Shown: one piece after another, positions 1-64,000 of the stretch
Layout: each line of letters starts with the position of its first letter
How positions within the stretch are numbered: position 1 is the first letter of the stretch
From: Beijerinckiaceae bacterium
GTDB lineage: Bacteria; Pseudomonadota; Alphaproteobacteria; Rhizobiales; Beijerinckiaceae
Reading direction: 5' to 3'
Assembly (NCBI GenBank): GCA_947475995.1
Contig: CANJNI010000022.1
Span: 2,018 to 66,017, forward strand
Length of the DNA stretch: 64,000 bases
Translations under genes and position numbers: made by a program
The notes under the pieces: generated by a model
What the model saw: only the letters and a program-made list of their open reading frames with translations
Databases searched by the model: none
Told to the model about the DNA's origin: nothing

Positions 1-1
1 C

Positions 2-274
2 CTGATCTTCTGGCATGACATCAATCGCGACGACCGTGAACACGCCTTCTTCGCGCTCAGCTCGGCCCTCGCTTTCCTCTATGGCTGTGTGGCGATCGTC
101 GGCGTCAAGCCGCTGATCGAGGACATTGCGCTCGGCATGAGCCAGCCGGTCGCCGCCACCGCTCGCCATATCTTCTCCAGCGAGCGAACATTGCGCCAGC
201 GCCTCGCCTACGGGGCGAGCCTTGCGGCTGTCTTCGCCATGGCGCTGGGCGCCGGCTTCACCCTTTGGGCCTGA
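2..274 (+). CDS. 3' end of a membrane protein (partial, begins before the window)
   Basis: Open frame from base 2 (LIFWHDINRDDREHAFFALSSALAFLYGCVAIVGV...GAGFTLWA*) with hydrophobic segments; family not recognised. Confidence 0.5.
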   Translation: MIFWHDINRDDREHAFFALSSALAFLYGCVAIVGVKPLIEDIALGMSQPVAATARHIFSSERTLRQRLAYGASLAAVFAMALGAGFTLWA

Positions 275-285
275 TCGGGACACGC

Positions 286-1260
286 ATGATGTTCGCCAGG
301 ATCACCAGCCCTGCACTTGGGGCCGCCCTGCTGGCGGCGGTCGCCGCGCATCCTGCGGCAGCCGTCGAATGGTACACGGGCGCAAAGGCCATCGAGCAGC
401 CGAAAACCGACTGGTTTTCGTGGGCTAAACCGCTGCCCTCGAAAGACGACTGGATCATCGAGACGCCGAGACAACAGGCTGCGCCGACGGAGCCGAACAA
501 GCCGAAAGCCGAGGAATTTTCCGCCATATCCATGCGCGGACCGACGACGACTTCGGGACCGGTGAAGACCCCGGGGCTTCTGGTGAAGCGAAACGGAGAG
601 GAAACCAGCACCGATTATTCGCCCCCGCAGCAGACGACACAGTATGCGGTCGATATCTCGGTCGGCTTCACGGGCCGCAACACCTCATCGACCACCGTCG
701 GCTTTACCTCCGCGGGCGGCCAGAAACTTGACCAGACAGGACCGCGCTATCACGTCGAATTGCAGATGGATGCGCCGTGCTGCTTCGGCAAATCCGTTTC
801 TTTCACTGGCGCAAGCAACGTTTCTTTCGGAGCTTCCGCCATGGTGGGCTATGAGTGGAGCGGAGAAAAGGGTTCGGTTGCCGGCTATGTCGGGGCGAAT
901 TTCGTCAATGTGACGAAGCAATTTGTGGGGACGGAATCGGATTTCGGCCTCCAGACCGGCGTGGATATGTCGGCCTACCCGAACGAGAGCTTCATGGCGT
1001 CGCTCGGCGGGACGTTCTCGACAGTCAACCTCTCCCATTATGCGCGCGCCAAGATGGGCTTCGCGCTGCGCGAGGGGCTCTACATCGGACCTGAAGCGGT
1101 GATCATCGGCGACCGGCATGGCCGCCAGATGCGCTATGGCGGGCATATTTCCGGGCTGAAGATCAGCGGCCTGCAGTTCGGCCTCGCCGGGGGCTATGTG
1201 GTGGACCGCAAACGCGGCAACGGCGTCTATACGACGCTCGACATGCGGGCGGCCTTCTAG
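286..1260 (+). CDS. BcsS-like (cellulose biosynthesis protein BcsS family) exported/outer-membrane beta protein
   Basis: Signal peptide, then EWYTG; C-terminal YIGPEA..GD..RQ.R.GGH.SGL...GLAGGY pattern recalled for the BcsS family; terminal Phe. Confidence 0.6.
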   Translation: MMFARITSPALGAALLAAVAAHPAAAVEWYTGAKAIEQPKTDWFSWAKPLPSKDDWIIETPRQQAAPTEPNKPKAEEFSAISMRGPTTTSGPVKTPGLLVKRNGEETSTDYSPPQQTTQYAVDISVGFTGRNTSSTTVGFTSAGGQKLDQTGPRYHVELQMDAPCCFGKSVSFTGASNVSFGASAMVGYEWSGEKGSVAGYVGANFVNVTKQFVGTESDFGLQTGVDMSAYPNESFMASLGGTFSTVNLSHYARAKMGFALREGLYIGPEAVIIGDRHGRQMRYGGHISGLKISGLQFGLAGGYVVDRKRGNGVYTTLDMRAAF

Positions 1261-1338
1261 GATTGCGCATCTGCTCAAATAATGGGAATCTCTGCGCCAA
1301 GAAGGCGGCAGGGCCGCAATGAACAGCGGGGGAATTTC

Positions 1339-2484
1339 ATGTCGGCAGCAATCCAGCCAGCGCAGTACGCCGTCGCCGGCAGCGATCTCAAGATCGCCAG
1401 CGTCGAGGCCTACCGGCTGAAGTTGCCCTACAAGTCCGCCGTGTCCTTCAAAAGCGCCAAGCAGGAAGTGGGCGAATTCGTCCTGCTCCGCATCGTGCTG
1501 AACAACGGCGTCGATGGAATTGCAGAAAGCGTTTGCCGGCCGGAACATTCTGGCGAGGACGCGATATCCGTGGCCTACGAGATCGAGAATTTCTTCAAGC
1601 CGCTGATGGTGGGGGCGGACCCGCTCGGCCACCTCGCCCTCTTGGAGAAGCTCAGTCGCATTCGCCGTTGCACCGCCTCCAAGGCGCTCATCGACATCGC
1701 CCTGTGGGATATTCGCGGCAAGGTGTTCGGCCAGCCCGTGTGGCGGCTGCTCGGCGGCACGACTCCAAAGCCTGTTCCGTTGTCGTGGATCGCGCATGGC
1801 AACACCGTCGAGGGCCAGATCGACGAAGTGAAGAAGATGCGCGAGACGCGCGGCTATCGCGGCATGAAGCTGAAGACATGGCGCTGCAACGCGGACGACG
1901 TTCGCATGGTCGAAGGCGTCCGCAAGGTGGTCGGCGACGACATGTGCATCTATATCGACTGCAACGGCTCCTATTCGGAAACGCAGGCCCGGGCGATCCT
2001 GCCGCGCATGTCGCAGTTCAACATCTCGTTCATCGAGGAGCCTTGCGACTTCCTCGACCTGCAACGCGCTGCCCGCATGGCGGCGGACCTGCCGGTTGCG
2101 TTGCTGGGCGACCAGTCATGTCCCTCGCTCGAGGACGCCAACGCCAACATCCGCGCCAATGCGGTGGGCGCCGTCAGCGTCAAGATGCGCCGCACCGGGC
2201 TTACGGAATCCTTGAAGATCATCGCATTGTGCGAAGCGATCGGCATTCCGGTGGTGATAGGCACCGATTCCGAGAGCCGCATCGCCGCCATGCCCCGCAT
2301 GCATCTGCGCTCGGCCGTGCCGCATCTCGATCCCTGGCCGACCGAGACCCATTTCTTCGACAAGCTGGCCGACGATGTCTTTGCGGGTGACTTTCAATTC
2401 GCCGACGGCGCCATCACGCCGAACGACGCTCCGGGATTCGGCGCATCGTTCGATCGCAAGCAGATCGAGAAATATGCATTCTAG
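1339..2484 (+). CDS. Mandelate racemase/muconate-lactonizing enzyme (enolase superfamily, MLE subgroup)
   Basis: KxK motif (MKLKT), metal ligands in IDCN, IEEP and GDQS, Lys in VSVKM; N-terminal capping domain with KALIDIALWDIRGK. Confidence 0.9.
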   Translation: MSAAIQPAQYAVAGSDLKIASVEAYRLKLPYKSAVSFKSAKQEVGEFVLLRIVLNNGVDGIAESVCRPEHSGEDAISVAYEIENFFKPLMVGADPLGHLALLEKLSRIRRCTASKALIDIALWDIRGKVFGQPVWRLLGGTTPKPVPLSWIAHGNTVEGQIDEVKKMRETRGYRGMKLKTWRCNADDVRMVEGVRKVVGDDMCIYIDCNGSYSETQARAILPRMSQFNISFIEEPCDFLDLQRAARMAADLPVALLGDQSCPSLEDANANIRANAVGAVSVKMRRTGLTESLKIIALCEAIGIPVVIGTDSESRIAAMPRMHLRSAVPHLDPWPTETHFFDKLADDVFAGDFQFADGAITPNDAPGFGASFDRKQIEKYAF

Positions 2485-2499
2485 GACTGCGGCGCAGGG

Positions 2500-3357
2500 T
2501 CAGTCCGCGAGCGCCGGATAGACCTTGCGGGCGGTCCCGCCGAGAATCCAGTCCTGATCGGACCCGGGCAGGCAGGCGATGGCGGACGTGACGCGGCCGA
2601 GCAACTCGGTCAGCGTGCCGGACGTCGCCGGATAGTTCGAGCCGAACATCAGACGATCCGCGCCGAATTCGGCCACGAGCTTCTTCACCGCCGTTTCGGT
2701 CGTCGCATGGCCCTTGATGACGTTCTTGAACGCCTGTGGGGTCATCTTCAGGAAGAAGTTCGGGAAGCGCGACATGCGCCAGAAATCCGCCGCAGCCGCA
2801 TAGGGCGCGCCGTCGTCGAGGGGAGGGCGCCCGAGGTGGTCCACCAGCAGGCGCACCCTGGGATAGCGCTCCATGACATTCGCCATCTGGCGCATGCCGT
2901 CGGCGTCGCAATGCAGGTTCACCACGACCGGAATGCCGAGATCGGACGCGCAGGTCCAAGCTGGTGCATAGGAAGCATCGTCAACGGCCAGCCACGGCGT
3001 CGCAATGGTGCTGCCGCGCGTGTAGATGCGCATGCCGGTGCAGCCCTTGCCGTACCATTCGCGCATGCGCTGCGGCGCATCTTCTGCGGTGATGTCGACA
3101 GAGAAGACGCCTGTGAAGCGCCGGGGGTGCAGGGCGACAGCGTCCGCCACATAAGCATTGTTGAAGCCGTAGGTGGTCGAGGAATGAACCAGGCAGGCTT
3201 TCGCGATTCCGGCCTCGTCCATCGCGGCGATCAGTTCTTCCAGCGTCACCGAATGATCCGCCGACCAGTCCGACCGCTTGCCGCGCAGCGGCGTGATCGG
3301 ATAGCGCTCGGTGTCGGGCGAAACGATGTGCGGATGAGTGTCTACGATCGTCTGCAT
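2500..3357 (-). CDS. Amidohydrolase_2 family protein (lactonase-like TIM barrel)
   Basis: DTHPH (HxH), LLVDHLG, RLMFGSNYP; ATG read on the minus strand at 3357. Confidence 0.85.
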   Translation of the reverse strand: MQTIVDTHPHIVSPDTERYPITPLRGKRSDWSADHSVTLEELIAAMDEAGIAKACLVHSSTTYGFNNAYVADAVALHPRRFTGVFSVDITAEDAPQRMREWYGKGCTGMRIYTRGSTIATPWLAVDDASYAPAWTCASDLGIPVVVNLHCDADGMRQMANVMERYPRVRLLVDHLGRPPLDDGAPYAAAADFWRMSRFPNFFLKMTPQAFKNVIKGHATTETAVKKLVAEFGADRLMFGSNYPATSGTLTELLGRVTSAIACLPGSDQDWILGGTARKVYPALAD

Positions 3358-3358
3358 C

Positions 3359-4381
3359 TTACGGCCGGATCACCTTCGCCATGCGCTCCACCATTTCCCT
3401 GGGGGCGGCATAGAGCTTGTTCACATGGGTGGCGACGTATTCGCCGTCTCTCGGATTGATTTCGAGATGCGCCCTGGCGGCCTCGTCAAGCAGTTCGGGG
3501 TCCTGAACGGCCTTGTCGAAGGCGGCGCGCAGCAGTTTCACCGCTTCCGGCGGCGAACCCGGCGGAACAATGAACACGCGCTGGAAAATCTGTTCCGTAA
3601 CGATCAGCTCCAGCAGCGGCTTGTCGGCCGGTTCGACGAAATCCCAGAGAGGGGGTACGCCGAGGGCCGTGAGGGACGGCTTCGGTTCCAAGCCGATCTG
3701 GACGAACACATTGCCCTTGCCGCCGCTGATGAAGTCCGGACGCAGCGTGTTCACGGCGCTGTAGTCGAGGCCGCAGATCACATCCGACTCGCCGCGATCG
3801 AGCGCCATGAACATTTCGTTCGGGCCCGGATAGCCGGTGACGATCTTGAATTTCGTCTTCGCGAGAGAGTTCAGCAGGCGCGCATAGGCGCCGGGCTGCG
3901 TTGCGCCGACGATGAATTCGTTGGTCTGCACATCCTTCATGGTCTTGGCTTTGGAGCCCGCCAGGCTGAAGCACAGCCGTGCGCCGCTGTCCGCTGTGCC
4001 CAGATATTCGAACTTCGTCGGATCATAGCGCCCGCGAAGGCTCTCGGTGAACAGCGGATCGACGAGCGCCCCCGGAATCACGAGGCCGATATAGGTGCCG
4101 TCCTTGGGGGCCAGCGTGTACATGAATTCTGCGGCGCGCAGGCTTCCGGCGCCCGGCATGTACTGGAAAACCTGTCCGGGCTGGCCGGACAGATGTTTCG
4201 ACATGTAGCGCGTGATCAAACGCGCATATGCATCGTAGCCGCTGCCGGCCGTGTTGCCGACGATGACGTTGAACCGCTTGCCCTGATAAAAATCCTGGGC
4301 CTGCGTCGTCGTCGCCTGAAGGCCTGCCAGAAGGCCGAGGGCCAGTCCGGCGATCTTGCCCCAATTGCTGCGCATGTTCAT
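3359..4381 (-). CDS. Tripartite tricarboxylate transporter substrate-binding protein (TctC/Bug family)
   Basis: Signal peptide, GNTAGSGYDAYAR, MPGAGS, APKDGT, YPG..E...A..RGE motifs. Confidence 0.9.
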   Translation of the reverse strand: MNMRSNWGKIAGLALGLLAGLQATTTQAQDFYQGKRFNVIVGNTAGSGYDAYARLITRYMSKHLSGQPGQVFQYMPGAGSLRAAEFMYTLAPKDGTYIGLVIPGALVDPLFTESLRGRYDPTKFEYLGTADSGARLCFSLAGSKAKTMKDVQTNEFIVGATQPGAYARLLNSLAKTKFKIVTGYPGPNEMFMALDRGESDVICGLDYSAVNTLRPDFISGGKGNVFVQIGLEPKPSLTALGVPPLWDFVEPADKPLLELIVTEQIFQRVFIVPPGSPPEAVKLLRAAFDKAVQDPELLDEAARAHLEINPRDGEYVATHVNKLYAAPREMVERMAKVIRP

Positions 4382-4588
4382 CGTCCCGCTACCTTGAATT
4401 GCCGTGCCGGACTGTCGTCCTGCCTGACTGAATTTTTAACAAGGAAGGGGCAGGGCCTGCCCATAAGAAATCAAAGCGGGGTCATTGGTTGGCGCGTGGC
4501 CCGCCCCAACCGCAGATGCAAATCAGATCTTTCGCTAACGCAAAGGCGGCCTGGCCGCCTCAAGGCCCGCATCTTTACGTCCGTAAGG

Positions 4589-5002
4589 CTACGCCAGCAG
4601 AGCCGCTCCGGCCTGCGCAATCTCGTCGTCCTTCACCGACGTGGAGCCCGAGACTCCTATGGCCCCCACACGCTGGCCTTCCGCCATGAGCGGAACGCCG
4701 CCGCCGAGCGGCATCACATTCGGGATCTTCAGGATCACCGTGCGATCCTTGGCGGCCTCCTCCCACGACTTTGTGGAGCGTCCGAAAAGCGCCGCCGAAC
4801 GAGCCTTCGCGATGCCGACTTCCGCTGCTGCGGGGGCGACGCCGTCCATGCGGATGAAATGCAGCAGGTAGCCGCCGTCATCCACCACCGCGATGACCAT
4901 CTTCAGGTTCTGCGCCTTCGCAGCCGCCTCGCAGGCTTCCGCCATCTTGCGGGCGGCGTCGAGCGTGAGTTGCTTCTTGTCGATGAGGGTGAGATTTCCC
5001 AA
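4589..5002 (-). CDS. GlcG/HbpS family heme-binding protein
   Basis: IAVVDDGG..L...RMDG, A..KA.SA, GGGVPL...G..VGAIGVSG; probable TTG start after GAGGA. Confidence 0.85.
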   Translation of the reverse strand: MGNLTLIDKKQLTLDAARKMAEACEAAAKAQNLKMVIAVVDDGGYLLHFIRMDGVAPAAAEVGIAKARSAALFGRSTKSWEEAAKDRTVILKIPNVMPLGGGVPLMAEGQRVGAIGVSGSTSVKDDEIAQAGAALLA

Positions 5003-5031
5003 TGTGTCCTCGGATGCTTGAGTGGGATGGA

Positions 5032-6297
5032 CTATTCGGCGGCGACAGCGCGGTCGTGGATGCCTTGCCGGAAATTCGCCTTGTCGGAAACCAGATAGCT
5101 GCGCACGACAATGTCGTCCATCCGGGCCTTCTGCGGATCGTGGATCCGCCCCTGCGGTTCCTTTCCGGCGGCCATGTCGGCGATGCCTTGCAGGATGAAG
5201 CGACGTGCCGCCACAACCGCCATGTCGCTGTACCCCAGCCGCTCCTTCGAGCGATCGTAGATCGGCCCCATGCTCTCGGTGACGAAATTGTCGTGAACAG
5301 AGAAGGAGGGGCCGAGACCCGCGAACCACCGGTCCTTCATCTCCTCGCGATCCTGCAGATAGCGATTCTCCCTCGTTCTCCGGTTTTGCAGATCGGTTCC
5401 GGGAATGACGTGAAGCTCGTAAACCTTGCGCAGCATCTCGTGGTTGATCGGCCCGCTGCGCTTGAAGTTGACCATGTACTTGATGTGCAATGTGTCGGTG
5501 ACCGGTACATGCCACAGGGCCGTATAGCCGTCATCGCCAGTCGGTCCCGCCACGATGGCGAGGTTCGGCCCGACATAATTCGTCACGCGCAGATAGGCGC
5601 GCTCGCCGAGTTCGCGGATCGTGAAAATGCGAAGTCCGAAATCCATACGGTCGATTTCCATGCGCGGCGTGCCGTTCACATAGAATTCGTAGAACTGGTC
5701 GACCGTGCCGGGCGCTGCGCCCGCATCCAGACTGGTCAGCGCCTTGTGCAGAAAATTCAGATGGAAGGGGTCGATGTCGCCTTCCAAAGCCTGCAGATAA
5801 TTGCAGTTCTCACGGAATTTCCAGATGTGAACCTGCTCGGGCTTCGCGCGCAGGACCTCATGTTCGGGAAACAGCGGCGGCTCGCCTTCTCCCAGATAGG
5901 CGAAGATCATCCCCGCGGCTTCGCGGCACGGATAGGCCGTGTGCCGCACATGCTGGCAGAACTGCTTGCCGCGCGGCTCGGCCGGTTGTTCCAGACACTG
6001 GCCGGTCACATCGAAAACCCAGCCGTGATACACGCAGCGAAGTCCGCCGCCCTCGATGCGCCCGTAGCTCAGATCGGCGCCGCGATGCGGGCAATTGATC
6101 GGCATAAGTCCGAGCCTGCCGAACTCGTCGCGAAACAGGACCAGTTCCTCGCTCATGATGGTCAGCGGCAGGGGCGCGCCATTGGCCGGAAGATCGCTGG
6201 CGAGCGCGACAGGTTGCCAGTATGCGCGCAGCAGCTTGCCGCCCGGCGTGCCCGGCGCGGTCAGAGTCATCAGGTCGTTTTCAGCCTTCGTAAACAT
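5032..6297 (-). CDS. Rieske non-heme iron oxygenase alpha subunit (phthalate 4,5-dioxygenase/LigX-like group)
   Basis: Rieske motif CPHRGADL...CVYHGW; mononuclear Fe motif EGDIDPFHLNFLH plus a distal Asp in VHDNFVTESMG. Confidence 0.9.
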   Translation of the reverse strand: MFTKAENDLMTLTAPGTPGGKLLRAYWQPVALASDLPANGAPLPLTIMSEELVLFRDEFGRLGLMPINCPHRGADLSYGRIEGGGLRCVYHGWVFDVTGQCLEQPAEPRGKQFCQHVRHTAYPCREAAGMIFAYLGEGEPPLFPEHEVLRAKPEQVHIWKFRENCNYLQALEGDIDPFHLNFLHKALTSLDAGAAPGTVDQFYEFYVNGTPRMEIDRMDFGLRIFTIRELGERAYLRVTNYVGPNLAIVAGPTGDDGYTALWHVPVTDTLHIKYMVNFKRSGPINHEMLRKVYELHVIPGTDLQNRRTRENRYLQDREEMKDRWFAGLGPSFSVHDNFVTESMGPIYDRSKERLGYSDMAVVAARRFILQGIADMAAGKEPQGRIHDPQKARMDDIVVRSYLVSDKANFRQGIHDRAVAAE

Positions 6298-6429
6298 GAG
6301 GCGTTTCTCCGCTCGGGCGCTTGTGCGTCTCGTCCTGTTGCTCGCTTGGCCTGCTGTGCAGGTCTTCGTTGCAGGCTGCAGGATAGCAGAGAAAAATGCG
6401 GATATGCGGAAACGCGAAAATGACCGGGC

Positions 6430-7283
6430 TTAGGCGGACAGCGCCGCGCGTGGTCCGGTTCCGCCAAGCTTGCGCGTGACCTCCGCAGCCGCCTCCCGAA
6501 TGATCCGGGCGGGCGCTCCGTCGGGGGTGGTGTCCATGAAGCCCGCCGAACCGACCAGCGTCATGGCGATCGCGAGTCGACCCCGGTGATCGAAGATCGG
6601 CGCCGATACAGCCGCGAATTCGCGGACGCTTTTGCCGATCGTGAAAGCCATGCCGTCGGCGATCACATGCCGCCGCATCGCGTCGATGTCGTCGGCCGGG
6701 GGGGCGGCGCGCCAATGATCTGCTCATCCCACTCGCGCAACTCCTGATTGATGCGCGCCTGCGTTTCCTGCGGCGTCAGATAGGCAAGGAAGATTCGGCC
6801 CGAGGCGGTGCGCAGAAGCGACAGGGTGCGGCCTTCGCGTGTGCGCACGGCAGAATCGAGATGGGCCGTCTCACTGCGGATTACGGTCGGCCCGTAGCTG
6901 CCCCAGACGCTGATCGACGACGTGAGGCCGGTCCGGTGGGTGATTTCCACAAGCTTTTCGGTTGCTAGCTTCACCCCGTCGAGTCGCGAGACGGCCGTGA
7001 CGCCCAGTTCGACGAGTTGCGAGCCGAATTCGTAGCGGCCCGTATAGGGATCGTGGCTGACGAGTTCGGTCAGCACGAGGCCCATGAGATAACGATGGGC
7101 GCGGGGAGGGGACATGGCCGCCGCCGCAGCGATCTCGGTCAGCGTGGAAGGGCGGCCAAGGCGGGCCATCACCTTCAGCAGCGAGACTCCGACCACAATC
7201 GAGCGGTTGCCGTGACGCGGCATGGCCGCCGCAGAGCGGACGTCTTCGGAATCGGAGGATCCGCGCTTTTTGGCCGGCGGCAT
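6430..7283 (-). pseudogene. IclR family transcriptional regulator interrupted by a frameshift in a G7/C7 run (6698-6704)
   Basis: HTH half (RSIVVGVSLL...LTEIA...RAHRYL) in one frame and the effector-domain C-terminus (AAVSAPIFDHRG) in the next; adding one base restores ...GAPPPPADDIDAMRRH... Confidence 0.85.
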
Positions 7284-7522
7284 GAAGAAACCTCTGTGGC
7301 GTCCGCTCTCTCGCACCATAGCTTGGGCGTTACAATTCAATATTTACGCAATTCTGGCCGATTGGACCGAAAAGGCCTGCTTTTGATCGAAAATCTCAAC
7401 TCAAGGTGCCCCGAAACCGGCGGGTTTGCAATTGCATCGTCCTGCCGCCGGGTCTCGAGGAGGGCCGCCGTTGACGCCTGTGCGCCCCCGTCCTAAGCCC
7501 GAAGCCGAAACAGGAAACCAGC

Positions 7523-7975
7523 ATGTCCGGACCCAAGACCGGCCTGACGCAGGAAGCCAAGGAGGCGATCCGCATCGGCGACAAGGTGCGCGACTGGCGA
7601 GAAGCCACGCGCTGGGGATTTCTGCTGGCCGCCTTCATGCGCATCGTGGCCATCCTGTGGCTCTTCCAGGGGCTGCTCCGCTGGTCCGATGTGCTGATGC
7701 CTGCGCATTCGATCTTCGACCTGACGACGCCCGACAAGGCCGCCTCGACGGTGTTCTTTTCCGTCACCAATCTGGTGGCGGCAGTGGGGCTGTGGCTTGC
7801 GACTCCATGGGGCGGCGTCCTGTGGCTCGTGGTGGTCGCCGCAGAGTCGATGATGACCTTCGTGATGCCGGATTTCTTCGCCGCGCCGCGCTTCACGCTG
7901 GGCGTCGATGTGGTGCTGGTGATCACCTATTTCGTGCTCACCTGGTACGCGGCGCGCGAGCGCGACGCCTTCTGA
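7523..7975 (+). CDS. DUF6163-like small membrane protein
   Basis: Four hydrophobic segments, AAVGLWLATPWGGVLW motif, position upstream of the LdtR-type regulator as recalled for Rhizobiales. Confidence 0.7.
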   Translation: MSGPKTGLTQEAKEAIRIGDKVRDWREATRWGFLLAAFMRIVAILWLFQGLLRWSDVLMPAHSIFDLTTPDKAASTVFFSVTNLVAAVGLWLATPWGGVLWLVVVAAESMMTFVMPDFFAAPRFTLGVDVVLVITYFVLTWYAARERDAF

Positions 7976-8178
7976 AAACAGGCCCCGGACGGGCGCTTTT
8001 TGGTTAAGCGAATTTCATAATAAACCGCTGATTTACTTCATCAATCGTTCACCCCAATAAGTAAACGGCGCATTCATGCTGTTATTTAAACTCGTCTTCA
8101 TTCGACCCTCCTATGGTCAGCCTACAACGAGCCGAGCCGATAACGAGCGAAGGCCAGGGTAACGTGACGGGGTGTGTG

Positions 8179-8691
8179 ATGAATACTGCGTTGAAAGCTG
8201 AAGTGGCGCATCCGCGCGCTGACCGTATCAAGGAAGTACGTCCGGCTTATCTTGAAGCGTTGACGCTTGTGGAACGTCTTCATCGTCGGCTTCTGGACGT
8301 CATCAAGGATGAATTCGACCGTCGCGGCCGCAGCGACATCAACGCCGTGCAGGCGCTGTTGCTTTACAACATCGGCGACAAGGAACTGACGGCCGGCGAA
8401 CTGCGCACGCGCGGTTACTATCTCGGCTCGAACGTCTCCTACAACGTCAAGAAGCTGGTCGAGATGGGTTACCTCCATCATGCCCGCTCGCGCGTGGACC
8501 GCCGCTCGGTGCGCATCAGCCTCACCGAGAAGGGCAAGGGCGTTCACGAGATCGTCTGCTCGCTCTACGAAAAGCATGTGCTGACCGTGGAACAGATCGG
8601 CGGCATCTCCTGTGAGGAATTCCAGCGGCTCAACCAGGCCCTGTCGCGTCTAGAACGCTACTGGACCGACCAGATCCGCTACCGGCTGTAA
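8179..8691 (+). CDS. ldtR: MarR family regulator, LdtR type
   Basis: YLEALTLVERLHRRLLDVIKDEF, ELRTRGYYLGSNVSYN and terminal WTDQIRYRL; near an L,D-transpeptidase and glyA. Confidence 0.8.
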   Translation: MNTALKAEVAHPRADRIKEVRPAYLEALTLVERLHRRLLDVIKDEFDRRGRSDINAVQALLLYNIGDKELTAGELRTRGYYLGSNVSYNVKKLVEMGYLHHARSRVDRRSVRISLTEKGKGVHEIVCSLYEKHVLTVEQIGGISCEEFQRLNQALSRLERYWTDQIRYRL

Positions 8692-8712
8692 TCTCAAGCC
8701 ACCGGTCAGGCC

Positions 8713-8742
8713 AAAAGGGCTCGCCGAAAGGCGGGCCTTTTT
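8713..8742 (+). terminator. Intrinsic terminator after ldtR
   Basis: aaaagggctcgcc-gaaa-ggcgggccttttt hairpin followed by T runs. Confidence 0.8.
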
Positions 8743-8825
8743 GCTTTTTGCTGAATGGATCGTTGAAGTCCTGATTGCGCCGCGCGCCGCTTCCCGCCAG
8801 ACTGGCGGGCGAAACGGAGCACCAC

Positions 8826-9170
8826 ATGCGCGGACCAAATGATGTCGGCGGAACGCCGGACGGGCCGGTCGATCCGGAACCGCACAGCCTGACCTTCTGG
8901 GAAAAGCAGATCGACGCCCTGCGCGGCGTCATCGGCGGCAAGAAGATCGTCCTGACCGACGAGAACCGCCGTTACGTCGAGGCGCTTGGCGACGATGTTT
9001 ACAATACATTGACCTATTACCAGCGCTGGACTGCGGCCCTGTCGCGCCAGATGGTCGACAAGGGCATCCTGACGCAGGACGAGATCGACGCGAAGGTGGC
9101 CGAAATCCGCGCCCGCCTCGCGGCCGATGGCGAACTCGACGTCGAGGCGCTCGCGAAGGAGCGGCTGTGA
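8826..9170 (+). CDS. Thiocyanate hydrolase beta-like subunit (N-terminal half of nitrile hydratase beta)
   Basis: G.NDVGG, WEKQIDAL, DENRR..E.L..D.Y..LTYYQRW, KGILT.DEI; GGAG RBS; GTGA overlap with the next gene. Confidence 0.8.
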   Translation: MRGPNDVGGTPDGPVDPEPHSLTFWEKQIDALRGVIGGKKIVLTDENRRYVEALGDDVYNTLTYYQRWTAALSRQMVDKGILTQDEIDAKVAEIRARLAADGELDVEALAKERL

Positions 9171-9472
9171 GCGCGCTCCGCACCGGCGACTATGTCATCG
9201 TCCGCGACGATTTTCCGCCCGGCCATGTGCGCACGCCGGTCTATGTGCGCGGCAAAAGGGGCAGGGTGGTCCGCAAGCTCGGCGAATTCCAGAACCCCGA
9301 ACTGATCGCCTACCGGCTGGAAGGGCCCGCCAAAGCCCTGTTTGCGGTGCGCTTCGCCCAGACCGACCTGTGGCCGGACTATCGCGGCCCGCGCGGCGAT
9401 ACGGTCGATCTCGATCTTTACGAACACTGGCTGACGCCCGCCGGGCCCGAGCCGGAGGAGCAGCAGGCATGA
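9167..9472 (+). CDS. Thiocyanate hydrolase alpha-like SH3-like subunit (C-terminal half of nitrile hydratase beta)
   Basis: GD.V.V......GHVRTPVYVRGKRG, LFAVRF...DLWPDY, DLYEHWL. Confidence 0.85.
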   Translation: MSALRTGDYVIVRDDFPPGHVRTPVYVRGKRGRVVRKLGEFQNPELIAYRLEGPAKALFAVRFAQTDLWPDYRGPRGDTVDLDLYEHWLTPAGPEPEEQQA

Positions 9473-10170
9473 GCGGCGGCGACCACGACCATCATCATCA
9501 CGATCACGACCATTGCGAGGACGATCATTGCGATGATCCCACGCACCACCACGGCCACGATCACGGACACGCCCACGCGCCGCCACAGCCCGATGACCGG
9601 GTGAGTTCCTATCACCAGATCCTCGGAATCGCCCTGAAGGAACTGCTGATCGAGAAGGGGGTCGTGACGCCGGAGGAGCTGCGCGCCGCCATCGAGAAGC
9701 GCGAATCCGCCTCCCCGGCCGATGGCGCGAAGATCGTCGCCCGCGCCTGGACGGACCCGGACTATCGCCGCCGCCTGCTCAAGGACGCGAATGCGGCCGT
9801 CGCCGAAATGGGGGTCCCGATGACCACGACCCATCTGGTGGCGGTGGAGAACTCCCCCGCCGTCCACAATGTCATCGTCTGCACCCTGTGCTCCTGCTAC
9901 CCGCGCGAACTGCTGGGCCTGCCGCCCGCCTGGTACAAGAGCCGGGCCTATCGGGCCCGCGTGGTGCGGGAGCCGCGCGCGGTCCTGGCGGAATTCGGCA
10001 CGAAATTGCCGCCGGACGTCGAAGTCCGGGTCCACGATTCCACCGCCGACATGCGCTATCTGGTCATTCCCCGCCGCCCGGCGGGCACCGAGGGCATGAG
10101 CGCCGACGACCTGGCCGCGCTGGTCAGCCGGGACTCGATGATCGGGGTGGCGACCGCAAAGGCTCCATAA
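9469..10170 (+). CDS. Nitrile hydratase alpha / thiocyanate hydrolase gamma subunit, Co-type, with a His-rich N-terminus
   Basis: VCTLCSCYP metal motif, GAKIVARAWTDP, VHDSTADMRY; ATGA overlap with the previous stop. Confidence 0.9.
   Translation: MSGGDHDHHHHDHDHCEDDHCDDPTHHHGHDHGHAHAPPQPDDRVSSYHQILGIALKELLIEKGVVTPEELRAAIEKRESASPADGAKIVARAWTDPDYRRRLLKDANAAVAEMGVPMTTTHLVAVENSPAVHNVIVCTLCSCYPRELLGLPPAWYKSRAYRARVVREPRAVLAEFGTKLPPDVEVRVHDSTADMRYLVIPRRPAGTEGMSADDLAALVSRDSMIGVATAKAP
9481..9576 (+). repeat. His/Asp-rich low-complexity coding tract (15 His and 2 Cys in 32 codons)
   Basis: DHDHHHHDHDHCEDDHCDDPTHHHGHDHGHAH read directly from the sequence. Confidence 0.9.
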
Positions 10171-10399
10171 GGGTCCGGGGAATGCGCGTCCGGAGCCTCA
10201 CACCCCCGTGATCGCGCCCCAATTGCGGCGCTTCGCCACAAAACTGCCTTGCTGGTCGTTCCATGTGATTCTCGAACATGGTAACCCTATGGTTGCTTTT
10301 TGGGGCCTATGGTCGGGGTCAATCCCTATCGGGAAAGTCCCCGGCGTGGACCGACTGTCCGGCCGATTGCTGTTTGAGCCGACCGCATTGGAGCATGCC

Positions 10400-11713
10400 T
10401 TGCTGAAGTCGCAGAACCTCTTGTCCCGCCGCGCCTTTGCGCGCAGCCTTGGATGGGGCGTCGCCACCCTCGCCACCGCCCGTTTCACCGATGCTTTCGC
10501 CGCGCCCGCCGATGGTCAGTGGGGCAATCAGGCCGAATGGGTGCAGAAATACGATGCCGACGAGCGTCTGGCGGTTCCTCGCGCCACCACGCCGCTCCTC
10601 TCGCAGGCCACCGTCGCCCAGACCGAGCAGGCCATTGCGCTGTATCGCGACCTCGCCTCGCGCGGCGGCTGGGGCGTCGTGCCGGCCGGCAGCATGAAGG
10701 TCGGTTCGCGCGGCAACAATGTCGTGGCCCTGCGCCGTCGCCTGATCGCCTCGGGCGATCTGGACGCCTCGACCGGCCAGTCGCCGGTGTTCGATTCCTA
10801 TGTGGAAGCCGGCGTGAAGCGCTTCCAGGCCCGACACGGCATCGGCACGACCGGCGTGGTCGCCCAGCAGACCGTGCAGGCTCTCAATGTCCCGACCGCC
10901 GAGCGGCTTCGCCAGCTTGAGACCAATCTGGTGCGCCTGCGCAGCTTCTCGGGCAATCTGGGCGCGCGCCATGTCATCATGAACATTCCGGGCGCGGAAG
11001 TTCAGACCGTCGAGGGCGGAGTCATCCAGACCCACCATGCGGCGGGCGTCGGCAAGATCGACCGCCAGTCGCCGGTCATGCAGGCCAAGGCGCTGGAAAT
11101 CAATTTCAACCCGTTCTGGACCGTTCCGGCCTCGATCATCCGCAAGGACCTGATCCCCAAGATGCAGGCCGATCCGAACTACCTGACGGACAACAAGATT
11201 CGCGTGATCAACGGGTCGGGACAGGAAGTCTCGCCGCAGTCGATCAACTGGAATTCGATGGAAGCCACCAATTTCCGCTTCCGTCAGGACCCGGGCGGCG
11301 ATTTCAACTCGCTCGGCTTCGTGCGCATCAACATCGCCAATCCTTATGGCGTCTACATGCATGACACGCCCGCCAAGGGCATTTTCGGCGACGACTTCCG
11401 ATTCGTGTCGTCGGGCTGCGTCCGTGTCCAGAACGTGCGCGACTATGTGGCCTGGCTGCTCAAGGACAATCCGGGCTGGGACCGCAACAAGATCGACGAG
11501 GCGATCCGCTCCGGCCAGCAGGTCTCGGTCAAGCTGACGCCCGCCGTCCCGGTTTACTGGGTCTACATCACCGCCTGGGCGAACGAAGGCATCGTCCAGT
11601 TCCGCGAGGACATCTACAAGCGCGACGGCGCCGGCGGCGCGGTCGCGTCCGCCAAGGGCGCCCCGAAGCCGATCAACGGGCAGGTCGTCAGCGACGAGGA
11701 TTTCGACGAATAA
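10400..11713 (+). CDS. L,D-transpeptidase (YcbB/LdtP-like) with a peptidoglycan-binding domain and probable Tat signal
   Basis: TTG start after GGAG; SRRAF twin-arginine motif; PG-binding segment (VKRFQARHG); YkuD motif VYMHDTP...SSGCVRV. Confidence 0.9.
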   Translation: MLKSQNLLSRRAFARSLGWGVATLATARFTDAFAAPADGQWGNQAEWVQKYDADERLAVPRATTPLLSQATVAQTEQAIALYRDLASRGGWGVVPAGSMKVGSRGNNVVALRRRLIASGDLDASTGQSPVFDSYVEAGVKRFQARHGIGTTGVVAQQTVQALNVPTAERLRQLETNLVRLRSFSGNLGARHVIMNIPGAEVQTVEGGVIQTHHAAGVGKIDRQSPVMQAKALEINFNPFWTVPASIIRKDLIPKMQADPNYLTDNKIRVINGSGQEVSPQSINWNSMEATNFRFRQDPGGDFNSLGFVRINIANPYGVYMHDTPAKGIFGDDFRFVSSGCVRVQNVRDYVAWLLKDNPGWDRNKIDEAIRSGQQVSVKLTPAVPVYWVYITAWANEGIVQFREDIYKRDGAGGAVASAKGAPKPINGQVVSDEDFDE

Positions 11714-11733
11714 TCCCCGAAAACAGCCGATCC

Positions 11734-11763
11734 AAAAGCCCGCCCTGATCCGGCGGGCTTTTT
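11734..11763 (+). terminator. Intrinsic terminator, possibly bidirectional
   Basis: aaaagcccgcc-ctgatcc-ggcgggcttttt. Confidence 0.8.
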
Positions 11764-11936
11764 CATGCGTGAACGAATGTGAGCGGAGCGTTTGCCGCCT
11801 TCCAGTTCCGGGGTCGTCATGCTAAAGGCGGTGCGTTCCCGGATCAGAGAGGCCATATATAGACGCCTTCCGCGTCTTTCGCCGCTTTCCGGAGCGTCTT
11901 TCCGCGCTGTTCAGCGCCAATTGGAGCCGGGGCCCT

Positions 11937-13241
11937 ATGACCCAGACCGCCGTCAGGACCAACAGCCTGTCGAACTCGTTCTTCGCCGCGAGCCTTGCCG
12001 AATCCGATCCCGAGATCGCCCGCGCCATCGACCTCGAACTCGGCCGCCAGCGTGACGAGATCGAATTGATCGCCTCGGAGAACATCGTGTCGCGCGCCGT
12101 GCTGGAAGCGCAGGGCTCGGTCATGACCAACAAATATGCGGAAGGCTATCCCGGCCGCCGCTATTATGGCGGTTGCCAGTTCGTCGATATCGCCGAACAG
12201 CTTGCCATCGAGCGCGTCACGCGCCTGTTCGGCTGCAAGTTCGCCAACGTCCAGCCGAACTCGGGCAGCCAGGCCAATCAGGCCGTGTTCCTCGGCCTGC
12301 TCCAGCCGGGCGACACGTTCATGGGCCTCGACCTCGCGGCGGGCGGCCACCTGACCCACGGTTCTCCTGTGAACATGTCGGGCAAGTGGTTCAAGCCGGT
12401 CAGCTACGGCGTCAGCAAGACCGACAACAAGATCGACATGGACGATGTCGAGCGTCTGGCGAAGGAGAGCAAGCCCAAGCTCATCATCGCGGGCGGCTCT
12501 GCCTATTCGCGCGTCTGGGACTTCGAGCGCTTCCGCAAGATCTGCGACGAGATCGGCGCGATCTTCATGGTCGACATGGCACATTTCGCCGGACTCGTGG
12601 CGGGCGGCCAGCATCCCTCGCCGTTCCCGCACGCCCATGTGGTGACGTCGACCACGCACAAGACCCTGCGCGGTCCGCGCGGCGGCCTGATCCTCACCAA
12701 TGACGAAGATATCGCCAAGAAGATCAATTCGGCGATCTTCCCCGGCCTGCAGGGCGGGCCGCTGATGCATGTCATTGCCGCCAAGGCGGTGGCGTTCGGC
12801 GAGGCGCTGCGTCCCGACTTCAGGGACTATGCGAAGGCCGTGGTGGACAATGCCGCAGCTCTCGCGAAGACGCTCGTGGACGGTGGTTTCGCCATCGTCA
12901 CCGGCGGCACCGAAAACCACCTGATGCTGGTTGATCTGCGCCCCAAGAAGCTCACCGGCAAGGCGGCGGAAGCTGCGCTCGGCCGCGCCCACATCACCTG
13001 CAACAAGAACGGCGTCCCGTTCGATCCGGAAAAGCCGTTCGTGACGTCGGGCGTGCGTCTGGGTTCGCCCGCCGCCACGTCGCGCGGCTTCGGGGTCGCC
13101 GAATTCCGCGAGGTCGGCAAGCTGATCGTCGAGACGCTCGATGGACTTGCGGCCAATGGCGACACCGGCAACGGCGATGTGGAAGCGTCGGTTCGCGGCC
13201 GCGTCCACGAATTGACCCGCCGGTTCCCGATTTATTCGTGA
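11937..13241 (+). CDS. glyA: Serine hydroxymethyltransferase
   Basis: [29 protein letters not shown] (PLP lysine). Confidence 0.98.
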
Positions 13242-13267
13242 GCGCCGGGCGCGCGGGGGTGTGCTGA

Positions 13268-13756
13268 ATGAGGTGTCCATACTGCGGCAGCCTCGATACG
13301 CAGGTGAAGGACTCGCGTCCGACCGATGACGCTTCGGCGATTCGTCGCCGTCGTGTGTGCCCGGATTGCGCTGGTCGGTTCACGACGTTCGAGCGCGTGC
13401 AGTTGCGCGAACTCACCGTCATCAAGAAGTCCGGCCGCCGTGTGCCGTTCGATCGCGACAAGCTGATGCGCTCGCTCGAGATCGCGCTGCGGAAGCGGCC
13501 GGTCGATCCCGAGCGTGTCGAGCGCATGGTCAACGGCATCGTGCGCCAGCTTGAAAGCAGCGGCGACAGCGACATCACCAGCGACCGCATCGGCGAACTC
13601 GTCATGGAGGGCCTGAAGGCGCTCGACGGCGTGGCCTATGTGCGCTTCGCCTCGGTTTACATGAACTTCCGCGACTCGAGTGAATTCGGCGCCATCGTCG
13701 ATGAACTTGGCGGCGATGATCCGAGGCCGCCGGCCAAACCCGCGAGCCGCGGATGA
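13268..13756 (+). CDS. nrdR: Transcriptional repressor NrdR
   Basis: [25 protein letters not shown]-cone, AYVRFASVY. Confidence 0.97.
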
Positions 13757-14898
13757 ACGCCCCCGCGCATCCGTCCGTCTCGCAGCCTGCGCAACATCCC
13801 GCAGATGCCGGTTTTATGGCTGAAGCCATCGCGCTCGGCGTGGCGGGCCTCGGTCTTGCGGCCCCAAATCCATCGGTCGGCGCGGTCGTCGTGAAGGACG
13901 GCGTGGTGATCGGCCGCGGCGCGACCCGCGCTGGCGGACGACCGCATGCGGAAACCGAGGCTTTGCGCGACGCCGGCGATGCCGCGCGCGGCGCAACGCT
14001 CTACGTGAGTCTTGAGCCTTGCAGTCACCACGGCGTCACGCCGCCATGCGCGGATGCGATCGTGAGGGCAGGCGTGGCGCGCGTCGTCTCCGCACTGGAT
14101 GATCCGGACACGCGCGTCTCGGGGCGCGGCCACAAGCGCCTTCGCGATGCGGGCGTCGAAGTGCTGGTGGGCGTCGGCGCGCGCGAGGCGAGGCGCGCCA
14201 ATCTCGGCCATATCCTTCGCATCACCGAAGGCCGGCCGATGGTGACGCTGAAGCTCGCCGAGACGGCGGACGGCTTCGCAGCCGGATCGACGCACGACCA
14301 GCGCCTGATGATTACCGGGATAGAAGCCAACAATCGCGTGCAGAAAATGCGCGCCCAGCATGACGCGATCATGGTCGGCATCGGCACGGCGCTTGCCGAT
14401 GATCCGCTGCTGACAGTGCGCTCGTCCGGGCTCGAACATCATCGCCCGCTCCGCGTGGTGCTCGATACGCACCTGCGCCTTCGCAAGCGCTCGCGCATCG
14501 CGGCGACGGCGCATGAGCGCAAGACGCTGATCCTCTGCGGCGCCGATGCGCCGGCCGAACGGCAGATCCTGCTCGAATCCGTCGGGATCGACATCGTGCG
14601 CGTGCCGCTGGATCAGGACGGCCATGTGGACCTGCGGCAGGCTCTGCATGTGCTGGCGAAACGCGGCGTGACGCGCGTTTTCAGCGAAGGCGGTCCGACC
14701 ATCGCGCGTCGTCTGGTCGATCTTGGACTGGCGGACGAAGTGGTCGTGTTTACAAGTCCCAAGCCGCTCGGGCGCGAGGGCGTGCTGTCGCTCGACAGGG
14801 ACACGCGCGATGCGCTGGGCGATGCGATGCGGTTCGATGTGATCGAGGATGGGCGTGTCGGCGTAGATCGTTTGCGGATTTACGAAAGGCGACCCTGA
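13753..14898 (+). CDS. ribD: Bifunctional pyrimidine deaminase/reductase RibD
   Basis: [21 protein letters not shown], reductase domain with SEGG. Confidence 0.95.
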
Positions 14899-15504
14899 AT
14901 GTTCACCGGACTGGTCAGCGATATTGGCGAAATCGTTTCGGTGGAGCCTCGCGGGCAACTGAGGCGGATGCGGGTTCGCTGCCATTACGAAGCCGAATCC
15001 ATCGCTCTGGGAGCCTCCATCGCGCATTCGGGCGTCTGCCTGACGGTTGTGGCCATCGGCCGTGAGGGCGGCGACACATGGTTCGATGTGGACGCGGCGG
15101 CGGAAACGCTGGCGCTCACCACGGTTGGCGAGTGGCGGGAAGGCCGTCGCATCAATCTCGAACGCTCGTTGAAAATGGGCGACGAACTCGGCGGCCATCT
15201 GGTGCTCGGCCATGTGGACGGCGTGGCGGAAATCATCAACCGGACGTCCTTCGACGGCATGGCGCGCTTCGACATTCGCGCACCTCACGCGCTCGCGAAG
15301 TTCATCGCGCAGAAAGGCTCCGTGAGCCTCGACGGCACGTCGCTCACCGTCAACACTGTGGATGGCGACGATTTCTCCATCCTGCTTATTCCGCACACGC
15401 TCGAAGTCACCACTTGGGTCGAGCGAAAGGCCGGTGACCGCATCAACATCGAGGCCGACATGATGGCCCGCTATGCGGCGCGATTGGGCGAAGTGAAGGA
15501 CTGA
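14899..15504 (+). CDS. ribE: Riboflavin synthase (alpha chain)
   Basis: MFTGLV start, GGHLVLGHVDG, GSVSLDGTSLTVN. Confidence 0.97.
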   Translation: MFTGLVSDIGEIVSVEPRGQLRRMRVRCHYEAESIALGASIAHSGVCLTVVAIGREGGDTWFDVDAAAETLALTTVGEWREGRRINLERSLKMGDELGGHLVLGHVDGVAEIINRTSFDGMARFDIRAPHALAKFIAQKGSVSLDGTSLTVNTVDGDDFSILLIPHTLEVTTWVERKAGDRINIEADMMARYAARLGEVKD

Positions 15505-15562
15505 CGCAGGGAACCTGAGGCTGTGCGGTGCGTTGAAGGCGAACCCTCAACGCCAGAGCTTC

Positions 15563-16651
15563 ATGAAACTCTTTTCCTGCCAGTCCTGAGGCAACATCCT
15601 CTATTTCGAAAACCGCGCCTGCACGAAATGTGGACGCGCTCTGGCGTACCTGCCGGAGCGGCGAGTCTTGTCTGCGCTTGAGCCTGCGGCCGACAATGAT
15701 TGGACGCCGTTGGCCGCACCCGAGGCGCCACGCCGGTTTTGCGCCAATGCGCAGCATGACGCCTGCAACTGGCTGACGCCGGGTGAAGGCGAGGCGTTCT
15801 GTCTGGCCTGCCGCCACAATGAGACGATTCCGGACCTGTCGGTTCCGGGCAATCTGGAGGCGTGGCGCAAGATCGAGATCGCCAAGCACCGATTGATCTA
15901 TTCGCTTCTGCGATGGCGTCTGCCGCTGAAAACCCGCGTGGAAGACGAGCAGCATGGGCTGACATTCCGCTTTCTGGCGGATGCCCCGCAGGATAGCGCG
16001 CCCAAGGTGATGACCGGCCACGACAACGGATTGATCACAATTTCGCTCGCCGAGGCCGACGATGTGGAACGCGAAATCCGCCGGCAGCGGATGAATGAGC
16101 CGTACCGCACATTGCTCGGCCACTTCCGCCACGAGACCGGCCACCACTATTGGGATCTGCTGGTCCGGGATGGCGGCGTGCTCGAAGAATGCCGCTTACT
16201 ATTTGGCGACGATGCGCATGACTATGGCGCAGCGCTGCAACGCCACTATGCGGAGGGACCGCCCGCCGACTGGCAGGACCATTTCGTATCAGCCTATGCG
16301 ACCGTGCATCCGTGGGAAGACTTCGCCGAAACATGGGCGCATTACATTCACATGGTCGACACGCTGGAAATGGCGGGCGCGTTCGGACTGGAAGTGAAGC
16401 CGCTGCTGGATCGTGACGGGGCGCTCGAAGCGCGCGTCAATTTCGACCCTTATGGAGCCCCGACGATCGAGCAGATCGTCGAGGCCTGGCTGCCCTTCGT
16501 GTTCGCGATGAACAGCGTCAATCGCGCGATGGGACTGAACGATCTTTATCCGTTCGTTCTGTCGCCATCGGTGATCGGCAAGCTCGGCTTCATTCACCGG
16601 CTGGTGCAGAAGGAAGTCCAGCTCAGTACGGAGTCCCGTCCTTGTGGGTGA
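15563..16651 (+). pseudogene. Zinc-ribbon plus putative zinc metallopeptidase (DUF2248-like) with an in-frame TGA at codon 9
   Basis: MKLFSCQS*GNILYFENRACTKCG continues in frame into the 15668 ORF; HFRHETGHHY (HExxH) and HPWEDFAETWAHY. Confidence 0.8.
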
Positions 16652-17102
16652 ACTGCCATTTCCCGTCAGGACCCAGAACTGCCACAAGATCGTCGTTCGG
16701 ATAGGTCGCGCCATCGCCCTTCGTGCGGTCGCCGATTTCCAGATAGACCACGTCGCGGTCGCTGCGGTTGATGAGGTGATGCGCGCGCCCGTCCGCCGCG
16801 AAACCCGCGCACATGCCGGCGCGCAATTGCACTTCGCCCTCGTCGGTCGCCAACACCGGATCGCCCTCCAGAATGTAGACGAACTCGTCCTGCTTCGTGT
16901 GCCGGTGCATCTGGGAGGAATAGGCTCCGGGCGCGAGGCGCGTCAGGTTCACGCCGAAATTGGTCAGCCCGAACAAATCGCCCAGCGGACGCTTGAAGCG
17001 GCCCGCCATTCGGCTGCGGAACGGCTCGGGATAATTGCTCGACACCGTGCGGGGCGGGGCGCTTTCGGCCGCGATCGCCAGCGGAATCTTCTGCTCGCTC
17101 AT
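16623..17102 (-). CDS. Cupin domain protein
   Basis: [31 protein letters not shown] cupin motifs; GGAG before the ATG. Confidence 0.85.
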
Positions 17103-17239
17103 GGAAACTCCCGGGGAGGGGCGGCCCTCGCGGGACTTTTGTCCCGCATGCGCCCGATTTCGCTTCGAAAACCCGAAGCCTTGCTCTATTGAACAGGCCG
17201 ACCGGCGGATGCGCAATCCGCGAAAATCCCGGACCTGAT

Positions 17240-17710
17240 ATGGCTGAACCGCATAGAACTTCTGCTGCTCCCGTCCATGTCGACGGAGCGCGTTTCCTCA
17301 TCGTGGAGGCGCGTTTCTACGACAACGTCGCCGACATGCAGCTTGCGGGCGCGCGCGCCGCGCTGGAAGCCGCAGGAGCGCAGGTCGATGTGATCACCGT
17401 GCCGGGCGCTCTGGAAATCCCGACCGCCATTCGCATCGCGTTCGATCAGGTGGATTATGCGGGCGCGGTGGCGCTCGGCTGCATCATCCGCGGCGAGACC
17501 TACCATTTCGAGATCGTCTCGAACGAGAGCGCCCGCGCCCTGATGGACCTTGCGGTCACGCATCGGATGGCGATCGGCAACGGCGTCCTGACGACTGAAG
17601 ACATGCCGCAGGCCATCGTGCGCGCCGATCCCGCGCAACTGGACAAGGCAGGAGACGCGGCGCGCGCTGCGCTCGCGCTCTACCAACTCAAGCGCCGGGC
17701 AGTCGCCTGA
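17240..17710 (+). CDS. ribH: 6,7-dimethyl-8-ribityllumazine synthase
   Basis: [30 protein letters not shown]. Confidence 0.95.
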
Positions 17711-18162
17711 TGGCCAGGGAAAACCGTTCCGCCGCGCGCCTCAACGCCGTGCAGGCCCTGTATCAGATGGACATCGCCGCCAAGGGTCTCAACGAGATTT
17801 TCGCCGAGTTCGAAACCCACTGGATGGGTCGCGAAATCGAGGGCGAACAATATCATCAGGCGGAAGTCGCGCTGTTTCGCGACGTCGTGGAGGGCGTTCT
17901 GAACCGTCAGGTCGAGATCGACCGCATGACGGATCAGGCGCTTCAGGACGGCTGGCCGCTGCGCCGCGTGGAGGCCGTGATGCGCGCCGTAATGCGCGCC
18001 GGGGTCTATGAGTTGATCAAGCGCGCGGACATTCCGGCTCGCGTTGTGGTCAAGGAATATGTCGATGTCGCAGCGGCCTTCCTCGACCGCGAGGAAGTCG
18101 GCATGACAAACGCTGTTCTTGACCGGCTTGCACGCCAGTTGCGGGCAGGGGAGTTCGACTGA
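17710..18162 (+). CDS. nusB: Transcription antitermination factor NusB
   Basis: R.AARL.AVQALYQM, VVVKEYV; follows ribH. Confidence 0.95.
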   Translation: MARENRSAARLNAVQALYQMDIAAKGLNEIFAEFETHWMGREIEGEQYHQAEVALFRDVVEGVLNRQVEIDRMTDQALQDGWPLRRVEAVMRAVMRAGVYELIKRADIPARVVVKEYVDVAAAFLDREEVGMTNAVLDRLARQLRAGEFD

Positions 18163-18232
18163 GAATACAGCGTCATTGCAAGCGGGTCGAAAGCCCGCAG
18201 GGCAATCGAGTACGTGAGCCAAGAAAGCCGCC

Positions 18233-19210
18233 ATGCAGCTTTCCGAAGATGATCTGATCGCCACCCTTTTCGCCCCGATGGCCGGGCCGGGCGGGCTTGG
18301 GTTGAAGGACGATGCGGCGCTGCTGGTCCCGCCGCCCGGTTGCGAACTGGTTCTGACCAAGGACGCGTTGGTGGCGTCCGTTCACTTCTTCCCCGAAGAT
18401 CCGCCCGATTGCATCGCCCGGAAGGCGCTGCGCACCAACCTGTCCGACCTCGCCGCCAAGGGCGCCGATCCGCTGGGCTTCCTGCTCGCGATCGCCCTGC
18501 CTGCCGGGATCGATGCTGACTGGCTGCGCGTCTTCGCGGCCGGATTTGGCGAGGATTCGAAGACGTACGAATGCCCGCTGCTGGGCGGCGATACGGTGAA
18601 GACGCCGGGGCCTCTCATGATCAGCGTGACGGCGCTCGGCAGCGTTCCCGCAGGGCGCATGGCGCGGCGGACCGGCGCACGGCCGGGCGACCTGATTTAT
18701 GTCTCCGGGACCATCGGGGACGCGGCCCTTGGCCTGCAGGCGCGGCTCGACGCCGCCTCGTTTACGGCGCTGTCCAGTCTCCACCGCGCTCACCTGCTGG
18801 AACGCTACCTGCTGCCACGCCCGCGCAATGCGCTCGCGCGCGCTGTTCGCGATCATGCCAATGGCTCGATGGACGTTTCGGATGGACTGGTCGGCGATCT
18901 CACCAAGATGCTGAAAGTCTCGGGCGTCGGCGCGCAGGTCCAACTGGCGGCTGTGCCGCTCTCTGATGCGGCGCAGGCCGCTATCGCGGCGCGGCCCGCC
19001 CTGTTCGAGACTGCCGTCACGGGCGGCGACGATTACGAGATCCTCTGCACTGTGCCGCCCGAGGCTGCGCTTTCCTTCGAATCTGCAGCCGGGGCTGCTG
19101 GCGTTCCGGTGACGCGCATCGGGCAGGCGACAGCTGGAGCGGGGCCGCAATTCATCGACCTGTCGGGCGCAGGGCGAGTCTTCGCGCGCGGGTCCTTCAG
19201 CCATTTCTGA
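18233..19210 (+). CDS. thiL: Thiamine-monophosphate kinase
   Basis: DDAA, NLSDLAAKGA, GGDT, MDVSDGL, GGDDYE; follows nusB. Confidence 0.95.
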   Translation: MQLSEDDLIATLFAPMAGPGGLGLKDDAALLVPPPGCELVLTKDALVASVHFFPEDPPDCIARKALRTNLSDLAAKGADPLGFLLAIALPAGIDADWLRVFAAGFGEDSKTYECPLLGGDTVKTPGPLMISVTALGSVPAGRMARRTGARPGDLIYVSGTIGDAALGLQARLDAASFTALSSLHRAHLLERYLLPRPRNALARAVRDHANGSMDVSDGLVGDLTKMLKVSGVGAQVQLAAVPLSDAAQAAIAARPALFETAVTGGDDYEILCTVPPEAALSFESAAGAAGVPVTRIGQATAGAGPQFIDLSGAGRVFARGSFSHF

Positions 19211-19291
19211 TCGTTCGACCTTTTTGGGCCTTGGGGACTGCGCCCCGCCGGGCTAGCATCCTGACCAGCGAATACACAACGGAGGGGCGAC

Positions 19292-20239
19292 ATGAAGTTC
19301 AGGGCATTGGCCGTCGCGGCCATTTTCGGGGCGCTCGCGGCTCCGGCTTTCGCGCAGGAAACCATCAAGATGGCGGTCGGCCAGCGCGGCAACTGGGATA
19401 CGTCCCCGGCCGAGATCGGCCAGCAGGCGGGCATCTTCAAGAAGCACGGGATCAACCTCGAAATCGTTTATACGCAGGGGAGCGGCGAGACCCAGCAGGC
19501 GGTGATCGCCGGCAGCGCCAATATCGGGGTTGCTGTCGGCACGACCGGCCTGATGACCGCCTTCTCGAAAGGCGCGCCCGTTCGGCCCATCTCGAATTCC
19601 ACCACGGGCGCAGACGATCTGTTCTGGTATGTCCCGGCCAATTCGCCGATCAAGACGCCCAAGGACGGGGCGGGCAAGACGATCTCCTACTCGACCACAG
19701 GTTCCTCGACCCACATTGCGGTGCTGGCCTTCATCAAGCACTTCGGCGTGGACTTTAAGCCGACCGCCGTGGGCGGCCCGCCCGCATCCTTCGCCCAGAC
19801 CATGTCGGGTCAGGTCGATATCGGCTGGTCGTCCGCGCCGTTCGGGCTTGCTGACTTGAAGGCCGGACGCATCCGCATGTTGATGCGCGAAAGCGAAGTG
19901 CCGGCCTTCCAGAACCAGACGGTGCGGATGAACGTCAGCAACCTGCAGTTCATCACCGAGAAGGGCCCGCTGCTGGCGAAGTTCATCGCCGCCTACAAGG
20001 AAACCATCGACTTCATGTACAGCGACCCGAAGGCGCTGGAGATCTGGTCGAAATGGACGAATGTGCCGCTCGATATCGCGACCGGCATGCGCGACGAATT
20101 CTTCCCGAAGAAGAACCTCGAACTGACCCGCGTGTCGGGCCTCGATGAAGCCATGGCGGACGCCGTCTCCATGAAGTTCCTCACTGCGCCGCTCACCAAG
20201 GCGCAACTGGACGACATGCTGAAGTACTACGCGAAGTGA
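19292..20239 (+). CDS. ABC transporter substrate-binding protein (NMT1/SsuA-like)
   Basis: Signal peptide, GIFKKHG, YTQGSGET, GSST; no cognate permease adjacent. Confidence 0.8.
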   Translation: MKFRALAVAAIFGALAAPAFAQETIKMAVGQRGNWDTSPAEIGQQAGIFKKHGINLEIVYTQGSGETQQAVIAGSANIGVAVGTTGLMTAFSKGAPVRPISNSTTGADDLFWYVPANSPIKTPKDGAGKTISYSTTGSSTHIAVLAFIKHFGVDFKPTAVGGPPASFAQTMSGQVDIGWSSAPFGLADLKAGRIRMLMRESEVPAFQNQTVRMNVSNLQFITEKGPLLAKFIAAYKETIDFMYSDPKALEIWSKWTNVPLDIATGMRDEFFPKKNLELTRVSGLDEAMADAVSMKFLTAPLTKAQLDDMLKYYAK

Positions 20240-21471
20240 CGGACGCTTCGGGGGCATCCGCCCGGACCGGTCTCAAACGTTCGCTGACCCTGACCCATGC
20301 GGTGCTCTACGGCCTCGGCGTCACGATCGGGGCCGGCATCTATGTGCTGGTAGGCCTGGCGGCGGGGCGCAGCGGAATGGGCGCGCCGCTGGCCTTCGTG
20401 CTGGCGGCGTTCATGCTGAGTTTCAGCGCCGCTACATTCGCCGAACTCGGCACGCGCATGCCGGTGGCCGCCTCCGAAGCCGCCTATGTGAAGGCCGCCT
20501 TCGGCAGCCAGCCGTTCTCGCTTGCTGTTGGACTGCTGGTCGTCGTCACCGCGATGATCTCGGGCGCGACGATCAGCGTGGGTAGCGCCGGCTATCTGTC
20601 GGTGTTCCTCGGGCTTGAGCCGAAGCTGCTGATCGCCATCGTGGTGCTGGCGATGGGGGCCGTCGCCTCCTTGTCGACTGCCCGGTCCGTATCGCTCGCT
20701 GGCGCGATGACGCTGGTGGAAACCGGCGGCCTCGCCCTGATCATCGGCGCGGGAATCTTCGCCGGGGAAGGAGTCGTTTCCCGACTTCCCGAAGCATGGC
20801 CGGGCTTCGTGCTCGACGCCTGGGCCGACATAGGAGCGACCTCGCTCGTCGCCGTGTTCGCCTTCATCGGCTTCGAGCATCTGGTCAACATTTCCGAATA
20901 GATGAAGGACCCGCGCCGGACGCTGCCGCGCGCGCTCTTCGCCACGCTCATCATCACCGCGTTGCTCTATGCGCTCGTGGTCTGGATTGCGATCATCACG
21001 GTGCCGCCGCAGGAACTTTCCAAAAGCGCCGCGCCGCTCGCGCTGGTGTTCGAACGGCTGACCGGCCTGCCGCTCCTGATGATGAGCCTCATCGCCGCCG
21101 TCGCGACGCTCAATGGCGTCGTGGTTCATATGATCATGATCGGCCGCGTACTTTACGGCCTTTCGGAAGCGGGCGCTTTGCCTCGCGTCCTGTCGCGCGT
21201 CAGCGGAGAAAATCGCGTCCCGCTGATGGCGACATTGACCGGGATCGCGTTCATTCTGCTGCTCGCGCTGGCGGTGCCCCTTGCCGGACTGGCGAATTTC
21301 ACATCCGCCTTCACGCTCGCTGTCTTCTCCGTGGTGAATGTGGCTCTCATCAGAATCCACCGGGCGGACCCCAATCCGGGCGGCGATTACTTTCGCGCGC
21401 CGCGCTGGGTTCCCTATGCGGGCCTTGTGGCCAGCATCCTGCTGTTCCTTGTGAGCCTTGCGCCGCACTGA
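20236..21471 (+). pseudogene. APC family amino acid permease split by an in-frame TAG (20899-20901)
   Basis: TIGAGIY and FAFIGFE motifs; ...NISE-TAG-ATG-KDPRR... stays in the same frame. Confidence 0.8.
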
Positions 21472-21492
21472 GAAAGCGCACGCGCGATCCGT

Positions 21493-21506
21493 TTGACGCA
21501 CGTCAA
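21493..21506. promoter_or_regulatory. FNR/FixK-type box
   Basis: TTGA-CGCACG-TCAA upstream of the cytochrome c gene. Confidence 0.6.
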
Positions 21507-21622
21507 CGACAGGATGCGCGATCGGGTCTTGTATGCACCCAACGCGGTAATTCGCCGCGCGGGACCGGGGGATTTGCATCAAGGGTCGGTACGTTCAATC
21601 GCTTTTTCGCGCGTCGACGCTT

Positions 21623-21919
21623 GTGGCCGGGATGATGGCGGGCGCGGCGCTCGCGCAGGCCCAGCAGGTCGGCGCAGATATTGAAGCCGGCAAGGCGCTT
21701 GTGCGCCAGTCCTGCGCGCAGTGCCATGTGGTCGGACCGAACGAGCCGAATGTGACGGAGGGGCCGGAACTCGGGCCCAGCTTCATGTCGATGAAAGTCA
21801 TCGACAAGGTCGCGCTGGAGACACGCCTGCACAGCAAGCATCCGACGATGCCGCAATTTCCGAACATCGTGAAGCGCGTCGACGAGATCGCCGCCTATAT
21901 CAACACGATCAACAAGTGA
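21623..21919 (+). CDS. Small monoheme c-type cytochrome (start uncertain)
   Basis: Signal-like N-terminus, CAQCH, H/PTMP axial Met. Confidence 0.8.
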   Translation: MAGMMAGAALAQAQQVGADIEAGKALVRQSCAQCHVVGPNEPNVTEGPELGPSFMSMKVIDKVALETRLHSKHPTMPQFPNIVKRVDEIAAYINTINK

Positions 21920-21959
21920 TGGTTCAGGCGCGGTGCGCTTCTGCGCACCGCGCCCGTTT

Positions 21960-23891
21960 TCATATCGAGATCTGCGTGCCCAGTTCCACCGACCGATCAG
22001 TCGGGATGTGGTAGAATTCAACAGCACGTTCGGCAGTGGCGCTCAGCAGGATGAACAGACGGTCCTGCCAGCGCGGCATCATGGGCCGCTCCGCAATCTT
22101 CAGCAGTCTTCGCGACAGGAAGAACGATGTCGACATGATGTCGAATTTCCACGGCAGCTTGCGGCACGTCGCGAGCGCGCGCGCCACCTGCGGCGTGTCA
22201 TAGAAGCCGTATTCGATCCGCACCAGCATGAAGTTTTCGCCGATTTGCTCAGCATGAACACGCTGCTCCGGCGGGACTCGCGGAACGTTCAGGGTGTTCA
22301 CGCTCACGATCACGTTTCGCTGGTGCAACGCCTTATAGTGCTTGAGCGAATGAAGCAGGGCAGTGGGCGCATATTGCGGGTCGCCGGTCAGATAAACGGC
22401 CGTTCCCTCGATGCGCGGGCGCTCCTTGCGGGCTAGACTTTCAACCAGCACGGAAAGCGGCACTTCCGTGCGCCGCGTCCTCTCGAAGAGAAGCGCGGAG
22501 CCGCGCCGCCATGTCATCATGATGATCATCACTGCGAGGCCGATGGTCAGTGGAATATAGCCGCCCTCGTGAATCTTCATCGAATTCGAGGCGAGAAATA
22601 TCGCGTCGATTGCAAGGAACGGCGCAATGACCAGTGCGGCCGTTACGGAGCTCCACTTCCACAAGCGCCGCATCACCACGAATGCCATAAGCGCCGTCAC
22701 TACCATCGTGCCGCTGACCGCGATGCCATAGGCGGCTGCCAGCGCGCTTGATGAGCGGAACATGATGACGAGGGCCAGCACGCCGGCCATGATGATCCAG
22801 TTGATGCGCGGCATATAGATTTGACCGGACTGGGCTTCCGACGTGTGCCGGATCTCCATCCGGGGCAGAAGCCCGAGTTGGATCGCCTGTTGTGTGAGCG
22901 AATAGGCGCCGGTAATCACCGCCTGACTTGCGATGATCGTGGCGGCGGCGGCCAGCAGGATCATCGGGATGAGCGCCCATTCCGGAGCCATGAGGTAGAA
23001 TGGATTTTCAAGCGCGTCCGGTCGTCCGATCAGCAGCGCGCCCTGACCCAGATAGTTGAGAACCAACGCCGGGAACACGAGCGCAAGCCACGCGGTCTGG
23101 ATCGGCCTTCTGCCGAAATGGCCTAGGTCCGCATAAAGCGCCTCCGCGCCTGTCACTGTCAGAAAGACAGCACCCAGCACCGCGAAGCCGATCAGCCCGT
23201 GATGCAGGAGGAAGCTCAACCCAAGCAGCGGATTGACGGCGGCAAGCACTTGTGGAGCCTGCTGTATGTTCACCACGCCGAGCCACGCGAGAACGATGAA
23301 CCACACCAGCGTGATGGGTCCAAACAGCGCGCCCACCGTCGCGGTGCCGCGCGACTGTGCAGCGAACAGCAGGACGATGATGACGAGTGTGATCGGCACA
23401 ACATAAGGATCGAGCACGGGCGTTGCGAGCTTCACGCCTTCGATGGCGGACAGAACCGAGATGGCGGGCGTCAGCATCGCATCGCCATAGAACAGCGCCG
23501 CGCCGATCATGCCGAGCACCGCGATGCGTGTTGTTTGTTGCCCGATGGCTTTCTGCGCCAGCGCCATCAGGGTCAGCGTGCCGCCTTCGCCATTATTGTC
23601 GGCTCTTAGAAGCAGGACCACGTATTTCAGCGTCACGACAATGATGAGCGCCCAGATCATCAGCGACAGGACGCCGATGACGATTTCCGGCGTTGCTTCC
23701 CGGCCGGCGGAAGCAGCCGTGACGGATTCCTTCAGGGCATAGAGCGGGCTCGTGCCGATGTCGCCGTAAACGACGCCGACAGAGCCTAACGTCAATGTCC
23801 AGAAATTTGCTTTGGGATGGTGGTCGCCGGTTAAGGGAATTTGGTCGTCCGTCCCCGGCGTCGGGGCGGTCGCCTGCATATCCACGGCCAT
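21960..23891 (-). CDS. kup: Potassium transporter Kup
   Basis: [38 protein letters not shown]. Confidence 0.95.
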
Positions 23892-24042
23892 GAAGGCCTC
23901 CGTTGTGCACCGCAATAGCTGCGGCGGGCGAGGCTTCTACTCCCTTTCCCAAGGCCAAGCTATGCCGATGCCGCATGGCCGGATCGTTGAAGGCGCAGTG
24001 GATTTGTGGAACCGCGAGCGCTCCGGCGCGTTCGCGCGCGAT

Positions 24043-24999
24043 TTACACCACCTCGTCCGGCGCGAAGGCGCAGGCGATATGCTGATCCACCTCGATCTGG
24101 ATCGTCGGGTGGTGAATGCCGAATTTTTCCGCCAGATCGACCGCCAGTTGATGCAGGAAAGCATCTCCCGGATGGCCATCCTTCATCACCAGATGGCAGG
24201 TGAGGGCGGCCTCCGTGGTGCTCATCGGCCAGATGTGGACGTCATGCAGTCCGGTGACGCCCGGCTGCCTCGCCAGATGTTCGCGCACCGCCGCCGGATC
24301 AATGTGCGCGGGCACGGCGGCGAGCGACATGGCGAGCGAGTCCTTCAATAGTCCCCATGTGCCCCAGATGATGATGGCGTTGATCGCAAGGCTCACCAGC
24401 GGGTCAAGCGACATCCATCCGGTGAACATCACCACGAAGCCGGCGATCACCACGCCCACCGACACCAACGCATCGGCCGCCATGTGAAGGAACGCGCCCC
24501 GCAGGTTGATGTCGGTCTTGCTACCCGCCACGAACAGCCAGGCGGTGATTCCGTTCACCAGAATGCCGATCGCCGCGACGACGATCATGGTCTTTTCGGC
24601 GACGGGCTGGGGAGAGCTCAGGCGCCCGATGGCTTCCCACGAGAGCGCCCCCACCGTCACCAGCAGAAACACTGCATTGAACAGGGCCGCCAGGATCGAC
24701 GAGCCGCGCATTCCGTAAGTATAGCGCTCCGAGGGTGGCCGCTTGGACAGTTCCATCGCAACCCATGCGACGATGAGGCTCAGCACATCGCTCAGGTTGT
24801 GTCCTGCATCGGCCAGCAACGCCATGGAATTGCCGAGGACGCCGTAAACGGCCTCGATCACCACAAAGGCGCTGTTCAGAAAGATGCCGATCGCGAAGGC
24901 CTTGCCGAAATTCGCCGGCGCATGATGGTGGCCGTGTGGGTGATCGTGATGGTCGTGATCATGATCGTGGTGGTCGTGGTCGTGCGGATGCGCGTTCAA
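24043..24999 (-). CDS. Cation diffusion facilitator (CzcD/ZitB-like) with a His-rich N-terminus
   Basis: LLADAGHNLSD, AFLHMAADAL, HDVHIWPMS. Confidence 0.92.
   Translation of the reverse strand: MNAHPHDHDHHDHDHDHHDHPHGHHHAPANFGKAFAIGIFLNSAFVVIEAVYGVLGNSMALLADAGHNLSDVLSLIVAWVAMELSKRPPSERYTYGMRGSSILAALFNAVFLLVTVGALSWEAIGRLSSPQPVAEKTMIVVAAIGILVNGITAWLFVAGSKTDINLRGAFLHMAADALVSVGVVIAGFVVMFTGWMSLDPLVSLAINAIIIWGTWGLLKDSLAMSLAAVPAHIDPAAVREHLARQPGVTGLHDVHIWPMSTTEAALTCHLVMKDGHPGDAFLHQLAVDLAEKFGIHHPTIQIEVDQHIACAFAPDEVV
24922..24990 (-). repeat. His/Asp-rich coding tract (14 His)
   Basis: HPHDHDHHDHDHDHHDHPHGHHH. Confidence 0.85.
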
Positions 25000-25024
25000 G
25001 GATGTCTCGCGGTCGGGGGCGACG

Positions 25025-25651
25025 TCAAAAGAGCTTCATGAAGGCTTGCGCGGCGGCTTGGGGATCGTCCGCCGACACAATGCCGGAAACGACCGCGAGT
25101 CCGTTCGCGCCCGCCGCCAGCACGCCCGCCGAATTGTCGGGTTTCAGCCCGCCGATGGCCATGACGGGCTTTTGGGTCAGGGCGCGCAGCTTGCCGAATC
25201 CCGCAACGCCGAGCGGGGTCGAGGCGTTGCCCTTGGTGGTCTGCGCGTAAAGCGGGCCGATGCCCAGATAGTCCACCGCGAGAGCGTCCGGCTGCCGGAT
25301 CTGCATTTCATTGGTGATCGACAGTCCGATGATCTTTCCCGGACCTACGAGTTGCCGCACCATCTCGACCGGCATGTCTGTCTGCCCGACATGCACGCCT
25401 TCAGCATCCACCGCCAGTGCGACGTCGACACGGTCGTTGATGATGAGCGGAATGTTTTTCGGCCCCAGCAGGTCTTTCAACGCGCGCGCGTGTTCGAGAA
25501 ACGCCCGCGTCTCGGCCTCCTTTTCGCGCAACTGCACCATTGTGACGCCGCCCGCGATGGCCGCGCCGACCACGTCGGCGAGCGCCCGCCCGCCAGACAG
25601 ACCGCGATCGGTGACGAGGCAAAGCCGCCAGATGGAAGGATCGTGGGACAT
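25025..25651 (-). CDS. thiE: Thiamine-phosphate synthase
   Basis: VQLREK, LIINDRVDVA, GVHVGQTD, AIGG, AVVSGI; TGATG coupling with thiM. Confidence 0.95.
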   Translation of the reverse strand: MSHDPSIWRLCLVTDRGLSGGRALADVVGAAIAGGVTMVQLREKEAETRAFLEHARALKDLLGPKNIPLIINDRVDVALAVDAEGVHVGQTDMPVEMVRQLVGPGKIIGLSITNEMQIRQPDALAVDYLGIGPLYAQTTKGNASTPLGVAGFGKLRALTQKPVMAIGGLKPDNSAGVLAAGANGLAVVSGIVSADDPQAAAQAFMKLF

Positions 25652-26478
25652 CAAAGGACCTTGAGACGTTGCTGAATGTCGGCTTCCCCTACAGCGTAGA
25701 GTGTATCCAGAAAAGCCACACGGTAAGAACCGGGCCCGGACGCTTTTTCCGCCGCGATCTCCCCCGCCACCCCATAGGCGCCGACGGCCGCCACGGCTGC
25801 TTCGAAAGGATCGTCCGCGACGCCCAGAAAGGCGCCGACGACAGCAGACAAAGAACATCCGAGCGCTGTGACGCGCGCCATGAGGGGCGATCCGTTGGAA
25901 AGCCGAACCGAACGCTGTCCATCGGTCACGAAATCGATCGCCCCGGTTGCGGCGACTGTGCACAGACAATGCCGCGCCAGCAGGATCGCCAGCTCCTCCG
26001 CCTCGCTGGTCGTGTTCGAACTGTCGACGCCTTTCGGGCGAGCTGCATCTGTTGTCAGGCCTGCGACGCGCGCGACCGCCATGATTTCCGAGGCGTTGCC
26101 GCGGATGACCGCCGGGCGGTGCCGCAAGAGCTTCTGAACGGTCTGGTCACGGAACCTGGTTGCGCCCGCGCCGACCGGATCAAGCACCCAGGGGGTTCCC
26201 TGCGCATGGGCTGCGGTCGTCGCCACTTCCATCGACTCGACCCATTGCTTCGACAATGTGCCGATGTTGATCACCAGAGCCCGCGAGAAACCGACGAATT
26301 CGGGGGTTTCCTCGGGCGCGTGGACCATCGCGGGAGAAGCCCCGATGGCCAGCAGAACATTGGCCGCCACATCCATCGAGACGAAATTCGTGATGTTCTG
26401 GACCAGCGGACTGGAGGACCGCACCTCGCCGAGGAGGCGTGCGGTCACGGCGGTGAGGCGGGATTGGTCTGGCGACAC
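25651..26478 (-). CDS. thiM: Hydroxyethylthiazole kinase
   Basis: ITNFV, ASPAM, VLDPVG, IRGNASEI, TALGCSL. Confidence 0.95.
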   Translation of the reverse strand: MSPDQSRLTAVTARLLGEVRSSSPLVQNITNFVSMDVAANVLLAIGASPAMVHAPEETPEFVGFSRALVINIGTLSKQWVESMEVATTAAHAQGTPWVLDPVGAGATRFRDQTVQKLLRHRPAVIRGNASEIMAVARVAGLTTDAARPKGVDSSNTTSEAEELAILLARHCLCTVAATGAIDFVTDGQRSVRLSNGSPLMARVTALGCSLSAVVGAFLGVADDPFEAAVAAVGAYGVAGEIAAEKASGPGSYRVAFLDTLYAVGEADIQQRLKVL

Positions 26479-26536
26479 GGGAAGCTCCTTTGGCGGGAGC
26501 TTTTAGCCTGCTTTGAAACCGAACAAAATCACACGC

Positions 26537-26737
26537 TCACTGCGCGTCCACCTTGGCCTTCTCGGCCTGCGCAGCCTGGATGATCGCGTTCAACTGCTTC
26601 TTGAGCTGTGGTCCCTCGATCTGGGTGGACGAATAGCCTTCCCAGCTGAGGCGCTGGACAAGCGAGGACAGGGTGACGAACTGGCCGGAACGGGCCAACT
26701 CGAACGCCCGTTCGAGGGGAGATTTATTGGCTTCCAT
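26537..26737 (-). CDS. Small hypothetical protein (66 aa)
   Basis: Fills the intergenic gap, helical composition (LERAFELARSG...EGY...GPQLKKQL), resembles small alphaproteobacterial proteins. Confidence 0.6.
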   Translation of the reverse strand: MEANKSPLERAFELARSGQFVTLSSLVQRLSWEGYSSTQIEGPQLKKQLNAIIQAAQAEKAKVDAQ

Positions 26738-26821
26738 CGAAAAACCTTGCGTCGGACAGGACCTCTTATGTCGGTCTCCGGCGCGCGATTTTCAGGGGAC
26801 GGAATCCACCCGCTACCCGTT

Positions 26822-27250
26822 TCAAGGGTTGACCTGATGGGAATTGCAGCTGTCGGCTGTCTCTTCCTCGGCGGGCATCATCTGGTAGCGCCAGCAATGG
26901 GCCATCTGGGCGGCAGCCCCGACGGCGCGTTCCTTGACCGGCGATGGCAGGGTTTCGACAGCCGCCTGCTGGAACAGGTCGCGCCAGCGGTCGAAATGCT
27001 CGTCCTTCAGCTTCAGCGGATGATGCGGGATGAAGGGATTGCGCTTGTAGCGGCTGGTGCCGAGCAGGATGCGCGACCAGAACGCATCCATATGCGTGAA
27101 ATGGTCGTCCCAGTCTGTGATCGATTCCTTGAAGATGGGACCCAGCAGCGGGTCCGCATTGCCCTTCTGGTAGAAGTTGCGGATGCAAGCGCTGATCAGC
27201 GGCTCCATGGCCTCGACGTCGACGGGTGTTTCTGCGGCCGATCCGGCCAT
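26822..27250 (-). CDS. Group III truncated haemoglobin
   Basis: NFY (B9-B10), LLGPIF, FWS..LLG, proximal His in PFIPHH, HFDRW..LF; GGAGAG RBS. Confidence 0.85.
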   Translation of the reverse strand: MAGSAAETPVDVEAMEPLISACIRNFYQKGNADPLLGPIFKESITDWDDHFTHMDAFWSRILLGTSRYKRNPFIPHHPLKLKDEHFDRWRDLFQQAAVETLPSPVKERAVGAAAQMAHCWRYQMMPAEEETADSCNSHQVNP

Positions 27251-27326
27251 GATGCTCTCCGATTTACCTGCCGATTGACCTGCTGGCAGTCCGATCGCCA
27301 GTTTTCGCCTGCAGGCAAATCCGGCC

Positions 27327-27340
27327 TTGATCTGGCGCAA
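27327..27340. promoter_or_regulatory. FixK2-type box in the divergent trHb/usp intergenic region
   Basis: TTGA-TCTGGC-GCAA matches TTG(A/C)-N6-(T/G)CAA. Confidence 0.55.
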
Positions 27341-27461
27341 TGACCTCGCAAACCCGGGAAAAACCAGCTGAATTCCCGCGCTGGAAGCTGCGCCTTTTGA
27401 CGCCGCGCAATTCGCCGGCCGGCGCTTTCGCGCATTATCCCTTTGTAACCGAGTTCGGGAG

Positions 27462-27914
27462 ATGCCGATGTTCAAGTCGATCCTCATTGCGACAGACGGG
27501 TCAGAACTCTCCGACAAGGCAGTCCGCGACACGCTGGCGCTCGCCAGAACCGTGGGGGCCAAAACGACTGCCGTCACGGTCATGACGCCCTATAGCGTCA
27601 TGGAAGGCTATCGCCAGCATGTGAGCGACATCACCGCCGCGATGGAACTGCACAAGGTCCAGGCGATGGGGCACGCCGGGCAGGTGCTGCACAAGGTTGA
27701 ACAGGCCGCGCAGGCGGCGGGCGTCGTCTGCGATCTCGTTCGGGTGGAACACGAGCGTCCCTGGGAGGCGATCATCGAGGCGGCCCGCGCACGCGGCTGC
27801 GACCTCATCGCCATGGCCTCCCATGGACGCAGTGGCATGCAGGCGCTTCTGGTCGGTTCCGAAACCCAGAAAGTTCTGACGCATTCGAAAACTCCGGTGC
27901 TGGTTTACCGCTGA
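27462..27914 (+). CDS. Universal stress protein (UspA family)
   Basis: ILIATDGSE, DLIAMASHGRSG, GSETQKVLTHS..PVLV. Confidence 0.95.
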   Translation: MPMFKSILIATDGSELSDKAVRDTLALARTVGAKTTAVTVMTPYSVMEGYRQHVSDITAAMELHKVQAMGHAGQVLHKVEQAAQAAGVVCDLVRVEHERPWEAIIEAARARGCDLIAMASHGRSGMQALLVGSETQKVLTHSKTPVLVYR

Positions 27915-27983
27915 ACCATCCGCCGAAGCTTGACTCCCGACGCCTCGGGTGCGAGTCGCACCCCAGTTCACAGGGATAAGTTT

Positions 27984-28943
27984 ATGAGCTTGGCGCTGGT
28001 ATTCCCCGGACAGGGGTCGCAGGCGGTCGGAATGGGCAAGGCTCTGGCGGAAAATTTCGCCGCCGCCCGCGCGGTTTTTGCCGAAGTCGATTCGGCGCTC
28101 GGCCAGAACCTGTCCGGATTGATGTTCGAAGGTCCCGAATCGGACCTCACCTTGACGGCCAATGCCCAGCCGGCCCTGATGGCGGTCAGCATTGCGGTCC
28201 TGCGCGTGCTCGAAGCCGAAGCAGGATTCGATCTTGCCCGGGAAGCGAAGTTCGTCGCCGGGCACTCGCTGGGAGAATATTCCGCCCTTGCGGCCGCCGG
28301 AGCCTTCTCGCTCTCCGACACGGCGCGGCTCCTGCGCATTCGCGGCGACGCCATGCAGAAGGCGGTTCCGGTGGGGCAGGGGGCGATGGCTGCCCTGCTT
28401 GGTATGGAATACGAGGCGGGCGTCGAGGTGACGGCCGAGGCGCAGGCTGCCGTACCGGGTTCTGTCTGCCAGATCGCCAACGACAACGGCGGCGGTCAGG
28501 TGGTGGCTTCGGGCTCCCGGGCGGCTGTCGAAAAGGCGATGGAGATCGCCAAGGCGAAGGGCGTCAAGCGCGCCATCTTGCTCCCTGTTTCGGCGCCCTT
28601 CCATTGCGCGCTGATGCAGCCCGCCGCCGATGTCATGGCGGAGGCCCTCGCGGGCGTCGTCGTTCATGCCCCGAAAGTCCCGGTCGTCGCCAACGTTCTG
28701 GCGACAGCCATCACCGATCCGGTGGATATCCGGCGCCGCCTCGTCGAACAGGTGACCGGCACGGTGCGCTGGCGTGAATGCATGACCTATATGGGCCAGC
28801 AGGGCGTTGATTCATTTTATGAGCTTGGGGCTGGCAAGGTCTTGTCGGGACTTGTGAAACGGATTGTGGCGACCGCATCCGGCGCGTCCATCGGGACGCC
28901 TGCCGACGTGGAAAGCTTCAAGTCACGCCCGAAGGCCGGTTGA
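27984..28943 (+). CDS. fabD: Malonyl-CoA:ACP transacylase
   Basis: FPGQGSQ, GHSLGEY, VSAPFH. Confidence 0.97.
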   Translation: MSLALVFPGQGSQAVGMGKALAENFAAARAVFAEVDSALGQNLSGLMFEGPESDLTLTANAQPALMAVSIAVLRVLEAEAGFDLAREAKFVAGHSLGEYSALAAAGAFSLSDTARLLRIRGDAMQKAVPVGQGAMAALLGMEYEAGVEVTAEAQAAVPGSVCQIANDNGGGQVVASGSRAAVEKAMEIAKAKGVKRAILLPVSAPFHCALMQPAADVMAEALAGVVVHAPKVPVVANVLATAITDPVDIRRRLVEQVTGTVRWRECMTYMGQQGVDSFYELGAGKVLSGLVKRIVATASGASIGTPADVESFKSRPKAG

Positions 28944-28997
28944 ATCAATTTCTGAACCGGCTCACGTGGAATCAAAGTCTCAGGTGCGGGCGAAAAG

Positions 28998-29735
28998 ATG
29001 TTTGATCTCAGTGGAATGAACGCTCTCGTGACAGGCGCGACCGGCGGCCTCGGCGGCGCCATTGCGCGCGCGCTTCACCAGCAGGGCGCGGTGGTCTCGC
29101 TCTCCGGCACCCGCACCGAGGCGCTTGAAAAGCTGGCCGCCGAACTCGGCGCCCGGACTCACGTCCTGCCCTGCAACCTGTCCGACAAGGCCGCAGTCGA
29201 GGCGCTCGTCCCGGCCGCCGAGACCGCGATGGGTCAGGTCGACATTCTGGTCAACAATGCCGGCATCACCCGCGATGGCCTCTTCATGCGCATGAAGGAC
29301 GACGATTGGGAGCAGGTGCTCAACGTCAATCTCACCTCCGCCTTTCGGCTCTCCCGCGCGTGCCTGCGCGGGATGATGAAGCGCCGCTTCGGCCGCATCG
29401 TCTCCATCACTTCGGTGGTCGGCGTCACCGGCAATGGCGGGCAGGGCAATTATGCGGCCTCCAAGGCGGGCCTGATCGGCATGTCGAAATCGCTCGCCGC
29501 TGAAGTCGCCAGCCGCAACATCACCGTCAATTGCCTCGCGCCGGGTTTCATCGAGAGTCCGATGACGGACGCGCTGAACGAGAAGCAGAAGGAAGCGATT
29601 CTCACCACCATTCCGTCCGGCCGTCTGGGCGCGGGGGCCGATGTCGCGGCCGGAGTCGTTTATCTCGCCAGCCGCGAAGCCGCCTATGTCACGGGCCAGA
29701 CGCTCCACGTCAACGGCGGCATGGCCATGATCTGA
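28998..29735 (+). CDS. fabG: 3-oxoacyl-ACP reductase
   Basis: TGATGGLG, NNAGITRD, YAASK; fab synteny. Confidence 0.97.
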   Translation: MFDLSGMNALVTGATGGLGGAIARALHQQGAVVSLSGTRTEALEKLAAELGARTHVLPCNLSDKAAVEALVPAAETAMGQVDILVNNAGITRDGLFMRMKDDDWEQVLNVNLTSAFRLSRACLRGMMKRRFGRIVSITSVVGVTGNGGQGNYAASKAGLIGMSKSLAAEVASRNITVNCLAPGFIESPMTDALNEKQKEAILTTIPSGRLGAGADVAAGVVYLASREAAYVTGQTLHVNGGMAMI

Positions 29736-29897
29736 GACTATTGTGGGTGTGGAAACCCGCACCTGCAGGGCTTCGGAAGGGCTGTCGGGTTGGCCTTTGC
29801 GTCGGAAGTATGTTACCACCCGCATCAATCTGCCGGAGTTTCAGGGGGCCAATTGGCGTGCGGACCCGGCAGGAACAGAGAGGACGAGGACTATAAA

Positions 29898-30137
29898 ATG
29901 AGCGATGTCGCCGAGCGCGTTAAGAAGATTGTGGTGGACCATCTCGGCGTAGACGCCGACAAGGTCGTTGAAGGCGCGAACTTCATCGACGACCTGGGCG
30001 CCGATTCTCTCGATACCGTCGAACTCGTGATGGCTTTCGAAGAAGCATTCGGTGTGGAAATCCCCGATGACGCCGCCGAGACCATCGTGACGGTCGGCGA
30101 TGCGATCAAGTTCCTCGAAAAGGCCGCCACGGCCTGA
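29898..30137 (+). CDS. acpP: Acyl carrier protein
   Basis: [14 protein letters not shown]. Confidence 0.98.
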
Positions 30138-30188
30138 GGTTTTTTGTTGCGCGCTGATGTGCATTCAGCGCGTCCGGCATATATTCAG

Positions 30189-30209
30189 GGGGCCGGATAT
30201 TCCGGCCCC
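30189..30209. other. Intergenic GC-rich hairpin between acpP and fabF (possible mRNA stability or attenuation element)
   Basis: ggggccgga-tat-tccggcccc. Confidence 0.5.
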
Positions 30210-30253
30210 TCGGCTTGTGAGGAGTCGGGGCGAGCCGCCACAGGAGGTGGGCG

Positions 30254-31516
30254 TTGAGGAGAGTTGTCGTTACGGGTCTCGGCATGGTGTCGCCGCTGGC
30301 GTGCGGGTACGAGACAACGTGGTCACGATTGCTCGAAAGCAGGAGCGCAGCCCGAAAGGTCGAATCATTCGACGTGTCGGATCTCGCCTGCCAGATCGCC
30401 TGTCAGGTTCCGCGCGGCGACGGGTCCGGCGGCACGTTCAATCCCGATCAGTGGCTGGAGCCCAAGGAACAGCGCAAGGTCGATGACTTCATCCTATTCG
30501 CCGTTTCCGCCGCCACGCAGGCGTTGGCCGACGCGAAATGGGCGCCGAAGACCCGCGAGGAGCAGGAATATTCCGGCGTTCTCATCGGCTCCGGCATAGG
30601 CGGCCTCAACGGCATCGCCGAGACGGCGATCCTGTTGAAGGAGCGCGGTCCGCGACGCATTTCCCCGTTTTTCATTCCCGGTCGCCTGATCAATCTGGCC
30701 TCCGGCTATGTGTCGATCCAGCACGGACTCAAGGGGCCGAATCACTCGGTCGTGACTGCCTGCTCGACAGGCGCTCACGCCATCGGCGATGCGGGCCGCA
30801 TGATCGCGCTTGGCGACGCCGAAGTCATGGTGGCGGGCGGGGCCGAATCCGCCGTGTCCCGTCTGGGCCTCGCGGGCTTTGCGGCCTGCCGGGCGCTTGC
30901 CACATCGTTCAACGACCGTCCGGAACAAGGCTCGCGCCCCTATGACAAGGATCGCGAAGGCTTCGTGATGGGCGAGGGCGCGGGCTGCGTGGTGCTGGAA
31001 TCCTACGACCACGCGAAGGCGCGCGGCGCGCATATCTATGCCGAACTGATCGGCTACGGCATGTCGGGCGACGCCTATCACATCACGGCTCCGTCCGAAG
31101 ACGGCGACGGCGCTTTCCGGTGCATGTCCATGGCGCTGAAGCGCGCGGGGATTTCGGCAGGCGACATTGATTACGTGAACGCCCACGGCACCTCGACCCC
31201 GCTCGGAGACGAGATCGAACTGAACGCCGTGCAGCGTCTTGTGGGCAATGCGGCCGCCACCATGTCGATGTCCTCGACGAAGTCGTCGATCGGCCATCTG
31301 CTGGGAGCCGCCGGGGCCGTTGAGGCGATCTTCTCGGTTCTGGCCCTCCGCGACCAGATTGCGCCCCCGACCCTGAACCTCGACAATCCTTCGGTGGAGA
31401 CCGCCATCGATCTCGTCCCGCACAAGCCCGTGCGGCGCAAGATTGACGTCGTCCTGTCCAATTCGTTCGGATTCGGCGGCACCAATGCTTCGCTGATCTT
31501 CCGCCGCGCAGCTTGA
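30254..31516 (+). CDS. fabF: Beta-ketoacyl-ACP synthase II
   Basis: TACSTG, NAHGTST, KSSIGHLLG, SNSFGFGG. Confidence 0.97.
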   Translation: MRRVVVTGLGMVSPLACGYETTWSRLLESRSAARKVESFDVSDLACQIACQVPRGDGSGGTFNPDQWLEPKEQRKVDDFILFAVSAATQALADAKWAPKTREEQEYSGVLIGSGIGGLNGIAETAILLKERGPRRISPFFIPGRLINLASGYVSIQHGLKGPNHSVVTACSTGAHAIGDAGRMIALGDAEVMVAGGAESAVSRLGLAGFAACRALATSFNDRPEQGSRPYDKDREGFVMGEGAGCVVLESYDHAKARGAHIYAELIGYGMSGDAYHITAPSEDGDGAFRCMSMALKRAGISAGDIDYVNAHGTSTPLGDEIELNAVQRLVGNAAATMSMSSTKSSIGHLLGAAGAVEAIFSVLALRDQIAPPTLNLDNPSVETAIDLVPHKPVRRKIDVVLSNSFGFGGTNASLIFRRAA

Positions 31517-31648
31517 AAAACCTGTGAAAGTTTCTGGGGATTTACGAAGTTTTCAGGCTTTTCGCCATTTCGCCACATTCAGGGCTAACCTAAACTGAGC
31601 GCGCGGATTAAGACCGCGCTTTCCCGATAACGGCGGCGGAAAGATTGA

Positions 31649-33508
31649 ATGGCGGGCACAACGGCGCCTGAACTTGAGAAGGTTGAAGCGTCGGCTGAGC
31701 GTGGCTCCGCCCGCTTTTTCAGCCGTCGACGCGCTGTGAAAAGCCCCAACGAGGCGTTGCAGCCCGAGGCCGCGCCGCCACCGCCTCCCGCCGGTCCGCC
31801 TCCCAGCAAGCGCAATCCGACGCTGTCCGCCATCAGCGGCTTTCTGTCGTTCCTTCTGGTGATCCTGCTGGCCTGCGCAGGTCTCTTTGTCACCGCCCAG
31901 CACGAAATGACCGCCCGGGGGCCGCTGCCTGCCGACAAGGTCGTCTATATCGCGCCCCGCACCGAAGTCGTGGACATCATTGATCTTCTCGAAAAAGAGA
32001 AGGTGATCGACAGTCCGCTCTTCTTCAAGTTTGCGCTGTGGTCGGAAGGCAAGTGGAGCAGCGTGCGCTTCGGCGAATATCTGTTCAAGCAGCAGGCCAG
32101 CATGCGCGAAGTCATGGAGACGCTCGTCTCCGGTCGCCAGATCCTGCATTCAGTCACCGTTCCCGAGGGCCTGACCAGCGAACAGATCATCCAGCGCCTG
32201 AACCAGTCGGAGTTTCTGGCCGGTGAGGTTCGCGAGATTCCCCGCGAGGGCGTGTTGCTGCCGGAGACCTATCGTGTTTCGCGCGGCATGTCCCGCAACG
32301 AGCTCCTGAAGAAGATGCAGGACGACCAGACCCGGCTGGTGGACCAGATCTGGAACCGTCGCGCCGCCGATCTGCCGCTCAAGTCGAAATACGAACTCAT
32401 CACGCTGGCCTCCATCGTCGAGAAGGAAACCGGCAAGGCGGATGAACGCTCCCGCATCGCCGGCGTCTTCCTCAACCGCCTGCAGAAGCGCATGCGCCTT
32501 CAGTCCGATCCGACGATCGTTTATGGCCTCGTCGGTGGCAAGGGCACGCTCGGACGCGGCATCCTGCGTAGCGAACTCGACAAGCCGACCGCCTACAACA
32601 CCTATGTAATCGAAGGCCTGCCGCCTGGACCGATCGCCAATCCGGGCCGCGCGGCGCTCGAAGCCGTCGCGAATCCGTCGCGTACCAAGGACCTGTTTTT
32701 CGTCGCCGACGGCACCGGCGGCCACACATTCGCAGAGACGCTCGAACAGCATAACCGCAACGTTGTCCGCTGGCGTCAGATCGAGAAAGAGCAGAAGGAA
32801 CGCGCCACAGCGCCTGTGCAGGACGTGGACCGAGTGCCCGCCAACGATCTGCCCGCGCCGCCCACGGGCGCGCCGCCTCCCGCCCGCAACCAGCGCGGCG
32901 AGCTCATCGAACCCGATCCGACTTTCGGCGACCTGACTCGCAAGTTTGCCGCCGGAAATCCCGAACTCGATCCTCTGGCGGCCGCGTCGCTCAACACGCT
33001 CGCCCAGCTTGAAAAAGCGCCGGTTCTGGCGCTCGCGGAGCCGCCGGATCTGATGAATTTCAGCAACCTGCGCAATCTCCCCCCTGTGAAGGCGGGCAAG
33101 GCGCCGTCCGCACTGGCGAATTTCTCCCTCGGTCCGGGCCTTGAGGAACTTGGTTTCTCTCTGGCCGGGGCTGCGCCGCGCTCGCGCGTTCTCCTTGATG
33201 GACCCATCGACATGGCGGCCGAGGAAGACAGCGAGATCGACACGACTGTCGTGCCCGTATCCGCCAACCGCCGCGCCGAACAGAAAGCGAAGGCGGTGCG
33301 CTACGGGGCGACGGCGGGCGACGATCGTCTTCCCCCCGACGAACCGCGTGCGGTTTCGGCCTATGCGTCGGTGCAGCCGGGAGCCGCGACCGGAAAACGC
33401 ATTCTGGACGCCTCGGAAGGAACGCCGCTCGACCCGCTGCGCAACCGCACATGGGACCTGAACAGCGCCAAGAGCGTACCGGCCGGGATCACGCCCGCGT
33501 TTCGCTGA
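31649..33508 (+). CDS. mltG: Endolytic transglycosylase MltG with a long C-terminal extension
   Basis: LASIVEKET, RLQSDPT, YNTY..EGLPPGPI.NPG, LFFVADGTG. Confidence 0.92.
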   Translation: MAGTTAPELEKVEASAERGSARFFSRRRAVKSPNEALQPEAAPPPPPAGPPPSKRNPTLSAISGFLSFLLVILLACAGLFVTAQHEMTARGPLPADKVVYIAPRTEVVDIIDLLEKEKVIDSPLFFKFALWSEGKWSSVRFGEYLFKQQASMREVMETLVSGRQILHSVTVPEGLTSEQIIQRLNQSEFLAGEVREIPREGVLLPETYRVSRGMSRNELLKKMQDDQTRLVDQIWNRRAADLPLKSKYELITLASIVEKETGKADERSRIAGVFLNRLQKRMRLQSDPTIVYGLVGGKGTLGRGILRSELDKPTAYNTYVIEGLPPGPIANPGRAALEAVANPSRTKDLFFVADGTGGHTFAETLEQHNRNVVRWRQIEKEQKERATAPVQDVDRVPANDLPAPPTGAPPPARNQRGELIEPDPTFGDLTRKFAAGNPELDPLAAASLNTLAQLEKAPVLALAEPPDLMNFSNLRNLPPVKAGKAPSALANFSLGPGLEELGFSLAGAAPRSRVLLDGPIDMAAEEDSEIDTTVVPVSANRRAEQKAKAVRYGATAGDDRLPPDEPRAVSAYASVQPGAATGKRILDASEGTPLDPLRNRTWDLNSAKSVPAGITPAFR

Positions 33509-33592
33509 CGGGTATTTTCCCTTCGCGGGAGAAGATCGCTATGCTGCGGTTCCGATTCCGCAGGCGACAGCCTGACTAGCCTCCCGAGCCCC

Positions 33593-34480
33593 ATGAGCCT
33601 GAAAAGCATGACCGGTTTCGCCCGCACGTCGGGCGTCGCGCCGCCCTACCGGTGGGCCTGGGAGATCAAGGCCGTCAATTCCAAGGGGCTGGACCTGCGC
33701 CTGCGCCTGCCGCCCGGCATGGACTTCCTCGAAGCCGAATGCCGCAGCCGTCTTTCCGCCAGACTTTCGCGCGGCGCCTGTTACGCCACCCTGACCATGC
33801 AGCGTGACTCGGCTCCGCCCGAAGTTCGGGTCAACCAGACCGCGATGCAGGCGCTGGCGGCCGCGCTGGCGGCCGTCCCGCGCGATCCCTCGCTGGGCCC
33901 CGCAACCCTTGACGGTCTGCTGGCGGTGCGGGGCATCGTGGATATCGTTGAAGCGCCTGAAACCGAAGAGCTTCTGGCCGCCGCCGGCAAGGCCGCGCTG
34001 TCCGGGCTCGAAGCCGCCATTGCGCAGATCGTCGAGGTCCGGTCGGCGGAAGGCGCGGCCCTCGGCAAGGTTCTGGCGACCCGCATCGACAATATCGAGC
34101 GCCTCACGCAGGCCGCCGAGGACAATCCCGGCCGCAGGCCCGAAGCGGTGCTGGCGCGCCTTCAGCAATCCATCACGACGCTGACCGAATCCGGTCGCCA
34201 GCTCGATCCTGCACGCCTGCATCAGGAAGCCCTCCTGATGGCAGCCAAGGCGGATGTGCGCGAGGAACTTGACCGGTTGAAAACCCACGTCGTCGCCGCC
34301 CGCGATCTGCTCGCCTCCGACCAGCCGGTCGGCCGCCGTCTTGATTTCCTTGCGCAGGAATTCGGCCGTGAGGCCAATACGCTTTGCTCGAAATCCAACG
34401 ACGCCGCCCTGACCGCCATCGGCATGGACCTGCGCGTCGAGATCGAGCAGTTCCGCGAGCAGGTTCAGAACATCGAGTGA
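33593..34480 (+). CDS. yicC: YicC/YloC family endoribonuclease
   Basis: SMTGFAR, EELDRL, GRRLDFLAQEFGREANT. Confidence 0.93.
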   Translation: MSLKSMTGFARTSGVAPPYRWAWEIKAVNSKGLDLRLRLPPGMDFLEAECRSRLSARLSRGACYATLTMQRDSAPPEVRVNQTAMQALAAALAAVPRDPSLGPATLDGLLAVRGIVDIVEAPETEELLAAAGKAALSGLEAAIAQIVEVRSAEGAALGKVLATRIDNIERLTQAAEDNPGRRPEAVLARLQQSITTLTESGRQLDPARLHQEALLMAAKADVREELDRLKTHVVAARDLLASDQPVGRRLDFLAQEFGREANTLCSKSNDAALTAIGMDLRVEIEQFREQVQNIE

Positions 34481-34485
34481 GCCGC

Positions 34486-35142
34486 ATGTCCCCGACCTCC
34501 CACAACGCTCCGATCCATCGGCGGGGCCTGATGCTGATCCTTTCCTCGCCCTCGGGCGCAGGCAAATCCACCCTGACGCGCGATCTCCTGCAGGATCGGA
34601 CGCTCGACCTGACCCTGTCGATCAGCGTCACCACCCGTTCGCGCCGCACCAGCGAGGTGGACGGCATCCACTATCACTTCAAGAGCCGTCAGGATTTCGA
34701 GCGCATGCGGTCGCAGGACGATCTGCTCGAATGGGCGGAAGTTCACGGCAATTTCTACGGCACCCCGCGCCCGCCCGTGGAGGCGGTCCTGTCGGAGGGG
34801 CGCGATATGCTCTTCGACATCGATTATCAGGGCACCCAGCAGGTGTTGAAGCGCGCCGCCAGGGATGTGGTGACGATCTTCATCCTGCCGCCCTCCATGA
34901 AGGAGCTTCGCGCCCGGCTGGAACGTCGCGCCGAGGACGCCCCGGACGTCATCGCCAAGCGGCTGGAAAATGCACGGCACGAGATCGCCCGCTGGACCAT
35001 GTACGATTACGTCATCGTCAACGAAGACATTCAGCGCGCCCTCGGCGAGGTGAAGTCGATCCTCATCGCCGAACGCCTGCGCCGCACGCGCGGAGAGCCC
35101 GGCATAGAGCGCTTCGTCAAAGGCCTGCTGGACGAAAAATAG
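34486..35142 (+). CDS. gmk: Guanylate kinase
   Basis: SSPSGAGKS, TTR..R..E.DG..YHF, YGTP. Confidence 0.97.
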   Translation: MSPTSHNAPIHRRGLMLILSSPSGAGKSTLTRDLLQDRTLDLTLSISVTTRSRRTSEVDGIHYHFKSRQDFERMRSQDDLLEWAEVHGNFYGTPRPPVEAVLSEGRDMLFDIDYQGTQQVLKRAARDVVTIFILPPSMKELRARLERRAEDAPDVIAKRLENARHEIARWTMYDYVIVNEDIQRALGEVKSILIAERLRRTRGEPGIERFVKGLLDEK

Positions 35143-35245
35143 GCCCGTTTGCCCGGTGACTTCCGTTTTGCCCGCTTATTGCGCCCCCCTTTGGCCGCAA
35201 AATGCGTTAGACTGCCACCATTGCTGATCGAGCGAACGCTGACAC

Positions 35246-38200
35246 TTGCGCGAAATTCTCACCATACTGGCGAGCATTCTGATCCTGATCCTGACCGCAG
35301 CGCTGGTCGGGCCGTATTTTGTTGACTGGACGCAACAGCGCGAGTGGGTCGAGGCGCAACTGACGCAGGCCGTCGGCGCCGAGGTTCGCGTCGAGGGCGC
35401 GATCGAAATCTCGCTGCTGCCCTCGCCGCGTCTCAATGTCGAAAAGGTCCGCCTTTCCGGCCAGGCGCCCGGCGCCCCGACCCTCAAGGCCGACGCCATG
35501 CGGATGGAGCTTGCCGTCTCGCCTCTGATGCGTGGCGAACTGCGCTTCACCGACATGGTGGTCAACGCACCTGACCTGCAATTGACGGTCGCGCCTGACG
35601 GGGCGCTCATCCTGCCGGAATTCGGTTCGGACTCCCCGGAGCGGTTTGCGCTGGATCGGCTGACCCTGACCAACGGGGTGATCCGCATCGACGATCGTCC
35701 GCGCAAGCGCATGGTGACGATCCCCAACATCGAACTGGACGGAGAGGCCGCCAGCCTGATCGGTCCCTTCAAGGGCTCCGGCAAGCTCGGCGACCCGGCG
35801 GCCCCGACAGTCTTCCGGTTCAACACCGGAACGCGCGAGGCGGAACGTTGGCGCGTCAAGCTCATCGTCGATGAAGGCGCGCGGCGCCCCCGCACGGACT
35901 TCGACGGGGCCATCCTGTTCGGCAGCCCGCAATTGTCGCTGGCCGGGCCGATCATCCTGTCATCCACCATCCGGGGCGTGCCGTGGCGCGCGACCGGAGC
36001 GCTGACCGCCGACGCCGCAGGCGCGGAGATCCAGTCGCTCGAACTGCGCGCCGGCGCCGAGGATCGGGCGCTCAGCGCGTCGGGCGTGGCGCGGGTCGAA
36101 TATGCTGCCGAGCCGCGCGTCGCTCTCGATCTCAAGGCCCGGCAGGTTGATCTCGACCGCCTGTTCGGCGAAGCCGGAGGCGACGCCCCGCGCCTGTTCG
36201 GCGACGCAATGACGTCGCTGATCGACAGCTCGAATTTTGGCCTGATGGCGCCATTCAACCTGACGCTGTCTTCTCCCGCGCTGACATTGGGCGGAGATAC
36301 GCTGAGCGAGGTGGTCGGCAGGCTCGACTGGCGCGACGGCAAATCCGTCGGGGTCGCGTTCGAGTCCAATGCTCCGGGTAGGTCACACATTTCGCTCGAC
36401 GGATCGGTTGAAACCGGAGTTGCGGCCAAATTCGCCGGAAAGGTCGATGCGGCTTTCCGCGACATGCCGCGCTTTCAGGACTGGCTTTCATCCATCAATG
36501 CCGATCTGGCCAATCGCCTGCGCGCCCTGCCGCTCCGGTCTTTCGAGATCAACGGCGACCTTGATGTGTCGCGCGCGGGTTTTTCGGGCCGCAACCTCAC
36601 CATCAAGGCGGATCGTTCAACCTATTCGGGGGCGCTCGCCTATACGTCAGCCGTCGGCAGCGAGCGGGCGCGGCTCTTCGCCGACCTGACTTCGCCTGCG
36701 CTCGACCTCGACGGCGTCCCGGAACTGGCCGGACCGGCGGCTGCGGCCAGCGATCTCGATCTCGTCCTGTCGCTGGAGGCGCGCGCCGTGCGACTGGCGC
36801 GCTTCGGCGAAGGCATGGTGGATGCAGGCCGGATCAGCGGACGCATCACCAAGACCGGCCCCGATTTCGTGCTGGAGAATTTCGCCATCGCCAATCTGGG
36901 CGGCGCGCAGTTTTCCGCCACCGGCGCGCTGGGGCCTGCGGGCGCGAAACTCGACGCGCGGCTCGACGCGACGCGCCTTGTCGACCTCGCCGATCTGGTG
37001 AAACGCATTGCGCCGGGCCGCGCCGCCGACATGCTGGCGGCGCGCGCCGTCGCCCTTTCGCCTGCCCGCTTCAACCTGAAGCTGGAAGCGCCGGGAAATT
37101 CGGCGAAACTCGGCAACTTCACTTTCGATGCGACCGCGCGCGGCACCGCCATCAAGGGGTCCGCGCGCCCGGACCCTGCGAAGCCCGGCGCCATTTTGAC
37201 GTCGGCGACGCTAGAAGCGCCGGAAGCTGCATCGCTGTTGCGCCAGCTCGGGATCGACACGATCGCGCTTTCGGGAGCCGGCCGGGGGCGTCTGGCGTTC
37301 AACGCGAGTGGCGATCCGACAGATGGTCTCGACACGAAGATCGAGGCCAGCTTTGCCGGCCTCGACGTCGCCTATGCGGGCCGCCTCAAGCCACTGGCCG
37401 GGGTAGTCGACACGGCAGGCGACCTGAAGCTTTCGAGCCGCAATGCGGTGCCGCTGCTCCAGGTGCTCGGCGTCGCGGCGCCCGATCCGTCTGCGCCCGG
37501 CTTGCCCGCCGACCTGACGAGCGCCTTTTCGTGGAAGAACGACGAAGTCCGTTTCGAGCGGCTCCTCGGGAAGGCTGGAGCCTCGCAGGTGGTCGGCGCG
37601 CTTGACCTTGCGCCCCGGAAGTCCGGGGAGGGCGCTGCCCGGCTCGCGGTGGGCGGTGTGCTGCAACTGGATCGGCTCCCGTTTTCGTCGCTCGCGGCCT
37701 TGGCCTTCGGCCCGTCCGCCGCGCCGCGCGCCAACCAGCTCTGGTCGGACCAGCGGTTCGGGCTCGGCCTCGCCAACCCGCCCGAAGTGGCGATCAATCT
37801 GGCGGTCGGGCGGCTGGACCTGTTCGAACCGCTTGCGGGTACGCAGCTCAGCGCGAAGCTGGCGATTGCGCCCGGCGTCCTCACCCTTTCGGACCTTTCG
37901 CTCGGCGTCGGTGGCGGCAAGTCCAGCGGCCGCCTGACCTTGCGGCGTGACGGCGCAGTCGCGGCCATGTCCGGGCAGATGAAGTTCGAAGACGTGTCCA
38001 TCGAGCGATCCTTCGCGACGGCGACGCTGGACGGCGCAATAGACTTCACCGCCACCGGCCAGACGCCCGCTGCTCTTGTGGCGAGCCTTGCCGGAACCGG
38101 AGCGGTGACCTTGAGCGACTTCCGCATTCCAGGGCTTGATCCGGGAGCGGTGGATCGCGTGGTCGCCATGGTCGAGAAGGAGCAGGTTCCGGCTGCCGAG

Positions 38201-38995
38201 CCCAACATCCGCAGCAATCTCGGTCTCGAACTCGACAAGGCGGCGCTCTCGCCGGGCGCGCGCAGCTTCGAAGCCTCCATGGCGGCCGGCGTATTGCGGC
38301 TCGCGACAAAAACAGGCGATCCGCTTGAGACGTCGCTGTCGGTCGATCTGCGCAATCTCACGGTCGAGCAGCGCGTCACGCTCGTCGGCAAGCAGGTTCC
38401 GAAGGACTGGAACGATCCGATGCCGCAGGCCTCGATCCTCTGGCGCGGACCGCTCGCCAATCCGTCGCGGACTGTCGACGTCTCCAACATGGCGACCATT
38501 CTGGCGGCCCGCGCCATTGCGCGCGAAACCGTGCGGGTGCAGGCGCTGGAGGCGGACATTCGCGAACGCGCTTACTTCAATCGCCGTCTGAAGGGATTGC
38601 AGTTCATCCGCCAGCGCGAGGCGGAGATTGCGGCATACGAAGCCGAGCAGGCGCGTCTTGCGGCGGAAGCCGAACGCAAGCGCATCGAGGAAGAAAAGCG
38701 GCTGGCGGCCGAGGCCGAGAAGCGCCGCATCGAGGACGAAAAGCGTCGCGTTGAGGAAGAGCGCCGCGCCGCCATCGAGGCCGCACGGATCGAACGCGAG
38801 CAGAAGGCGCGGGAAGCGGCCGAAGCGGCGCGTCAGGCTGCGGATGCCGCGCGTCTGGAGCGCGAACGTCGCTTGCAGGAACTCCTGCAACAGCGCGCCG
38901 CGCAGCCCGCGCCCGCTCCGGCGCGCCCGATCACCCCGCCGCCCTCCATGCTCGTCCCGGGAGAAATCGATCCCGCCGCCGCCGGTCGTTACTGA
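35246..38995 (+). CDS. AsmA-like family protein with a C-terminal charged helix and Pro-rich tail
   Basis: N-terminal TM anchor (ALVGPYFVDW), AsmA-type N-terminus, long beta-rich body. Confidence 0.8.
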   Translation: MREILTILASILILILTAALVGPYFVDWTQQREWVEAQLTQAVGAEVRVEGAIEISLLPSPRLNVEKVRLSGQAPGAPTLKADAMRMELAVSPLMRGELRFTDMVVNAPDLQLTVAPDGALILPEFGSDSPERFALDRLTLTNGVIRIDDRPRKRMVTIPNIELDGEAASLIGPFKGSGKLGDPAAPTVFRFNTGTREAERWRVKLIVDEGARRPRTDFDGAILFGSPQLSLAGPIILSSTIRGVPWRATGALTADAAGAEIQSLELRAGAEDRALSASGVARVEYAAEPRVALDLKARQVDLDRLFGEAGGDAPRLFGDAMTSLIDSSNFGLMAPFNLTLSSPALTLGGDTLSEVVGRLDWRDGKSVGVAFESNAPGRSHISLDGSVETGVAAKFAGKVDAAFRDMPRFQDWLSSINADLANRLRALPLRSFEINGDLDVSRAGFSGRNLTIKADRSTYSGALAYTSAVGSERARLFADLTSPALDLDGVPELAGPAAAASDLDLVLSLEARAVRLARFGEGMVDAGRISGRITKTGPDFVLENFAIANLGGAQFSATGALGPAGAKLDARLDATRLVDLADLVKRIAPGRAADMLAARAVALSPARFNLKLEAPGNSAKLGNFTFDATARGTAIKGSARPDPAKPGAILTSATLEAPEAASLLRQLGIDTIALSGAGRGRLAFNASGDPTDGLDTKIEASFAGLDVAYAGRLKPLAGVVDTAGDLKLSSRNAVPLLQVLGVAAPDPSAPGLPADLTSAFSWKNDEVRFERLLGKAGASQVVGALDLAPRKSGEGAARLAVGGVLQLDRLPFSSLAALAFGPSAAPRANQLWSDQRFGLGLANPPEVAINLAVGRLDLFEPLAGTQLSAKLAIAPGVLTLSDLSLGVGGGKSSGRLTLRRDGAVAAMSGQMKFEDVSIERSFATATLDGAIDFTATGQTPAALVASLAGTGAVTLSDFRIPGLDPGAVDRVVAMVEKEQVPAAEPNIRSNLGLELDKAALSPGARSFEASMAAGVLRLATKTGDPLETSLSVDLRNLTVEQRVTLVGKQVPKDWNDPMPQASILWRGPLANPSRTVDVSNMATILAARAIARETVRVQALEADIRERAYFNRRLKGLQFIRQREAEIAAYEAEQARLAAEAERKRIEEEKRLAAEAEKRRIEDEKRRVEEERRAAIEAARIEREQKAREAAEAARQAADAARLERERRLQELLQQRAAQPAPAPARPITPPPSMLVPGEIDPAAAGRY

Positions 38996-39228
38996 GCCGC
39001 GCTGTTTTCCATCACGAAGACCCTGATCGCGGAGGACAGGTTCGCCTCGCCGCGCGCGGAATCAATGTCCAGAACCAGCGCGGCCACCGATTGACCACGC
39101 GCCGCAGCGATCTCTTTCAGGGCGTCCCAGAAAACATCTTCGAGCGAGATGGATGTGCGGTGCCCGGCGACCACCAGCGAATGCTTGGCGATGCGGATGG
39201 GCCGGGCAAAACGGACAGGTTCAGGCAT
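38989..39228 (-). CDS. Ribbon-helix-helix domain protein
   Basis: KHSL.VAGH.TSISLE..FW..L, NLSSAIRVFV. Confidence 0.85.
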   Translation of the reverse strand: MPEPVRFARPIRIAKHSLVVAGHRTSISLEDVFWDALKEIAAARGQSVAALVLDIDSARGEANLSSAIRVFVMENSAAQ

Positions 39229-39412
39229 CTTTGTCGGCGGGTTCGCGCCGGTGGGCGTCGATGCGCTTTTCTTCGAGCGCGCTGCACGCCTCGGTAAGGT
39301 TTCGCTCGGTCTTCGTGCGGCCGAATGAGATCCGGTTCTGTGCGGCTTTCGCCTCGGCCTCGCTGCGAGCTTTCGCCTTTCTGGCCTGCCGAAGGTTGAT
39401 GATGTCCGCCAT
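39221..39412 (-). CDS. DUF4169 family protein
   Basis: IINLRQARK...A.QNR..FGRTK.E. Confidence 0.85.
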   Translation of the reverse strand: MADIINLRQARKAKARSEAEAKAAQNRISFGRTKTERNLTEACSALEEKRIDAHRREPADKDA

Positions 39413-39541
39413 GAGCCTCGTCCGTTGCTGGCGCTTTAGCAGAGCCCGTGCGCGCCCGAAATGCAACAGGGCGGAGCGTTTGCCATTAATTTGCTATTTT
39501 CCATAAGGATAGAGCGACATTCCGTGAGCGAGGTTCGAGTC

Positions 39542-39934
39542 GTGAAACATCTTCGGGCGCTTCTGGCAGCGGGCTTTCTGGCGGCGTCCGGCGGTGTCGC
39601 GCTGGCCGATCCGGCGATCACCGTCGCTCCCACAAGCATGCTGAGCGCGCCGAACCCCAAGTCGCGCGTCCTGCTGCACATTCCGGCCAATGCCGAAGTG
39701 GACGTCATCAGTTGCCAGCGGGCATGGTGCGAAGTGTCGTGGCGAAACCAGTTCGGCTATGCGCCGCAGAAGAATCTCGATATCGGGGCGATCCCCGAAG
39801 ACGGCATGAGCCGCCGCGCCTATCGGGGCCCGGTCTATGCGCCTCCACCGGTGTATGATTATCCGCCGCCTGCCGTTTATGGCGGCGGCATCTACATCGG
39901 CCCGCGCCCGCGCGTCTGGAGCTACGGCTGGTAG
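39542..39934 (+). CDS. Exported SH3b-domain protein with a Pro/Tyr-rich tail
   Basis: Signal peptide; IPANA.V.V..C...WC.V.W...GY; YAPPPVYDYPPP tail. Confidence 0.7.
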   Translation: MKHLRALLAAGFLAASGGVALADPAITVAPTSMLSAPNPKSRVLLHIPANAEVDVISCQRAWCEVSWRNQFGYAPQKNLDIGAIPEDGMSRRAYRGPVYAPPPVYDYPPPAVYGGGIYIGPRPRVWSYGW

Positions 39935-39995
39935 GTTTTCGCAGGCCCGCAAACCGCGCTAGTCTCCGGACAGATTCGAACGTCCGGAGAAAAAG

Positions 39996-40340
39996 ATGCA
40001 CGCGACGCCCGTCCTGATCGGCGCTCTGGCCCTGCTGGCTCTGGCCGGGTGCAATTCCTCCGCGCCTCCGCCGCCCGTGGCGAGCGCCCCGCAGCAAGCA
40101 GTCAACGGGGTCACGCCCTCAACCTTCCGGTTGCCCGGCGGCGCGGGATGCTCGGGCGACGTCGCCAACTGGCAGGCCATTCAGGACAACGACCTGCAGA
40201 CCGGCCATGTGACGCAGTCGGTCTATGACCAGATCAGGGGCGAGATCGCACAGGCCGCCGCTGCCTGTTCGGGCGGCCGCGATGCGGAAGCCCGCGCGAT
40301 GGTGCGCGCCAGCAAGGTTCGTCACGGTTATCCGGGGTAA
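39996..40340 (+). CDS. Predicted lipoprotein
   Basis: Lipobox LALAGC followed by a Pro-rich linker. Confidence 0.7.
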   Translation: MHATPVLIGALALLALAGCNSSAPPPPVASAPQQAVNGVTPSTFRLPGGAGCSGDVANWQAIQDNDLQTGHVTQSVYDQIRGEIAQAAAACSGGRDAEARAMVRASKVRHGYPG

Positions 40341-40361
40341 TCCCGGCGCCGCAACCTGAAT

Positions 40362-41108
40362 TCAGGTGCGACCGTCCGGCTTTCCGGCCTTATTCTTCAG
40401 CATGTATTCCATGAAGATCGCCATGAAGGCGGGCATCCGGTCCGCCTGCAGGTCTGCGGCGCTGCGGATGATGTGCATGCGCGAAAGTTCGGGCTGATCC
40501 TGCGTGGCAAGCCAATCCGAAATGCGCGCTTCCGCTGTCGCGGCGTCCATGTCGAGTTCGCAAATGCTCATGCAGGCGATCTGCGCGCCTCGGAAGATCA
40601 CGATGCTGCCGGGCGCGACCCGCACATCGGATGGCGCGAGGCCGGTCTCTTCCTCCATCTCGCGCAGCACGCTGCCCGGAAGATCGAGCCGGTCCGCCAC
40701 GACATCGTCGAGGTCCGGCGTGCCGGCGGGACTGTAGATCTGCCCCGCATTTGCCGTGTGCGGCCCCATCTCGCCGAGGAGAAACGTGCCGTCGGATGAG
40801 CGCAGCACCGCCATTGCGAAACAATTGGCGGCGCTCCTGTCCGGAAAGCCGAGCTGCTGGCTGACGAAGAGATTCTTGTAGCCGGTGACGAAGAACCGCG
40901 CGGCGAAAACGCGCTCGTGGCCGCGTTGCTCGACCGTTGCGTCATGCGCCAGCAGGATCGGCCCGTTGAACATTTTCGGCTTGAGGGCGACGGCCTCGTT
41001 CCAGCGCGCGTCGATCATCGCCGCATTGTCTTCCGCATAGGCCCAGCGCCACGGCTCCACGATGCAGTCGAGACGGTCCACATGTTCGATGCGGTGTGGC
41101 AGGCTCAT
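40362..41108 (-). CDS. NUDIX hydrolase
   Basis: REMEEETGL Nudix box; overlaps the phzF stop. Confidence 0.85.
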   Translation of the reverse strand: MSLPHRIEHVDRLDCIVEPWRWAYAEDNAAMIDARWNEAVALKPKMFNGPILLAHDATVEQRGHERVFAARFFVTGYKNLFVSQQLGFPDRSAANCFAMAVLRSSDGTFLLGEMGPHTANAGQIYSPAGTPDLDDVVADRLDLPGSVLREMEEETGLAPSDVRVAPGSIVIFRGAQIACMSICELDMDAATAEARISDWLATQDQPELSRMHIIRSAADLQADRMPAFMAIFMEYMLKNKAGKPDGRT

Positions 41109-42007
41109 GCGTCGATGGTTCCCTGTGCGACCATCACGGCTGCGCCGCCGATGGAGGCGTCGACCAACTGGCCGTCCTCCATGTCCAGGCCGAGCGTGAT
41201 GAGGCTCGGGCGGGCCATCTCGAATCCCTGCTCGATGACGAATGTATGGTTGCCGTCCGGCGGGTGGTCGAAATGCGCCACCACGCCCGCAAAGGCCGCG
41301 ACGGCCGAGCCGGTGGCAGGGTCTTCCATCACGCCGAGCGAGGGCGCGAACATGCGCGCGTGGAAGGCGCTGCCTTCATGCACTGTTTCGCGCGTGTAAA
41401 CGAACGCATTGGGATGATCGCCCGGTCCGATGGCCTTGTGCCAGTGCTCCATGAGAGGCCGCGCGCGCGCTGCCGCCTCCGCCGATTTCACAGGCACGAA
41501 CGTGAAGCCCAGCCCGGCCGACCAGACCATCGGGAAATGCCTGTCGCAGCCGATATCCTCCGGCTCAAGCCCGAGCGCTGCTGCAATCAGCACGTCATCG
41601 GCCGCCTGTGCGATTTCCACCGGCTCGGTGGGAAGCTGGAAATGGGCGCGCGCGGCGCGTCCTTTCGCCTGGCGCACCGTGCAGGCGACGTTTCCCACAT
41701 CCTCTTCCAGCACGACCGAGAGCGTCGGCATTCCGGGCGCATCCAGTTGCGCGATCAGCACCGCCGTCCCGATGGTCGGGTGACCCGCGAAGGGCAGTTC
41801 CCGCTGTGGCGTGAAGATGCGCACCCGCGCCGTATTGACCGGATCGCGAGGCGGCAGGACGAAGACGGTTTCGGACAGGTTGAACTCGCGCGCGACCGCC
41901 TGCATGCGCTCCGCCGACATGCCTTCTGCGCCGCGCACGACCGCCAGCGGGTTTCCGGCGAAAGGCGTCTCGGTGAAGACGTCGAGAATGTAGTAATTCC
42001 GCTTCAT
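41105..42007 (-). CDS. PhzF family isomerase
   Basis: [37 protein letters not shown]. Confidence 0.92.
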
Positions 42008-42154
42008 GCGAATCTCCGGCGTCAGGATAGCCCGCGCGGCCGGACCGGCACAACCGCCCTTTAGCTGACGTTTTGACTTGGGCCTCGCTTTCCCTGTAGG
42101 CGAAGCAAAGGGCGGCGGCCATAATGCGCCCGCCACGAAGCCAGCAGGGAAGAG

Positions 42155-43135
42155 ATGCCCGTTCAGGTTCTGATGCCTGCCAGGATGCAGCAGTTCGCCA
42201 TCGACGAACTGGACGCGGCCTGCCACCTTCACAAGCTCTGGGAAGAGCCCGATCAGGAGACCGCGCTGGAGCGGCTCGCGCCTGACATCGAAGTGATGAT
42301 CGTCAGTGGCTGGGCGCGCAAGATCGACGCCGCCCTGATGAAGCGTTTTCCTAAGTTGCGCATGATAACCATCACGGGCGCAGGCTACGACAAGATCGAC
42401 GCGGTTTATGCGGGTGAGAACGGCATCGTGGTGACGAACGCCGCGCAGGCCCTGAGCGAAGACGTGGCCGACATGGCCATGGCCCTGTTCCTCAACGCGG
42501 TGCGTCAGATTCCGCAGGCCGAGCGTTTCATGCGCGACGGCAAATGGATCGCCGGCAATTATCCGCTCGCCTCCAGCCTGCGCGACCGCACGATGGGGAT
42601 CGTCGGTCTTGGCCGGATCGGCAAGGCCATCGCCCGCCGCGCAGAAGCCTTCGGGGTGAGGGTCGTCTATGCGGGCCGGACCCGGCAGGATGGCGTCGCC
42701 TATCCGTATTTCGCCAGCGTCGAGGACATGGCGAAGAAATGTGACACGCTGGTCATGGCGCTGCCCGGAGGGCCGGAGACCGATCGCCTCGCTAGCCGCA
42801 CAGCGCTTGAATCGCTTGGCCCGCAGGGCGTTTTCGTTAATATCTCGCGCGGCTCGGTAGTGGACGAAACAGCGCTGCTCGATCTTTTGCGGACGAAAAA
42901 GCTGCTCGCCGCCGGCCTCGATGTGTTCATGAACGAACCGAAGATCGACCCCGCCTTTTACGAACTCGACAATGTGGCGCTGTCGCCCCACTGGGCCGCC
43001 GGCACCCATGCGGCGCGCGGTATGGGCCAGCGCATCGCCTGCAACAACGTCCTGTCATGGATTGCCGGGAAAGGTCCGCTTGACCCGGTGCCCGAAACGC
43101 CCTGGCCGCAGACCGGACTGCGCGGGCGGGCCTGA
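42155..43135 (+). CDS. D-2-hydroxyacid dehydrogenase
   Basis: GLGRIG, NISRG, LDVFMNEP, SPH. Confidence 0.9.
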   Translation: MPVQVLMPARMQQFAIDELDAACHLHKLWEEPDQETALERLAPDIEVMIVSGWARKIDAALMKRFPKLRMITITGAGYDKIDAVYAGENGIVVTNAAQALSEDVADMAMALFLNAVRQIPQAERFMRDGKWIAGNYPLASSLRDRTMGIVGLGRIGKAIARRAEAFGVRVVYAGRTRQDGVAYPYFASVEDMAKKCDTLVMALPGGPETDRLASRTALESLGPQGVFVNISRGSVVDETALLDLLRTKKLLAAGLDVFMNEPKIDPAFYELDNVALSPHWAAGTHAARGMGQRIACNNVLSWIAGKGPLDPVPETPWPQTGLRGRA

Positions 43136-43167
43136 CGCCGCAAAACAAGACAACAGGGGAGGAAACC

Positions 43168-44190
43168 ATGAACCGCAAGACATTGACTGCGACGCTGGCG
43201 GCATCGCTGTTTGCGACGGCCTCCGTGGCGGCGACTCCCGAACTCATCGCGGCCGCCAAAAAGGAAGGTCAGGTCGTCTGGTACACGGTCCAGACCATTC
43301 CGCAGATCGTGCAGCCGCTCGTGACGGCTTTCGAGAAGACCTACGGGGTCAAGGTCAATTACGTCCGCGCCAACTCGTCCGAGGTGACGCTGCGCATCCT
43401 CAACGAGGCGAAGGCGGGGCGCAGCCTGTCGGATGTGTTCGACGGCACCGGCACGACACCGCCGCTGAAGCGCGAAAACCTCGTGATGAAATGGCTGCCG
43501 GACGAGACCGCAAGCTGGCCGAAGGAACTGGTCGATCCGGAAGGCTACTGGGTCGCCACCAATTTCTTCGTGAACACGGTGGGGATCAACACCGCACTGG
43601 TGCCGCCCGCGCAGGAACCCAAAAGCTGGGACGATCTGCTCGATTCGAAATGGAAGGGCAAGATGGTCTGGGGCTCGCAGACGTCGAGTTCAGCCGGCCC
43701 GGGATTCGTCGGCCTGACGCTCAAGGCGCGAGGCGAGAAGGACGGAATGGAATTCCTGCGCAAACTGTCGGGCCAGTCCATCGCCGCAATGCCGGTTGCG
43801 GCGCGGCAGGTGCTCGATCAGGTCATCGCAGGCGAATATCCGATAGGCCTGATGATCTTCAATCATCACGCCGTCATCAGCGCCCAGCAAGGCGCGCCGG
43901 TGAAATGGCTGCCGGTGAGCCCCGCCACCGTGACCCTGAACGTCGCGTCCGTGGCGCGCGATGCGCCGCATCCGAATGCGGCGAAACTCTTCCTCGACTA
44001 CATGATCTCCGCAGAAGGCCAGAAGATCTTCGCCGACAACGATTACCTTCCGGCCAATCCGAAAGTTTCGGCCAAGGACAAATCGCTGATCCCGGACGGT
44101 GTGACCATCAAGCGCATGGCCTTCACGCCCGAGGAAATTGAGGACAATATGCCCGCGTGGAACAAGACATTCCGCGAAATTTTCCGCTAA
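43168..44190 (+). CDS. ABC transporter substrate-binding protein (AfuA/FbpA-like structural class)
   Basis: Signal peptide, AAKKEG.VVWY, VIAGEYPIG, APHPNAAKLF. Confidence 0.85.
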   Translation: MNRKTLTATLAASLFATASVAATPELIAAAKKEGQVVWYTVQTIPQIVQPLVTAFEKTYGVKVNYVRANSSEVTLRILNEAKAGRSLSDVFDGTGTTPPLKRENLVMKWLPDETASWPKELVDPEGYWVATNFFVNTVGINTALVPPAQEPKSWDDLLDSKWKGKMVWGSQTSSSAGPGFVGLTLKARGEKDGMEFLRKLSGQSIAAMPVAARQVLDQVIAGEYPIGLMIFNHHAVISAQQGAPVKWLPVSPATVTLNVASVARDAPHPNAAKLFLDYMISAEGQKIFADNDYLPANPKVSAKDKSLIPDGVTIKRMAFTPEEIEDNMPAWNKTFREIFR

Positions 44191-44218
44191 CGCCAAGAGT
44201 TCAGGGGATACACAAGAC

Positions 44219-46315
44219 GTGAGCGACGCGCCCATTCAGTTCCGTTCGGTTGACAGCATCCTGCGGCCGAAGTCCATCGCCATCGTGGGCGCTTCGGAGC
44301 GAGGCCGCTGGCCGAGGGACATCTTCAATTCGCTTAAGTCGCAAGGCTATGCGGGAAATGTCTATCTGATCAACCCGCGTCAGGCCGAAGTCTATGGCGA
44401 AAGGGCTTATCCGTCGTTGCGCGATCTTCCCGAGGCGGTGGATCATGCGATCGTGATCATTCCGGCCGGGGGCATTCAGGACGTGCTGAGCGACGCGAAG
44501 GCGCGCGGCATGAAGTCGGCCACGATCTATGCAGGCGGCGTCGGCGATGGCGAGAATCCGGCATCGGTCGCGCGCGGCGCATGGGTGCGGGATTTTCTGA
44601 AGAACTCCACCATGCGGCTGGCGGGACCAAACTGCATGGGAGGCTTCTCGTTTCGCGAGAAGGTCTTCGCCTATCCCAATCAGGAGATCGCGAAACTCCC
44701 TGCGGGCCAGACGGGCGTCGTCTTCCAGTCGGGCGGCACGTTGCAATTCTTCCTGCGCAGCGGCGCGAACCGTGGACTGCGTTATTCCTATGCCATCTCG
44801 TCAGGCAACGAGATCGACTGTGATCTTTCAGACTACTTGAACTTTCTGGTCGATGATCCGCACACGAAGCAGATCGTCCTGTTCATCGAGGGCATTCGCA
44901 ATCCGGCGACGTTCATGCACGCGGCCGGCAGGGCGCTCGCGGCGGGCAAGCCGATCATGACGATCAAGACCGGCGCGACCGCGAAATCCGCTCACGCGGC
45001 CGCCTCGCACACAGGGGCCATCGCGGGCGATTATGCCGCCTACGAGGCCATGTGCGACCGCTTCGGCATCATCAACTGCAAGTCGCTTGACGATCTGATC
45101 GAGACCGCGCTTGCGTTCCAGACGCTGGTGAAGCCGAAGGGTCCGAAGATCGGGTTCGTCACCACATCGGGCGGCACGGTCGATCTGCTTTACGATTATG
45201 TAGAGTTTGAAAACGCATCGCTCGCGCAGTTCGGCGAGGAGACGAACGCCGCTTTGCGTCCCTACATGCAGGACGAAATCAATCCGAAGAACCCGCTCGA
45301 TGTGGGCATTCCGTCGACCATGAAGGCCGCCGCAGATATCTGCGAGATCGTCGGGCGCGATCCCGATGTCGATATTCTGGCATGGGCAAGCCAGTTGCCG
45401 GCGAAGAAGACCGCTTTGCCGGACTGGATGGTTGTGCGCGAAATGGCCGAGCGCCTTGGCAAGCCGGTGATCGGCTTCGGCCGCATGTCCTACCAGCTCA
45501 CGTCGGAGTCGCTCGAGATGCAGGAGGCTCTGGGCATTCCGTTCCTGCAGGAGTTGCAGCCGACGCTGCGCGCCATCAACGCCACATGGTTCCATGCGCA
45601 GCGCACCGGCAAGCTCCCCGTCGTGCCCTCGAAGGCTCCCGCCAGCGATCTGTCGCCTGAAAATCTCGACGCGACCTTGGCGCGCTACGGGATCGAGGGA
45701 CCGAAGAGCAAGGTTTGCGCGGACGCCGATTCAGCCGCCGCATTCGCGCAGCAGATTGGCTTTCCCGTCGTGGTGAAGATCCAGTCGCGCGACATTCTTC
45801 ACAAGACGGAAGCGGGCGGCGTCGTGCTCGATCTTCGCAACGTCGATGCGGTGAAAGCCGCCTGCGCAAATCTTGTCCAGTCCGCGAGGGCCGCTTATCC
45901 GGCCGCGCGGATCGACGGCTTCCTCGTTCAGGAAATGGTGTCGGGCGTCGAGGCGATTGTCGGCGCGCGGGCCGATGCGCTTTACGGCCCCATGCTGCTC
46001 ATCGGCTCCGGCGGCGTCTTCGTCGAACTTCTGGAAGATGTTGCGCTTGCCATGTTGCCGGTAGATGCAAAACGCATCGGCGAAATGGCGGACCGCCTCA
46101 AGCTCGCGCGGCTGCTCGCCGGCTACCGCGGCAAGCCTGCGGCGGACCGTGCGGCCTTCGAGGAAACCGTCGCATCGCTCGGTCAGTTCTTTCTCGACCA
46201 TCGCGCTAAGATCGGAGACATCGAAATCAATCCGCTCATGGTGCGTCCCGACGGAAAGGGCGTCGTGGCGGTGGACGTGCGGGTGATCTGGAAAGATCAG
46301 CAACCCGCGCATTGA
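44219..46315 (+). CDS. ADP-forming acyl-CoA ligase (acetate-CoA ligase family), copy 1
   Basis: IAIVGAS CoA-binding start, GPNCMG, QSGG, phospho-His in SHTG, ATP-grasp with HKTEAGGV and EINPL. Confidence 0.9.
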   Translation: MSDAPIQFRSVDSILRPKSIAIVGASERGRWPRDIFNSLKSQGYAGNVYLINPRQAEVYGERAYPSLRDLPEAVDHAIVIIPAGGIQDVLSDAKARGMKSATIYAGGVGDGENPASVARGAWVRDFLKNSTMRLAGPNCMGGFSFREKVFAYPNQEIAKLPAGQTGVVFQSGGTLQFFLRSGANRGLRYSYAISSGNEIDCDLSDYLNFLVDDPHTKQIVLFIEGIRNPATFMHAAGRALAAGKPIMTIKTGATAKSAHAAASHTGAIAGDYAAYEAMCDRFGIINCKSLDDLIETALAFQTLVKPKGPKIGFVTTSGGTVDLLYDYVEFENASLAQFGEETNAALRPYMQDEINPKNPLDVGIPSTMKAAADICEIVGRDPDVDILAWASQLPAKKTALPDWMVVREMAERLGKPVIGFGRMSYQLTSESLEMQEALGIPFLQELQPTLRAINATWFHAQRTGKLPVVPSKAPASDLSPENLDATLARYGIEGPKSKVCADADSAAAFAQQIGFPVVVKIQSRDILHKTEAGGVVLDLRNVDAVKAACANLVQSARAAYPAARIDGFLVQEMVSGVEAIVGARADALYGPMLLIGSGGVFVELLEDVALAMLPVDAKRIGEMADRLKLARLLAGYRGKPAADRAAFEETVASLGQFFLDHRAKIGDIEINPLMVRPDGKGVVAVDVRVIWKDQQPAH

Positions 46316-46322
46316 GGACCCA

Positions 46323-47495
46323 ATGACCACCATCGCCGCGACCGGACAGTTGCTGACGCACGGGCGTCTGGACCTTGCGTCGGCTAGGTCGCGGCGATTG
46401 CAGGCTTTCCTGAGCGAGGCCGATTGCACAATCGGCAATTTCGAAGGCACGGTCGAATCGCCCGGCGCATGGCCGACGAAAACCAAGACGCTGCATCTGG
46501 CGACGCCCGATGCGCTGAATTCAATCCGCGAGTTGGGTTTCGACGCCGTCACCCACGCTAATAATCATTCATTCGATCTAGGGCCGCCCGGAATTGCGAG
46601 CACGAAAGCGGCGGCGCTCGCGGCAGGCCTCGCTTTCGGCGGCAGCGGGATGACCATCGACGAAGCCGCTGCGCCCGCCATCGTGGAGCGCGCTCGCAAA
46701 CGCATTGCGACGCTGGCGTTCTGTCTCGGCCCACAGCCCGACATCGTTTATGCGTCGAGGGATCGCGCCGGCATTGCGCCGTTGCGGATGCGCCGCGCGG
46801 TCGCAATGCCCGATGCGGAATTCGAGGCGTTTCGCCGCGTTGCGAGCGGGTTGGGCGACGATCTGCGCGAGAAGAACCGCAGTCGCATGGGCTATCGGCA
46901 GGAAGCGCTGGCGGACGACCAGACCGAAGTCTTCGGCGCTGCCATCCGTCGTGGTTCTGCGATTGCGCCCGAATGGTCGGCGCACCCGGGCGATCTCGAT
47001 GCATTCAACTCGAAGCTGGCGCAGGCCTGCTCCGAGGCTGATCTGGTGGTGGTGGCGGTGCATTCGCACCATTGGGACCCGGACTGGTCGCGCACGCCGA
47101 AATGGCTACATCAACTCGCCTGCGGGTTGATCGACCGTGGCGCACACATGGTGGTCGGCACCGGTTCGCCCGTGGTGCAGCCGGTGGCGTTCCATCGCGG
47201 TCGCCCGATCCTTGGCGGACTTGGCAATCTGATCTTCCACACGGCCCGCAGCGGAACCTATGACCGCGAGGGCGTCAGCGTCTGGGACAGCATCGCGTGC
47301 CGCGCGCGGTTCAACGATGCAGGCGAGTGCGACGAACTCGCCATCATGCCGGTGGTGGTGGGCCGCCCGGACGCCGGCCCGAACGGATTGCCGGTCGGCC
47401 CGCAGGCGCACGAAGGAAGAGCGGCGGAAGACCTTTTCAAAAAAACAACCGCGACCCTCAGTGAAGAGGATCGCGGTCGCGTCAGGCTCGTCTGA
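46323..47495 (+). CDS. CapA/PGA_cap metallophosphatase-fold protein with degenerate metal motifs
   Basis: IGNFEG, HANNHSFDLG..G, VHSH, LGNLIF. Confidence 0.8.
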   Translation: MTTIAATGQLLTHGRLDLASARSRRLQAFLSEADCTIGNFEGTVESPGAWPTKTKTLHLATPDALNSIRELGFDAVTHANNHSFDLGPPGIASTKAAALAAGLAFGGSGMTIDEAAAPAIVERARKRIATLAFCLGPQPDIVYASRDRAGIAPLRMRRAVAMPDAEFEAFRRVASGLGDDLREKNRSRMGYRQEALADDQTEVFGAAIRRGSAIAPEWSAHPGDLDAFNSKLAQACSEADLVVVAVHSHHWDPDWSRTPKWLHQLACGLIDRGAHMVVGTGSPVVQPVAFHRGRPILGGLGNLIFHTARSGTYDREGVSVWDSIACRARFNDAGECDELAIMPVVVGRPDAGPNGLPVGPQAHEGRAAEDLFKKTTATLSEEDRGRVRLV

Positions 47496-49064
47496 TTATT
47501 TTGCGATTGAGGCGTCGACGGCCGTCGTGTCTTCGGCCTTCGAGGGCTTGTAGTTGATCGTCGCCTTGCCGGCCCAGTGCACCTTCTGCCAGTAGAGCGG
47601 CACGACCGGCACGTCCGCAAAGCCCATGCGGGTCGCTTCCTGGAACAGCGCGAGGCGCTTGTTCAGGTCGAACTCCGAGAAGCCTTCCTTCATCTTGGCG
47701 TCGAAGGCGGCATTGGTGTAGCGCAGGCGATTGAATGCGCCTGTGCCTTCCTTCGCGTCAAAGGTCATCAGCAGGTTCTTGAGGCCGGGGCCGCTCGTCG
47801 GCGTCGTATTGCCGAGCGAGAAGATGAAGACCGAGAACATCTGCTTCGTCGCATTGCCCGCATAGACGTTATAGGGCTGCGCGACGACTTCGTTCACCTT
47901 GATCCCGCCGCGCGCAAGCATCTGGCCGATGGCCTGCGCTGTGCCGGAATCGCCCGGGAAGCGGTCGTTTGACGTATGGATCGTCAGGCCGAACCCGTTT
48001 GGATAGCCGGCTTCCGCCATCAGCTTCTTGGCGCCGTCCGGATCGTAAGCCGGCACCTTGATCGAAGGATCGTGGCCCGCAACGCCCTCCGGCACCAACT
48101 GACCGGCCGCGAGGCCCGAGCCATTCAGAATACGGTCGATGATCAGGTCGCGATTGATCATTTTCGAGATCGCTTCGCGCACCTTGAGGTTCTTCAGCGG
48201 GTTCGGAACCAGCGGCTTGCCGTCCGTGGTGGTGATGAACGGGGCTTCATCGCGTACCGTGTCGAGCGCCAGATAGATCATGCGGGCGGAGGCGGTGGAA
48301 TAAACCTTGTAGCCCGCCATCTTGGCGATGCTCGCGGCGTCTTCCGGCGGCACGGCGTCGATCAGGTCCACGCTGTTTGAACGTAGCGCTGCGATGCGCG
48401 CGGCGTCGTTCGAGATGACGCGGATCGTGGCGTTCTCGAAGTCCGGCTTCTTGCCCCAGTAGTCGTTGTTGCGCGTCAGGACGACCCGGTCGCCCTTCGC
48501 CCAGGACTTGAACTTGTAGGGGCCGGTGCCGATGGCGGCCGCGCCGCTGTTGAAATCTTCGAGCTTCTTGCCTTCTGCGGCCTTCTTGGAAACGACGAAG
48601 ACCGAGCCGATCTGCTCGATGAAATCGGGCGTGGGGCCCTTTGTGGTGAACTCGATCGTCAGCGGATCGACGATCTTCATCTCCGCGATGGACGCCACAT
48701 TGCCCGTGAAGGGCGCGGGGCTGTTGGGAATGTTTCCGGCGCGCGAGAGCGAAAACACCACGTCGTCCGCCGTCAGCGGCGAACCGTCATGGAATTTCAC
48801 ATTGGCCCGGACCTTGATGAGCCATTTGTTCGGCGCGATGTTGGTCCAGGCCTCGGCGACTGCCGGATATTGCTGCAGGTTCTCGTCGATGCCGGCGATG
48901 CGGTCGAAAATCTGCATCGCGATGTTCTGGTTGTTGCCCGTGCGCGAGAAATGCGGGTCGATCGCCGATGTTTCGGTCGAACTGGCGATGGTGATGTCAA
49001 CCGCGAGAGCCGGGGTGATTCCCATCGCAAAAACCAGTGCGAGGGCAGGGCGGACGTAAGCCAT
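47496..49064 (-). CDS. ABC transporter substrate-binding protein, dipeptide/oligopeptide family 5
   Basis: IDPH, VKFHDGSPLTADDVVFS, IGTGPYKF, NDRFPGD. Confidence 0.9.
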   Translation of the reverse strand: MAYVRPALALVFAMGITPALAVDITIASSTETSAIDPHFSRTGNNQNIAMQIFDRIAGIDENLQQYPAVAEAWTNIAPNKWLIKVRANVKFHDGSPLTADDVVFSLSRAGNIPNSPAPFTGNVASIAEMKIVDPLTIEFTTKGPTPDFIEQIGSVFVVSKKAAEGKKLEDFNSGAAAIGTGPYKFKSWAKGDRVVLTRNNDYWGKKPDFENATIRVISNDAARIAALRSNSVDLIDAVPPEDAASIAKMAGYKVYSTASARMIYLALDTVRDEAPFITTTDGKPLVPNPLKNLKVREAISKMINRDLIIDRILNGSGLAAGQLVPEGVAGHDPSIKVPAYDPDGAKKLMAEAGYPNGFGLTIHTSNDRFPGDSGTAQAIGQMLARGGIKVNEVVAQPYNVYAGNATKQMFSVFIFSLGNTTPTSGPGLKNLLMTFDAKEGTGAFNRLRYTNAAFDAKMKEGFSEFDLNKRLALFQEATRMGFADVPVVPLYWQKVHWAGKATINYKPSKAEDTTAVDASIAK

Positions 49065-49396
49065 TTTGGCTCCTTGCGAAAAAAGACGACCGGATCGACC
49101 GTCCGGCGGCGGATGATTGTTCGGCGGTGAACAAATTGCAAGAAGCCGGGCAGCTATTTCGACTGCGCGGCTTGTTAACGCCTTCAGGGCGCCTGGCACA
49201 CGAAGGAAGCCGCGCTTTCCACGCCGCCGTCGCGGTATTTGGCGCATTTCCAGGTGTCGAATCGGCCAAACCCGATCCCGCCGCCGCAATGGGTCCCGCC
49301 CGGCGCGGCCACTTCTCCCTCGCGGCAGTGCGGCTGCCGGAAGTTGTTATACCATAGAATAATATTGTGCAGCCGCGCTTGCGCAAGGGGAGCGCG

Positions 49397-50131
49397 TCAG
49401 GCCGTCGCCAGCAGCATCCCGTGGCCCTGAATGGGCTTCCAGTCGTTCAGCTTGTGCATGACGCTCCAGACCATCGAGGGCTGGTTGGTGATGACGGGCT
49501 TTCGGAACTCTTCTTCGAGTTGGTCGGCCACATTGGTCACCAGCCAGCTGCCGCCGCCGATATAGACGGCATCGCAATCGGGGTTTTCCAGAAAGGCGCG
49601 CTTGCCGAGCTCATAGGCAAGCCGCGAATGGTCCTTGGCGGCGATCTTCTGGAAGTCTGACGGGGCGATTTCCTTGGTGACCTGACCGCAGACCGAAACG
49701 CCCTCGCGGCCGAGAAACTGCGCCAGCGTGGCGTTCATCGCGTCGGACCATTTGTTGACGCAGGCGACCTTTTTCAGCCCCATGTGGCGGCAAGCGCGCG
49801 CCACCGCATCGACGGTCGTGGCGGCGGGTTTGCCTGTGTAGGTCTGCATCCGGTCGAGCAAACGGTCGTGTCCGTCCAGACCCAGCACCAGCGGCAGCGG
49901 CACGCCGTTCTGCATGATGGCGTCGATGCCGCGCTCCATCAGCGAATCCATGTAGGATTCCAGCGGCGCGAAGATGCGGTCCATGTCGGCGGCTGAAAAC
50001 TCCTTGAGCCCCAGCGGGATCATCACCAGCATGTAATTCGATGGAAACAGATGGATCAGCTCATAGGCCGATACATCGATCACGTTCAGCGGCTGCAGGC
50101 TGCCGATGGAGAATTTTGGATCTTCGAGCAA
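49397..50131 (-). CDS. Asp/Glu/hydantoin racemase - maleate isomerase/arylmalonate decarboxylase family protein lacking the catalytic cysteines
   Basis: Family layout with PVIT.N..M.W at the end; probable TTG start after GGGAGG. Confidence 0.7.
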   Translation of the reverse strand: MLEDPKFSIGSLQPLNVIDVSAYELIHLFPSNYMLVMIPLGLKEFSAADMDRIFAPLESYMDSLMERGIDAIMQNGVPLPLVLGLDGHDRLLDRMQTYTGKPAATTVDAVARACRHMGLKKVACVNKWSDAMNATLAQFLGREGVSVCGQVTKEIAPSDFQKIAAKDHSRLAYELGKRAFLENPDCDAVYIGGGSWLVTNVADQLEEEFRKPVITNQPSMVWSVMHKLNDWKPIQGHGMLLATA

Positions 50132-50271
50132 ACGGACCTCCCGATTTTGGTTGATCGTAAACGCATGTCCAGCCTGCGGCAAAGTCGGCGCCGGAGGTCT
50201 TCTCCTGTGCGCCCGCAAGCACTAGATTGCCCCAGCGGGGCAGGAAGCCCGATTATTTGCGAGTCATTTGG

Positions 50272-50529
50272 ATGATCCTGATTTTCGAAGACCGCGGCTG
50301 GACGGTCGCCACCGCATCATGGTCGATGGGCTCTGACGACCAGAAAACCACCCAGATCATCTATACGTGGGGCGCTGATCGAATCAGCTTTTTTGACAGC
50401 GCGACCGGCACGGCGCGGTACACCTTCCACGTTCCTGTCGAGGAATTCATCAGCATCCTGAAAGCGCACGCCAATGAGGGCTGCTGCGACCTTCGGGCAT
50501 TTCTCAAGGACCGCGGCGCTCCGGCCTGA
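50272..50529 (+). CDS. Hypothetical protein
   Basis: Fills the intergenic gap; no family recognised; start uncertain. Confidence 0.4.
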   Translation: MILIFEDRGWTVATASWSMGSDDQKTTQIIYTWGADRISFFDSATGTARYTFHVPVEEFISILKAHANEGCCDLRAFLKDRGAPA

Positions 50530-50612
50530 CTTCGTCGTCCGACGACGGCGCACTTGCATTGACTCGAACGCTTCCCTCCCCACTATGCGCCCATCACAAA
50601 AGGACGCACGGG

Positions 50613-52772
50613 ATGGACGACAGGGCAGGGGCGCAAGCCCGTTCCAAAATCGAAAAAATTGAATCGCTGCTCAATCCGCGCAACGTCGTCATCGTCGGCG
50701 CGAGCGACAAGCCGGGCAACTGGTCGCCGCGCACCTGGCGCAACCTGAAGCGCTACAATTTCCCCGGCCCGATTTATCCCTACAATCCGACGCGCGACGA
50801 AATCTGGGGCGAGCGCTGCTATCGCAGCTTTGCCGAATTGCCTGAGCCGCCCGATCATCTGGTGGTGCTCGTTCCGGCGCCGCATGTGCCGGCGCTCTTG
50901 CGCGAGGCCGCCGCCGCTGGCGCGCGTTCTGCCACCATCATCACGGCGGGATTCAGCGAGTCGCCCGATCCCAAGCGCAAGGCGCTCGGTGAGGAACTGC
51001 GCCGCGTGGCGGAAGAGACGGGCCTTGCGATTTCGGGTCCCAATTGCCTGGGCAATTTCAACGCCAGCGCCTCGCTGTTCACTCTGCCGGACGATCGGTT
51101 GCAGCAATTCGTTGCAGGGCCCATCGCCATCGTGGCCCAGTCGGGCGGCATCGTGCTCGCGCTGAAACGCACGCTCGAAGAGCGCGGGCTTGCAGCCGGA
51201 ATGCTGGTGACGAGCGGCAACGAGACCGGCCTCACGGCGGCCGATTATATCGCCTATTACGCGCAGCATCCGGCGGTGAAAGTCGTCGTCGCCTATCTCG
51301 AAGCGATCCACGATCCGCCTGCCTTCATGGCGGCGCTGCGTTCCGCGAAAGCCGCCGGCAAGCCGGTGGTGATCTTCAAGCTGGGCGCATCCGAGGAGGG
51401 CAGGGCGGCTGCTGCTGCGCATACGGGCGCGCTGGCCGGCTCGGTCGAGGCTTTCGACGCCGTCGCGGGAGCGGCGGGCGCGGTGCGCGTCAAGAACATG
51501 GATGATCTCGTCGAGACTGTGGAGTTTCTGGTTCATGCGCGCAAACCGAACGGCGCGCGCCTTTCCGCGATCACCTATTCGGGCGGAATGCGCGGACTGA
51601 TCACCGATGCAGCCTCGGCCCACGGACTCAAGTTCCCGGCGCTGTCCGAAGAGAGCCGCAAGACGCTCGAACCCCACATGCTGCCGGGCGCGACAATCAA
51701 CAACCCTCTTGACGGCGGCCTCGGGGCTGCTGGCGGCGTCGACGGTTTCCTGCGTTCGGTCGAGGTCTATCTCAACGATCCGGGTTTCGACATTCTGCTG
51801 TTGCAGGAAGAGCTGCCGCGCGAGCCCGGCTCCCGCCGCGCCGAACAGGTGCTGCGCACCGTTAATGATCTCGCCGGAAAGGCCGGCAAACCCGTCGCGT
51901 TCATCAGCGTGCTGTCCTACGGGCTGAACGATTATTGCCGCGAATTGCGGACGGAATTGCCAAATCTCGCCATCATGCAGGAGCCTGACCGCGCCCTGCG
52001 GGCCATTCGTAACACAACCGATTACTATGCCCGCATGGCGGAGCCCGAGGTTCCGCCGCCCGCCCCGAACCCCGAGGGCAAGAGAATTCTCGCGGAATTG
52101 CTCTCCGGCTCTGGTCCGGCAACGCTCGACGAAGTGGCTTCAAAGCGCTTGCTGGCCGCCTACGGCATCCTCGGGCCGAAGGAGGCGCTTGCCGCCAATG
52201 CAGAGGAGGCGGCTGCCGCTGCCGACCGCATCGGCTATCCGGTCGTCGCCAAGGTGATGAGCGCCGCCATTCCGCACAAGAGCGACATGGGCGGCGTGAT
52301 CCTCAACCTGCGCAACGCGGACGAGGTGCGCGAGGCTTTCCGCAAGATCGCCGCAGCTGTGGCGGCTCTGCCGGACAATCCCGGCATGGATGGCGTGTTG
52401 ATCGCCGAAATGGCGACCGGCGGCCTTGAACTCGTGCTGGGCGCGGCGCGGGATTCCGAAATGGGCCCGGTGCTGATGTTCGGCTCCGGCGGGGTCGGCA
52501 TTGAACTGATGAAGGATGTCGCCTTCGCGGCTCCGCCGCTGGACGAGCGCACGGCGCGCGCGCTGATCGCCCGCACCAAGGTCGGCGCGTTGGTGAAAGG
52601 CTATCGGGGCAAGCCGCCGCTTGACGAAGCTGCGCTCGTGAAGGCTCTCATCGGCCTCTCCAGCCTCATCTGCGATGCGGGCGAGGCGCTGGAATCGGTG
52701 GACGTGAACCCGTTCCTGCTGCGCGAACAGGGCGGAGTGGCGCTGGACGGGCTGGTGGTGCTGCGGCGCTGA
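50613..52772 (+). CDS. ADP-forming acyl-CoA ligase (acetate-CoA ligase family), copy 2
   Basis: VVIVGAS, GPNCLG, QSGG, AHTG, HKSDMGGV, DVNPF. Confidence 0.9.
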   Translation: MDDRAGAQARSKIEKIESLLNPRNVVIVGASDKPGNWSPRTWRNLKRYNFPGPIYPYNPTRDEIWGERCYRSFAELPEPPDHLVVLVPAPHVPALLREAAAAGARSATIITAGFSESPDPKRKALGEELRRVAEETGLAISGPNCLGNFNASASLFTLPDDRLQQFVAGPIAIVAQSGGIVLALKRTLEERGLAAGMLVTSGNETGLTAADYIAYYAQHPAVKVVVAYLEAIHDPPAFMAALRSAKAAGKPVVIFKLGASEEGRAAAAAHTGALAGSVEAFDAVAGAAGAVRVKNMDDLVETVEFLVHARKPNGARLSAITYSGGMRGLITDAASAHGLKFPALSEESRKTLEPHMLPGATINNPLDGGLGAAGGVDGFLRSVEVYLNDPGFDILLLQEELPREPGSRRAEQVLRTVNDLAGKAGKPVAFISVLSYGLNDYCRELRTELPNLAIMQEPDRALRAIRNTTDYYARMAEPEVPPPAPNPEGKRILAELLSGSGPATLDEVASKRLLAAYGILGPKEALAANAEEAAAAADRIGYPVVAKVMSAAIPHKSDMGGVILNLRNADEVREAFRKIAAAVAALPDNPGMDGVLIAEMATGGLELVLGAARDSEMGPVLMFGSGGVGIELMKDVAFAAPPLDERTARALIARTKVGALVKGYRGKPPLDEAALVKALIGLSSLICDAGEALESVDVNPFLLREQGGVALDGLVVLRR

Positions 52773-52829
52773 AGGCTTTCGCTTCCCGCCCGTCTATCCT
52801 ACAAGAGACGCAACCTGTCCGGAGGAACC

Positions 52830-53636
52830 ATGCGTCTGTTTCAGTGCCCGTGCCATGCCGCGTCTTTCGCTGCCTATGCGCCCGCCGATACAGGCGGCGG
52901 CTCACGCCCGGTTCCGGCCTCTGCGGGCCCGGTGGATCGCGCCGTGCTGGAAGAGCTGGCGGCCGCGAGCCGTATCCTGGCCGATCAGGGCGTGGTGGAC
53001 GCTTTCGGCCATGTGAGCATGCGCCATCCGGCCAATCCGAACCGGTTTCTGATGTCGCGTTCGCTCGCGCCCGCACTGGTCAGCGCCGACGACATCATGG
53101 AATTCGATCTCGATTGCGAAGCCTGCGAGTCGAAGGGCCGCAGCGGGTTTCTGGAGCGCTTCATTCACGGCGAAATTTACAAGGTGCGCGCCGACGTGAA
53201 CTCGGTGGTCCACAGCCATTCGCCGAGCATCATTCCGTTTGGCCTGACGAATGTGCCGATGCGGGCCATGTTCCACAATGCCGCCTTTCTGGCCGAAGGC
53301 GCGCCCGTCTTCGATATTCGCGAGAAATTCGGCGCGACCGACATGCTTGTGGGCAACCACGCCAAGGGCGCGGAACTCGCGCGCGTGATGGGCGATTGCC
53401 CGATTGCGCTGATGCGCGCGCATGGCAGCGTCGCCAGCGGCCCGAGCCTGCCGATTGCGGTTTTTCGCGCTGTTTACACCGAAAAGAACGCGCTGCTGCA
53501 GTTGCAGTCCACCATGCTGGCGGCTGGCGGGCCCATTGCGGCGCTCGATAGCGAGGAAGGCCCGAAGGCGGATGCGGTGAACATCACTTCCGCCTCCCGC
53601 GCCTGGGACCTCTGGAAACGCCGCGTCATGAACTGA
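52830..53636 (+). CDS. Class II aldolase/adducin family protein (heteroaromatic decarboxylase-like; start may be further downstream)
   Basis: DAFGHVS, LERFIHGEIY, VVHSHSP, LMRAHG. Confidence 0.85.
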   Translation: MRLFQCPCHAASFAAYAPADTGGGSRPVPASAGPVDRAVLEELAAASRILADQGVVDAFGHVSMRHPANPNRFLMSRSLAPALVSADDIMEFDLDCEACESKGRSGFLERFIHGEIYKVRADVNSVVHSHSPSIIPFGLTNVPMRAMFHNAAFLAEGAPVFDIREKFGATDMLVGNHAKGAELARVMGDCPIALMRAHGSVASGPSLPIAVFRAVYTEKNALLQLQSTMLAAGGPIAALDSEEGPKADAVNITSASRAWDLWKRRVMN

Positions 53637-53747
53637 CGGGGCGGGCTGCGGCGCGGCGCGCTATTTGCACGTCAGCGTCAGCATGCCATCATGAGCGCAA
53701 GGCGCGGGCGCCTGACCCGCGCGGAAAAAACCAGGAGAGCGAAGAAC

Positions 53748-54623
53748 ATGCACAAGGGCGTACAATGGCCGAACCCGACACTCAAATGGCCGGACGGCAA
53801 GCTCATCTGCTGCACGTTCCGCGTTGCCTATGAGGCGTTCCGCAAGAGCGGCCGTTTCAAGAAATCGCCCAAGATTCCGGTGAACGTCGCGTCCCTGTCG
53901 CACGCCAATTACGGCGGCGCGGTCGGCGTGTGGCGTCTCATGGATATTTACGAACGTCATGGGATTAAAGCCACGATCGGGGCGAACGGCCTCGCGGTGG
54001 AAAAATGGCCCGACACGATTCAGGCTTTTCACAAGGCCGGTCACGAAATCGCCAGCCACGGCCTCACAAATGACTATCACCTGACTGATCTTTCACCAGA
54101 GCAGCAGATCGAGGAAATTCGCGGCTGCACGAAGGTGATCGAGCAATGCACGGGCGTGCGTCCCATCGGGTGGGCCGGTCCGGGCAACCTGCATACGGCG
54201 GAAACGCTCGGCATTCTGGCCGATGAAGGCTACCAGTGGTTCGGCGACGCTTTCGATGACGACGTGCCCTACGTCGCCGAAGTGAACGGCAAGAACATCG
54301 CGGTCATTCCGAAGCTCAATTACGCCAACGACTGGCGCGCATGGTCGGGCGGCCTCGGCAATGCGACGACCTTCTTCGAGGGTTTCAAGACATCGTTCGA
54401 TTACATGTACGAGGAAGGGCTCCGGGGTCGCGCGGGCGCGATGGACCTGATCGTTCACGCCGAGCTTGGCGGTCGCCCGAACATCGCCTGCGCGATCGAA
54501 CAGATGATCCGCTACGTCAAGCAGTACGGCGATGAAGTGTGGATTCCGACCCGCAAGGAACTCGCCGACTACATGCTCAACGGTTCCGGCCTCAAGCCCG
54601 AACCCTATCGGCCGATGGACTGA
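53748..54623 (+). CDS. Polysaccharide deacetylase-fold protein, PuuE/allantoinase type, paralog A
   Basis: WPDGK, VAYE, YGG.VGVWRL, HEIASHG, GW.GP, DDDVPY, VH...GRP. Confidence 0.8.
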   Translation: MHKGVQWPNPTLKWPDGKLICCTFRVAYEAFRKSGRFKKSPKIPVNVASLSHANYGGAVGVWRLMDIYERHGIKATIGANGLAVEKWPDTIQAFHKAGHEIASHGLTNDYHLTDLSPEQQIEEIRGCTKVIEQCTGVRPIGWAGPGNLHTAETLGILADEGYQWFGDAFDDDVPYVAEVNGKNIAVIPKLNYANDWRAWSGGLGNATTFFEGFKTSFDYMYEEGLRGRAGAMDLIVHAELGGRPNIACAIEQMIRYVKQYGDEVWIPTRKELADYMLNGSGLKPEPYRPMD

Positions 54624-54709
54624 CCAATCTATCCGTCGCACAGTGGGCATGCCGCCGGGGAAGCGGCATGCGACTTGCTCGAATTCCAACAGCGATGGAG
54701 TACGCTGGC

Positions 54710-55807
54710 ATGAAGGGAACGAATTTCAAAGCCGCGCTTAGCGCTTTGGCGCTGGCGGGCGTCGTCGCGATGGTCTTTCCGGCCGCCGCGCAGCAATGGC
54801 CGGAGCTTTCTCCGGTCGAAAAGATCTATGCCGATCTGGCCAAGCTTCCTGCGGATGAACGCGCGAAGCGGATCGAGGAGGGCGCGAAGAAGGAAGGCAC
54901 GTTCATCCTCGTGCACACCTTGCGCGGCGAACTCGGCAACGGGCACATCAATCTGTTTCGCAAGCGCTACCCGTTCCTCAAGGTGGAGGCGACCGCCGAT
55001 ATCGGTTCGCAGGACGCGGCCGAGCGGCTCTATGCGGAAGAGACATCGGGCCGCCACCTGACCGACGTCATCGGCATCGGCCTGCCGGACGGTCGCGAAG
55101 TGCTGGCGAAGAATTATGCCGCCCGCTATCCGACGCCCGCCACCGACAAGATCTACCCGCCGCTCAAGAAGTTCAACGATCCGCAAAACCGCTGGGTTCT
55201 GTTCTTCTGGAGCGAACACGGCATGTCGTACAACAGCAACCTTGTGCCGGCCAACAAGGCCCCGAAGGACTGGTTCGACCTCTGTGACCCGTTCTTCAAG
55301 GGCAGCGTGTCGTTCGATCCCGCCGAAACGCGCTTCATCAGCGGCATCTACAACATCATGGGCGAGGAAAAGACCATCAAGTGGTTCGAATGCCTCGGGG
55401 CCAATAACCCGATCATCCAGCGCGGCCACACGCAGCGCATGGAACTGATGCTCGCCGGCGACCACATGGCGCAGGGCGACAACTATCTGTATCAGGGCCT
55501 GCAGATCAAAAAGAAGAACCCGTCTGCGCCTTACGTCATCGTCTATAGCGCGCCGATGATCGCCAGCATGGGCGGCTCGCTCATCAACCGCTTCGCCCCG
55601 CATCCCTATGCGTCGGCGCTGTGGATGGACTGGTCGGTCACCGACGAGAGCCAGCAGTACATTTCCAACCAGCTTCGCGGTCCCGTCACCATGAAGCATC
55701 CCTACCTGCCTGATGATGTGACGCTGGTCGACAATCTCGACCCGCCGCAGGACGTCGCCGACCGCCTGATGGCGGCCTGGATGAAGAATGTGGAGAAGAA
55801 GCGCTGA
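54710..55807 (+). CDS. ABC transporter substrate-binding protein (AfuA/FbpA-like class)
   Basis: Signal peptide, GAKKEG, MLAGD, APHPYASALW. Confidence 0.85.
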   Translation: MKGTNFKAALSALALAGVVAMVFPAAAQQWPELSPVEKIYADLAKLPADERAKRIEEGAKKEGTFILVHTLRGELGNGHINLFRKRYPFLKVEATADIGSQDAAERLYAEETSGRHLTDVIGIGLPDGREVLAKNYAARYPTPATDKIYPPLKKFNDPQNRWVLFFWSEHGMSYNSNLVPANKAPKDWFDLCDPFFKGSVSFDPAETRFISGIYNIMGEEKTIKWFECLGANNPIIQRGHTQRMELMLAGDHMAQGDNYLYQGLQIKKKNPSAPYVIVYSAPMIASMGGSLINRFAPHPYASALWMDWSVTDESQQYISNQLRGPVTMKHPYLPDDVTLVDNLDPPQDVADRLMAAWMKNVEKKR

Positions 55808-55841
55808 GCGATTTTGTCCACGTTGCATTCCAGATAGCCAG

Positions 55842-57599
55842 ATGGCGATGAGCGACACGACACCGGCCCCGCGCGCCTCCGCGCGCGCGGCTTCGGGCTT
55901 CCGGCTGGATTGGCGCACGATTGTGCTGGTCCTTCTGGTGCTGGGCCTTGCCTATCAGGTGGTCATCCCCTTCGTGATGATCATCTGGACGAGCCTGAAA
56001 ACCGTCCGGCCGGGAGATCCGGAATTCCTGTCGCTGACGGTGACTTTCGCGAATTATGCCCGCGCGTTCGGCTCGTCCGGCTTCTGGGCCGCGACGTGGA
56101 ACACGCTGTCCTTTGCGACGGCCTCGACGCTCGCGGCCTTCATCGTCGGCGCGTTCATCGCCTGGGTGGTTGAGCGTACGGATACGCCGCTCGCCAAGCT
56201 GATCGGCATGATCCTGATCGGCCGCATCATCATTCCGGGCATTCTGATCACGATCTCATGGATCCTGATTGCAAGCCCGAACATCGGCATCCTGAACCAG
56301 TTCATCAACCAGATGTTCGGGGTGCGGAATTTCTTCAACATCTACACGTTCTGGGGAATGGTGTGGGTGCAGTCCATCGAGATGGTGCCGCTGACATATC
56401 TGCTTTTGTCGGCCTCGTTCCAGGCGATGGACCCGCGCCTCGAAGAAGCCTCCACCATGACGGGCGCGGGCAACTGGCGCACGTTGCGGCGCATTTCGCT
56501 GCCGTTGGCGTTGCCGGCGGCGCTGGCGGCGCTGATGCTGCTTTTTGTCACCAGCATCGAGACATTCGAGGTGCCCCTGCTGATGGGCGGCCGCGCCGGC
56601 ATCCGGGTCTTCAGCACGGAGATATTCTTCAACACCTCCCGCACGCCCATCGACTGGGGCCTGTCGGCGACCTATTCGGTCGCGATGCTGTCAGTCTGCA
56701 TTGCGCTGCTGTTCGTCTATTTCCGCCTTCTGCGGCATGGCGAGCGCTACCAGACCGTGACCGGCAAGGATTTTCGTCCGCGCCGCATCGAACTCGGCCG
56801 GTGGAAATATCTCACCTCGGCGCTTGCGCTGCTCATCGTCTTCATCATCACCGGCATTCCGCTTCTGATGATGATCTACGTCTCGCTGCTCGGCTTCTAT
56901 CAGGCGCCGAGCTGGGCGGCTGTCCAGAGCATGTCGCTCGACAATTACCGGACGCTGTTCTCGTCCGCGAGCGCCATGATGCCGATGCTGAACTCGACGA
57001 TCCTCGGCATCGCGACAGCGACAGCCGTCGTGCTGGTCGTGTCGCTCATCGCCTATTTCGTCCACAAGACACAGATACGCGGTCGCAAGCTGCTCGACTA
57101 TCTGGCCTTCGCGCCGATCGCGATTCCCAGTGTCATTCTGGGCTCCACGTTCCTGTGGTTTTACCTGCTCGTGCCGGTGCCGGTGATCGGCACCTTGACC
57201 ATCATCGGTCTTGCGTATCTGACGAAATATCTGCCCTTCGCGCTTCGTTTCGTGTCGAATTCGATGATGCAGATCCATCCCGAACTCGACGAGGCCGCGC
57301 AGGTGGCGGGCGTGCCGTGGTGGCGCAACTTCTTCAAGGTGACTTTGCCGCTGCTGAAGCCGGGCCTGCTCGCCGCATGGTTCTGGGTGATGGTGCACGC
57401 CTATCGCGAACTCACCGTCGCCCTGATGCTGGCGCGTTCCGAAAATCGCACCGCCGCGGTGCTGATCTTCGATTTCTGGGATCGCGGCTCGTTCATGCAG
57501 ATCAGCGCCTTCGGGGTGCTGATGTTCTCGCTTCTTCTCGTGCTTGTGCTGATCTCGCACTGGATCGGCAAGCGCTACGGCATTCAGGACCAGCATTGA
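55842..57599 (+). CDS. ABC transporter permease (duplicated TM core, FbpB-like)
   Basis: Two EAA motifs (LEEASTMTGA and LDEAAQVAG). Confidence 0.9.
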   Translation: MAMSDTTPAPRASARAASGFRLDWRTIVLVLLVLGLAYQVVIPFVMIIWTSLKTVRPGDPEFLSLTVTFANYARAFGSSGFWAATWNTLSFATASTLAAFIVGAFIAWVVERTDTPLAKLIGMILIGRIIIPGILITISWILIASPNIGILNQFINQMFGVRNFFNIYTFWGMVWVQSIEMVPLTYLLLSASFQAMDPRLEEASTMTGAGNWRTLRRISLPLALPAALAALMLLFVTSIETFEVPLLMGGRAGIRVFSTEIFFNTSRTPIDWGLSATYSVAMLSVCIALLFVYFRLLRHGERYQTVTGKDFRPRRIELGRWKYLTSALALLIVFIITGIPLLMMIYVSLLGFYQAPSWAAVQSMSLDNYRTLFSSASAMMPMLNSTILGIATATAVVLVVSLIAYFVHKTQIRGRKLLDYLAFAPIAIPSVILGSTFLWFYLLVPVPVIGTLTIIGLAYLTKYLPFALRFVSNSMMQIHPELDEAAQVAGVPWWRNFFKVTLPLLKPGLLAAWFWVMVHAYRELTVALMLARSENRTAAVLIFDFWDRGSFMQISAFGVLMFSLLLVLVLISHWIGKRYGIQDQH

Positions 57600-57618
57600 T
57601 GTATTTGGTGGAGCAGAC

Positions 57619-58707
57619 ATGATCCGGGTCGAAGGCCTGCGCAAGACCTTCCAGTCGAAGAACGAAACCGTTCACGCGATCCGCGATGTTTCGTTCGAGG
57701 TGGGTTCAGGCGAAATCGTCACGCTGCTCGGCCCGTCCGGCTGCGGCAAGACCACGACATTGCGTTGCATCGCGGGACTTGAGAAGCCGACGGGCGGCAA
57801 GATCGCAATCGGCGATCGCCACGTCGTGGATGTGGAGGCCGGCGCATTCATTCCGCCGCATCGCCGCGACCTCGGCATGGTGTTCCAGTCCTACGCCATC
57901 TGGCCGCATATGAACGTGATCGAGAATGTCGCCTATGCGCTGGAGGGCAGGGGGCTTTCGAAGGCCGACATGCGCCAGCAGGCCATGAAGGCGCTGGACA
58001 CGGTGCAGATGGCGCATCTGGCGGATCGGCCTGCTCCGCGTCTTTCCGGCGGCCAGCAGCAGCGCGTCGCCATCGCACGCGCGCTCGTCGGCCATCCGCA
58101 GGCGCTGCTGTTCGACGAACCGCTCAGCAACCTTGATGCGAAACTGCGCAACGAGATGCGCAAGGAATTGCGCCGGCTGCAGCAGCAGATCGGCCTTACT
58201 TCCGTTTACGTGACGCACGACCAGTCCGAAGCTCTGGCGATATCGGACTGGGTCATCCTCATGAAGGACGGCGCCATCGTCGAAAAGGGTCGTCCGACAG
58301 ATATCTATCGCCGTCCGCGCAGCGTCTTCACCGCGCAATTCATTGGGACCACCAACCTGATCCCCGGCAGGCTTGAGTCGCGCGACGGATCGCAGGTTGC
58401 GGTCGCCACGTCGCATGGACGTCTGGTCGGGGTCGAACCGACCGGGGCGCTGGAGGTCGGCGCGAAGGTGCAGGTGAGCGTGCGTCCCGAAGCGATGCAC
58501 GCCGGCGCGGCCGCCGGTCCCAACGTCAATTCGCTTTCGGGCGCGCTCGAACTTGCCGTTTTCGCAGGCTCGGCCGTTGAGGCGGAAGTGCGCGCCAATG
58601 GCGAGAAAATTCTTTGCCTGCTCGACTATGACGCTGACCGGACGGCCGGTCACGATATCAGCCTGCATTTTTCAAGTGACGATACGCTCGTACTTGCCGA
58701 CGCATAG
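57619..58707 (+). CDS. ABC transporter ATP-binding protein with a TOBE-like C-terminus
   Basis: GPSGCGKT, LSGGQQQR, LLFDEPLSNLD, VTHDQ. Confidence 0.95.
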   Translation: MIRVEGLRKTFQSKNETVHAIRDVSFEVGSGEIVTLLGPSGCGKTTTLRCIAGLEKPTGGKIAIGDRHVVDVEAGAFIPPHRRDLGMVFQSYAIWPHMNVIENVAYALEGRGLSKADMRQQAMKALDTVQMAHLADRPAPRLSGGQQQRVAIARALVGHPQALLFDEPLSNLDAKLRNEMRKELRRLQQQIGLTSVYVTHDQSEALAISDWVILMKDGAIVEKGRPTDIYRRPRSVFTAQFIGTTNLIPGRLESRDGSQVAVATSHGRLVGVEPTGALEVGAKVQVSVRPEAMHAGAAAGPNVNSLSGALELAVFAGSAVEAEVRANGEKILCLLDYDADRTAGHDISLHFSSDDTLVLADA

Positions 58708-58719
58708 GAGAAAAAGAAA

Positions 58720-60066
58720 ATGGCCGCTTTTCAGCCTGTGAAGGAACTCAGCCGCGACGAAGTGATTGCGCGCTCCAACGCCGTCCTCGCCATGCCGGAT
58801 CAGCCGATCACCGAAACCGAAGACATTTTCCGCATCGAGGCGCTGGGCCTCGAATGGGACATGGGCGTCACTGTTTATGAGCCGAAGGAGGTCGCGCGCG
58901 GGGCTGATGGCAAGAAGATCGGCATTTTCGTGCTGCACGGCGGCTCAGGCGATTACAAGTCGATGGTCGATATCTGCCGCACCTTCGCGAAGAAGTTTTC
59001 GTGCAAGGTGATGGGCATGACGTTCCCGGGCCGTCTCTATCTCGACGATACCAGCCGCGACTGGCCGAAGGACACCATCAACTCTGATGGCACGGTGCGC
59101 ACGCCCATGTGGAAGAAGGGCGAATATATCACGCCCGATCAGTACGAGGTGAAGCGCGATACGTCGATGCGCTTCCGCTATGGAACGCGCACCGTCGCCC
59201 ACGCAAAGCCCGGAACGACGTTCTGGAACCGCATGGCCGGCTGGCCCTATGCGTTCGAGATGGGAATGAAGGACGCGATGCGTCGCCATTTTCCGGAAGG
59301 CGAATTTTCGATTTACGTGACCGGCCATTCCACCGGCGGCCCGATGGTGTTCATGATCTGCCAGCGCGTGCCGAACATCGCGGGCGTCATTGCAGTCGAG
59401 AATTCTCCGTTCGGGTACATTCAGGAAGAGCAGCACTCGTGGTCGGGCGCGCTCGGCAAGGTTGCGGGCTTCGAGCGCGTGACCACCAAGAAGGCGCTGC
59501 GCACGGACCCGTTTTATGAACTCTACATTCGCACGTGGCGCGATCGCGCGCGGTATGCGGGCCCCGAAGCGCTGGGTCAGGAAGGCCCGAACGCGCTTAT
59601 GCGTTTGCCCTGGCTGATGGAGGAAATCTTCGACTGGTGGGACAAGACGAAAGCGCGCCCGCAGTTCAAGGCGGAGTACGTCATCACCCACAACATCCAG
59701 TCGTCGCTTGAGGCCGCCGCGCGCGCGACCGCGGAGCGCCTGAAGCTGGATGCGGCTGAAACCGAAAAGCTCGTGCAACACTACAAGGGCTTTCCGTATC
59801 CGCAGAAAGGCCCGGGCGCCAAGCCCGTGCCGCCTATCCTGTTCGTGCTTGCAAAGGACAGCCGCGATCATTCGCCCGAAGTCTACGAGGAAATCGTCGT
59901 CCCGATGTTCAAGCAGATCAATCCGGCGCCGAAAGTGAACGTGACGCGCTTCGGCGCGGGCGTGCACACCTACCACAAGGCGGAAGAGGGACTGCCGCTC
60001 GGCATCGTCCCCACCGTCGCGGATTATTATTTCAAGGCCATCACCGGCGGCTATTTCGTCGTTTGA
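58720..60066 (+). CDS. Uncharacterised alpha/beta-hydrolase, tandem paralog A
   Basis: LHGG, GHSTGG nucleophile elbow, LAKDSRD, GAGVH. Confidence 0.7.
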   Translation: MAAFQPVKELSRDEVIARSNAVLAMPDQPITETEDIFRIEALGLEWDMGVTVYEPKEVARGADGKKIGIFVLHGGSGDYKSMVDICRTFAKKFSCKVMGMTFPGRLYLDDTSRDWPKDTINSDGTVRTPMWKKGEYITPDQYEVKRDTSMRFRYGTRTVAHAKPGTTFWNRMAGWPYAFEMGMKDAMRRHFPEGEFSIYVTGHSTGGPMVFMICQRVPNIAGVIAVENSPFGYIQEEQHSWSGALGKVAGFERVTTKKALRTDPFYELYIRTWRDRARYAGPEALGQEGPNALMRLPWLMEEIFDWWDKTKARPQFKAEYVITHNIQSSLEAAARATAERLKLDAAETEKLVQHYKGFPYPQKGPGAKPVPPILFVLAKDSRDHSPEVYEEIVVPMFKQINPAPKVNVTRFGAGVHTYHKAEEGLPLGIVPTVADYYFKAITGGYFVV

Positions 60067-60075
60067 GGAACGCGC

Positions 60076-61446
60076 ATGGATGACGTGAAATCTAAATCGG
60101 GCTGGCAGCCCGTCTCGACCCTGTCGCGTGAGGAAGTCATCGCGCGTTCCGAGGCTGTGCTGGCGCGTCCCGCCCGCAAGGTCGAGGATCGCGAGGACAT
60201 CTTCCGCATCAATGTGCTCGCGCTCGACTGGGACATTGGCGTGCGCGTCTACGAACCGCAGCCTGCGAGCGACATCACGCGCGGCGCGGACGGCAAGAAG
60301 GTCGGCATCTTCCTGCTGCACGGCGGCGCGGGCGACTACAAGTCCATGGAGCGTTTCGCGCTGCTGTTCGCGGAAAAGTTCGGCTTCAAGGTCGTCACCA
60401 TGACGTTCCCGGGCCGCCTTTATCTCGACGATCCGAGCCGCGACTGGCCGGGCGACACGATTAATTCTGACGGCGCCGTGCGCACGCCCATATGGCTTGC
60501 GGGCGAATATGTGACGCCCGATCAGTACGAACTCGTGCGCGATACGTCCAAGCGCATGAAATACGGCACGCGGACGTCGGCGCGCGCAAAGCCCGGCACA
60601 CGCTTTTATGACCGCATGTCGTCCTGGCCGATGGCCTTTGAGGAAGGCATGAAGGAAGCCTGCCGACGGCATTTCCCGGAAGGCGAGTTTTCGATCTATG
60701 TCCACGGTCATTCGACTGGCGGGCCATATGTTTCGATGCTGTCGCAGCGCGTTCCGAACATTGCCGGCGTGATCGCCATCGAGAACTCCACCTTCGGTTA
60801 TATCAACGAGCGCAAGCACCAGTGGGGCGGTCATGTCGGCCGCATCGAGGGTTACAAGCCCGTTGCGGAGAAAACCGCAGAAGCGTGGAAGGATCCTTTC
60901 AACGATCTCTACATTCGCACCTGGCGTGATCTGGCGCGCTATCGCGGCTCGGAGGCGCTGGGGCAGGAAGGCCCGAACGCCCTGATGCGCTTGCCCTGGC
61001 TGATGGAAGAAATTCTTGACGCCTGGGAGGTCGCCCGCAAGCGTCCGCAGTTCAAGGCTGAATATATGGTGACGCACAATATCGTCAGCGCGCTCGAACA
61101 GGCGGCGCGCGCTGCGGCCTTGCGTCTCAAGCTTTCGCCGGATGAAACCGAAAAGCTCGTCGCGCGCTACACGGGGCTGACGCGGGAAGTTAAAGGCGGC
61201 AAACCCGTGCCCCCCTTCCTGTTCGTGATCTCCAAGGACAGTCGCGATCACTCGCCGCAGGTCTACGAGGACGTCATCATCCCCATGTTCAACGCCATGA
61301 GTCCGACGCCGCGCACCGCCGTGACGCGCTTCATGGCAGGCGTTCACACCTATACGAAGCCGGAAGAGGGGCTGCCGTTCGGCATCGCGCCCGCCGCCGC
61401 GCAATATTATCACGATGCGATCGTGGGCGGCTTCTTCGCCGTCTGA
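60076..61446 (+). CDS. Uncharacterised alpha/beta-hydrolase, tandem paralog B
   Basis: LHGG, GHSTGG, ISKDSRD, MAGVH; collinear with paralog A. Confidence 0.7.
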   Translation: MDDVKSKSGWQPVSTLSREEVIARSEAVLARPARKVEDREDIFRINVLALDWDIGVRVYEPQPASDITRGADGKKVGIFLLHGGAGDYKSMERFALLFAEKFGFKVVTMTFPGRLYLDDPSRDWPGDTINSDGAVRTPIWLAGEYVTPDQYELVRDTSKRMKYGTRTSARAKPGTRFYDRMSSWPMAFEEGMKEACRRHFPEGEFSIYVHGHSTGGPYVSMLSQRVPNIAGVIAIENSTFGYINERKHQWGGHVGRIEGYKPVAEKTAEAWKDPFNDLYIRTWRDLARYRGSEALGQEGPNALMRLPWLMEEILDAWEVARKRPQFKAEYMVTHNIVSALEQAARAAALRLKLSPDETEKLVARYTGLTREVKGGKPVPPFLFVISKDSRDHSPQVYEDVIIPMFNAMSPTPRTAVTRFMAGVHTYTKPEEGLPFGIAPAAAQYYHDAIVGGFFAV

Positions 61447-61456
61447 GGAGGAACGA

Positions 61457-62311
61457 ATGGTGCGTCCGGTCACGCCGTATCCTGACGGCAAAATGATTTG
61501 CGCCACCTTCACGGTGGCGTTCGAGGCCTTCACGCGCGGCGGGCATTTCAAGAAAGCGAAAGGCCTCGAGGTCAATCTCGTGTCCCTGTCGCACGCCAAT
61601 TACGGCGGCAACGCAGGCATATGGCGCATTCTGGAAATCCTTCAGCGCAACGACGTCACCGCGACCATCGACGTCAACGGACTTGCGGTGCAGAAATGGC
61701 CCGAGGCCGTGAAGGCGCTGCACGAGCAGGGCAGCGAGATCACCGGCCACGGCACCACAAACGACATCAAGATGACGGATCTGAATCCCGAGCAGCAACG
61801 CAAGGAGATTCAGGAAGTCAGCCGCATCATCAGGGAAGTGACGGGCGTCGCGCCGCGCGGCTGGGTCAGTCCGGGCGGCCACCACACGCGCGAGACGCTG
61901 AGCATCCTGGCCGATGAAGGCTACATCTGGTGCGGCGACCAGTGCGACGACGATCTGCCTTATCTGGTCGAAGTCGAAGGCAAGAAGATGTGCGTCATTC
62001 CCAAGCACTGGTTCTACAATGACTGGCGTGCGTGGAACGGCGGCGCCAGCAATGGGGCCATGGCTTTTCAGGGCTTCAAGGACGGCTTCGATTTCGTCTA
62101 CGAGGAAGCGTTGCGCGGCAAGCCCGGACGCATTGATGCGCTTGTTCACGCCGAACTTGGCGGACGCCCCTATCAGGCGCATGCGTTCGAGAAGATGATC
62201 CGCTACACGAAGCAGTTCGCCGATCTGGTCTGGTTCCCCACACGCGCGGAACTCGCCGAACATATGCTGAAGAACTCGACCTATGTCGAAACCTACAAGC
62301 CTCTTGGTTAG
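61457..62311 (+). CDS. Polysaccharide deacetylase-fold protein, PuuE/allantoinase type, paralog B
   Basis: YPDGK, VAFE, SLSHANYGG, EITGHG, DDDLPY, VHAELGGRP. Confidence 0.8.
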   Translation: MVRPVTPYPDGKMICATFTVAFEAFTRGGHFKKAKGLEVNLVSLSHANYGGNAGIWRILEILQRNDVTATIDVNGLAVQKWPEAVKALHEQGSEITGHGTTNDIKMTDLNPEQQRKEIQEVSRIIREVTGVAPRGWVSPGGHHTRETLSILADEGYIWCGDQCDDDLPYLVEVEGKKMCVIPKHWFYNDWRAWNGGASNGAMAFQGFKDGFDFVYEEALRGKPGRIDALVHAELGGRPYQAHAFEKMIRYTKQFADLVWFPTRAELAEHMLKNSTYVETYKPLG

Positions 62312-62320
62312 GACGAAAAC

Positions 62321-63043
62321 ATGCCTGTTGCGCTTATTACCGGTGGTGGAAGCCTGATCTGCGAAGGCATCGCGATGACGCTCAGCGCGCGCGGCTGGCA
62401 TGTCGTGGTCACCGATATCAATCTCGACAATGCGAAACTCGTCGCGGGCAAATGCCAGGGGCCGGGCAGCGCCGAAGCCATCCACCTTGACGCGACGAAG
62501 CCGGAACAGATTGACGCTGTCGTCAAGGACATTCTGGCGCGTCATGGCGGCATTGACGGCCTCGTCAACGGCGCCGGCGGCGGGCGCGGCATCGGCTTTC
62601 CGCGCATGCCCTTCGTCGAGATGACGCACGATTACTGGACGCGCATGCTGGACGCCAACCTCAACAGCATGATCAACGTCACCCATGCGGTGCTGCCCTC
62701 GATGATCGAGCGGCGCAGCGGCTCCATCGTCAGCATCGCAGCAGGCAGGGGCCTGAAGGGCGGTCGCAACGCCGCGATCTATTCCGCCGCAAAGGCCGCC
62801 ATCATCGTCTTCGCGCAGTCCGTTGCGCAGGAAGTCGGCAAGCACAATGTGCGCGTCAACACGATCGCGCCGGGCAATGCGGAAGCTCGCTGGAAAAAGC
62901 CGGGCGATGAAGTTCGCTCGCCGCTTGGCCGCAACACCAGCCCGGAGGACGTCGGCAAGGGGGTCGCCTTCCTGCTGTCGGAGGACGCCAGTCACATTAC
63001 CGGCTCTTGCCTCGATATTTCGGGCGGCACGTCGCTGCATTAA
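62321..63043 (+). CDS. Short-chain dehydrogenase/reductase (atypical motifs)
   Basis: ALITGG, YSAAK, VRVNTIAPG, ITG..LDISGG. Confidence 0.88.
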   Translation: MPVALITGGGSLICEGIAMTLSARGWHVVVTDINLDNAKLVAGKCQGPGSAEAIHLDATKPEQIDAVVKDILARHGGIDGLVNGAGGGRGIGFPRMPFVEMTHDYWTRMLDANLNSMINVTHAVLPSMIERRSGSIVSIAAGRGLKGGRNAAIYSAAKAAIIVFAQSVAQEVGKHNVRVNTIAPGNAEARWKKPGDEVRSPLGRNTSPEDVGKGVAFLLSEDASHITGSCLDISGGTSLH

Positions 63044-63115
63044 TCAAGGCTTGCGCCCGGCCCCGTCCTGTGGCTCTTTTCGCCGCGATCCGGTCCAGCT
63101 TTTGAGGGGGAAACC

Positions 63116-63631
63116 ATGTCTGTCAGCCTGTATTCGATTTCCGCGCCTATTTTCGTACAGTTCCTGAATTCGATGTCGGGCGTTCTCGGCAAGGCGCAAG
63201 CCCATGCAGAGGCCAAGAAGATCGACATGAACTACCTCATGACGTCGCGGCTTGCCCCCGACATGTTCCCGCTCGTGCGTCAGGTGCGCGCCGTGACGGA
63301 TCATGCGGTCGGCGGCGTCGGCCGTCTGGCGGGCGTCGATCTGCCGACCTTCCCGGGCGAAGAGCAGACCCTTGCCGATTTGCAGAAGCGGATCGAGATC
63401 GCAGTGGCCTTCGTCAAGACCATCAAGCCGGAGCAGATGAACGGCTCGGGCGACAAGGAAATCGTCCTGAAGTTCCCCAGCGGCGAGCGCAAGTTTGTCG
63501 GCACCGGTTATCTGCTGAACTTCGCACTGCCGAACTTCTTTTTCCATCACACGACTGCTTACGACATCCTTCGTCACAACGGCGTGGAGCTCGGCAAGCG
63601 CGACTTCATGGGCACGCCGGTCACGCTCTGA
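63116..63631 (+). CDS. DUF1993 family protein
   Basis: RLAPDMFPL..QV, LPNFFFH.TTAY.ILRHNGVELGKRDF. Confidence 0.9.
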   Translation: MSVSLYSISAPIFVQFLNSMSGVLGKAQAHAEAKKIDMNYLMTSRLAPDMFPLVRQVRAVTDHAVGGVGRLAGVDLPTFPGEEQTLADLQKRIEIAVAFVKTIKPEQMNGSGDKEIVLKFPSGERKFVGTGYLLNFALPNFFFHHTTAYDILRHNGVELGKRDFMGTPVTL

Positions 63632-63644
63632 CCGGAACGTCGCG

Positions 63645-63673
63645 GCTTTGCGGGGCCGGCGGCCCCGCGAAGC
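63645..63673 (+). terminator. GC-rich hairpin after DUF1993 (possible terminator)
   Basis: gctttgcggggcc-ggc-ggccccgcgaagc; no long U tract. Confidence 0.45.
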
Positions 63674-63716
63674 AATCCAGACAACTGTTCACAGCAGATG
63701 TCGTAAAGGAAACGCC

Positions 63717-64000
63717 ATGTCGATCCTTTCCGGCTATCGGGTGCTCGACCTGTCCCGCGTCCGCTCCGGCCCGTCCTGCGTGCGCATGCTGTCTGACTGG
63801 GGCGCCGACGTCACTGCGGTCGAGCGCCATGCGGCCGATGGCGAAGATGACGCTTTCGGCTCGCGTCACAGCGCCGATTTTCAGAACCTGCATCGCAACA
63901 AACGCAGCATCGCGATCGACCTCAAGTCCGAAACCGGTCTCGAGATCTTCATGCGTCTCGTCGATCATGCCGACGTGGTGGTCGAAAACTTTCGCCCCGA
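63717..64000 (+). CDS. Family III CoA transferase (CaiB/BaiF), 5' part, runs off the window
   Basis: AAGGA RBS; MSILSGYRVLDLSRVRSGP...WGADV...HRNKRSIAIDLKS...VVVENFRP. Confidence 0.9.
   Translation, partial: MSILSGYRVLDLSRVRSGPSCVRMLSDWGADVTAVERHAADGEDDAFGSRHSADFQNLHRNKRSIAIDLKSETGLEIFMRLVDHADVVVENFRP

Follow-up and report, generated by a model that had tools for sequence, protein, structure and literature searches.

A three-subunit Co-type nitrile hydratase-family gene cluster with kinship to thiocyanate hydrolase in a Beijerinckiaceae bacterium

Introduction

Does a three-gene cluster of the nitrile hydratase (NHase) family in a Beijerinckiaceae bacterium encode a thiocyanate hydrolase (SCNase) or a hydratase of nitriles? 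The cluster lies at 8826-10170 on the + strand of a 64,000-nucleotide stretch of contig CANJNI010000022.1 (the window, hereafter). A sequence-only reading had proposed an SCNase, or a related anion-nitrile hydrolase, from its split beta chain, its scnB-scnA-scnC gene order and a VCTLCSCYPR motif, by comparison with the SCNase of Thiobacillus thioparus, where an Arg at the corresponding place controls selectivity for SCN- or nitriles. The comparison holds: the catalytic chain of T. thioparus ScnBAC (PDB 2dd4_C) reads VVCTLCSCYPRPIL, with Arg136 directly after CSCYP. Here the cluster is compared with both enzyme types by profile scores, alignments, trees and genomic context.

Results

Structure of the gene cluster

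The cluster consists of three overlapping genes, with coordinates and gene content as first described. The first, bN (8826-9170, +), encodes the N-terminal half of an NHase beta chain (114 aa; counterpart of ScnB and of AnhD from the Streptomyces canus NHase discussed below) and matches the Pfam model NHase_beta_N (PF21006) at 3e-19. Its ATG start lies 6 nt behind a GGAG ribosome-binding site (8816-8819, +). The second, bC (9167-9472, +), encodes the C-terminal, SH3-like half (101 aa; counterpart of ScnA and AnhE; NHase_beta_C, PF02211, 1.9e-18) and is preceded by AAGGAG (9156-9161, +). Its GTG start overlaps the stop codon of bN as GTGA. The third gene (9469-10170, +) has the ribosome-binding site GGAGGAG (9454-9460, +), and its ATG overlaps the stop codon of bC as ATGA. 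It encodes an alpha-like catalytic chain of 233 aa (~25 kDa), the counterpart of NHase alpha and ScnC, which matches Pfam NHase_alpha at 9.4e-84. Both Pfam beta half-domain models pass their thresholds and, together with the GTGA and ATGA overlaps, they bear out a beta chain split into two coupled genes ahead of the alpha-like gene. These matches establish both the gene structure and membership of the NHase family.

Metal site and substrate pocket

The motif VCTLCSCYPR was found as described at 9877-9906 (+), residues 137-146 of the alpha-like chain, and includes the V-C-T-L-C-S-C-Y metal claw. Thr and Tyr in this claw mark the Co type as opposed to the Fe type; the Fe-type comparison chain 2QDY reads CSLCSCTAW. 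Judged by its motif the cluster enzyme is of the Co type, and the cobalt assignment, the three polypeptides and the scnB-scnA-scnC order of the first description all stand. Arg146 occupies the place at which canonical Co-NHases have Trp. Its equivalence to the SCNase Arg, on which the original proposal leaned, was checked with BLASTP, which aligned Arg146 with ScnC gamma Arg136 inside an ungapped block.

The codons at 8964-8972 (+) of bN specify Asn47-Arg48-Arg49. In alignments to NHase and SCNase beta chains, Asn47 falls where NHase beta has Phe51 and SCNase beta has Arg90, Arg48 corresponds to the conserved beta Arg52, and Arg49 is an extra Arg common to SCNase and the Arg-type clade described below. 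bN also has Leu43, Glu52, Tyr64-Tyr65 and Trp68. The conserved beta residues Arg52, Glu56 and Tyr68 and the GH-R...Y-RGK segment of bC are all present in the cluster, and the catalytic residues are conserved throughout. Relative to industrial NHases, the pocket has exchanged the alpha Trp for Arg146 and beta Phe51 for Asn47. The SCNase pocket has Arg at both positions. One of them, beta Arg90, the second pocket (selectivity) Arg of SCNase, is Asn47 in bN, which takes away half of the pocket's positive charge.

The alpha-like chain begins with a His/Asp-rich extension (9469-9576, +; MSGGDHDHHHHDHDHCEDDHCDDPTHHHGHDHGHAH), a candidate built-in cobalt-capturing segment. His-rich N-termini occur likewise in ScnC, in other Arg-type alphas and in the P. 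putida alpha. As a mark of SCNase this trait was rejected, since many Arg-type alphas have it and P. putida-type Trp alphas do as well.

Profile scores and nearest structures

The alpha-like chain scored 271 bits on the NHase alpha model TIGR01323 and passes its cut-off of 249.85, whereas on the SCNase gamma model TIGR03887 it scored 215.3 bits and fails the cut-off of 291.45 by 76 bits. A control ScnC from a Thioalkalivibrio-type locus gave the reverse pattern, with 393.3 bits on TIGR03887, clearing the cut-off by 100 bits, and 199 on TIGR01323. Other Arg-type alphas scored 252-272 bits on the NHase alpha model and 210-231 on the SCNase gamma model. When the beta halves were scored apart on TIGR03888, bN reached 56.8 and bC 68.0 bits (model positions 1-99 and 140-226), which sum to ~125 against a cut-off of 152.2.

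In searches of the PDB the alpha-like chain matched Co-NHase alphas at 1e-63 to 1e-65 and ScnC at 2.8e-53. Its identity is 55-60% to canonical Co-NHases and 43-44% to ScnC; within the tight clade of true SCNase gamma chains, identity is at least 77%. The best match of bN was the SCNase beta chain 2dd4_B (3e-10), followed by the P. putida NHase beta chain (4.5e-7), and bC matched residues 132-219 of the P. putida NHase beta chain (2.8e-10) and SCNase alpha (5e-8).

An Arg-type, split-beta clade

The motif CSCYPR[D/E/A]L is kept in 120/120 of the nearest database homologues and is therefore no chance feature. Homologues number in the thousands and are strongly conserved. The 17 alpha sequences of the window's own family (YPR[D/E]L) in the tree form one clade with 97% neighbour-joining (NJ) bootstrap, and the beta Phe51 position in seven aligned loci of this family holds Asn, or Ser in L002. 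DNA of the cluster occurs in lake and drinking-water metagenomes, and the family has a wide distribution among Hyphomicrobiales of oligotrophic fresh waters and soils, without an attached amidase.

The retrieved loci contained 89 alpha genes, 37 with CSCYPR and 52 of the Trp type. Both beta halves were detected for 24/37 of the CSCYPR alphas, as separate ORFs in every case (24/24). An activator-like extra bN match was seen in none of the 37 CSCYPR loci, against 7/52 Trp-type loci. Across a large clade, the Arg after CSCYP is accompanied by a split beta chain and a beta "RR" motif, which establishes the clade and its traits, and the cluster family sits inside this wider Arg-type, split-beta group. 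The group is large, already annotated and barely studied. A split beta chain was nonetheless rejected as a sign of SCNase: S. canus AnhDEA has the same B-A-C order (PMC7329996), and the Trp-type loci L014, L015, L020 and L040 have their beta halves in different frames.

The relation of SCNase to this clade was examined in alpha-chain trees, all of them NJ. The bipartition uniting SCNase with the Arg-type clade received 81% bootstrap when the Fe-type outgroup was left out and 46% when it was included. In the Fe-type-rooted tree, SCNase grouped with the Fe type in 38% of replicates as opposed to the 46% for the Arg-type clade, the long SCNase branch being drawn to the base. We treat this basal placement as long-branch attraction, because the 81% obtained without the outgroup and the profile scores agree. 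SCNase gamma chains score 225 bits on an Arg-clade profile versus 200 on a Trp-type profile. The trees, these scores and the beta "RR" motif suggest that SCNase is a derived branch of the Arg-type split-beta clade, and the cluster enzyme probably stands nearer to SCNase than do the canonical NHases. To that extent the phylogeny favours the sequence-only reading, but the alpha-like chain is only 43-44% identical to ScnC. From these comparisons we regard the cluster enzyme as a relative of thiocyanate hydrolase and not as a member of that family.

Genomic context

Upstream of the cluster lies ldtR (8113-8691, +), a MarR-family regulator scoring 285 bits on NF047395 (cut-off 250). It is followed at 8712-8743 (+) by a terminator-like hairpin with a 14-pair stem (8 G-C pairs) and then a T-run (CTTTTTGCTG), which sets the NHase genes apart from ldtR. 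Downstream lies an L,D-transpeptidase gene, ldtP (10208-11713, +; YkuD and PG_binding_1; start codon uncertain), after which come glyA, nrdR and ribD. The arrangement ldtR-bN-bC-alpha-ldtP-glyA is repeated in an 88%-identical relative (L081), which indicates that the cluster is stably inherited and functional. A search for RNA evidence turned up no usable runs.

Pfam scans of ~40 more ORFs spread over the 64 kb gave no cyanase, carbonic anhydrase/COSase, sox/dsr gene, amidase-signature protein or cobalt importer, in agreement with the earlier remark that sulfur-oxidation, COS hydrolase and cyanase genes are absent from the window. Nor did the window contain a TIGR03889-type activator gene or an extra bN-like ORF, and no hydratase accessory gene, amidase or nitrile-producing gene was found next to or near the cluster. 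The absence of both an activator and a thiocyanate context is common to the window and eight further loci (L081, L084, L088, L089, L090, L094, L095 and L096). A conserved functional neighbour was sought in nine family loci and none was found; their contexts differ. A genuine scn locus (L091), by contrast, has cynS together with CbtAB, sulfur genes, an activator-like gene and an ABC transporter of the NMT1 type.

Discussion

Function of the cluster enzyme

We consider it reasonably probable that the cluster is a self-contained operon for a three-subunit Co-type NHase-family enzyme with a polar pocket, which would convert a small polar nitrile, and not thiocyanate, to the amide. Because the pocket is unlike those of both NHase and SCNase, a substrate of this class is the one that would be expected. 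bN and bC would assemble with the catalytic alpha chain, probably as (bN-bC-alpha)2 by analogy with family members. Co(III) would be bound through the alpha Cys-Thr-Leu-Cys-Ser-Cys claw, with two cysteines presumably oxidised and held by Arg48, Glu52 and Tyr64/65 of bN and the GH-R...Y-RGK segment of bC. Water would then be added to the C-N triple bond. Maturation would proceed without an activator, most likely with cobalt loaded by way of the His-rich alpha N-terminus, and bN may double as a swapping chaperone for itself, a role reported for AnhD of S. canus. The Arg and the RR motif in common with SCNase, and a probable shared origin, leave some room for SCN- or a different small cyano compound as substrate.

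A broader proposal, which we put forward tentatively and regard as doubtful, is that the Arg-type split-beta clade is the ancestral stock of SCNase and that its widespread freshwater and soil subfamily in Hyphomicrobiales, with CSCYPR[D/E]L and beta Asn-Arg-Arg, has as its physiological substrate a cyano compound that is small and polar or anionic (trace thiocyanate, cyanide or cyanamide). If true, ordinary heterotrophs would possess an unrecognised nitrogen-scavenging route from C1 cyano compounds.

It is unlikely that the Arg/Asn pocket is fitted specifically to tiny or inorganic cyano substrates, for instance to convert HCN to formamide or cyanamide to urea. Its polarity exceeds that of the pockets in NHases that take aromatic or aliphatic nitriles, but Leu43 and Trp68 of the hydrophobic pocket are kept. 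Plasmid-borne Arg-type relatives adjoin cytochrome P460 and an aquaporin, a type of channel that passes small neutral solutes; however, the aquaporin link belongs to the YPRPVL subfamily and not to that of the window. The distribution in oligotrophic freshwater and soil Hyphomicrobiales without an attached amidase would also fit. The case is circumstantial, and the literature searches that were run returned no support for it.

A genuine thiocyanate hydrolase (SCN- + 2 H2O -> COS + NH3 + OH-), serving a freshwater heterotroph in nitrogen scavenging, is quite unlikely, even though such a role would explain the missing sulfur-oxidation genes. What stood of the original proposal is the gene order, the Co-type motif, an Arg146 equivalent to gamma Arg136 and a probable closer kinship with SCNase, with a probable origin inside the same Arg-type clade. 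The equivalent Arg was a mutagenesis target in SCNase (PDB 3VYG, chain C of which is the R136W mutant of the gamma chain), the best solved relative of bN is SCNase beta, and both enzymes have the RR motif in beta and a catalytic chain with a His-rich N-terminus. The comparisons do not support the assignment itself. TIGR03887 is missed by a wide margin that true ScnC clears, identity to ScnC falls far below that found within the true SCNase clade, and Asn47 replaces beta Arg90. Neither the gamma insertion nor the extensions of ScnB and ScnA are present, the P15K-like gene, cynS, ABC transporter and CbtAB of a real scn locus are missing, and the metagenomes in which the cluster occurs come from lakes and drinking water and not from thiocyanate-rich settings. 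An open-literature search for heterotrophic SCNases gave nothing usable.

It is very improbable that the cluster is a remnant, inactive or in decay, that was inserted between ldtR and ldtP, as might be supposed from an otherwise housekeeping stretch with no activator or cobalt transporter near, given its intact reading frames, good ribosome-binding sites, coupled overlaps and conserved catalytic residues, its thousands of strongly conserved homologues and the synteny held in the 88%-identical relative.

Comparison with known systems

Thiocyanate hydrolase (T. thioparus ScnBAC, PDB 2DD4) has in common with the cluster three chains in the gene order beta N-half, beta C-half and catalytic chain, VCTLCSCYPR with its equivalent Arg, the beta RR motif and a His-rich N-terminus of the catalytic chain, and shared ancestry within the Arg-type clade is probable. 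The two differ in the pocket, which combines Arg146 with Asn47 in the cluster enzyme, and in several segments found in SCNase only. A 12-residue gamma insertion of ScnC is absent from the alpha-like chain in the BLASTP alignment, bN aligns from ScnB residue 45 and lacks the 44-aa N-terminal extension of that chain, and bC aligns from ScnA residue 37 and lacks an extension of ~33-36 aa. The scn locus has an activator, cynS, a transporter and sulfur genes, and the cluster locus is without all of them.

Canonical Co-NHases (P. thermophila 1IRE, P. putida 3QXE and Bacillus 2DPP) are the best alpha matches (55-60% identity, E 1e-63) and agree with the cluster in the metal claw as well as in the conserved Arg, Tyr and Glu of the beta chain. 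Unlike the cluster, they make beta as one polypeptide, with Phe at beta 51, and have Trp after CSCYP; an activator gene usually accompanies them.

A plasmid-borne three-subunit NHase of Microvirga flocculans (PnhF) is reported to hydrate and degrade flonicamid (review PMC11573777). A cluster of PnhF-type architecture on the M. terrae plasmid pR24_1 carries CSCYPRPVL and is about 60% identical to the window's alpha-like chain, and replicons of Rhizobium and Azospirillum have homologous clusters too. From the M. terrae homologue we infer that PnhF itself would carry an Arg after CSCYP. These Microvirga-type clusters resemble the window's in the split beta chain, CSCYPR and the His-rich alpha N-terminus, with alpha identities of about 57-60%. 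Their gene order is bC-alpha-bN, as opposed to bN-bC-alpha in the window, and they have YPRPVL with Lys at the beta Phe51 position where the window's family has YPR[D/E]L with Asn. Moreover, they adjoin cobalt transporters and, in Rhizobium, an aquaporin and cytochrome P460.

By its published description a close parallel in design is AnhD-AnhE-AnhA of S. canus CGMCC 13662, a Co-type NHase with the order beta-N, beta-C, alpha and no activator, in which cobalt is inserted directly and AnhD acts as chaperone (PMC7329996). Gene order, cobalt type and lack of an activator are alike in the cluster, and AnhD-Glu56 (PMC7329996, PMC13243292) corresponds to bN Glu52. AnhA is smaller (21.3 kDa versus ~25 kDa for the cluster alpha), and S. 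canus is an actinomycete whose enzyme branches, according to a review, with the S. rimosus toyocamycin NHase. It hydrates acetamiprid, thiacloprid and benzonitrile (PMC7329996); these compounds, like flonicamid, are xenobiotics and say little about a natural substrate.

Given the routine NHase annotation and the published three-subunit, activator-free Co-NHases, the cluster does not represent a new type of system. For expressing NHases in heterologous hosts, a design with a His-rich tail and no activator is of practical interest. The comparative picture is worth keeping, namely a clade in which the Arg, the RR motif and the split beta chain go together and of which SCNase is apparently one derived branch.

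The three-gene unit and its setting

The window encodes a real and well-conserved three-subunit, Co-type enzyme of the nitrile hydratase (NHase) family with an arginine in its pocket. Its genes lie on the forward strand: bN (8826-9170, 114 aa, ATG start with GGAG 6 nt upstream; Pfam NHase_beta_N 3e-19) and bC (9167-9472, 101 aa, GTG start preceded by AAGGAG; NHase_beta_C 1.9e-18), the two halves of a split beta chain, and the alpha-like catalytic gene (9469-10170, 233 aa, ATG start preceded by GGAGGAG; NHase_alpha 9.4e-84). The bN stop overlaps the bC start (GTGA) and the bC stop overlaps the alpha start (ATGA). Alpha begins with a His/Asp-rich stretch (MSGGDHDHHHHDHDHCEDDHCDDPTHHHGHDHGHAH) and carries VCTLCSCYPR at residues 137-146 (nt 9877-9906, +). 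The unit is intact and translationally coupled, with every Co-NHase catalytic residue present, and the sequence-only observation was borne out in every detail.

Upstream is the MarR-type regulator gene ldtR (8113-8691), with a terminator-like hairpin (8712-8743) between its 3′ end and bN; downstream, an L,D-transpeptidase gene (10208-11713) is followed by glyA, nrdR and ribD. In Sinorhizobium and Liberibacter, ldtR and the L,D-transpeptidase gene are an adjacent regulator-target pair; in the window the hydratase genes are inserted between them. Because a terminator follows ldtR, the insert is probably transcribed from a promoter of its own; a sigma-70 scan found none. In the nearest relative, at 88% identity, the ldtR...ldtP-glyA synteny is preserved. 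Neighbours differ in other relatives (chromate transporter and glyoxalase; methylmalonyl-CoA mutase; TauD or GST), and some have a Fer2 and MoCo pair inserted between bC and alpha. In three Beijerinckiaceae-type loci (L088 3591-7696, L089 3594-7696, L094 1527-5696; alpha 75-76% identical) the genes there encode a small 2Fe-2S subunit (150 aa) and a large subunit that binds molybdopterin (~690-720 aa), which suggests that a Mo-hydroxylase is functionally linked to the hydratase in this lineage.

The window DNA occurs in lake, freshwater and drinking-water metagenomes. Elsewhere in it, long high-GC3 ORFs at 58720-60066 (+), 60076-61446 (+) and 3359-4381 (-), of 448, 456 and 340 aa, matched no Pfam family at 1e-5; genes for an ABC transporter and a polysaccharide deacetylase flank the first two. 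Two paralogous genes resembling ADP-forming acyl-CoA synthetases (44138-46315, 50559-52772; CoA_binding_2, Succ_CoA_lig, ATP-grasp_5) enclose a PGA_cap-like gene, a family-5 solute-binding protein and an arylmalonate-decarboxylase-like gene, and this stretch may be a small catabolic island. A 634-aa ORF at 41105-43009 (-) has a PhzF domain only at residues 342-630; probably its start is over-called or its N-terminal part is unannotated.

Comparison with thiocyanate hydrolase

The arginine after CSCYP had been equated with that of the thiocyanate hydrolase (SCNase) gamma subunit, ScnC, and alignment upholds this. In the solved structure of the T. thioparus gamma chain (2dd4_C) the sequence is VVCTLCSCYPRPIL, Arg136 coming immediately after CSCYP, and BLASTP pairs this residue with window Arg146 within an ungapped block. 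PDB 3VYG chain C is this gamma chain with Trp at position 136, and for 3VYH_A, a variant of P. thermophila NHase alpha, a query with W changed to R gave a score 4 bits above that of wild type, as would be expected of the reciprocal mutant. In the study of these structures, beta Arg90 and gamma Arg136 reportedly govern SCNase substrate selectivity jointly. The second selectivity arginine is missing here: bN Asn47 aligns with beta Arg90 (NHase beta Phe51), and this position is Asn, but Ser in L002, among seven aligned loci of the window family (CSCYPR[D/E]L alphas).

Window alpha passes the NHase alpha equivalog (271 bits, cut-off 249.85) and fails that for SCNase gamma (215 bits, cut-off 291.45), whereas the control, an authentic ScnC of a Thioalkalivibrio-type locus, scored 199 and 393 bits respectively. 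True gamma chains form a tight group, the best 120 ScnC matches all being at least 77% identical; window alpha shares 43-44% identity with ScnC against 55-60% with canonical Co-NHase alphas. It lacks the 12-residue insertion of ScnC, and bN and bC lack the N-terminal extensions of ScnB (44 residues) and ScnA (~33-36 residues). A real scn locus (L091) contains cynS together with a LysR regulator gene, scnBAC, an activator-like gene (141 aa), an ABC transporter of the NMT1 type, CbtAB for cobalt uptake, and DsrE/TusA/FCSD; cynS, the activator-like gene, both transport systems and DsrE/TusA/FCSD are absent from the 64-kb window, which agrees with the earlier observation that it holds no sulfur-oxidation, COS hydrolase or cyanase genes. 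The proposal of a thiocyanate hydrolase therefore fails on curated models, identity, beta Arg90, insertion and extensions, and gene context; by no criterion but gene order and one residue is this a thiocyanate hydrolase.

The Arg-type family

The 120 nearest alpha homologues (64-97% identity) all read CTLCSCYPR, then D/E (A in one), L and L/I. Those with a name are annotated as nitrile hydratase alpha, mostly from Hyphomicrobiales and Beijerinckiaceae MAGs. Gene layouts were surveyed for 89 alpha genes from loci on genomes, plasmids and contigs. For 24 of 37 CSCYPR alphas both beta halves could be detected, as separate ORFs in all 24 and both upstream of alpha in 20; only bN was detected in 12 further CSCYPR loci, mostly Roseomonas-type. 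An extra bN-like (activator-like) match was found in none of the 37. Most CSCYPW alphas are followed by a single fused beta gene, and 7/52 have the extra match. Two window-family members, L095 (3950-4273) and L096 (3979-4287), have an additional NHase_beta_N-like ORF (102-107 aa) directly upstream of bN, a candidate activator or swapping chaperone that the window lacks.

Clade variants with CSCYPRPVL occur in plasmid clusters ordered bC-alpha-bN (Microvirga terrae, Rhizobium, Azospirillum) or bN-bC-alpha (Streptomyces). Cobalt transporters adjoin the Microvirga, Rhizobium and Streptomyces clusters; an aquaporin gene follows directly in Rhizobium ruizarguesonis (L086 4588-7120; also cytochrome P460 and divergent CbtAB) and Streptomyces (L092 3239-7011; also HoxN cobalt transporter). 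In Salinarimonas sp. NSM (L051 ~5600-6900) a His-rich linker (AHAHHDHDHDHDHDRHDHQHDDHGH) joins bN and alpha into one reading frame, with bC downstream, an arrangement reminiscent of the fused, His-linked eukaryotic NHase of Monosiga.

Neighbour-joining trees of 114 alpha cores recover the window family (17 sequences) as monophyletic (97% bootstrap). With an Fe-type outgroup the long SCNase branch goes to the base (SCNase with Fe-type 38%, with the Arg-type clade 46%); without it, the bipartition of SCNase and Arg-type clade receives 81%. Gamma chains score 225 bits on an Arg-clade alpha profile and 200 bits on a Trp-type profile. Moreover, the bN motif x-R-R is common to the Arg-type clade and SCNase, whereas canonical NHases have F-R-H/F. 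The likely, if unproven, reading of these trees and profiles, together with the common Arg, RR motif and split beta, is that SCNase branched off from the Arg-type three-subunit clade and evolved fast; the window enzyme would then be its cousin rather than its orthologue.

Proposed reaction

The pocket retains Leu43 and Trp68, with Trp replaced by Arg146 and Phe by Asn47, so a small polar nitrile is the expected substrate and its amide the product. The chains would assemble as (bN-bC-alpha)2, with Co(III) in a Cys138/Cys141/Ser142/Cys143 claw, two of whose cysteines would be oxidised, with bN Arg48 and a bC Arg holding them. The enzyme would add water across the C-N triple bond. Maturation would proceed without a separate activator, the His-rich tail, and possibly also bN itself, delivering cobalt. 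We favour nitrile hydration as the physiological reaction, with some reserve; gene neighbourhoods do not help to reveal the substrate. Another small cyano compound (HCN, cyanamide) is an improbable substrate, and true SCNase activity, to which Arg146 and gene order point and against which the missing Arg90 and failed gamma model stand, is slightly less likely still. The SCNase-related Arg-type clade is large, and its natural substrate is the point of interest.

Known three-subunit enzymes

Beta splitting is also found in some Trp-type clusters that retain an activator. In CSCYPW clusters ordered alpha, beta, activator (L014 6518-7221, L015 ~5900-6584, L020 6604-7295, L040 6539-7227) the beta halves lie in different frames, reflecting either independent recurrence at the domain linker or a frameshift common to these MAGs. 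Since published three-subunit Co-NHases have it too, a split beta is not an SCNase signature. A review (PMC11573777; primary paper cited in PMC8278588) describes a Microvirga flocculans plasmid NHase that degrades flonicamid and whose beta genes flank alpha. The AnhD-AnhE-AnhA enzyme of S. canus CGMCC 13662 has no activator; cobalt inserts directly, with AnhD as metal and swapping chaperone, and acetamiprid, thiacloprid and benzonitrile are hydrated, whereas indole-3-acetonitrile is not (PMC7329996). Its gene order is that of the window, bN-bC-alpha, and the window member is a further case of these already published three-subunit Co-NHases.

Follow-up and report, generated by a model that had tools for sequence, protein, structure and literature searches.

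A cysteine-free protein of the arylmalonate decarboxylase fold from a Beijerinckiaceae bacterium, its clade and its solute-binding protein neighbours

Arylmalonate decarboxylase (AMDase; EC 4.1.1.76), an enzyme with no assigned natural substrate, is prized in biocatalysis. In the enzyme of Bordetella bronchiseptica (structures 3DTV, 3DG9, 2VLB and 3IP8), one carboxylate of the substrate is held in a polar oxyanion hole while a hydrophobic pocket destabilises the second, which is released as CO2; Cys188 then protonates the enolate (PMC6563808, PMC4996985). The published criteria for recognising an AMDase are Cys188 as the proton donor, Gly74, the dioxyanion hole, the P14-P15 pair and the hydrophobic pocket (PMC4996985, Table 4), and A125 is counted as a residue of that pocket because the substitutions V43I/A125P/V156L/M159L are described as pocket mutations (PMC6563808). 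True AMDase genes are also flanked by genes for transporter binding proteins, which have been proposed to import carboxylated substrates (PMC4996985, PMC5812351). Recent work still takes one or two catalytic cysteines to be the hallmark of the fold to which the enzyme belongs (bioRxiv 10.64898/2026.01.14.699310).

Two further structures are relevant here. Maleate cis-trans isomerase (EC 5.2.1.1), represented by the Nocardia farcinica enzyme (2XEC/2XED) and by Iso of Pseudomonas putida S16 (4FQ5/4FQ7), has a catalytic pair that we take to be Cys76 and Cys194 in the Nocardia numbering. The other, 4IX1, is the hypothetical protein OPAG_01669 of Rhodococcus opacus PD630, a structural genomics entry without functional annotation. 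Our search of the literature found no characterised cysteine-free member of the family and no paper mentioning 4IX1. The gene described in this study lies in a window of 64,000 nucleotides (positions 2,018 to 66,017 of contig CANJNI010000022.1, assembly GCA_947475995.1) from a Beijerinckiaceae bacterium, and the original prediction had been that it encodes a protein of the racemase/maleate-isomerase family with neither catalytic cysteine.

The gene, its flanks and the fold of its product

The coding sequence and the features next to it are as follows.

49397..50131, minus strand: coding sequence of the cysteine-free AMDase-fold protein, 244 aa plus stop codon, TTG start
50137..50142, minus strand: ribosome-binding site GGGAGG, 5 nt before the TTG start, read from the sequence
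49084..49104, minus strand: terminator-like hairpin and T-run, within the 332-nt gap downstream and just before the ribosome site of the binding-protein gene
47496..49064, minus strand: family-5 periplasmic solute-binding protein, 522 aa from the ATG at 49064, with a signal peptide; the conserved downstream partner of this orthologue

The motifs and coordinates on which the prediction was built are real, since the translated minus-strand ORF at 49397-50131 contains IDAIMQNGVPLPLV, DAVYIGGGSWLV, ACVNK and PDCD, and its reading frame is intact. The TTG at 50131 is likely to be the start of a 244-aa gene, because the GGGAGG site stands 5 nt ahead of it and because the best 120 homologues are mostly 244-247 aa long with an N-terminus of MLED or MFE. 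A 273-aa reading from 50218, which is the longest ORF, was considered as an upstream extension and was rejected on the grounds of the same ribosome-binding site and the homologue lengths. The 244-aa protein has no signal peptide, its first strand starting at residue 7, as judged from the sequence and the model. The AMDase-like gene is divergent from a gene for an ADP-forming acyl-CoA ligase in the window, and a gap of 332 nt (49065-49396) separates it from the family-5 binding-protein gene. The same gap is only about 85 nt long in an orthologue of 91% identity (L001), and an alignment of the intergenic gap with L001 and with a 72% orthologue (L018) detected no conservation; an Rfam search of the flanks returned no match. 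The hairpin and T-run sit about 20 nt ahead of the start of the binding-protein gene, which has no adjoining permease or ATPase gene and looks as though it encodes an orphan receptor. This gene and a CapA-like gene end back to back, with stop codons at 47495 and 47496.

The protein belongs to the AMDase/maleate isomerase branch of the Asp/Glu racemase superfamily, on the evidence of a match to Pfam PF17645 (Amdase) with an E-value of 2.1e-26 and 93.4 bits against a gathering cut-off of 25.9, and of a two-lobe Rossmann-like fold. AMDase models rank first in both Pfam and NCBIfam. The NCBIfam equivalog model arylmal_decarb (NF052327) scores 86.6 bits, below its cut-off of 225, and the model of the ectoine utilisation protein EutA (TIGR02990) scores 26.3 bits, below its cut-off of 318. 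An AlphaFold2 model was built from a 38-sequence alignment and has a mean pLDDT of 87 and a pTM of 0.87; in Foldseek it matches 4IX1 first (TM 0.82-0.85), then AMDase (0.81-0.85) and maleate isomerase (about 0.81) and, at lower TM, the aspartate, glutamate, hydantoin and allantoin racemases. The family fold that had been predicted from the sequence is thus borne out. In a word-indexed search 447 relatives reached E 1e-3 or better, the nearest of them being 91% identical and the mean column identity 68%, while an exhaustive search found 1145 cluster representatives at the same threshold. The ESM Atlas returned only clusters of the same family, under automatic names. Fused forms were sought among proteins of 428-2000 aa and none was found.

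Residues of the cleft and the cysteine-free clade

Query and AMDase residues were equated by HMMER alignment with 3DTV, in which a block without gaps over residues 33-135 pairs AMDase residue n with query residue n+2. The loops of interest are given here with their conservation among 90 family members from 85 loci.

49997..50011, minus strand: loop G41-L42-K-E-F45, L42 and F45 corresponding to the AMDase hydrophobic-pocket residues L40 and V43 (G41 88/90, L42 86/90, F45 89/90)
49892..49912, minus strand: site 1 loop Q74-N-G76-V77-P78-L79-P80 (G76, P78 and L79 90/90; Q74 88/90)
49748..49756, minus strand: N126-K127-W128, K127 corresponding to A125 of the hydrophobic pocket and W128 to Y126 of the dioxyanion hole (both 90/90)
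49652..49663, minus strand: P157-S-D-F160, F160 corresponding to AMDase V156 (P157 and F160 90/90)
49544..49564, minus strand: site 2 loop Y190-I-G192-G193-G194-S-W196 (G193 and G194 90/90)
49481..49489, minus strand: T215-N216-Q217 at a helix start (N216 87/90; position 215 is Cys in 53, Thr in 17 and Ser in 16 of 90)

At the first site the block equates G74, T75 and S76 of AMDase with G76, V77 and P78, and further along A125 with K127 and Y126 with W128; after two small gaps, C188 and G189 are equated with G193 and G194. G76 therefore occupies the first-cysteine position of the racemases and of maleate isomerase, which is the G74 position of AMDase, and G193 that of AMDase Cys188 and of the second cysteine of maleate isomerase. 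Maleate-isomerase-type relatives in the alignment read GCTSGS and SCTNF at the two thiol sites, in agreement with the family motifs given in the original prediction. Because the AMDase mapping and the GCT and SCT of these relatives fall in the same columns, both thiol positions are glycine in this protein, and the claim that both catalytic cysteines are missing holds.

When the published AMDase criteria are applied, Gly74 is found (as G76) and Cys188 is not, since G193 is Gly in 90 of 90 members. In a MAFFT alignment with the AMDase-type relative P0243, the P14-P15 pair reads P14-L15. The dioxyanion hole T75, S76, Y126 and G189 has become V77, P78, W128 and G194, so that the glycine alone is kept. 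The pocket residues L40, V43, Y48, V156 and M159 correspond to the hydrophobic residues L42, F45, M50, F160 and I163, whereas A125 is replaced by an invariant lysine. The likeness to AMDase consists of the common two-lobe fold, a glycine at the first thiol site and another after the second, the retention of P14 and N131 (N133 here), several hydrophobic-pocket positions and a location of the genes beside those of transporter binding proteins (PMC4996985). It is offset by Gly for Cys188, Val/Pro for T75/S76, Trp for Y126, Lys for A125, Leu for P15, an overall identity of about 22% and a position in a separate clade. With maleate isomerase the protein shares the fold (TM about 0.8), a dicarboxylate theme and an Asn-Gln pair, placed after the strand that precedes the last long helix, that is offset by one column (TNQ here, TSNQ in the relatives). 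In contrast, both catalytic cysteine columns of that enzyme are glycine in the query, its Pro-Tyr has become Lys-Trp at 127-128, and it matches the query in sequence with an E-value of only 1e-6 to 1e-7. Judged by these residues, the protein fails to qualify as a member of AMDase or of maleate isomerase proper.

The best match in both structure and profile (profile E 1.5e-19) is 4IX1, which is also without both cysteines and reads Q-x-G-T/V-P at site 1. It differs from the query in having S-G-A instead of G-G-G at site 2 and T-Y-Y instead of N-K-W, with no cationic residue, and the two are about 21% identical. Because of the T-Y-Y and S-G-A at the signature sites, we regard 4IX1 as belonging to a different cysteine-free lineage or subfamily.

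The cysteines that the query does contain are C124, C148 and C186. A possible objection raised with the original prediction was that the cysteine of ACVNK or PDCD might stand in for those of the active site. This objection fails because C124 is Cys in only 3 of the 90 members and C186 in 46 (Ala in 41), and because position 215, the other column rich in cysteine (53/90), is Thr in this protein. No cysteine column is conserved among the 90, the query has none at either catalytic position, and another cysteine as the catalytic residue was rejected on these grounds. The residues that are conserved are of a different kind. G76, P78, L79, K127, W128, M132, N133, F139, P157, F160, L175, G193, G194 and E206 are invariant in the 90 members, and Q74, N126, Y190, G192, W196 and N216 are nearly so, which answers the question of whether the motifs of the two sites are kept in homologues. 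In the secondary structure of the model, G76, P78, K127, W128, P157, G193 and G194 lie at or near the ends of strands as they enter the following helix, and the near-invariant residues likewise lie at or near strand-to-helix crossovers, the strands concerned being 71-74, 121-126, 146-152, 188-191 and 213-215. G41, L42 and F45 are found in the equivalent loop after strand 33-40, and the remaining invariant residues are mostly within helices. Strand-to-helix loops line the inter-lobe cleft, the active site, in the Asp/Glu racemase superfamily. Since the conserved residues cluster at these crossover loops, the cleft is under strong purifying selection.

The loss of both cysteines is not confined to this protein. 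Among 97 diverse full-length relatives, chosen as representatives of 50%-identity clusters, the two thiol columns read Gly/Gly in 45, Gly/Cys (the AMDase arrangement) in 35 and Cys/Cys in 3. A quick maximum-likelihood tree of 95 rows contains a clade of 36 (35 Gly/Gly and one Ala/Gly; SH-aLRT 91), and the query falls in a 10-row subclade nested within it (SH-aLRT 99). The opposite half of the tree holds the AMDase-type rows, P0243 among them, and those of maleate-isomerase type; the tree is rooted by midpoint only. The terminal branches of the clade are about 0.7 substitutions per site long, and the cysteine-free state would appear to be largely that of one old clade. Its co-varying signature includes position 127, which is Lys in 24 and Arg in 9 of the 36 rows (33/36) and neither in any of the 59 rows outside (0/59), where Pro (46) and Ala (6) are found. 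Position 128 is Trp in 31/36 and mostly Tyr or Phe outside; position 193 is Gly in 36/36 and Cys in 38/59 outside; position 194 is Gly in 34/36, with Gly in 18 and Ala in 18 of the 59 outside; and position 216 is Asn in 27/36 and Ser in 28/59 outside. By these signature residues and by its grouping in the quick tree, the query is a member of an unnamed cysteine-free clade of PF17645. The names "maleate isomerase" and "arylmalonate decarboxylase" that cysteine-free members have received automatically are very probably wrong. The residue-level signature, and especially the Lys/Arg at the A125 pocket position, is new here.

Genomic neighbourhood, paralogues and distribution

The neighbours of the gene were compared at 85 loci, mostly from metagenome-assembled genomes, with ORFs called using a GC3 filter and grouped into BLAST clusters. 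A binding-protein gene lies immediately upstream in 36 of 82 loci (44%), as against about 8% at positions four to five genes away; when both adjacent positions are counted, the figure is 49 of 89. ABC binding proteins of the PhnS-like kind (about 360 aa) occur within 5 kb in 44 loci and adjoin the gene in 31; their cluster matches Pfam SBP_bac_1/6/8/11 and, weakly, the NCBIfam models of 2-aminoethylphosphonate binders. TctC-type tricarboxylate receptors are present in 37 loci, a fused ABC permease in 23 and MmgE/PrpD proteins in 19. An alpha/beta hydrolase and an old-yellow-enzyme-like flavoprotein of 740 aa also recur, and aconitase-like and isocitrate-lyase-like genes are neighbours in one lineage. 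Beyond the binding proteins, these contexts differ too much from locus to locus to point to a particular substrate.

The original prediction had also placed the gene in an acyl-CoA catabolic region. This is an accurate description of the window and of the 91% orthologue, which has the same gene order, and it does not carry over to the family. A functional tie to the two ADP-forming acyl-CoA ligases was rejected because they are found only at these two places. The conserved neighbour family-wide is a periplasmic solute-binding protein gene, and the acyl-CoA ligase link is local. The 72% orthologue keeps the pair of AMDase-like gene followed by family-5 binding-protein gene.

Other arrangements were seen at particular loci. 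In L036, L038, L050 and L044 (about 7001-7741), the order is binding protein, fused permease and then the AMDase-like gene, in the slot where the ABC ATPase would be expected, and no ATPase gene was found among the ORF clusters of these four loci. A second family of the racemase superfamily (PF01177, Asp_Glu_race, about 250 aa) adjoins the AMDase-like gene in five or six loci; such neighbours were recorded at L045 (1671-2441, plus strand) and also at L060, L077, L059, L079, L083, L065 and L062. Judged by eye, these proteins seem to be without the hydantoin-racemase cysteines, reading NTFDPGV or GTLDVGV at one site and VPLGGA or VPMGVT at the other.

The source genome (4.14 Mb) encodes seven strong paralogues, all of which keep the motifs, and five weaker relatives. 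They include a tandem pair with 21 nt between its genes (G000:C6:133768-135258, locus L091) and a pair that brackets a binding-protein gene (G000:C17:53505-56104, locus L090), in the order permease (minus strand), paralogue, PhnS-like binding protein, paralogue, alpha/beta hydrolase. Among the genomes searched, those of 5 of 18 further species in the genus gave a strong match, and those of 12 further families in the order gave none. The 80 loci kept from a species-representative collection are mostly from metagenome-assembled genomes of Xanthobacteraceae, Beijerinckiaceae and other Hyphomicrobiales, with a few from Deltaproteobacteria, Binatia, Acidobacteriota and Chloroflexota and one from a cultured Rhizobium; plasmids of cultured bacteria gave one distant match (28% identity). 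Because there are seven paralogues in the source genome and yet a patchy occurrence among related species, the distribution is what would be expected of accessory catabolic enzymes whose family is expanding. The quantified adjacency to binding-protein genes, the paralogue count and the patchy distribution are also new here.

Possible functions of the cysteine-free proteins

Because the fold is described as defined by its catalytic cysteines, a large conserved branch without them implies either a cofactor-free mechanism that has not been described or an enzyme fold that has been adopted more than once as a binder in the cytoplasm. Our proposal, to which we would give roughly even credence, is that the gene encodes a putative cytoplasmic enzyme that works without a thiol and has an imported di- or tricarboxylate as its substrate. 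It would be a cofactor-free protein from an old branch in which the catalytic thiols were lost and the cleft rebuilt. A di- or tricarboxylate delivered by the transporter of the neighbouring genes would be taken up by the AMDase-like protein, with one carboxylate held in a hole formed by backbone amides, Trp and Asn and a second anionic group placed on K127, and proton transfer independent of a thiol could then proceed via an enolate-type intermediate. Candidates for moving the proton are K127, the Thr, Cys or Ser at position 215, or a water held by Q74 and N216; by homology with AMDase, K127, T215 and Q74 are expected to point towards the cleft. The presence of tricarboxylate receptors and of MmgE/PrpD, aconitase-like and ene-reductase-like proteins among the neighbours inclines us towards a reaction that isomerises or epimerises a polycarboxylate, unsaturated or branched, rather than AMDase-style decarboxylation. 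A fixed cation at the A125 position should hold an anion, which argues against a decarboxylation that depends solely on the oxyanion hole and favours a substrate carrying two or more anionic groups. The interchange of Lys and Arg at 127 across the clade suggests that the residue acts as an electrostatic anchor and not as an indispensable base, and a role for Lys127 as a Schiff base or obligatory general base is weakened by the Arg found instead in 9 of the 36 clade representatives.

The last observation also counts against the enzyme proposal, since a position that alternates between Lys and Arg is better suited to binding an anion than to acid-base catalysis, and no obvious proton-transfer residue remains. 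The protein might then be a non-catalytic pseudoenzyme that binds an imported carboxylate in the racemase cleft in order to buffer it, hand it over or sense it, the leading alternative, which we nevertheless consider unlikely. The resemblance of the two-lobe fold to periplasmic binding proteins would be in keeping with such a role, as would the glycines at both catalytic positions with no substitute acid or base evident, and the alternation of Lys and Arg at the residue that defines the clade is typical of binding. The tight pairing with genes for binding proteins or ABC transporters, in some cases where the neighbourhood contains no further enzyme, the occasional position of the gene in the operon slot after the permease, and the presence beside it at several loci of a second, apparently cysteine-free family of the superfamily (PF01177) could be read in the same way. 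However, the recurring enzyme neighbours (MmgE/PrpD, ene-reductase-like, aconitase-like and alpha/beta hydrolase) fit a pathway step, the small cleft residues G76, P78 and G193-G194 are invariant across identities of 40-90%, which suggests that a precise geometry is maintained, and the expansion of paralogues resembles that of catabolic enzyme families. The lack of a fused DNA-binding or signalling domain, and of longer fused forms, is weak evidence in the same direction.

Decarboxylation in the manner of AMDase by the oxyanion hole alone, which the original prediction had offered as an example of a new reaction and in which water would protonate the enediolate, now seems improbable. The two glycines shared with AMDase (at the first site and after the second), the hydrophobic and near-invariant pocket positions L42, F45 and F160 and the first rank of AMDase models in Pfam and NCBIfam are what would be expected of such an enzyme. 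Set against them are the loss of the T75/S76 side chains to V77/P78, the proline taking away a backbone NH as well, and the invariant K127 at A125, which would stabilise rather than destabilise a carboxylate in the pocket (PMC6563808). The arylmal_decarb score, at 86.6 against 225, and the position of the query in the other half of the tree from P0243 point the same way. It is very improbable indeed that the gene is decaying, or that it encodes a conventional maleate isomerase, racemase or AMDase relying on some other cysteine: homologues are automatically annotated as "maleate cis-trans isomerase" and C124, C148 and C186 are present, but these cysteines are not conserved (C124 3/90, C186 46/90), and the intact frame, the 447 homologues at E 1e-3 or better, the invariant cleft loops and the recurrence of the same motifs in all paralogues are not those of a gene in decay.

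A broader form of the thiol-independent enzyme proposal, which we put forward tentatively and at somewhat less than even credence, is that the Lys/Arg127-Trp128-Gly193-Gly194-Asn216 clade may constitute a new catalytic class in the Asp/Glu racemase superfamily, carrying out a thiol-independent reaction on di- and tricarboxylates of soil. The reaction could be cis-trans or allylic isomerisation, epimerisation or decarboxylation, with a cation in the place of AMDase's hydrophobic pocket, and the paralogues might each be adapted to whatever ligand the adjacent binding protein recognises. Through its rebuilt pocket, this sister branch could extend the range of reactions open to the AMDase fold. 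The pairing with orphan solute-binding proteins offers a practical route to the ligand, because screening the binding protein should reveal that of its partner.

Two minor observations concern proteins related to these genes by position or by fold. A secreted protein (about 277 aa) that matches nothing in Pfam or NCBIfam is repeatedly encoded just after the AMDase-like gene, at L016 (7865-8695, plus strand) and, as homologues, in L010, L011, L012, L020, L076 and L080; in Xanthobacteraceae the module reads PrpD (minus strand), alpha/beta hydrolase (minus strand), binding protein, AMDase-like gene and secreted protein of about 277 aa. In the representative library, a protein of 3769 aa (P0253) matches the 244-aa fold in 14 separate stretches (E 3e-15) and looks like a giant repeat of racemase-fold modules.

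Follow-up and report, generated by a model that had tools for sequence, protein, structure and literature searches.

Organization of the locus

ORF calls and family assignments place eleven genes, all co-directional on the + strand, at positions 52830-64000 of the window, the 64,000-nucleotide stretch of DNA analysed here; a twelfth co-directional gene, encoding a CoA ligase, lies upstream of 52830. A sequence-only reading of the same DNA had counted ten co-directional genes; the shared direction stands and the count has to be corrected. The eleven genes encode, in order, a class II aldolase-fold decarboxylase-like protein (AldII), a PuuE-like amidohydrolase (PuuE-like A), the binding protein (SBP), fused double permease and ATPase of an ABC importer, two α/β-hydrolases (Hyd1 and Hyd2), a second PuuE-like protein (PuuE-like B), an SDR, a DUF1993 protein and a CoA transferase. 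Two enzyme types are present twice, as had been noted before: the Hyd proteins are 67% identical in the alignment and the PuuE-like proteins 54%. Inspection of the N-termini revealed no signal-peptide-like sequence in any enzyme of the block, in agreement with the earlier reading; the binding protein alone starts with one (MKGTNFKAALSALALAGVVAMVFPAAAQQ).

The gaps measure ∼111 nt between AldII and PuuE-like A, ∼86 nt between PuuE-like A and the SBP and ∼34 nt between the SBP and the permease. From the permease through the SDR they are 19 (permease/ATPase), 12 (ATPase/Hyd1), 9 (Hyd1/Hyd2), 10 (Hyd2/PuuE-like B) and 9 nt (PuuE-like B/SDR), which bears out the spacing of 10-20 nt reported for this stretch; they then measure 72 nt (SDR/DUF1993) and 85 nt (DUF1993/CoA transferase). 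A terminator scan called none inside the block, a search for riboswitches found none and no regulator gene occurs among the genes of the block. Since the same gene content returns in shuffled order in other genomes, the arrangement goes beyond chance, and the block is, as far as sequence can tell, a predicted operon conserved in soil alphaproteobacteria.

Conservation of an eight-gene core

The core comprises eight genes (53748-63043), from PuuE-like A through the SDR, and was found again in about 25-30 genomes from several families of Alphaproteobacteria, in at least three gene orders. PuuEA-SBP-Perm-ATP-Hyd1-Hyd2-PuuEB-(SDR) occurs at loci L004, L011, L014, L018, L020-L024 and L031, SBP(-)|PuuEA-SDR-Perm-ATP-Hyd-Hyd-PuuEB at L037, L088 and L091, and SBP-Perm-ATP-Hyd-Hyd-PuuE-SDR-PuuE at L090. 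A mini-module, SBP(-)|PuuEA-SDR-Hyd2, is present at L042-L044, L059 and L066, and L089 has SDR-PuuE-SBP-permease with no Hyd or ATPase gene within 10 kb. These eight genes are a conserved, probably catabolic module. The co-conservation proposed earlier thus applies to the core; the single conserved ten-gene unit that had been implied does not, given that the DUF1993, CoA-transferase and CoA-ligase genes are not co-conserved in 80 related loci and that AldII accompanies the core in a minority of genomes.

Several non-orthologous accessories recur around the core and point to carboxylated N-heterocycles. TAT-type Fer2+MoCoBD hydroxylases lie immediately 3′ of PuuE-B at L006, L018, L020 and L022, and a MoCoBD protein lies upstream at L090; a UbiD decarboxylase is found near the core as another decarboxylase accessory besides the AldII type, and MmgE/PrpD proteins and Amdase/racemase-superfamily genes are likewise recurrent. 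Hyd homologues in other genomes adjoin TctC/Bug-type binding proteins, which are carboxylate binders, as well as M20 amidohydrolases, aromatic-type FAD monooxygenases and isochorismatase-like amidases.

The hydrolases

Hyd1 (58720-60066, +) and Hyd2 (60076-61446, +) are ∼450-residue, ∼50 kDa paralogues that define separate clades of an orphan α/β-hydrolase family. Neither obtained a family assignment in Pfam or NCBIfam beyond one sub-threshold Lipase_3 match around GHSTGG, and a PDB sequence search with Hyd1 found no relative, so the earlier description of two α/β-hydrolases of no known type holds. More than 1500 close homologues of Hyd1 exist, all unnamed, and the alignment shows invariant HGG (73-75), GHSTGG (Ser204), KDSRDH (Asp380/383) and GVHTY (His416) motifs and no invariant cysteine. 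This is a compact, highly conserved and undescribed family of serine hydrolases. A search with Foldseek using the AF2 model of Hyd1 (pTM 0.81) gave only remote hits at ∼10% identity, to HSL-type and other esterases, acetyl-xylan esterases included. In a neighbour-joining tree the Hyd2 clade almost always has PuuE-like, SDR and SBP genes as neighbours. Some stand-alone homologues have an N-terminal extension that is rich in Lys and Ala and resembles histone H1.

PuuE-like A (53748-54623, +) and PuuE-like B (61457-62311, +) match Polysacc_deac_1 (E of 2e-16 and 4.5e-18, respectively) and are CE4-fold amidohydrolases of the metal-independent type. The longest ORF for PuuE-like A begins at 53691, but its homologues are 290-291 residues long, making 53748 the likely start; a 284-residue PuuE-like B product is called on contigs with identical Hyd1. 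The orthologues of PuuE-like A in core loci are 63-91% identical to it, and its Glu, His-x3-Asn and His motifs are conserved; in PuuE-like B, HGTTN aligns with HGYRW of PuuE and VHAELGGRP is conserved. Both proteins retain the Glu and the two His residues of PuuE, giving a Glu-His-Asn triad in place of Glu-His-Trp, and alignments show that the Asp-His-His metal triad of true CE4 deacetylases is absent from both (triad definitions from PMC11424739). They are not allantoinases: in addition to the replacement of Trp by Asn, their scores against the PuuE model TIGR03212 (140 bits for A and 134 bits for B) are far below the cut-off of 425.

The closest characterized relatives of the pair are PuuE and the 3S6O-like imidase BpIH, which open small cyclic ureides and imides. 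PuuE and the PuuE-like imidases BpIH and AfIH (Ramazzina 2008, cited in PMC11424739; PDB codes 3cl6, 1z7a and 3s6o) share with the window proteins the CE4 fold, a length of ∼290 residues, the catalytic Glu and both His residues and the lack of the metal triad, and are their top PDB matches (E of 1e-31 to 1e-35; ∼1e-32 for PuuE-like A with 3s6o, 1z7a and 3cl6). However, the window proteins align with PuuE over the C-terminal four-fifths alone, at visibly low identity, and their genes have no purine-catabolism neighbours. What remains of the earlier assignment as two PuuE-type amidohydrolases is therefore a role as cyclic C-N hydrolases, which is reasonable, and not equivalence to PuuE.

SDR and AldII

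The SDR (62321-63043, +; adh_short and adh_short_C2, E of ∼1e-48) is a classical, FabG-like member of the core whose orthologues, 54-72% identical, lie next to PuuE-like or Hyd genes. It reaches no equivalog cut-off in NCBIfam; its scores include 125 bits against a 3-hydroxybutyrate dehydrogenase model (PHB_DH; cut-off 307) and 137 bits (E of 8e-40; cut-off 325) against the SDR-type pyridoxal 4-dehydrogenase model, which is joined by a match to PDB code 3ndr. AldII (52830-53636, +; Aldolase_II, E of 1e-24) has the metal ligands HxH and H and scores 82 bits against the PhtC model (cut-off 200). Its match to PDB code 2z7b (E of 9e-49, ∼45% identity over 230 residues) identifies it, at the level of sequence, as a true homologue of Mlr6791, the Mesorhizobium 3-hydroxy-2-methylpyridine-4,5-dicarboxylate decarboxylase of vitamin B6 degradation pathway I. 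AldII is an occasional accessory, found beside the core on the contig of P0001 (a Hyd1 homologue, 97% identical) and at L014, L021 and L024 (48-49% identity), so that the proposed decarboxylase-like aldolase is confirmed by homology and loses its place in the conserved unit.

These matches raise the question of whether the locus is a variant of the pyridine or vitamin B6 type, in which a decarboxylase, an SDR and an α/β amidohydrolase act on pyridine-carboxylate intermediates as in pathway I of Mesorhizobium loti. The resemblance of AldII to Mlr6791 and of the SDR to pyridoxal 4-dehydrogenase would suit such a scheme, as would a remote likeness of the SBP to the PLP-binding protein P5PA. However, the other enzymes of pathway I are missing around AldII, with no MHPC-type ring-cleaving flavin monooxygenase, pyridoxolactonase or GMC oxidase between 31.6 and 64 kb; most core loci lack AldII, the SDR falls below the pyridoxal dehydrogenase cut-off, the vitamin B6 pathway contains nothing equivalent to the PuuE-like pair, and the Hyd family has no detectable sequence similarity to entries of Pfam, NCBIfam or PDB, among which known hydrolases of such pathways would be expected. 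We consider this variant very unlikely, and of the vitamin B6 analogy drawn earlier the resemblance of AldII survives and the pathway does not.

The ABC importer

The importer consists of the SBP (∼54710-55807, +; SBP_bac_6), a periplasmic protein with a cluster-D 'Fe3+/AfuA/PotD-like' fold, a fused double permease with two BPD_transp_1 stretches (∼55842-57599, +; orthologues of 585-593 residues) and an ATPase (57619-58707, +; ABC_tran, E of 1e-35, plus TOBE_2). This architecture is that of PhnS2T2U2-type and Fe3+/AfuA-type importers, and all three components match 2-aminoethylphosphonate-transporter models best, although far below the equivalog cut-offs (permease with PhnU2, 157 bits versus 593; ATPase with PhnT2, 324 bits versus 458; SBP weakly with PRK15046). 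Unlike those systems, the window has neither phosphonate-catabolism genes nor an iron-regulation context.

By sequence and by structure, most of the closest relatives of the SBP bind Fe3+, and automatic annotation labels the protein an iron(III) transporter. One could thus suppose that the locus is no single pathway and that an iron or metal-chelate importer merely lies among unrelated cytoplasmic hydrolases, as the nearest solved relatives (FbpA, HitA, FutA and metal-citrate binders) and the 'iron(III) transport system' labels of the source annotations would have it. Against this, the SBP, permease and ATPase genes stay with those for the PuuE-like, Hyd and SDR proteins in at least three different gene orders and in several alphaproteobacterial families, the gaps are 9-19 nt with no terminator match inside the block, and the fold group also holds organic-anion binders; we regard this supposition as very unlikely. 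Foldseek neighbours of the SBP model (pLDDT 81) are 5t1p, FbpA/HitA, MctA, AfuA, P5PA and AgtB; the ligands bound within this set include organic anions, namely metal-citrate, hexose phosphates, PLP and agropinic acid, a lactam opine. Many Arg and His residues of the SBP are invariant.

A possible catabolic route

We tentatively propose, with rather less than even confidence, that the core serves the uptake and degradation of a small cyclic amide or imide with a carboxylate group, through SDR oxidation, ring opening by the PuuE-like proteins and amide hydrolysis by the Hyd enzymes. What the sequences show directly is which genes are present, which of them are co-conserved, the folds and families to which their products are assigned and the motifs of the active sites; from these we infer what kind of substrate is used, in which order the steps follow and that the Hyd enzymes cleave amides rather than esters. 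The binding-protein-dependent importer would take up a small polar compound, probably one with a carboxylate and a ring of the cyclic amide, imide or ureide type. Candidates are reduced or hydroxylated pyridones or piperidinediones, substituted succinimides, glutarimides or maleimides, and hydantoin-like rings. Since the conserved core encodes no enzyme for ring reduction or ring hydroxylation, an aromatic N-heterocycle could not be the direct substrate. In the cytoplasm, the SDR may oxidize a ring hydroxyl, e.g. converting a hydroxy-lactam to an imide; the metal-independent PuuE-like proteins would then cleave the ring C-N bond to a half-amide (amic acid), and the Hyd enzymes, with a Ser-Asp-His triad, the remaining amide (or ester), so that ammonia and a dicarboxylate or tricarboxylate would be set free. 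Each pair of paralogues may serve isomers that differ in regiochemistry or stereochemistry, or two related bonds attacked one after the other. Of the earlier proposal that a carboxylated N-heterocycle or bis-amide is imported and dismantled by successive C-N hydrolyses, the importer and the cyclic C-N hydrolase role are retained and the feed into acyl-CoA metabolism is not.

Ester hydrolysis by the Hyd enzymes would fit the model equally well, its nearest Foldseek structures being esterases. A catabolism centred on esters is thus conceivable, if rather unlikely, in which the importer takes up a soluble oligo-ester or an O/N-acylated hydroxy acid, such as 3-hydroxyalkanoate oligomers freed by the depolymerases of other organisms; Hyd1 and Hyd2 would hydrolyse the esters or oligomers, the PuuE-like proteins would be deacylases and the SDR would oxidize the hydroxy acid, like 3-hydroxybutyrate dehydrogenase, with the CoA transferase activating the keto acid in this genome. 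The HSL-type and acetyl-xylan esterase neighbours of Hyd1 and its HGG oxyanion motif agree with this, as do the sub-threshold likeness of the SDR to 3-hydroxybutyrate dehydrogenase models, the histone-H1-like extensions, which resemble PHA-granule proteins, the TctC neighbours, which suit carboxylate-bearing substrates, and the downstream CoA transferase. However, the PuuE-like pair lacks the metal site of CE4 esterases and deacetylases and is nearer to cyclic-amide hydrolases, the score of the SDR falls well short of the PHB_DH cut-off, the CoA transferase lacks co-conservation with the core, and the genes that recur nearby encode amidohydrolases, decarboxylases and Mo-hydroxylases rather than proteins of β-oxidation or PHA metabolism.

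No characterized match to the gene set was found, in keeping with the earlier statement that no described pathway contains it; partial parallels to the proposed cyclic amide or imide route exist. In the nicotinate catabolism of Aspergillus nidulans, HxnW (an SDR), HxnM (a CE4-like cyclic imide hydrolase) and HxnN (an amidase) act in succession on a nicotinate-derived hydroxypiperidinedione: the SDR turns a hydroxy-lactam into a cyclic imide, the PuuE-related CE4 hydrolase opens the ring and the amide hydrolase releases ammonia and a dicarboxylate (PMC9304392). The window may encode the same trio of SDR, CE4-like cyclic amide hydrolase and amide hydrolase, in a bacterium rather than a fungus. 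However, HxnM is a member of the CIH/HpPgdA branch, and the window proteins match this branch at E of ∼1e-13 only, and HxnN is an amidase-signature enzyme, whereas the Hyd proteins are α/β-hydrolases; the fungal system has neither an ABC importer nor duplicated enzymes, and its upstream hydroxylases and ene-reductase are missing from the conserved core. In Blastobacter sp. A17p-4, an alphaproteobacterium related to Bradyrhizobium studied by Ogawa, Soong and Shimizu, an imidase and a half-amidase reportedly convert a cyclic imide via the half-amide to a dicarboxylate and NH3. The two-step logic is similar, and the half-amidase, said to be a ∼48 kDa enzyme, is close in size to Hyd1 and Hyd2; to our knowledge, it has no gene sequence. 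Its reported sulfhydryl sensitivity contrasts with the lack of an invariant cysteine in the Hyd family, and the imidase is said to be dihydropyrimidinase-like, whereas the PuuE-like pair is of the CE4 type.

Flanking genes

In this genome, the proposed route could be extended by accessory genes on its flanks: those for the upstream decarboxylase resembling Mlr6791, the CoA ligase and the CoA transferase. The NDP-forming acyl-CoA synthetase (50559-52772, +; CoA_binding_2, Succ_CoA_lig and ATP-grasp_5) lies 57 nt upstream of AldII and has no homologue in the 80 related loci. The 5′ part of the family III CoA-transferase gene (63717-64000, +, running past the window end; CoA_transf_3, E of 1e-28) is nearest in NCBIfam to formyl-CoA, succinyl-CoA:mesaconate and succinate-glutarate CoA-transferases, none of which comes near its cut-off on this fragment, and has a single weak homologue among these loci, where the DUF1993 protein (63116-63631, +; PF09351, E of 2e-57), confined to this genome, has none. 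As these three genes are not co-conserved, the suggested feed into acyl-CoA metabolism would at best be specific to this genome. Directly after the DUF1993 stop lies a GC-rich hairpin of 13 bp (63645-63673, +), which the terminator scan did not call because it lacks a U-tract; its region folds at −40.4 kcal/mol over 96 nt (z of −2.5), and it is possibly the end or an attenuation point of the transcription unit.

Gene organization

A continuous series of co-directional ORFs occupies the plus strand from 50.5 kb to the end of the window. Family searches identify an NDP-forming acyl-CoA synthetase (50559–52772), a class II aldolase-fold protein (AldII; 52830–53636), a PuuE-like CE4 protein (PuuE-like A; likely start 53748, end 54623), a fused double permease (about 55842–57599), an ABC ATPase with a TOBE domain (57619–58707), a second PuuE-like protein (PuuE-like B; 61457–62311), an SDR (62321–63043), a DUF1993 protein (63116–63631) and the 5′ part of a family III CoA transferase, which runs from 63717 to the window end. 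An SBP_bac_6 solute-binding protein (SBP; about 54710–55807) with a signal-peptide-like N-terminus precedes the permease, and the ATPase is followed by two proteins without a family match, Hyd1 (448 residues; 58720–60066) and Hyd2 (456 residues; 60076–61446). Intergenic gaps measure 9–19 nt from the permease through the SDR and 34–111 nt in the flanking parts. The co-directionality, short spacing and duplications described in the sequence-only reading are confirmed; its count of ten genes is corrected to eleven, or twelve with the upstream ligase.

Promoter-like and terminator-like sites found by a consensus scan showed no excess over shuffled sequence; a strong GC hairpin (63645–63673) lies immediately 3′ of the DUF1993 stop codon. 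An Rfam search of 40–64 kb (E ≤ 1) returned zero matches, so that neither a riboswitch nor any other RNA element hints at the ligand. In a search for plasmid relatives, megablast of the block against PLSDB gave short ABC-ATPase matches only and tblastn with Hyd1 gave no match. An identical Hyd1 is present on metagenomic scaffolds.

Conservation of the core

Scanning one genome per species revealed a Hyd relative encoded in 203 genomes; 80 loci were retrieved and compared by tblastn with all window proteins and by clustering of the flanking ORFs. A PuuE-like gene lies beside Hyd in 25 of the 80, accompanied by the SBP gene in 21 of these 25. Across all 80 loci, many of them shortened by contig ends, the ATPase occurs in 17, the permease in 15, the SDR in 13 and two Hyd genes in 19. 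The gene order of the window recurs in L004, L011, L014, L018, L020–L024 and L031. Rearranged versions comprise a divergent SBP gene followed by PuuE-like A, SDR, permease, ATPase, two Hyd genes and PuuE-like B (L037, L088 and L091, each with an HTH-cupin gene no more than a few kilobases away from the block, directly adjoining the divergent SBP gene in L091), the order SBP, permease, ATPase, Hyd, Hyd, PuuE-like, SDR, PuuE-like (L090), and a minimal set of divergent SBP, PuuE-like A, SDR and Hyd2 in five Rhodospirillales-like MAGs. This variability in gene order argues that selection acts on content and not on inherited synteny. The eight-gene core (53748–63043) occurs commonly in Alphaproteobacteria of soil and peat, notably MAGs labelled Xanthobacteraceae and Beijerinckiaceae, and is nearly absent from cultured strains; the one isolate among the 80 loci listed is Rhizobium sp. 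P32RR-XVIII (L037; contig NZ_JABAIH010000008.1, 101435–122775), and none of the PLSDB plasmids carries the core.

The remainder of the block behaves differently. None of the 80 loci has a counterpart of DUF1993 or of the acyl-CoA synthetase, and for the CoA transferase there is a single weak match. AldII and the core occur together on the contig of a Hyd1 homologue that is 97% identical (P0001) and in L014, L021 and L024 (AldII identity 48–49%), and nowhere else. No pathway with this gene set was found in the Pfam and NCBIfam profile libraries or in the literature searched on the gene combination, PuuE-like pathways, cyclic imide enzymes and the half-amidase. The proposal of an undescribed catabolic operon spanning 52830–64000 therefore stands for the eight-gene core, which is co-conserved and has no described match, and is not supported for the rest of the block: a single conserved pathway including the decarboxylase, DUF1993 and the CoA transferase is not upheld, the latter two lacking co-conservation and AldII being an occasional partner.

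AldII is homologous (E = 9e-49, about 45% identity) to Mlr6791, the decarboxylase that acts on a hydroxypyridine dicarboxylate in vitamin B6 catabolism, and carries the metal-binding histidine motifs VHSHSP and RAHG; against PhtC, a 3,4-dihydroxyphthalate decarboxylase (NF053537), it scores 82.4 bits, under the 200-bit cut-off. This homology would suit a variant of the vitamin B6/pyridine pathway, but the key enzymes are absent: no genes for MHPC oxygenase, 4-pyridoxolactonase, pyridoxal 4-dehydrogenase or AAMS hydrolase were detected at 31.6–64 kb, and the SDR reaches 137 bits against the pyridoxal dehydrogenase model (cut-off 325). We consider such a variant very improbable.

The transporter

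The core encodes a type I binding-protein-dependent ABC importer, composed of a secreted SBP, a BPD_transp_1 (EAA-loop) permease and an ABC ATPase. For all three components the top NCBIfam match is a 2-aminoethylphosphonate (2-AEP) transporter model, far under its cut-off. The PhnS2T2U2 equivalog thresholds are not reached (PhnU2, 157 versus 593; PhnT2, 324 versus 458), and the SBP scores 17 versus 310 with PRK15046, another 2-AEP binding-protein model and the sole such match. A role in phosphonate catabolism was rejected, as the resemblance is limited to the transporter.

The predicted SBP structure (pLDDT 81) resembles cluster-D binding proteins, Fe3+ binders included. Its structural neighbours also include MctA (metal-citrate), AfuA (hexose phosphates), P5PA (PLP), a 2-AEP-type protein and AgtB, a binder of agropinic acid (a carboxylated lactam), and the SBP family has many invariant arginine and histidine residues. 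An anionic organic ligand would have precedent among the structural neighbours. That the genes encode an iron transporter adjoining the enzymes by coincidence is contradicted by the co-conservation through rearrangements, and we regard this explanation as highly improbable, the Fe3+ binders among the relatives notwithstanding. Recycling of siderophores by ester or amide hydrolysis was rejected as unsupported, since neither a TonB receptor nor an SBP or permease of siderophore type is present.

The Hyd family

Hyd1 and Hyd2 share 67% sequence identity over their alignment. Close homologues of Hyd1 number more than 1500 (68–97% identity among the 120 listed), almost all from soil metagenomes or MAGs, with names absent or generic and without a Pfam domain. 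The motifs HGG, GHSTGG, KDSRDH and GVHTY are invariant in the Hyd alignment and follow the order oxyanion hole, nucleophile, acid and histidine expected for α/β-hydrolases. A Foldseek search with the AlphaFold (AF2) model of Hyd1 (pLDDT 76, pTM 0.81) gave a probability of 1.0 for many α/β-hydrolases, and the neighbours are generic only (HSL-type esterases, Lpx1, CinB and CE7 esterases; TM-scores of 0.3–0.5 with about 10% identity). Motifs and modelled fold thus place Hyd1 and Hyd2 in the α/β-hydrolase superfamily, with a predicted catalytic triad.

No closer relationship emerged. Pfam gave only Lipase_3 (E = 0.004–0.01, below the cut-off), NCBIfam gave no match, and a family profile found no solved relative in the PDB (top match E = 0.0013 across 33 residues). 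Searched exhaustively with HMMER, 1.84 billion cluster representatives yielded no more than 417 matches at E ≤ 1e-3; the 150 listed are mostly fragments of the Hyd family itself, few of them full length. Membership of a described family was discarded, as Pfam, NCBIfam, the PDB profile search, Foldseek and HMMER all give similarity at the superfamily level only. Hyd is a compact orphan family within the α/β-hydrolase superfamily, about 450 residues in length and 60–80% identical across phyla, without a name, profile or structure.

A neighbour-joining tree separates a Hyd2 clade, almost always accompanied by PuuE-like, SDR and SBP genes, from a Hyd1 clade whose members also stand alone, with TctC binding proteins, M20 amidohydrolases or FAD monooxygenases of the aromatic type as neighbours. 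Most members of a third clade are from MAGs that bear the labels Binatia, Thermodesulfobacteriota or further deltaproteobacterial names; there (L045–L067), strong synteny is seen of Hyd with a luciferase-like (LLM) oxidoreductase and then a BiuH/RutB-like isochorismatase-family amidase, without a PuuE-like gene. Many of the stand-alone homologues (P0093–P0118; 595–618 residues) are extended at the N-terminus by about 150 residues rich in Lys, Ala and Pro, a stretch sometimes matching the histone-H1-like Pfam family HC2. One such extended gene (L082, 10001–11830) is flanked by three TctC binding-protein genes and PMT-family glycosyltransferases.

The PuuE-like proteins

PuuE-like A and B are 54% identical, and both match Polysacc_deac_1 in Pfam. 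Their closest solved relatives are the PuuE allantoinases 3cl6 and 1z7a and the Burkholderia protein 3S6O, which shares 91% identity with the imidase BpIH (PMC11424739); HpPgdA (3qbu), the representative compared from the cyclic imide hydrolase (CIH; EC 3.5.2.16)/HpPgdA branch, to which the P. putida YZ-26 imidase and HxnM belong, matches more weakly than PuuE (E about 3e-13). As PMC11424739 cites Ramazzina (2008), PuuE substitutes Glu-His-Trp for the Asp-His-His metal triad of CE4 enzymes. In the window proteins, as in each of the 34 relatives examined, the triad reads Glu-His-Asn and the catalytic histidine is conserved: the glutamate (VA[YF]EAF), the histidine and the equivalent of His259 (VHAELGGRP) are kept, and the PuuE tryptophan position is occupied by asparagine (HG[LMT]TN) in both clades. 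Both CE4 metal motifs are replaced, TFDD by TF[RT]VA[YF]E and HxxxH by HGxTN. Because Glu-His-Asn takes the place of Asp-His-His, the metal site of true deacetylases is missing.

Against TIGR03212 (PuuE), A scores 139.7 and B 133.6 bits, short of the equivalog cut-off of 424.6. With these scores and the replaced tryptophan, the 'PuuE-type' label of the sequence-only reading does not hold in the sense of PuuE equivalogs. No purine or ureide catabolism genes were found at 31.6–64 kb or in the Pfam-annotated flanks of the related loci looked up; on the grounds of sub-cut-off scores, a different triad and the lack of matching context, purine/allantoin catabolism was rejected. Sugar or chitin deacetylation was also rejected, as the metal triad and any glycoside hydrolase are absent and the transporter is of the wrong type. 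PuuE-like A and B form a distinct subfamily, small in size (227 proteins at E ≤ 1e-20), in the CE4 branch that opens small cyclic ureides and imides, an activity that is predicted for the window proteins.

One relative departs from the core pattern: in L089 (GCA_037024515.1, JBAIGO010000003.1), SDR, PuuE-like, SBP and permease genes stand together with ATPase and Hyd absent within 10 kb, and UbiD-family decarboxylase, MmgE/PrpD and TctC genes lie upstream.

Proposed function

The core follows a well-known plan, in which an ABC importer for a specific substrate is combined with hydrolases in the cytoplasm, and it contains an uncharacterized enzyme family. From its gene content, co-conservation, folds and motifs we infer a substrate class, a step order and an amide chemistry for Hyd, and tentatively propose as the best-supported reading, at somewhat less than an even chance, a route that takes up and hydrolyses a small carboxylated cyclic amide or imide. 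In this scheme, the SDR would oxidize a ring hydroxyl, the PuuE-like enzymes would open the ring at a C–N bond and the Hyd enzymes would cleave the amide that is left (or an ester), with ammonia and a di- or tricarboxylate as products. Among described pathways, the nearest in logic is nicotinate catabolism in Aspergillus nidulans, in which HxnW (SDR), HxnM (CE4-like cyclic imide hydrolase) and HxnN (amidase) act in succession, converting 5,6-dihydroxypiperidin-2-one to 3-hydroxypiperidine-2,6-dione, α-hydroxyglutaramate and α-hydroxyglutarate (PMC9304392).

The genes flanking the core differ between genomes yet are functionally related. One such gene encodes a decarboxylase, of AldII type or, in L089, of the UbiD family; MmgE/PrpD proteins lie near the core in L021, L024 and L089. 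A TAT-signal Fer2+MoCoBD hydroxylase, then an acyl-CoA dehydrogenase and Amidohydro_2, are found directly downstream of PuuE-like B in L006, L018, L020 and L022, and a MoCoBD protein lies upstream in L090. Amdase/Asp-Glu-racemase-superfamily genes occur in the window (49397–50218, minus strand), L087 and L090 (two copies), and L010, L014 and L058 combine an M20 amidohydrolase gene with one of the ornithine-cyclodeaminase family. Each association is weak alone; taken jointly, they suggest that the substrates are carboxylated (hetero)cycles containing nitrogen.

A route centred on ester cleavage would agree with the esterase-like fold neighbours of Hyd and disagree with the PuuE-like active sites and the gene neighbourhoods; we judge it rather unlikely. 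The probability left over by the main reading and its rivals falls to something else.

The cyclic amide/imide route is also close in logic to what is reported for Blastobacter, where a bacterial imidase is said to act with a half-amidase. The half-amidase of Blastobacter sp. A17p-4 is reportedly about 48–50 kDa, a size consistent with Hyd, and its activity is said to have been described biochemically in 2000; to our knowledge the enzyme was never cloned and has no public sequence. A bolder version, which we think distinctly unlikely, is that the Hyd proteins are founders of a new amidase-type 'half-amidase' family (amic acid to dicarboxylate and ammonia) and define, with a new PuuE-like imidase subfamily, a widespread soil-bacterial scavenging pathway for carboxylated cyclic imides and hydroxy-lactams. 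Candidate substrates would be pyridine-derived piperidinedione intermediates or tetrapyrrole-derived maleimides such as hematinic acid. If true, this would supply a gene for a biochemically described activity. Assigning a Hyd substrate would annotate thousands of 'hypothetical' genes and establish a new branch within the PuuE/imidase group, whose enzymes are in industrial use for imide desymmetrization, and could possibly show how soil bacteria regain nitrogen from an unrecognized class of cyclic amides. Interest is high only if Hyd is a new amidase class linked to such an unrecognized soil pool; should the substrate be mundane, the annotation is still corrected, in that these are not allantoinases, deacetylases or an iron transporter.

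Neighbouring genes

The Amdase-like gene at 49397–50218 is divergent from the acyl-CoA synthetase gene and scores 87 bits against the arylmalonate decarboxylase model (cut-off 225); between the two lies a plus-strand ORF of 100 codons (50227–50529) with a high third-position GC (0.74). A second small co-directional block (43168–47495, plus strand) encodes an SBP_bac_6 binding protein, an NDP-forming acyl-CoA synthetase paralogous to that at 50559–52772 and a PGA_cap/CapA-family protein, whose top NCBIfam match, at 112 bits (cut-off 700), is MslH, a C-terminal Trp epimerase of lasso peptides. On the minus strand, a 634-residue protein (41105–43009) has a PhzF-type isomerase domain in its C-terminal 290 residues and no Pfam match in the N-terminal 340 or so, and could represent either a fusion or an ORF called too long. 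A 1249-residue AsmA/DUF748/YhdP-like protein (35246–38995, plus strand) is a giant of the outer-membrane lipid-transport type, unrelated to the operon.
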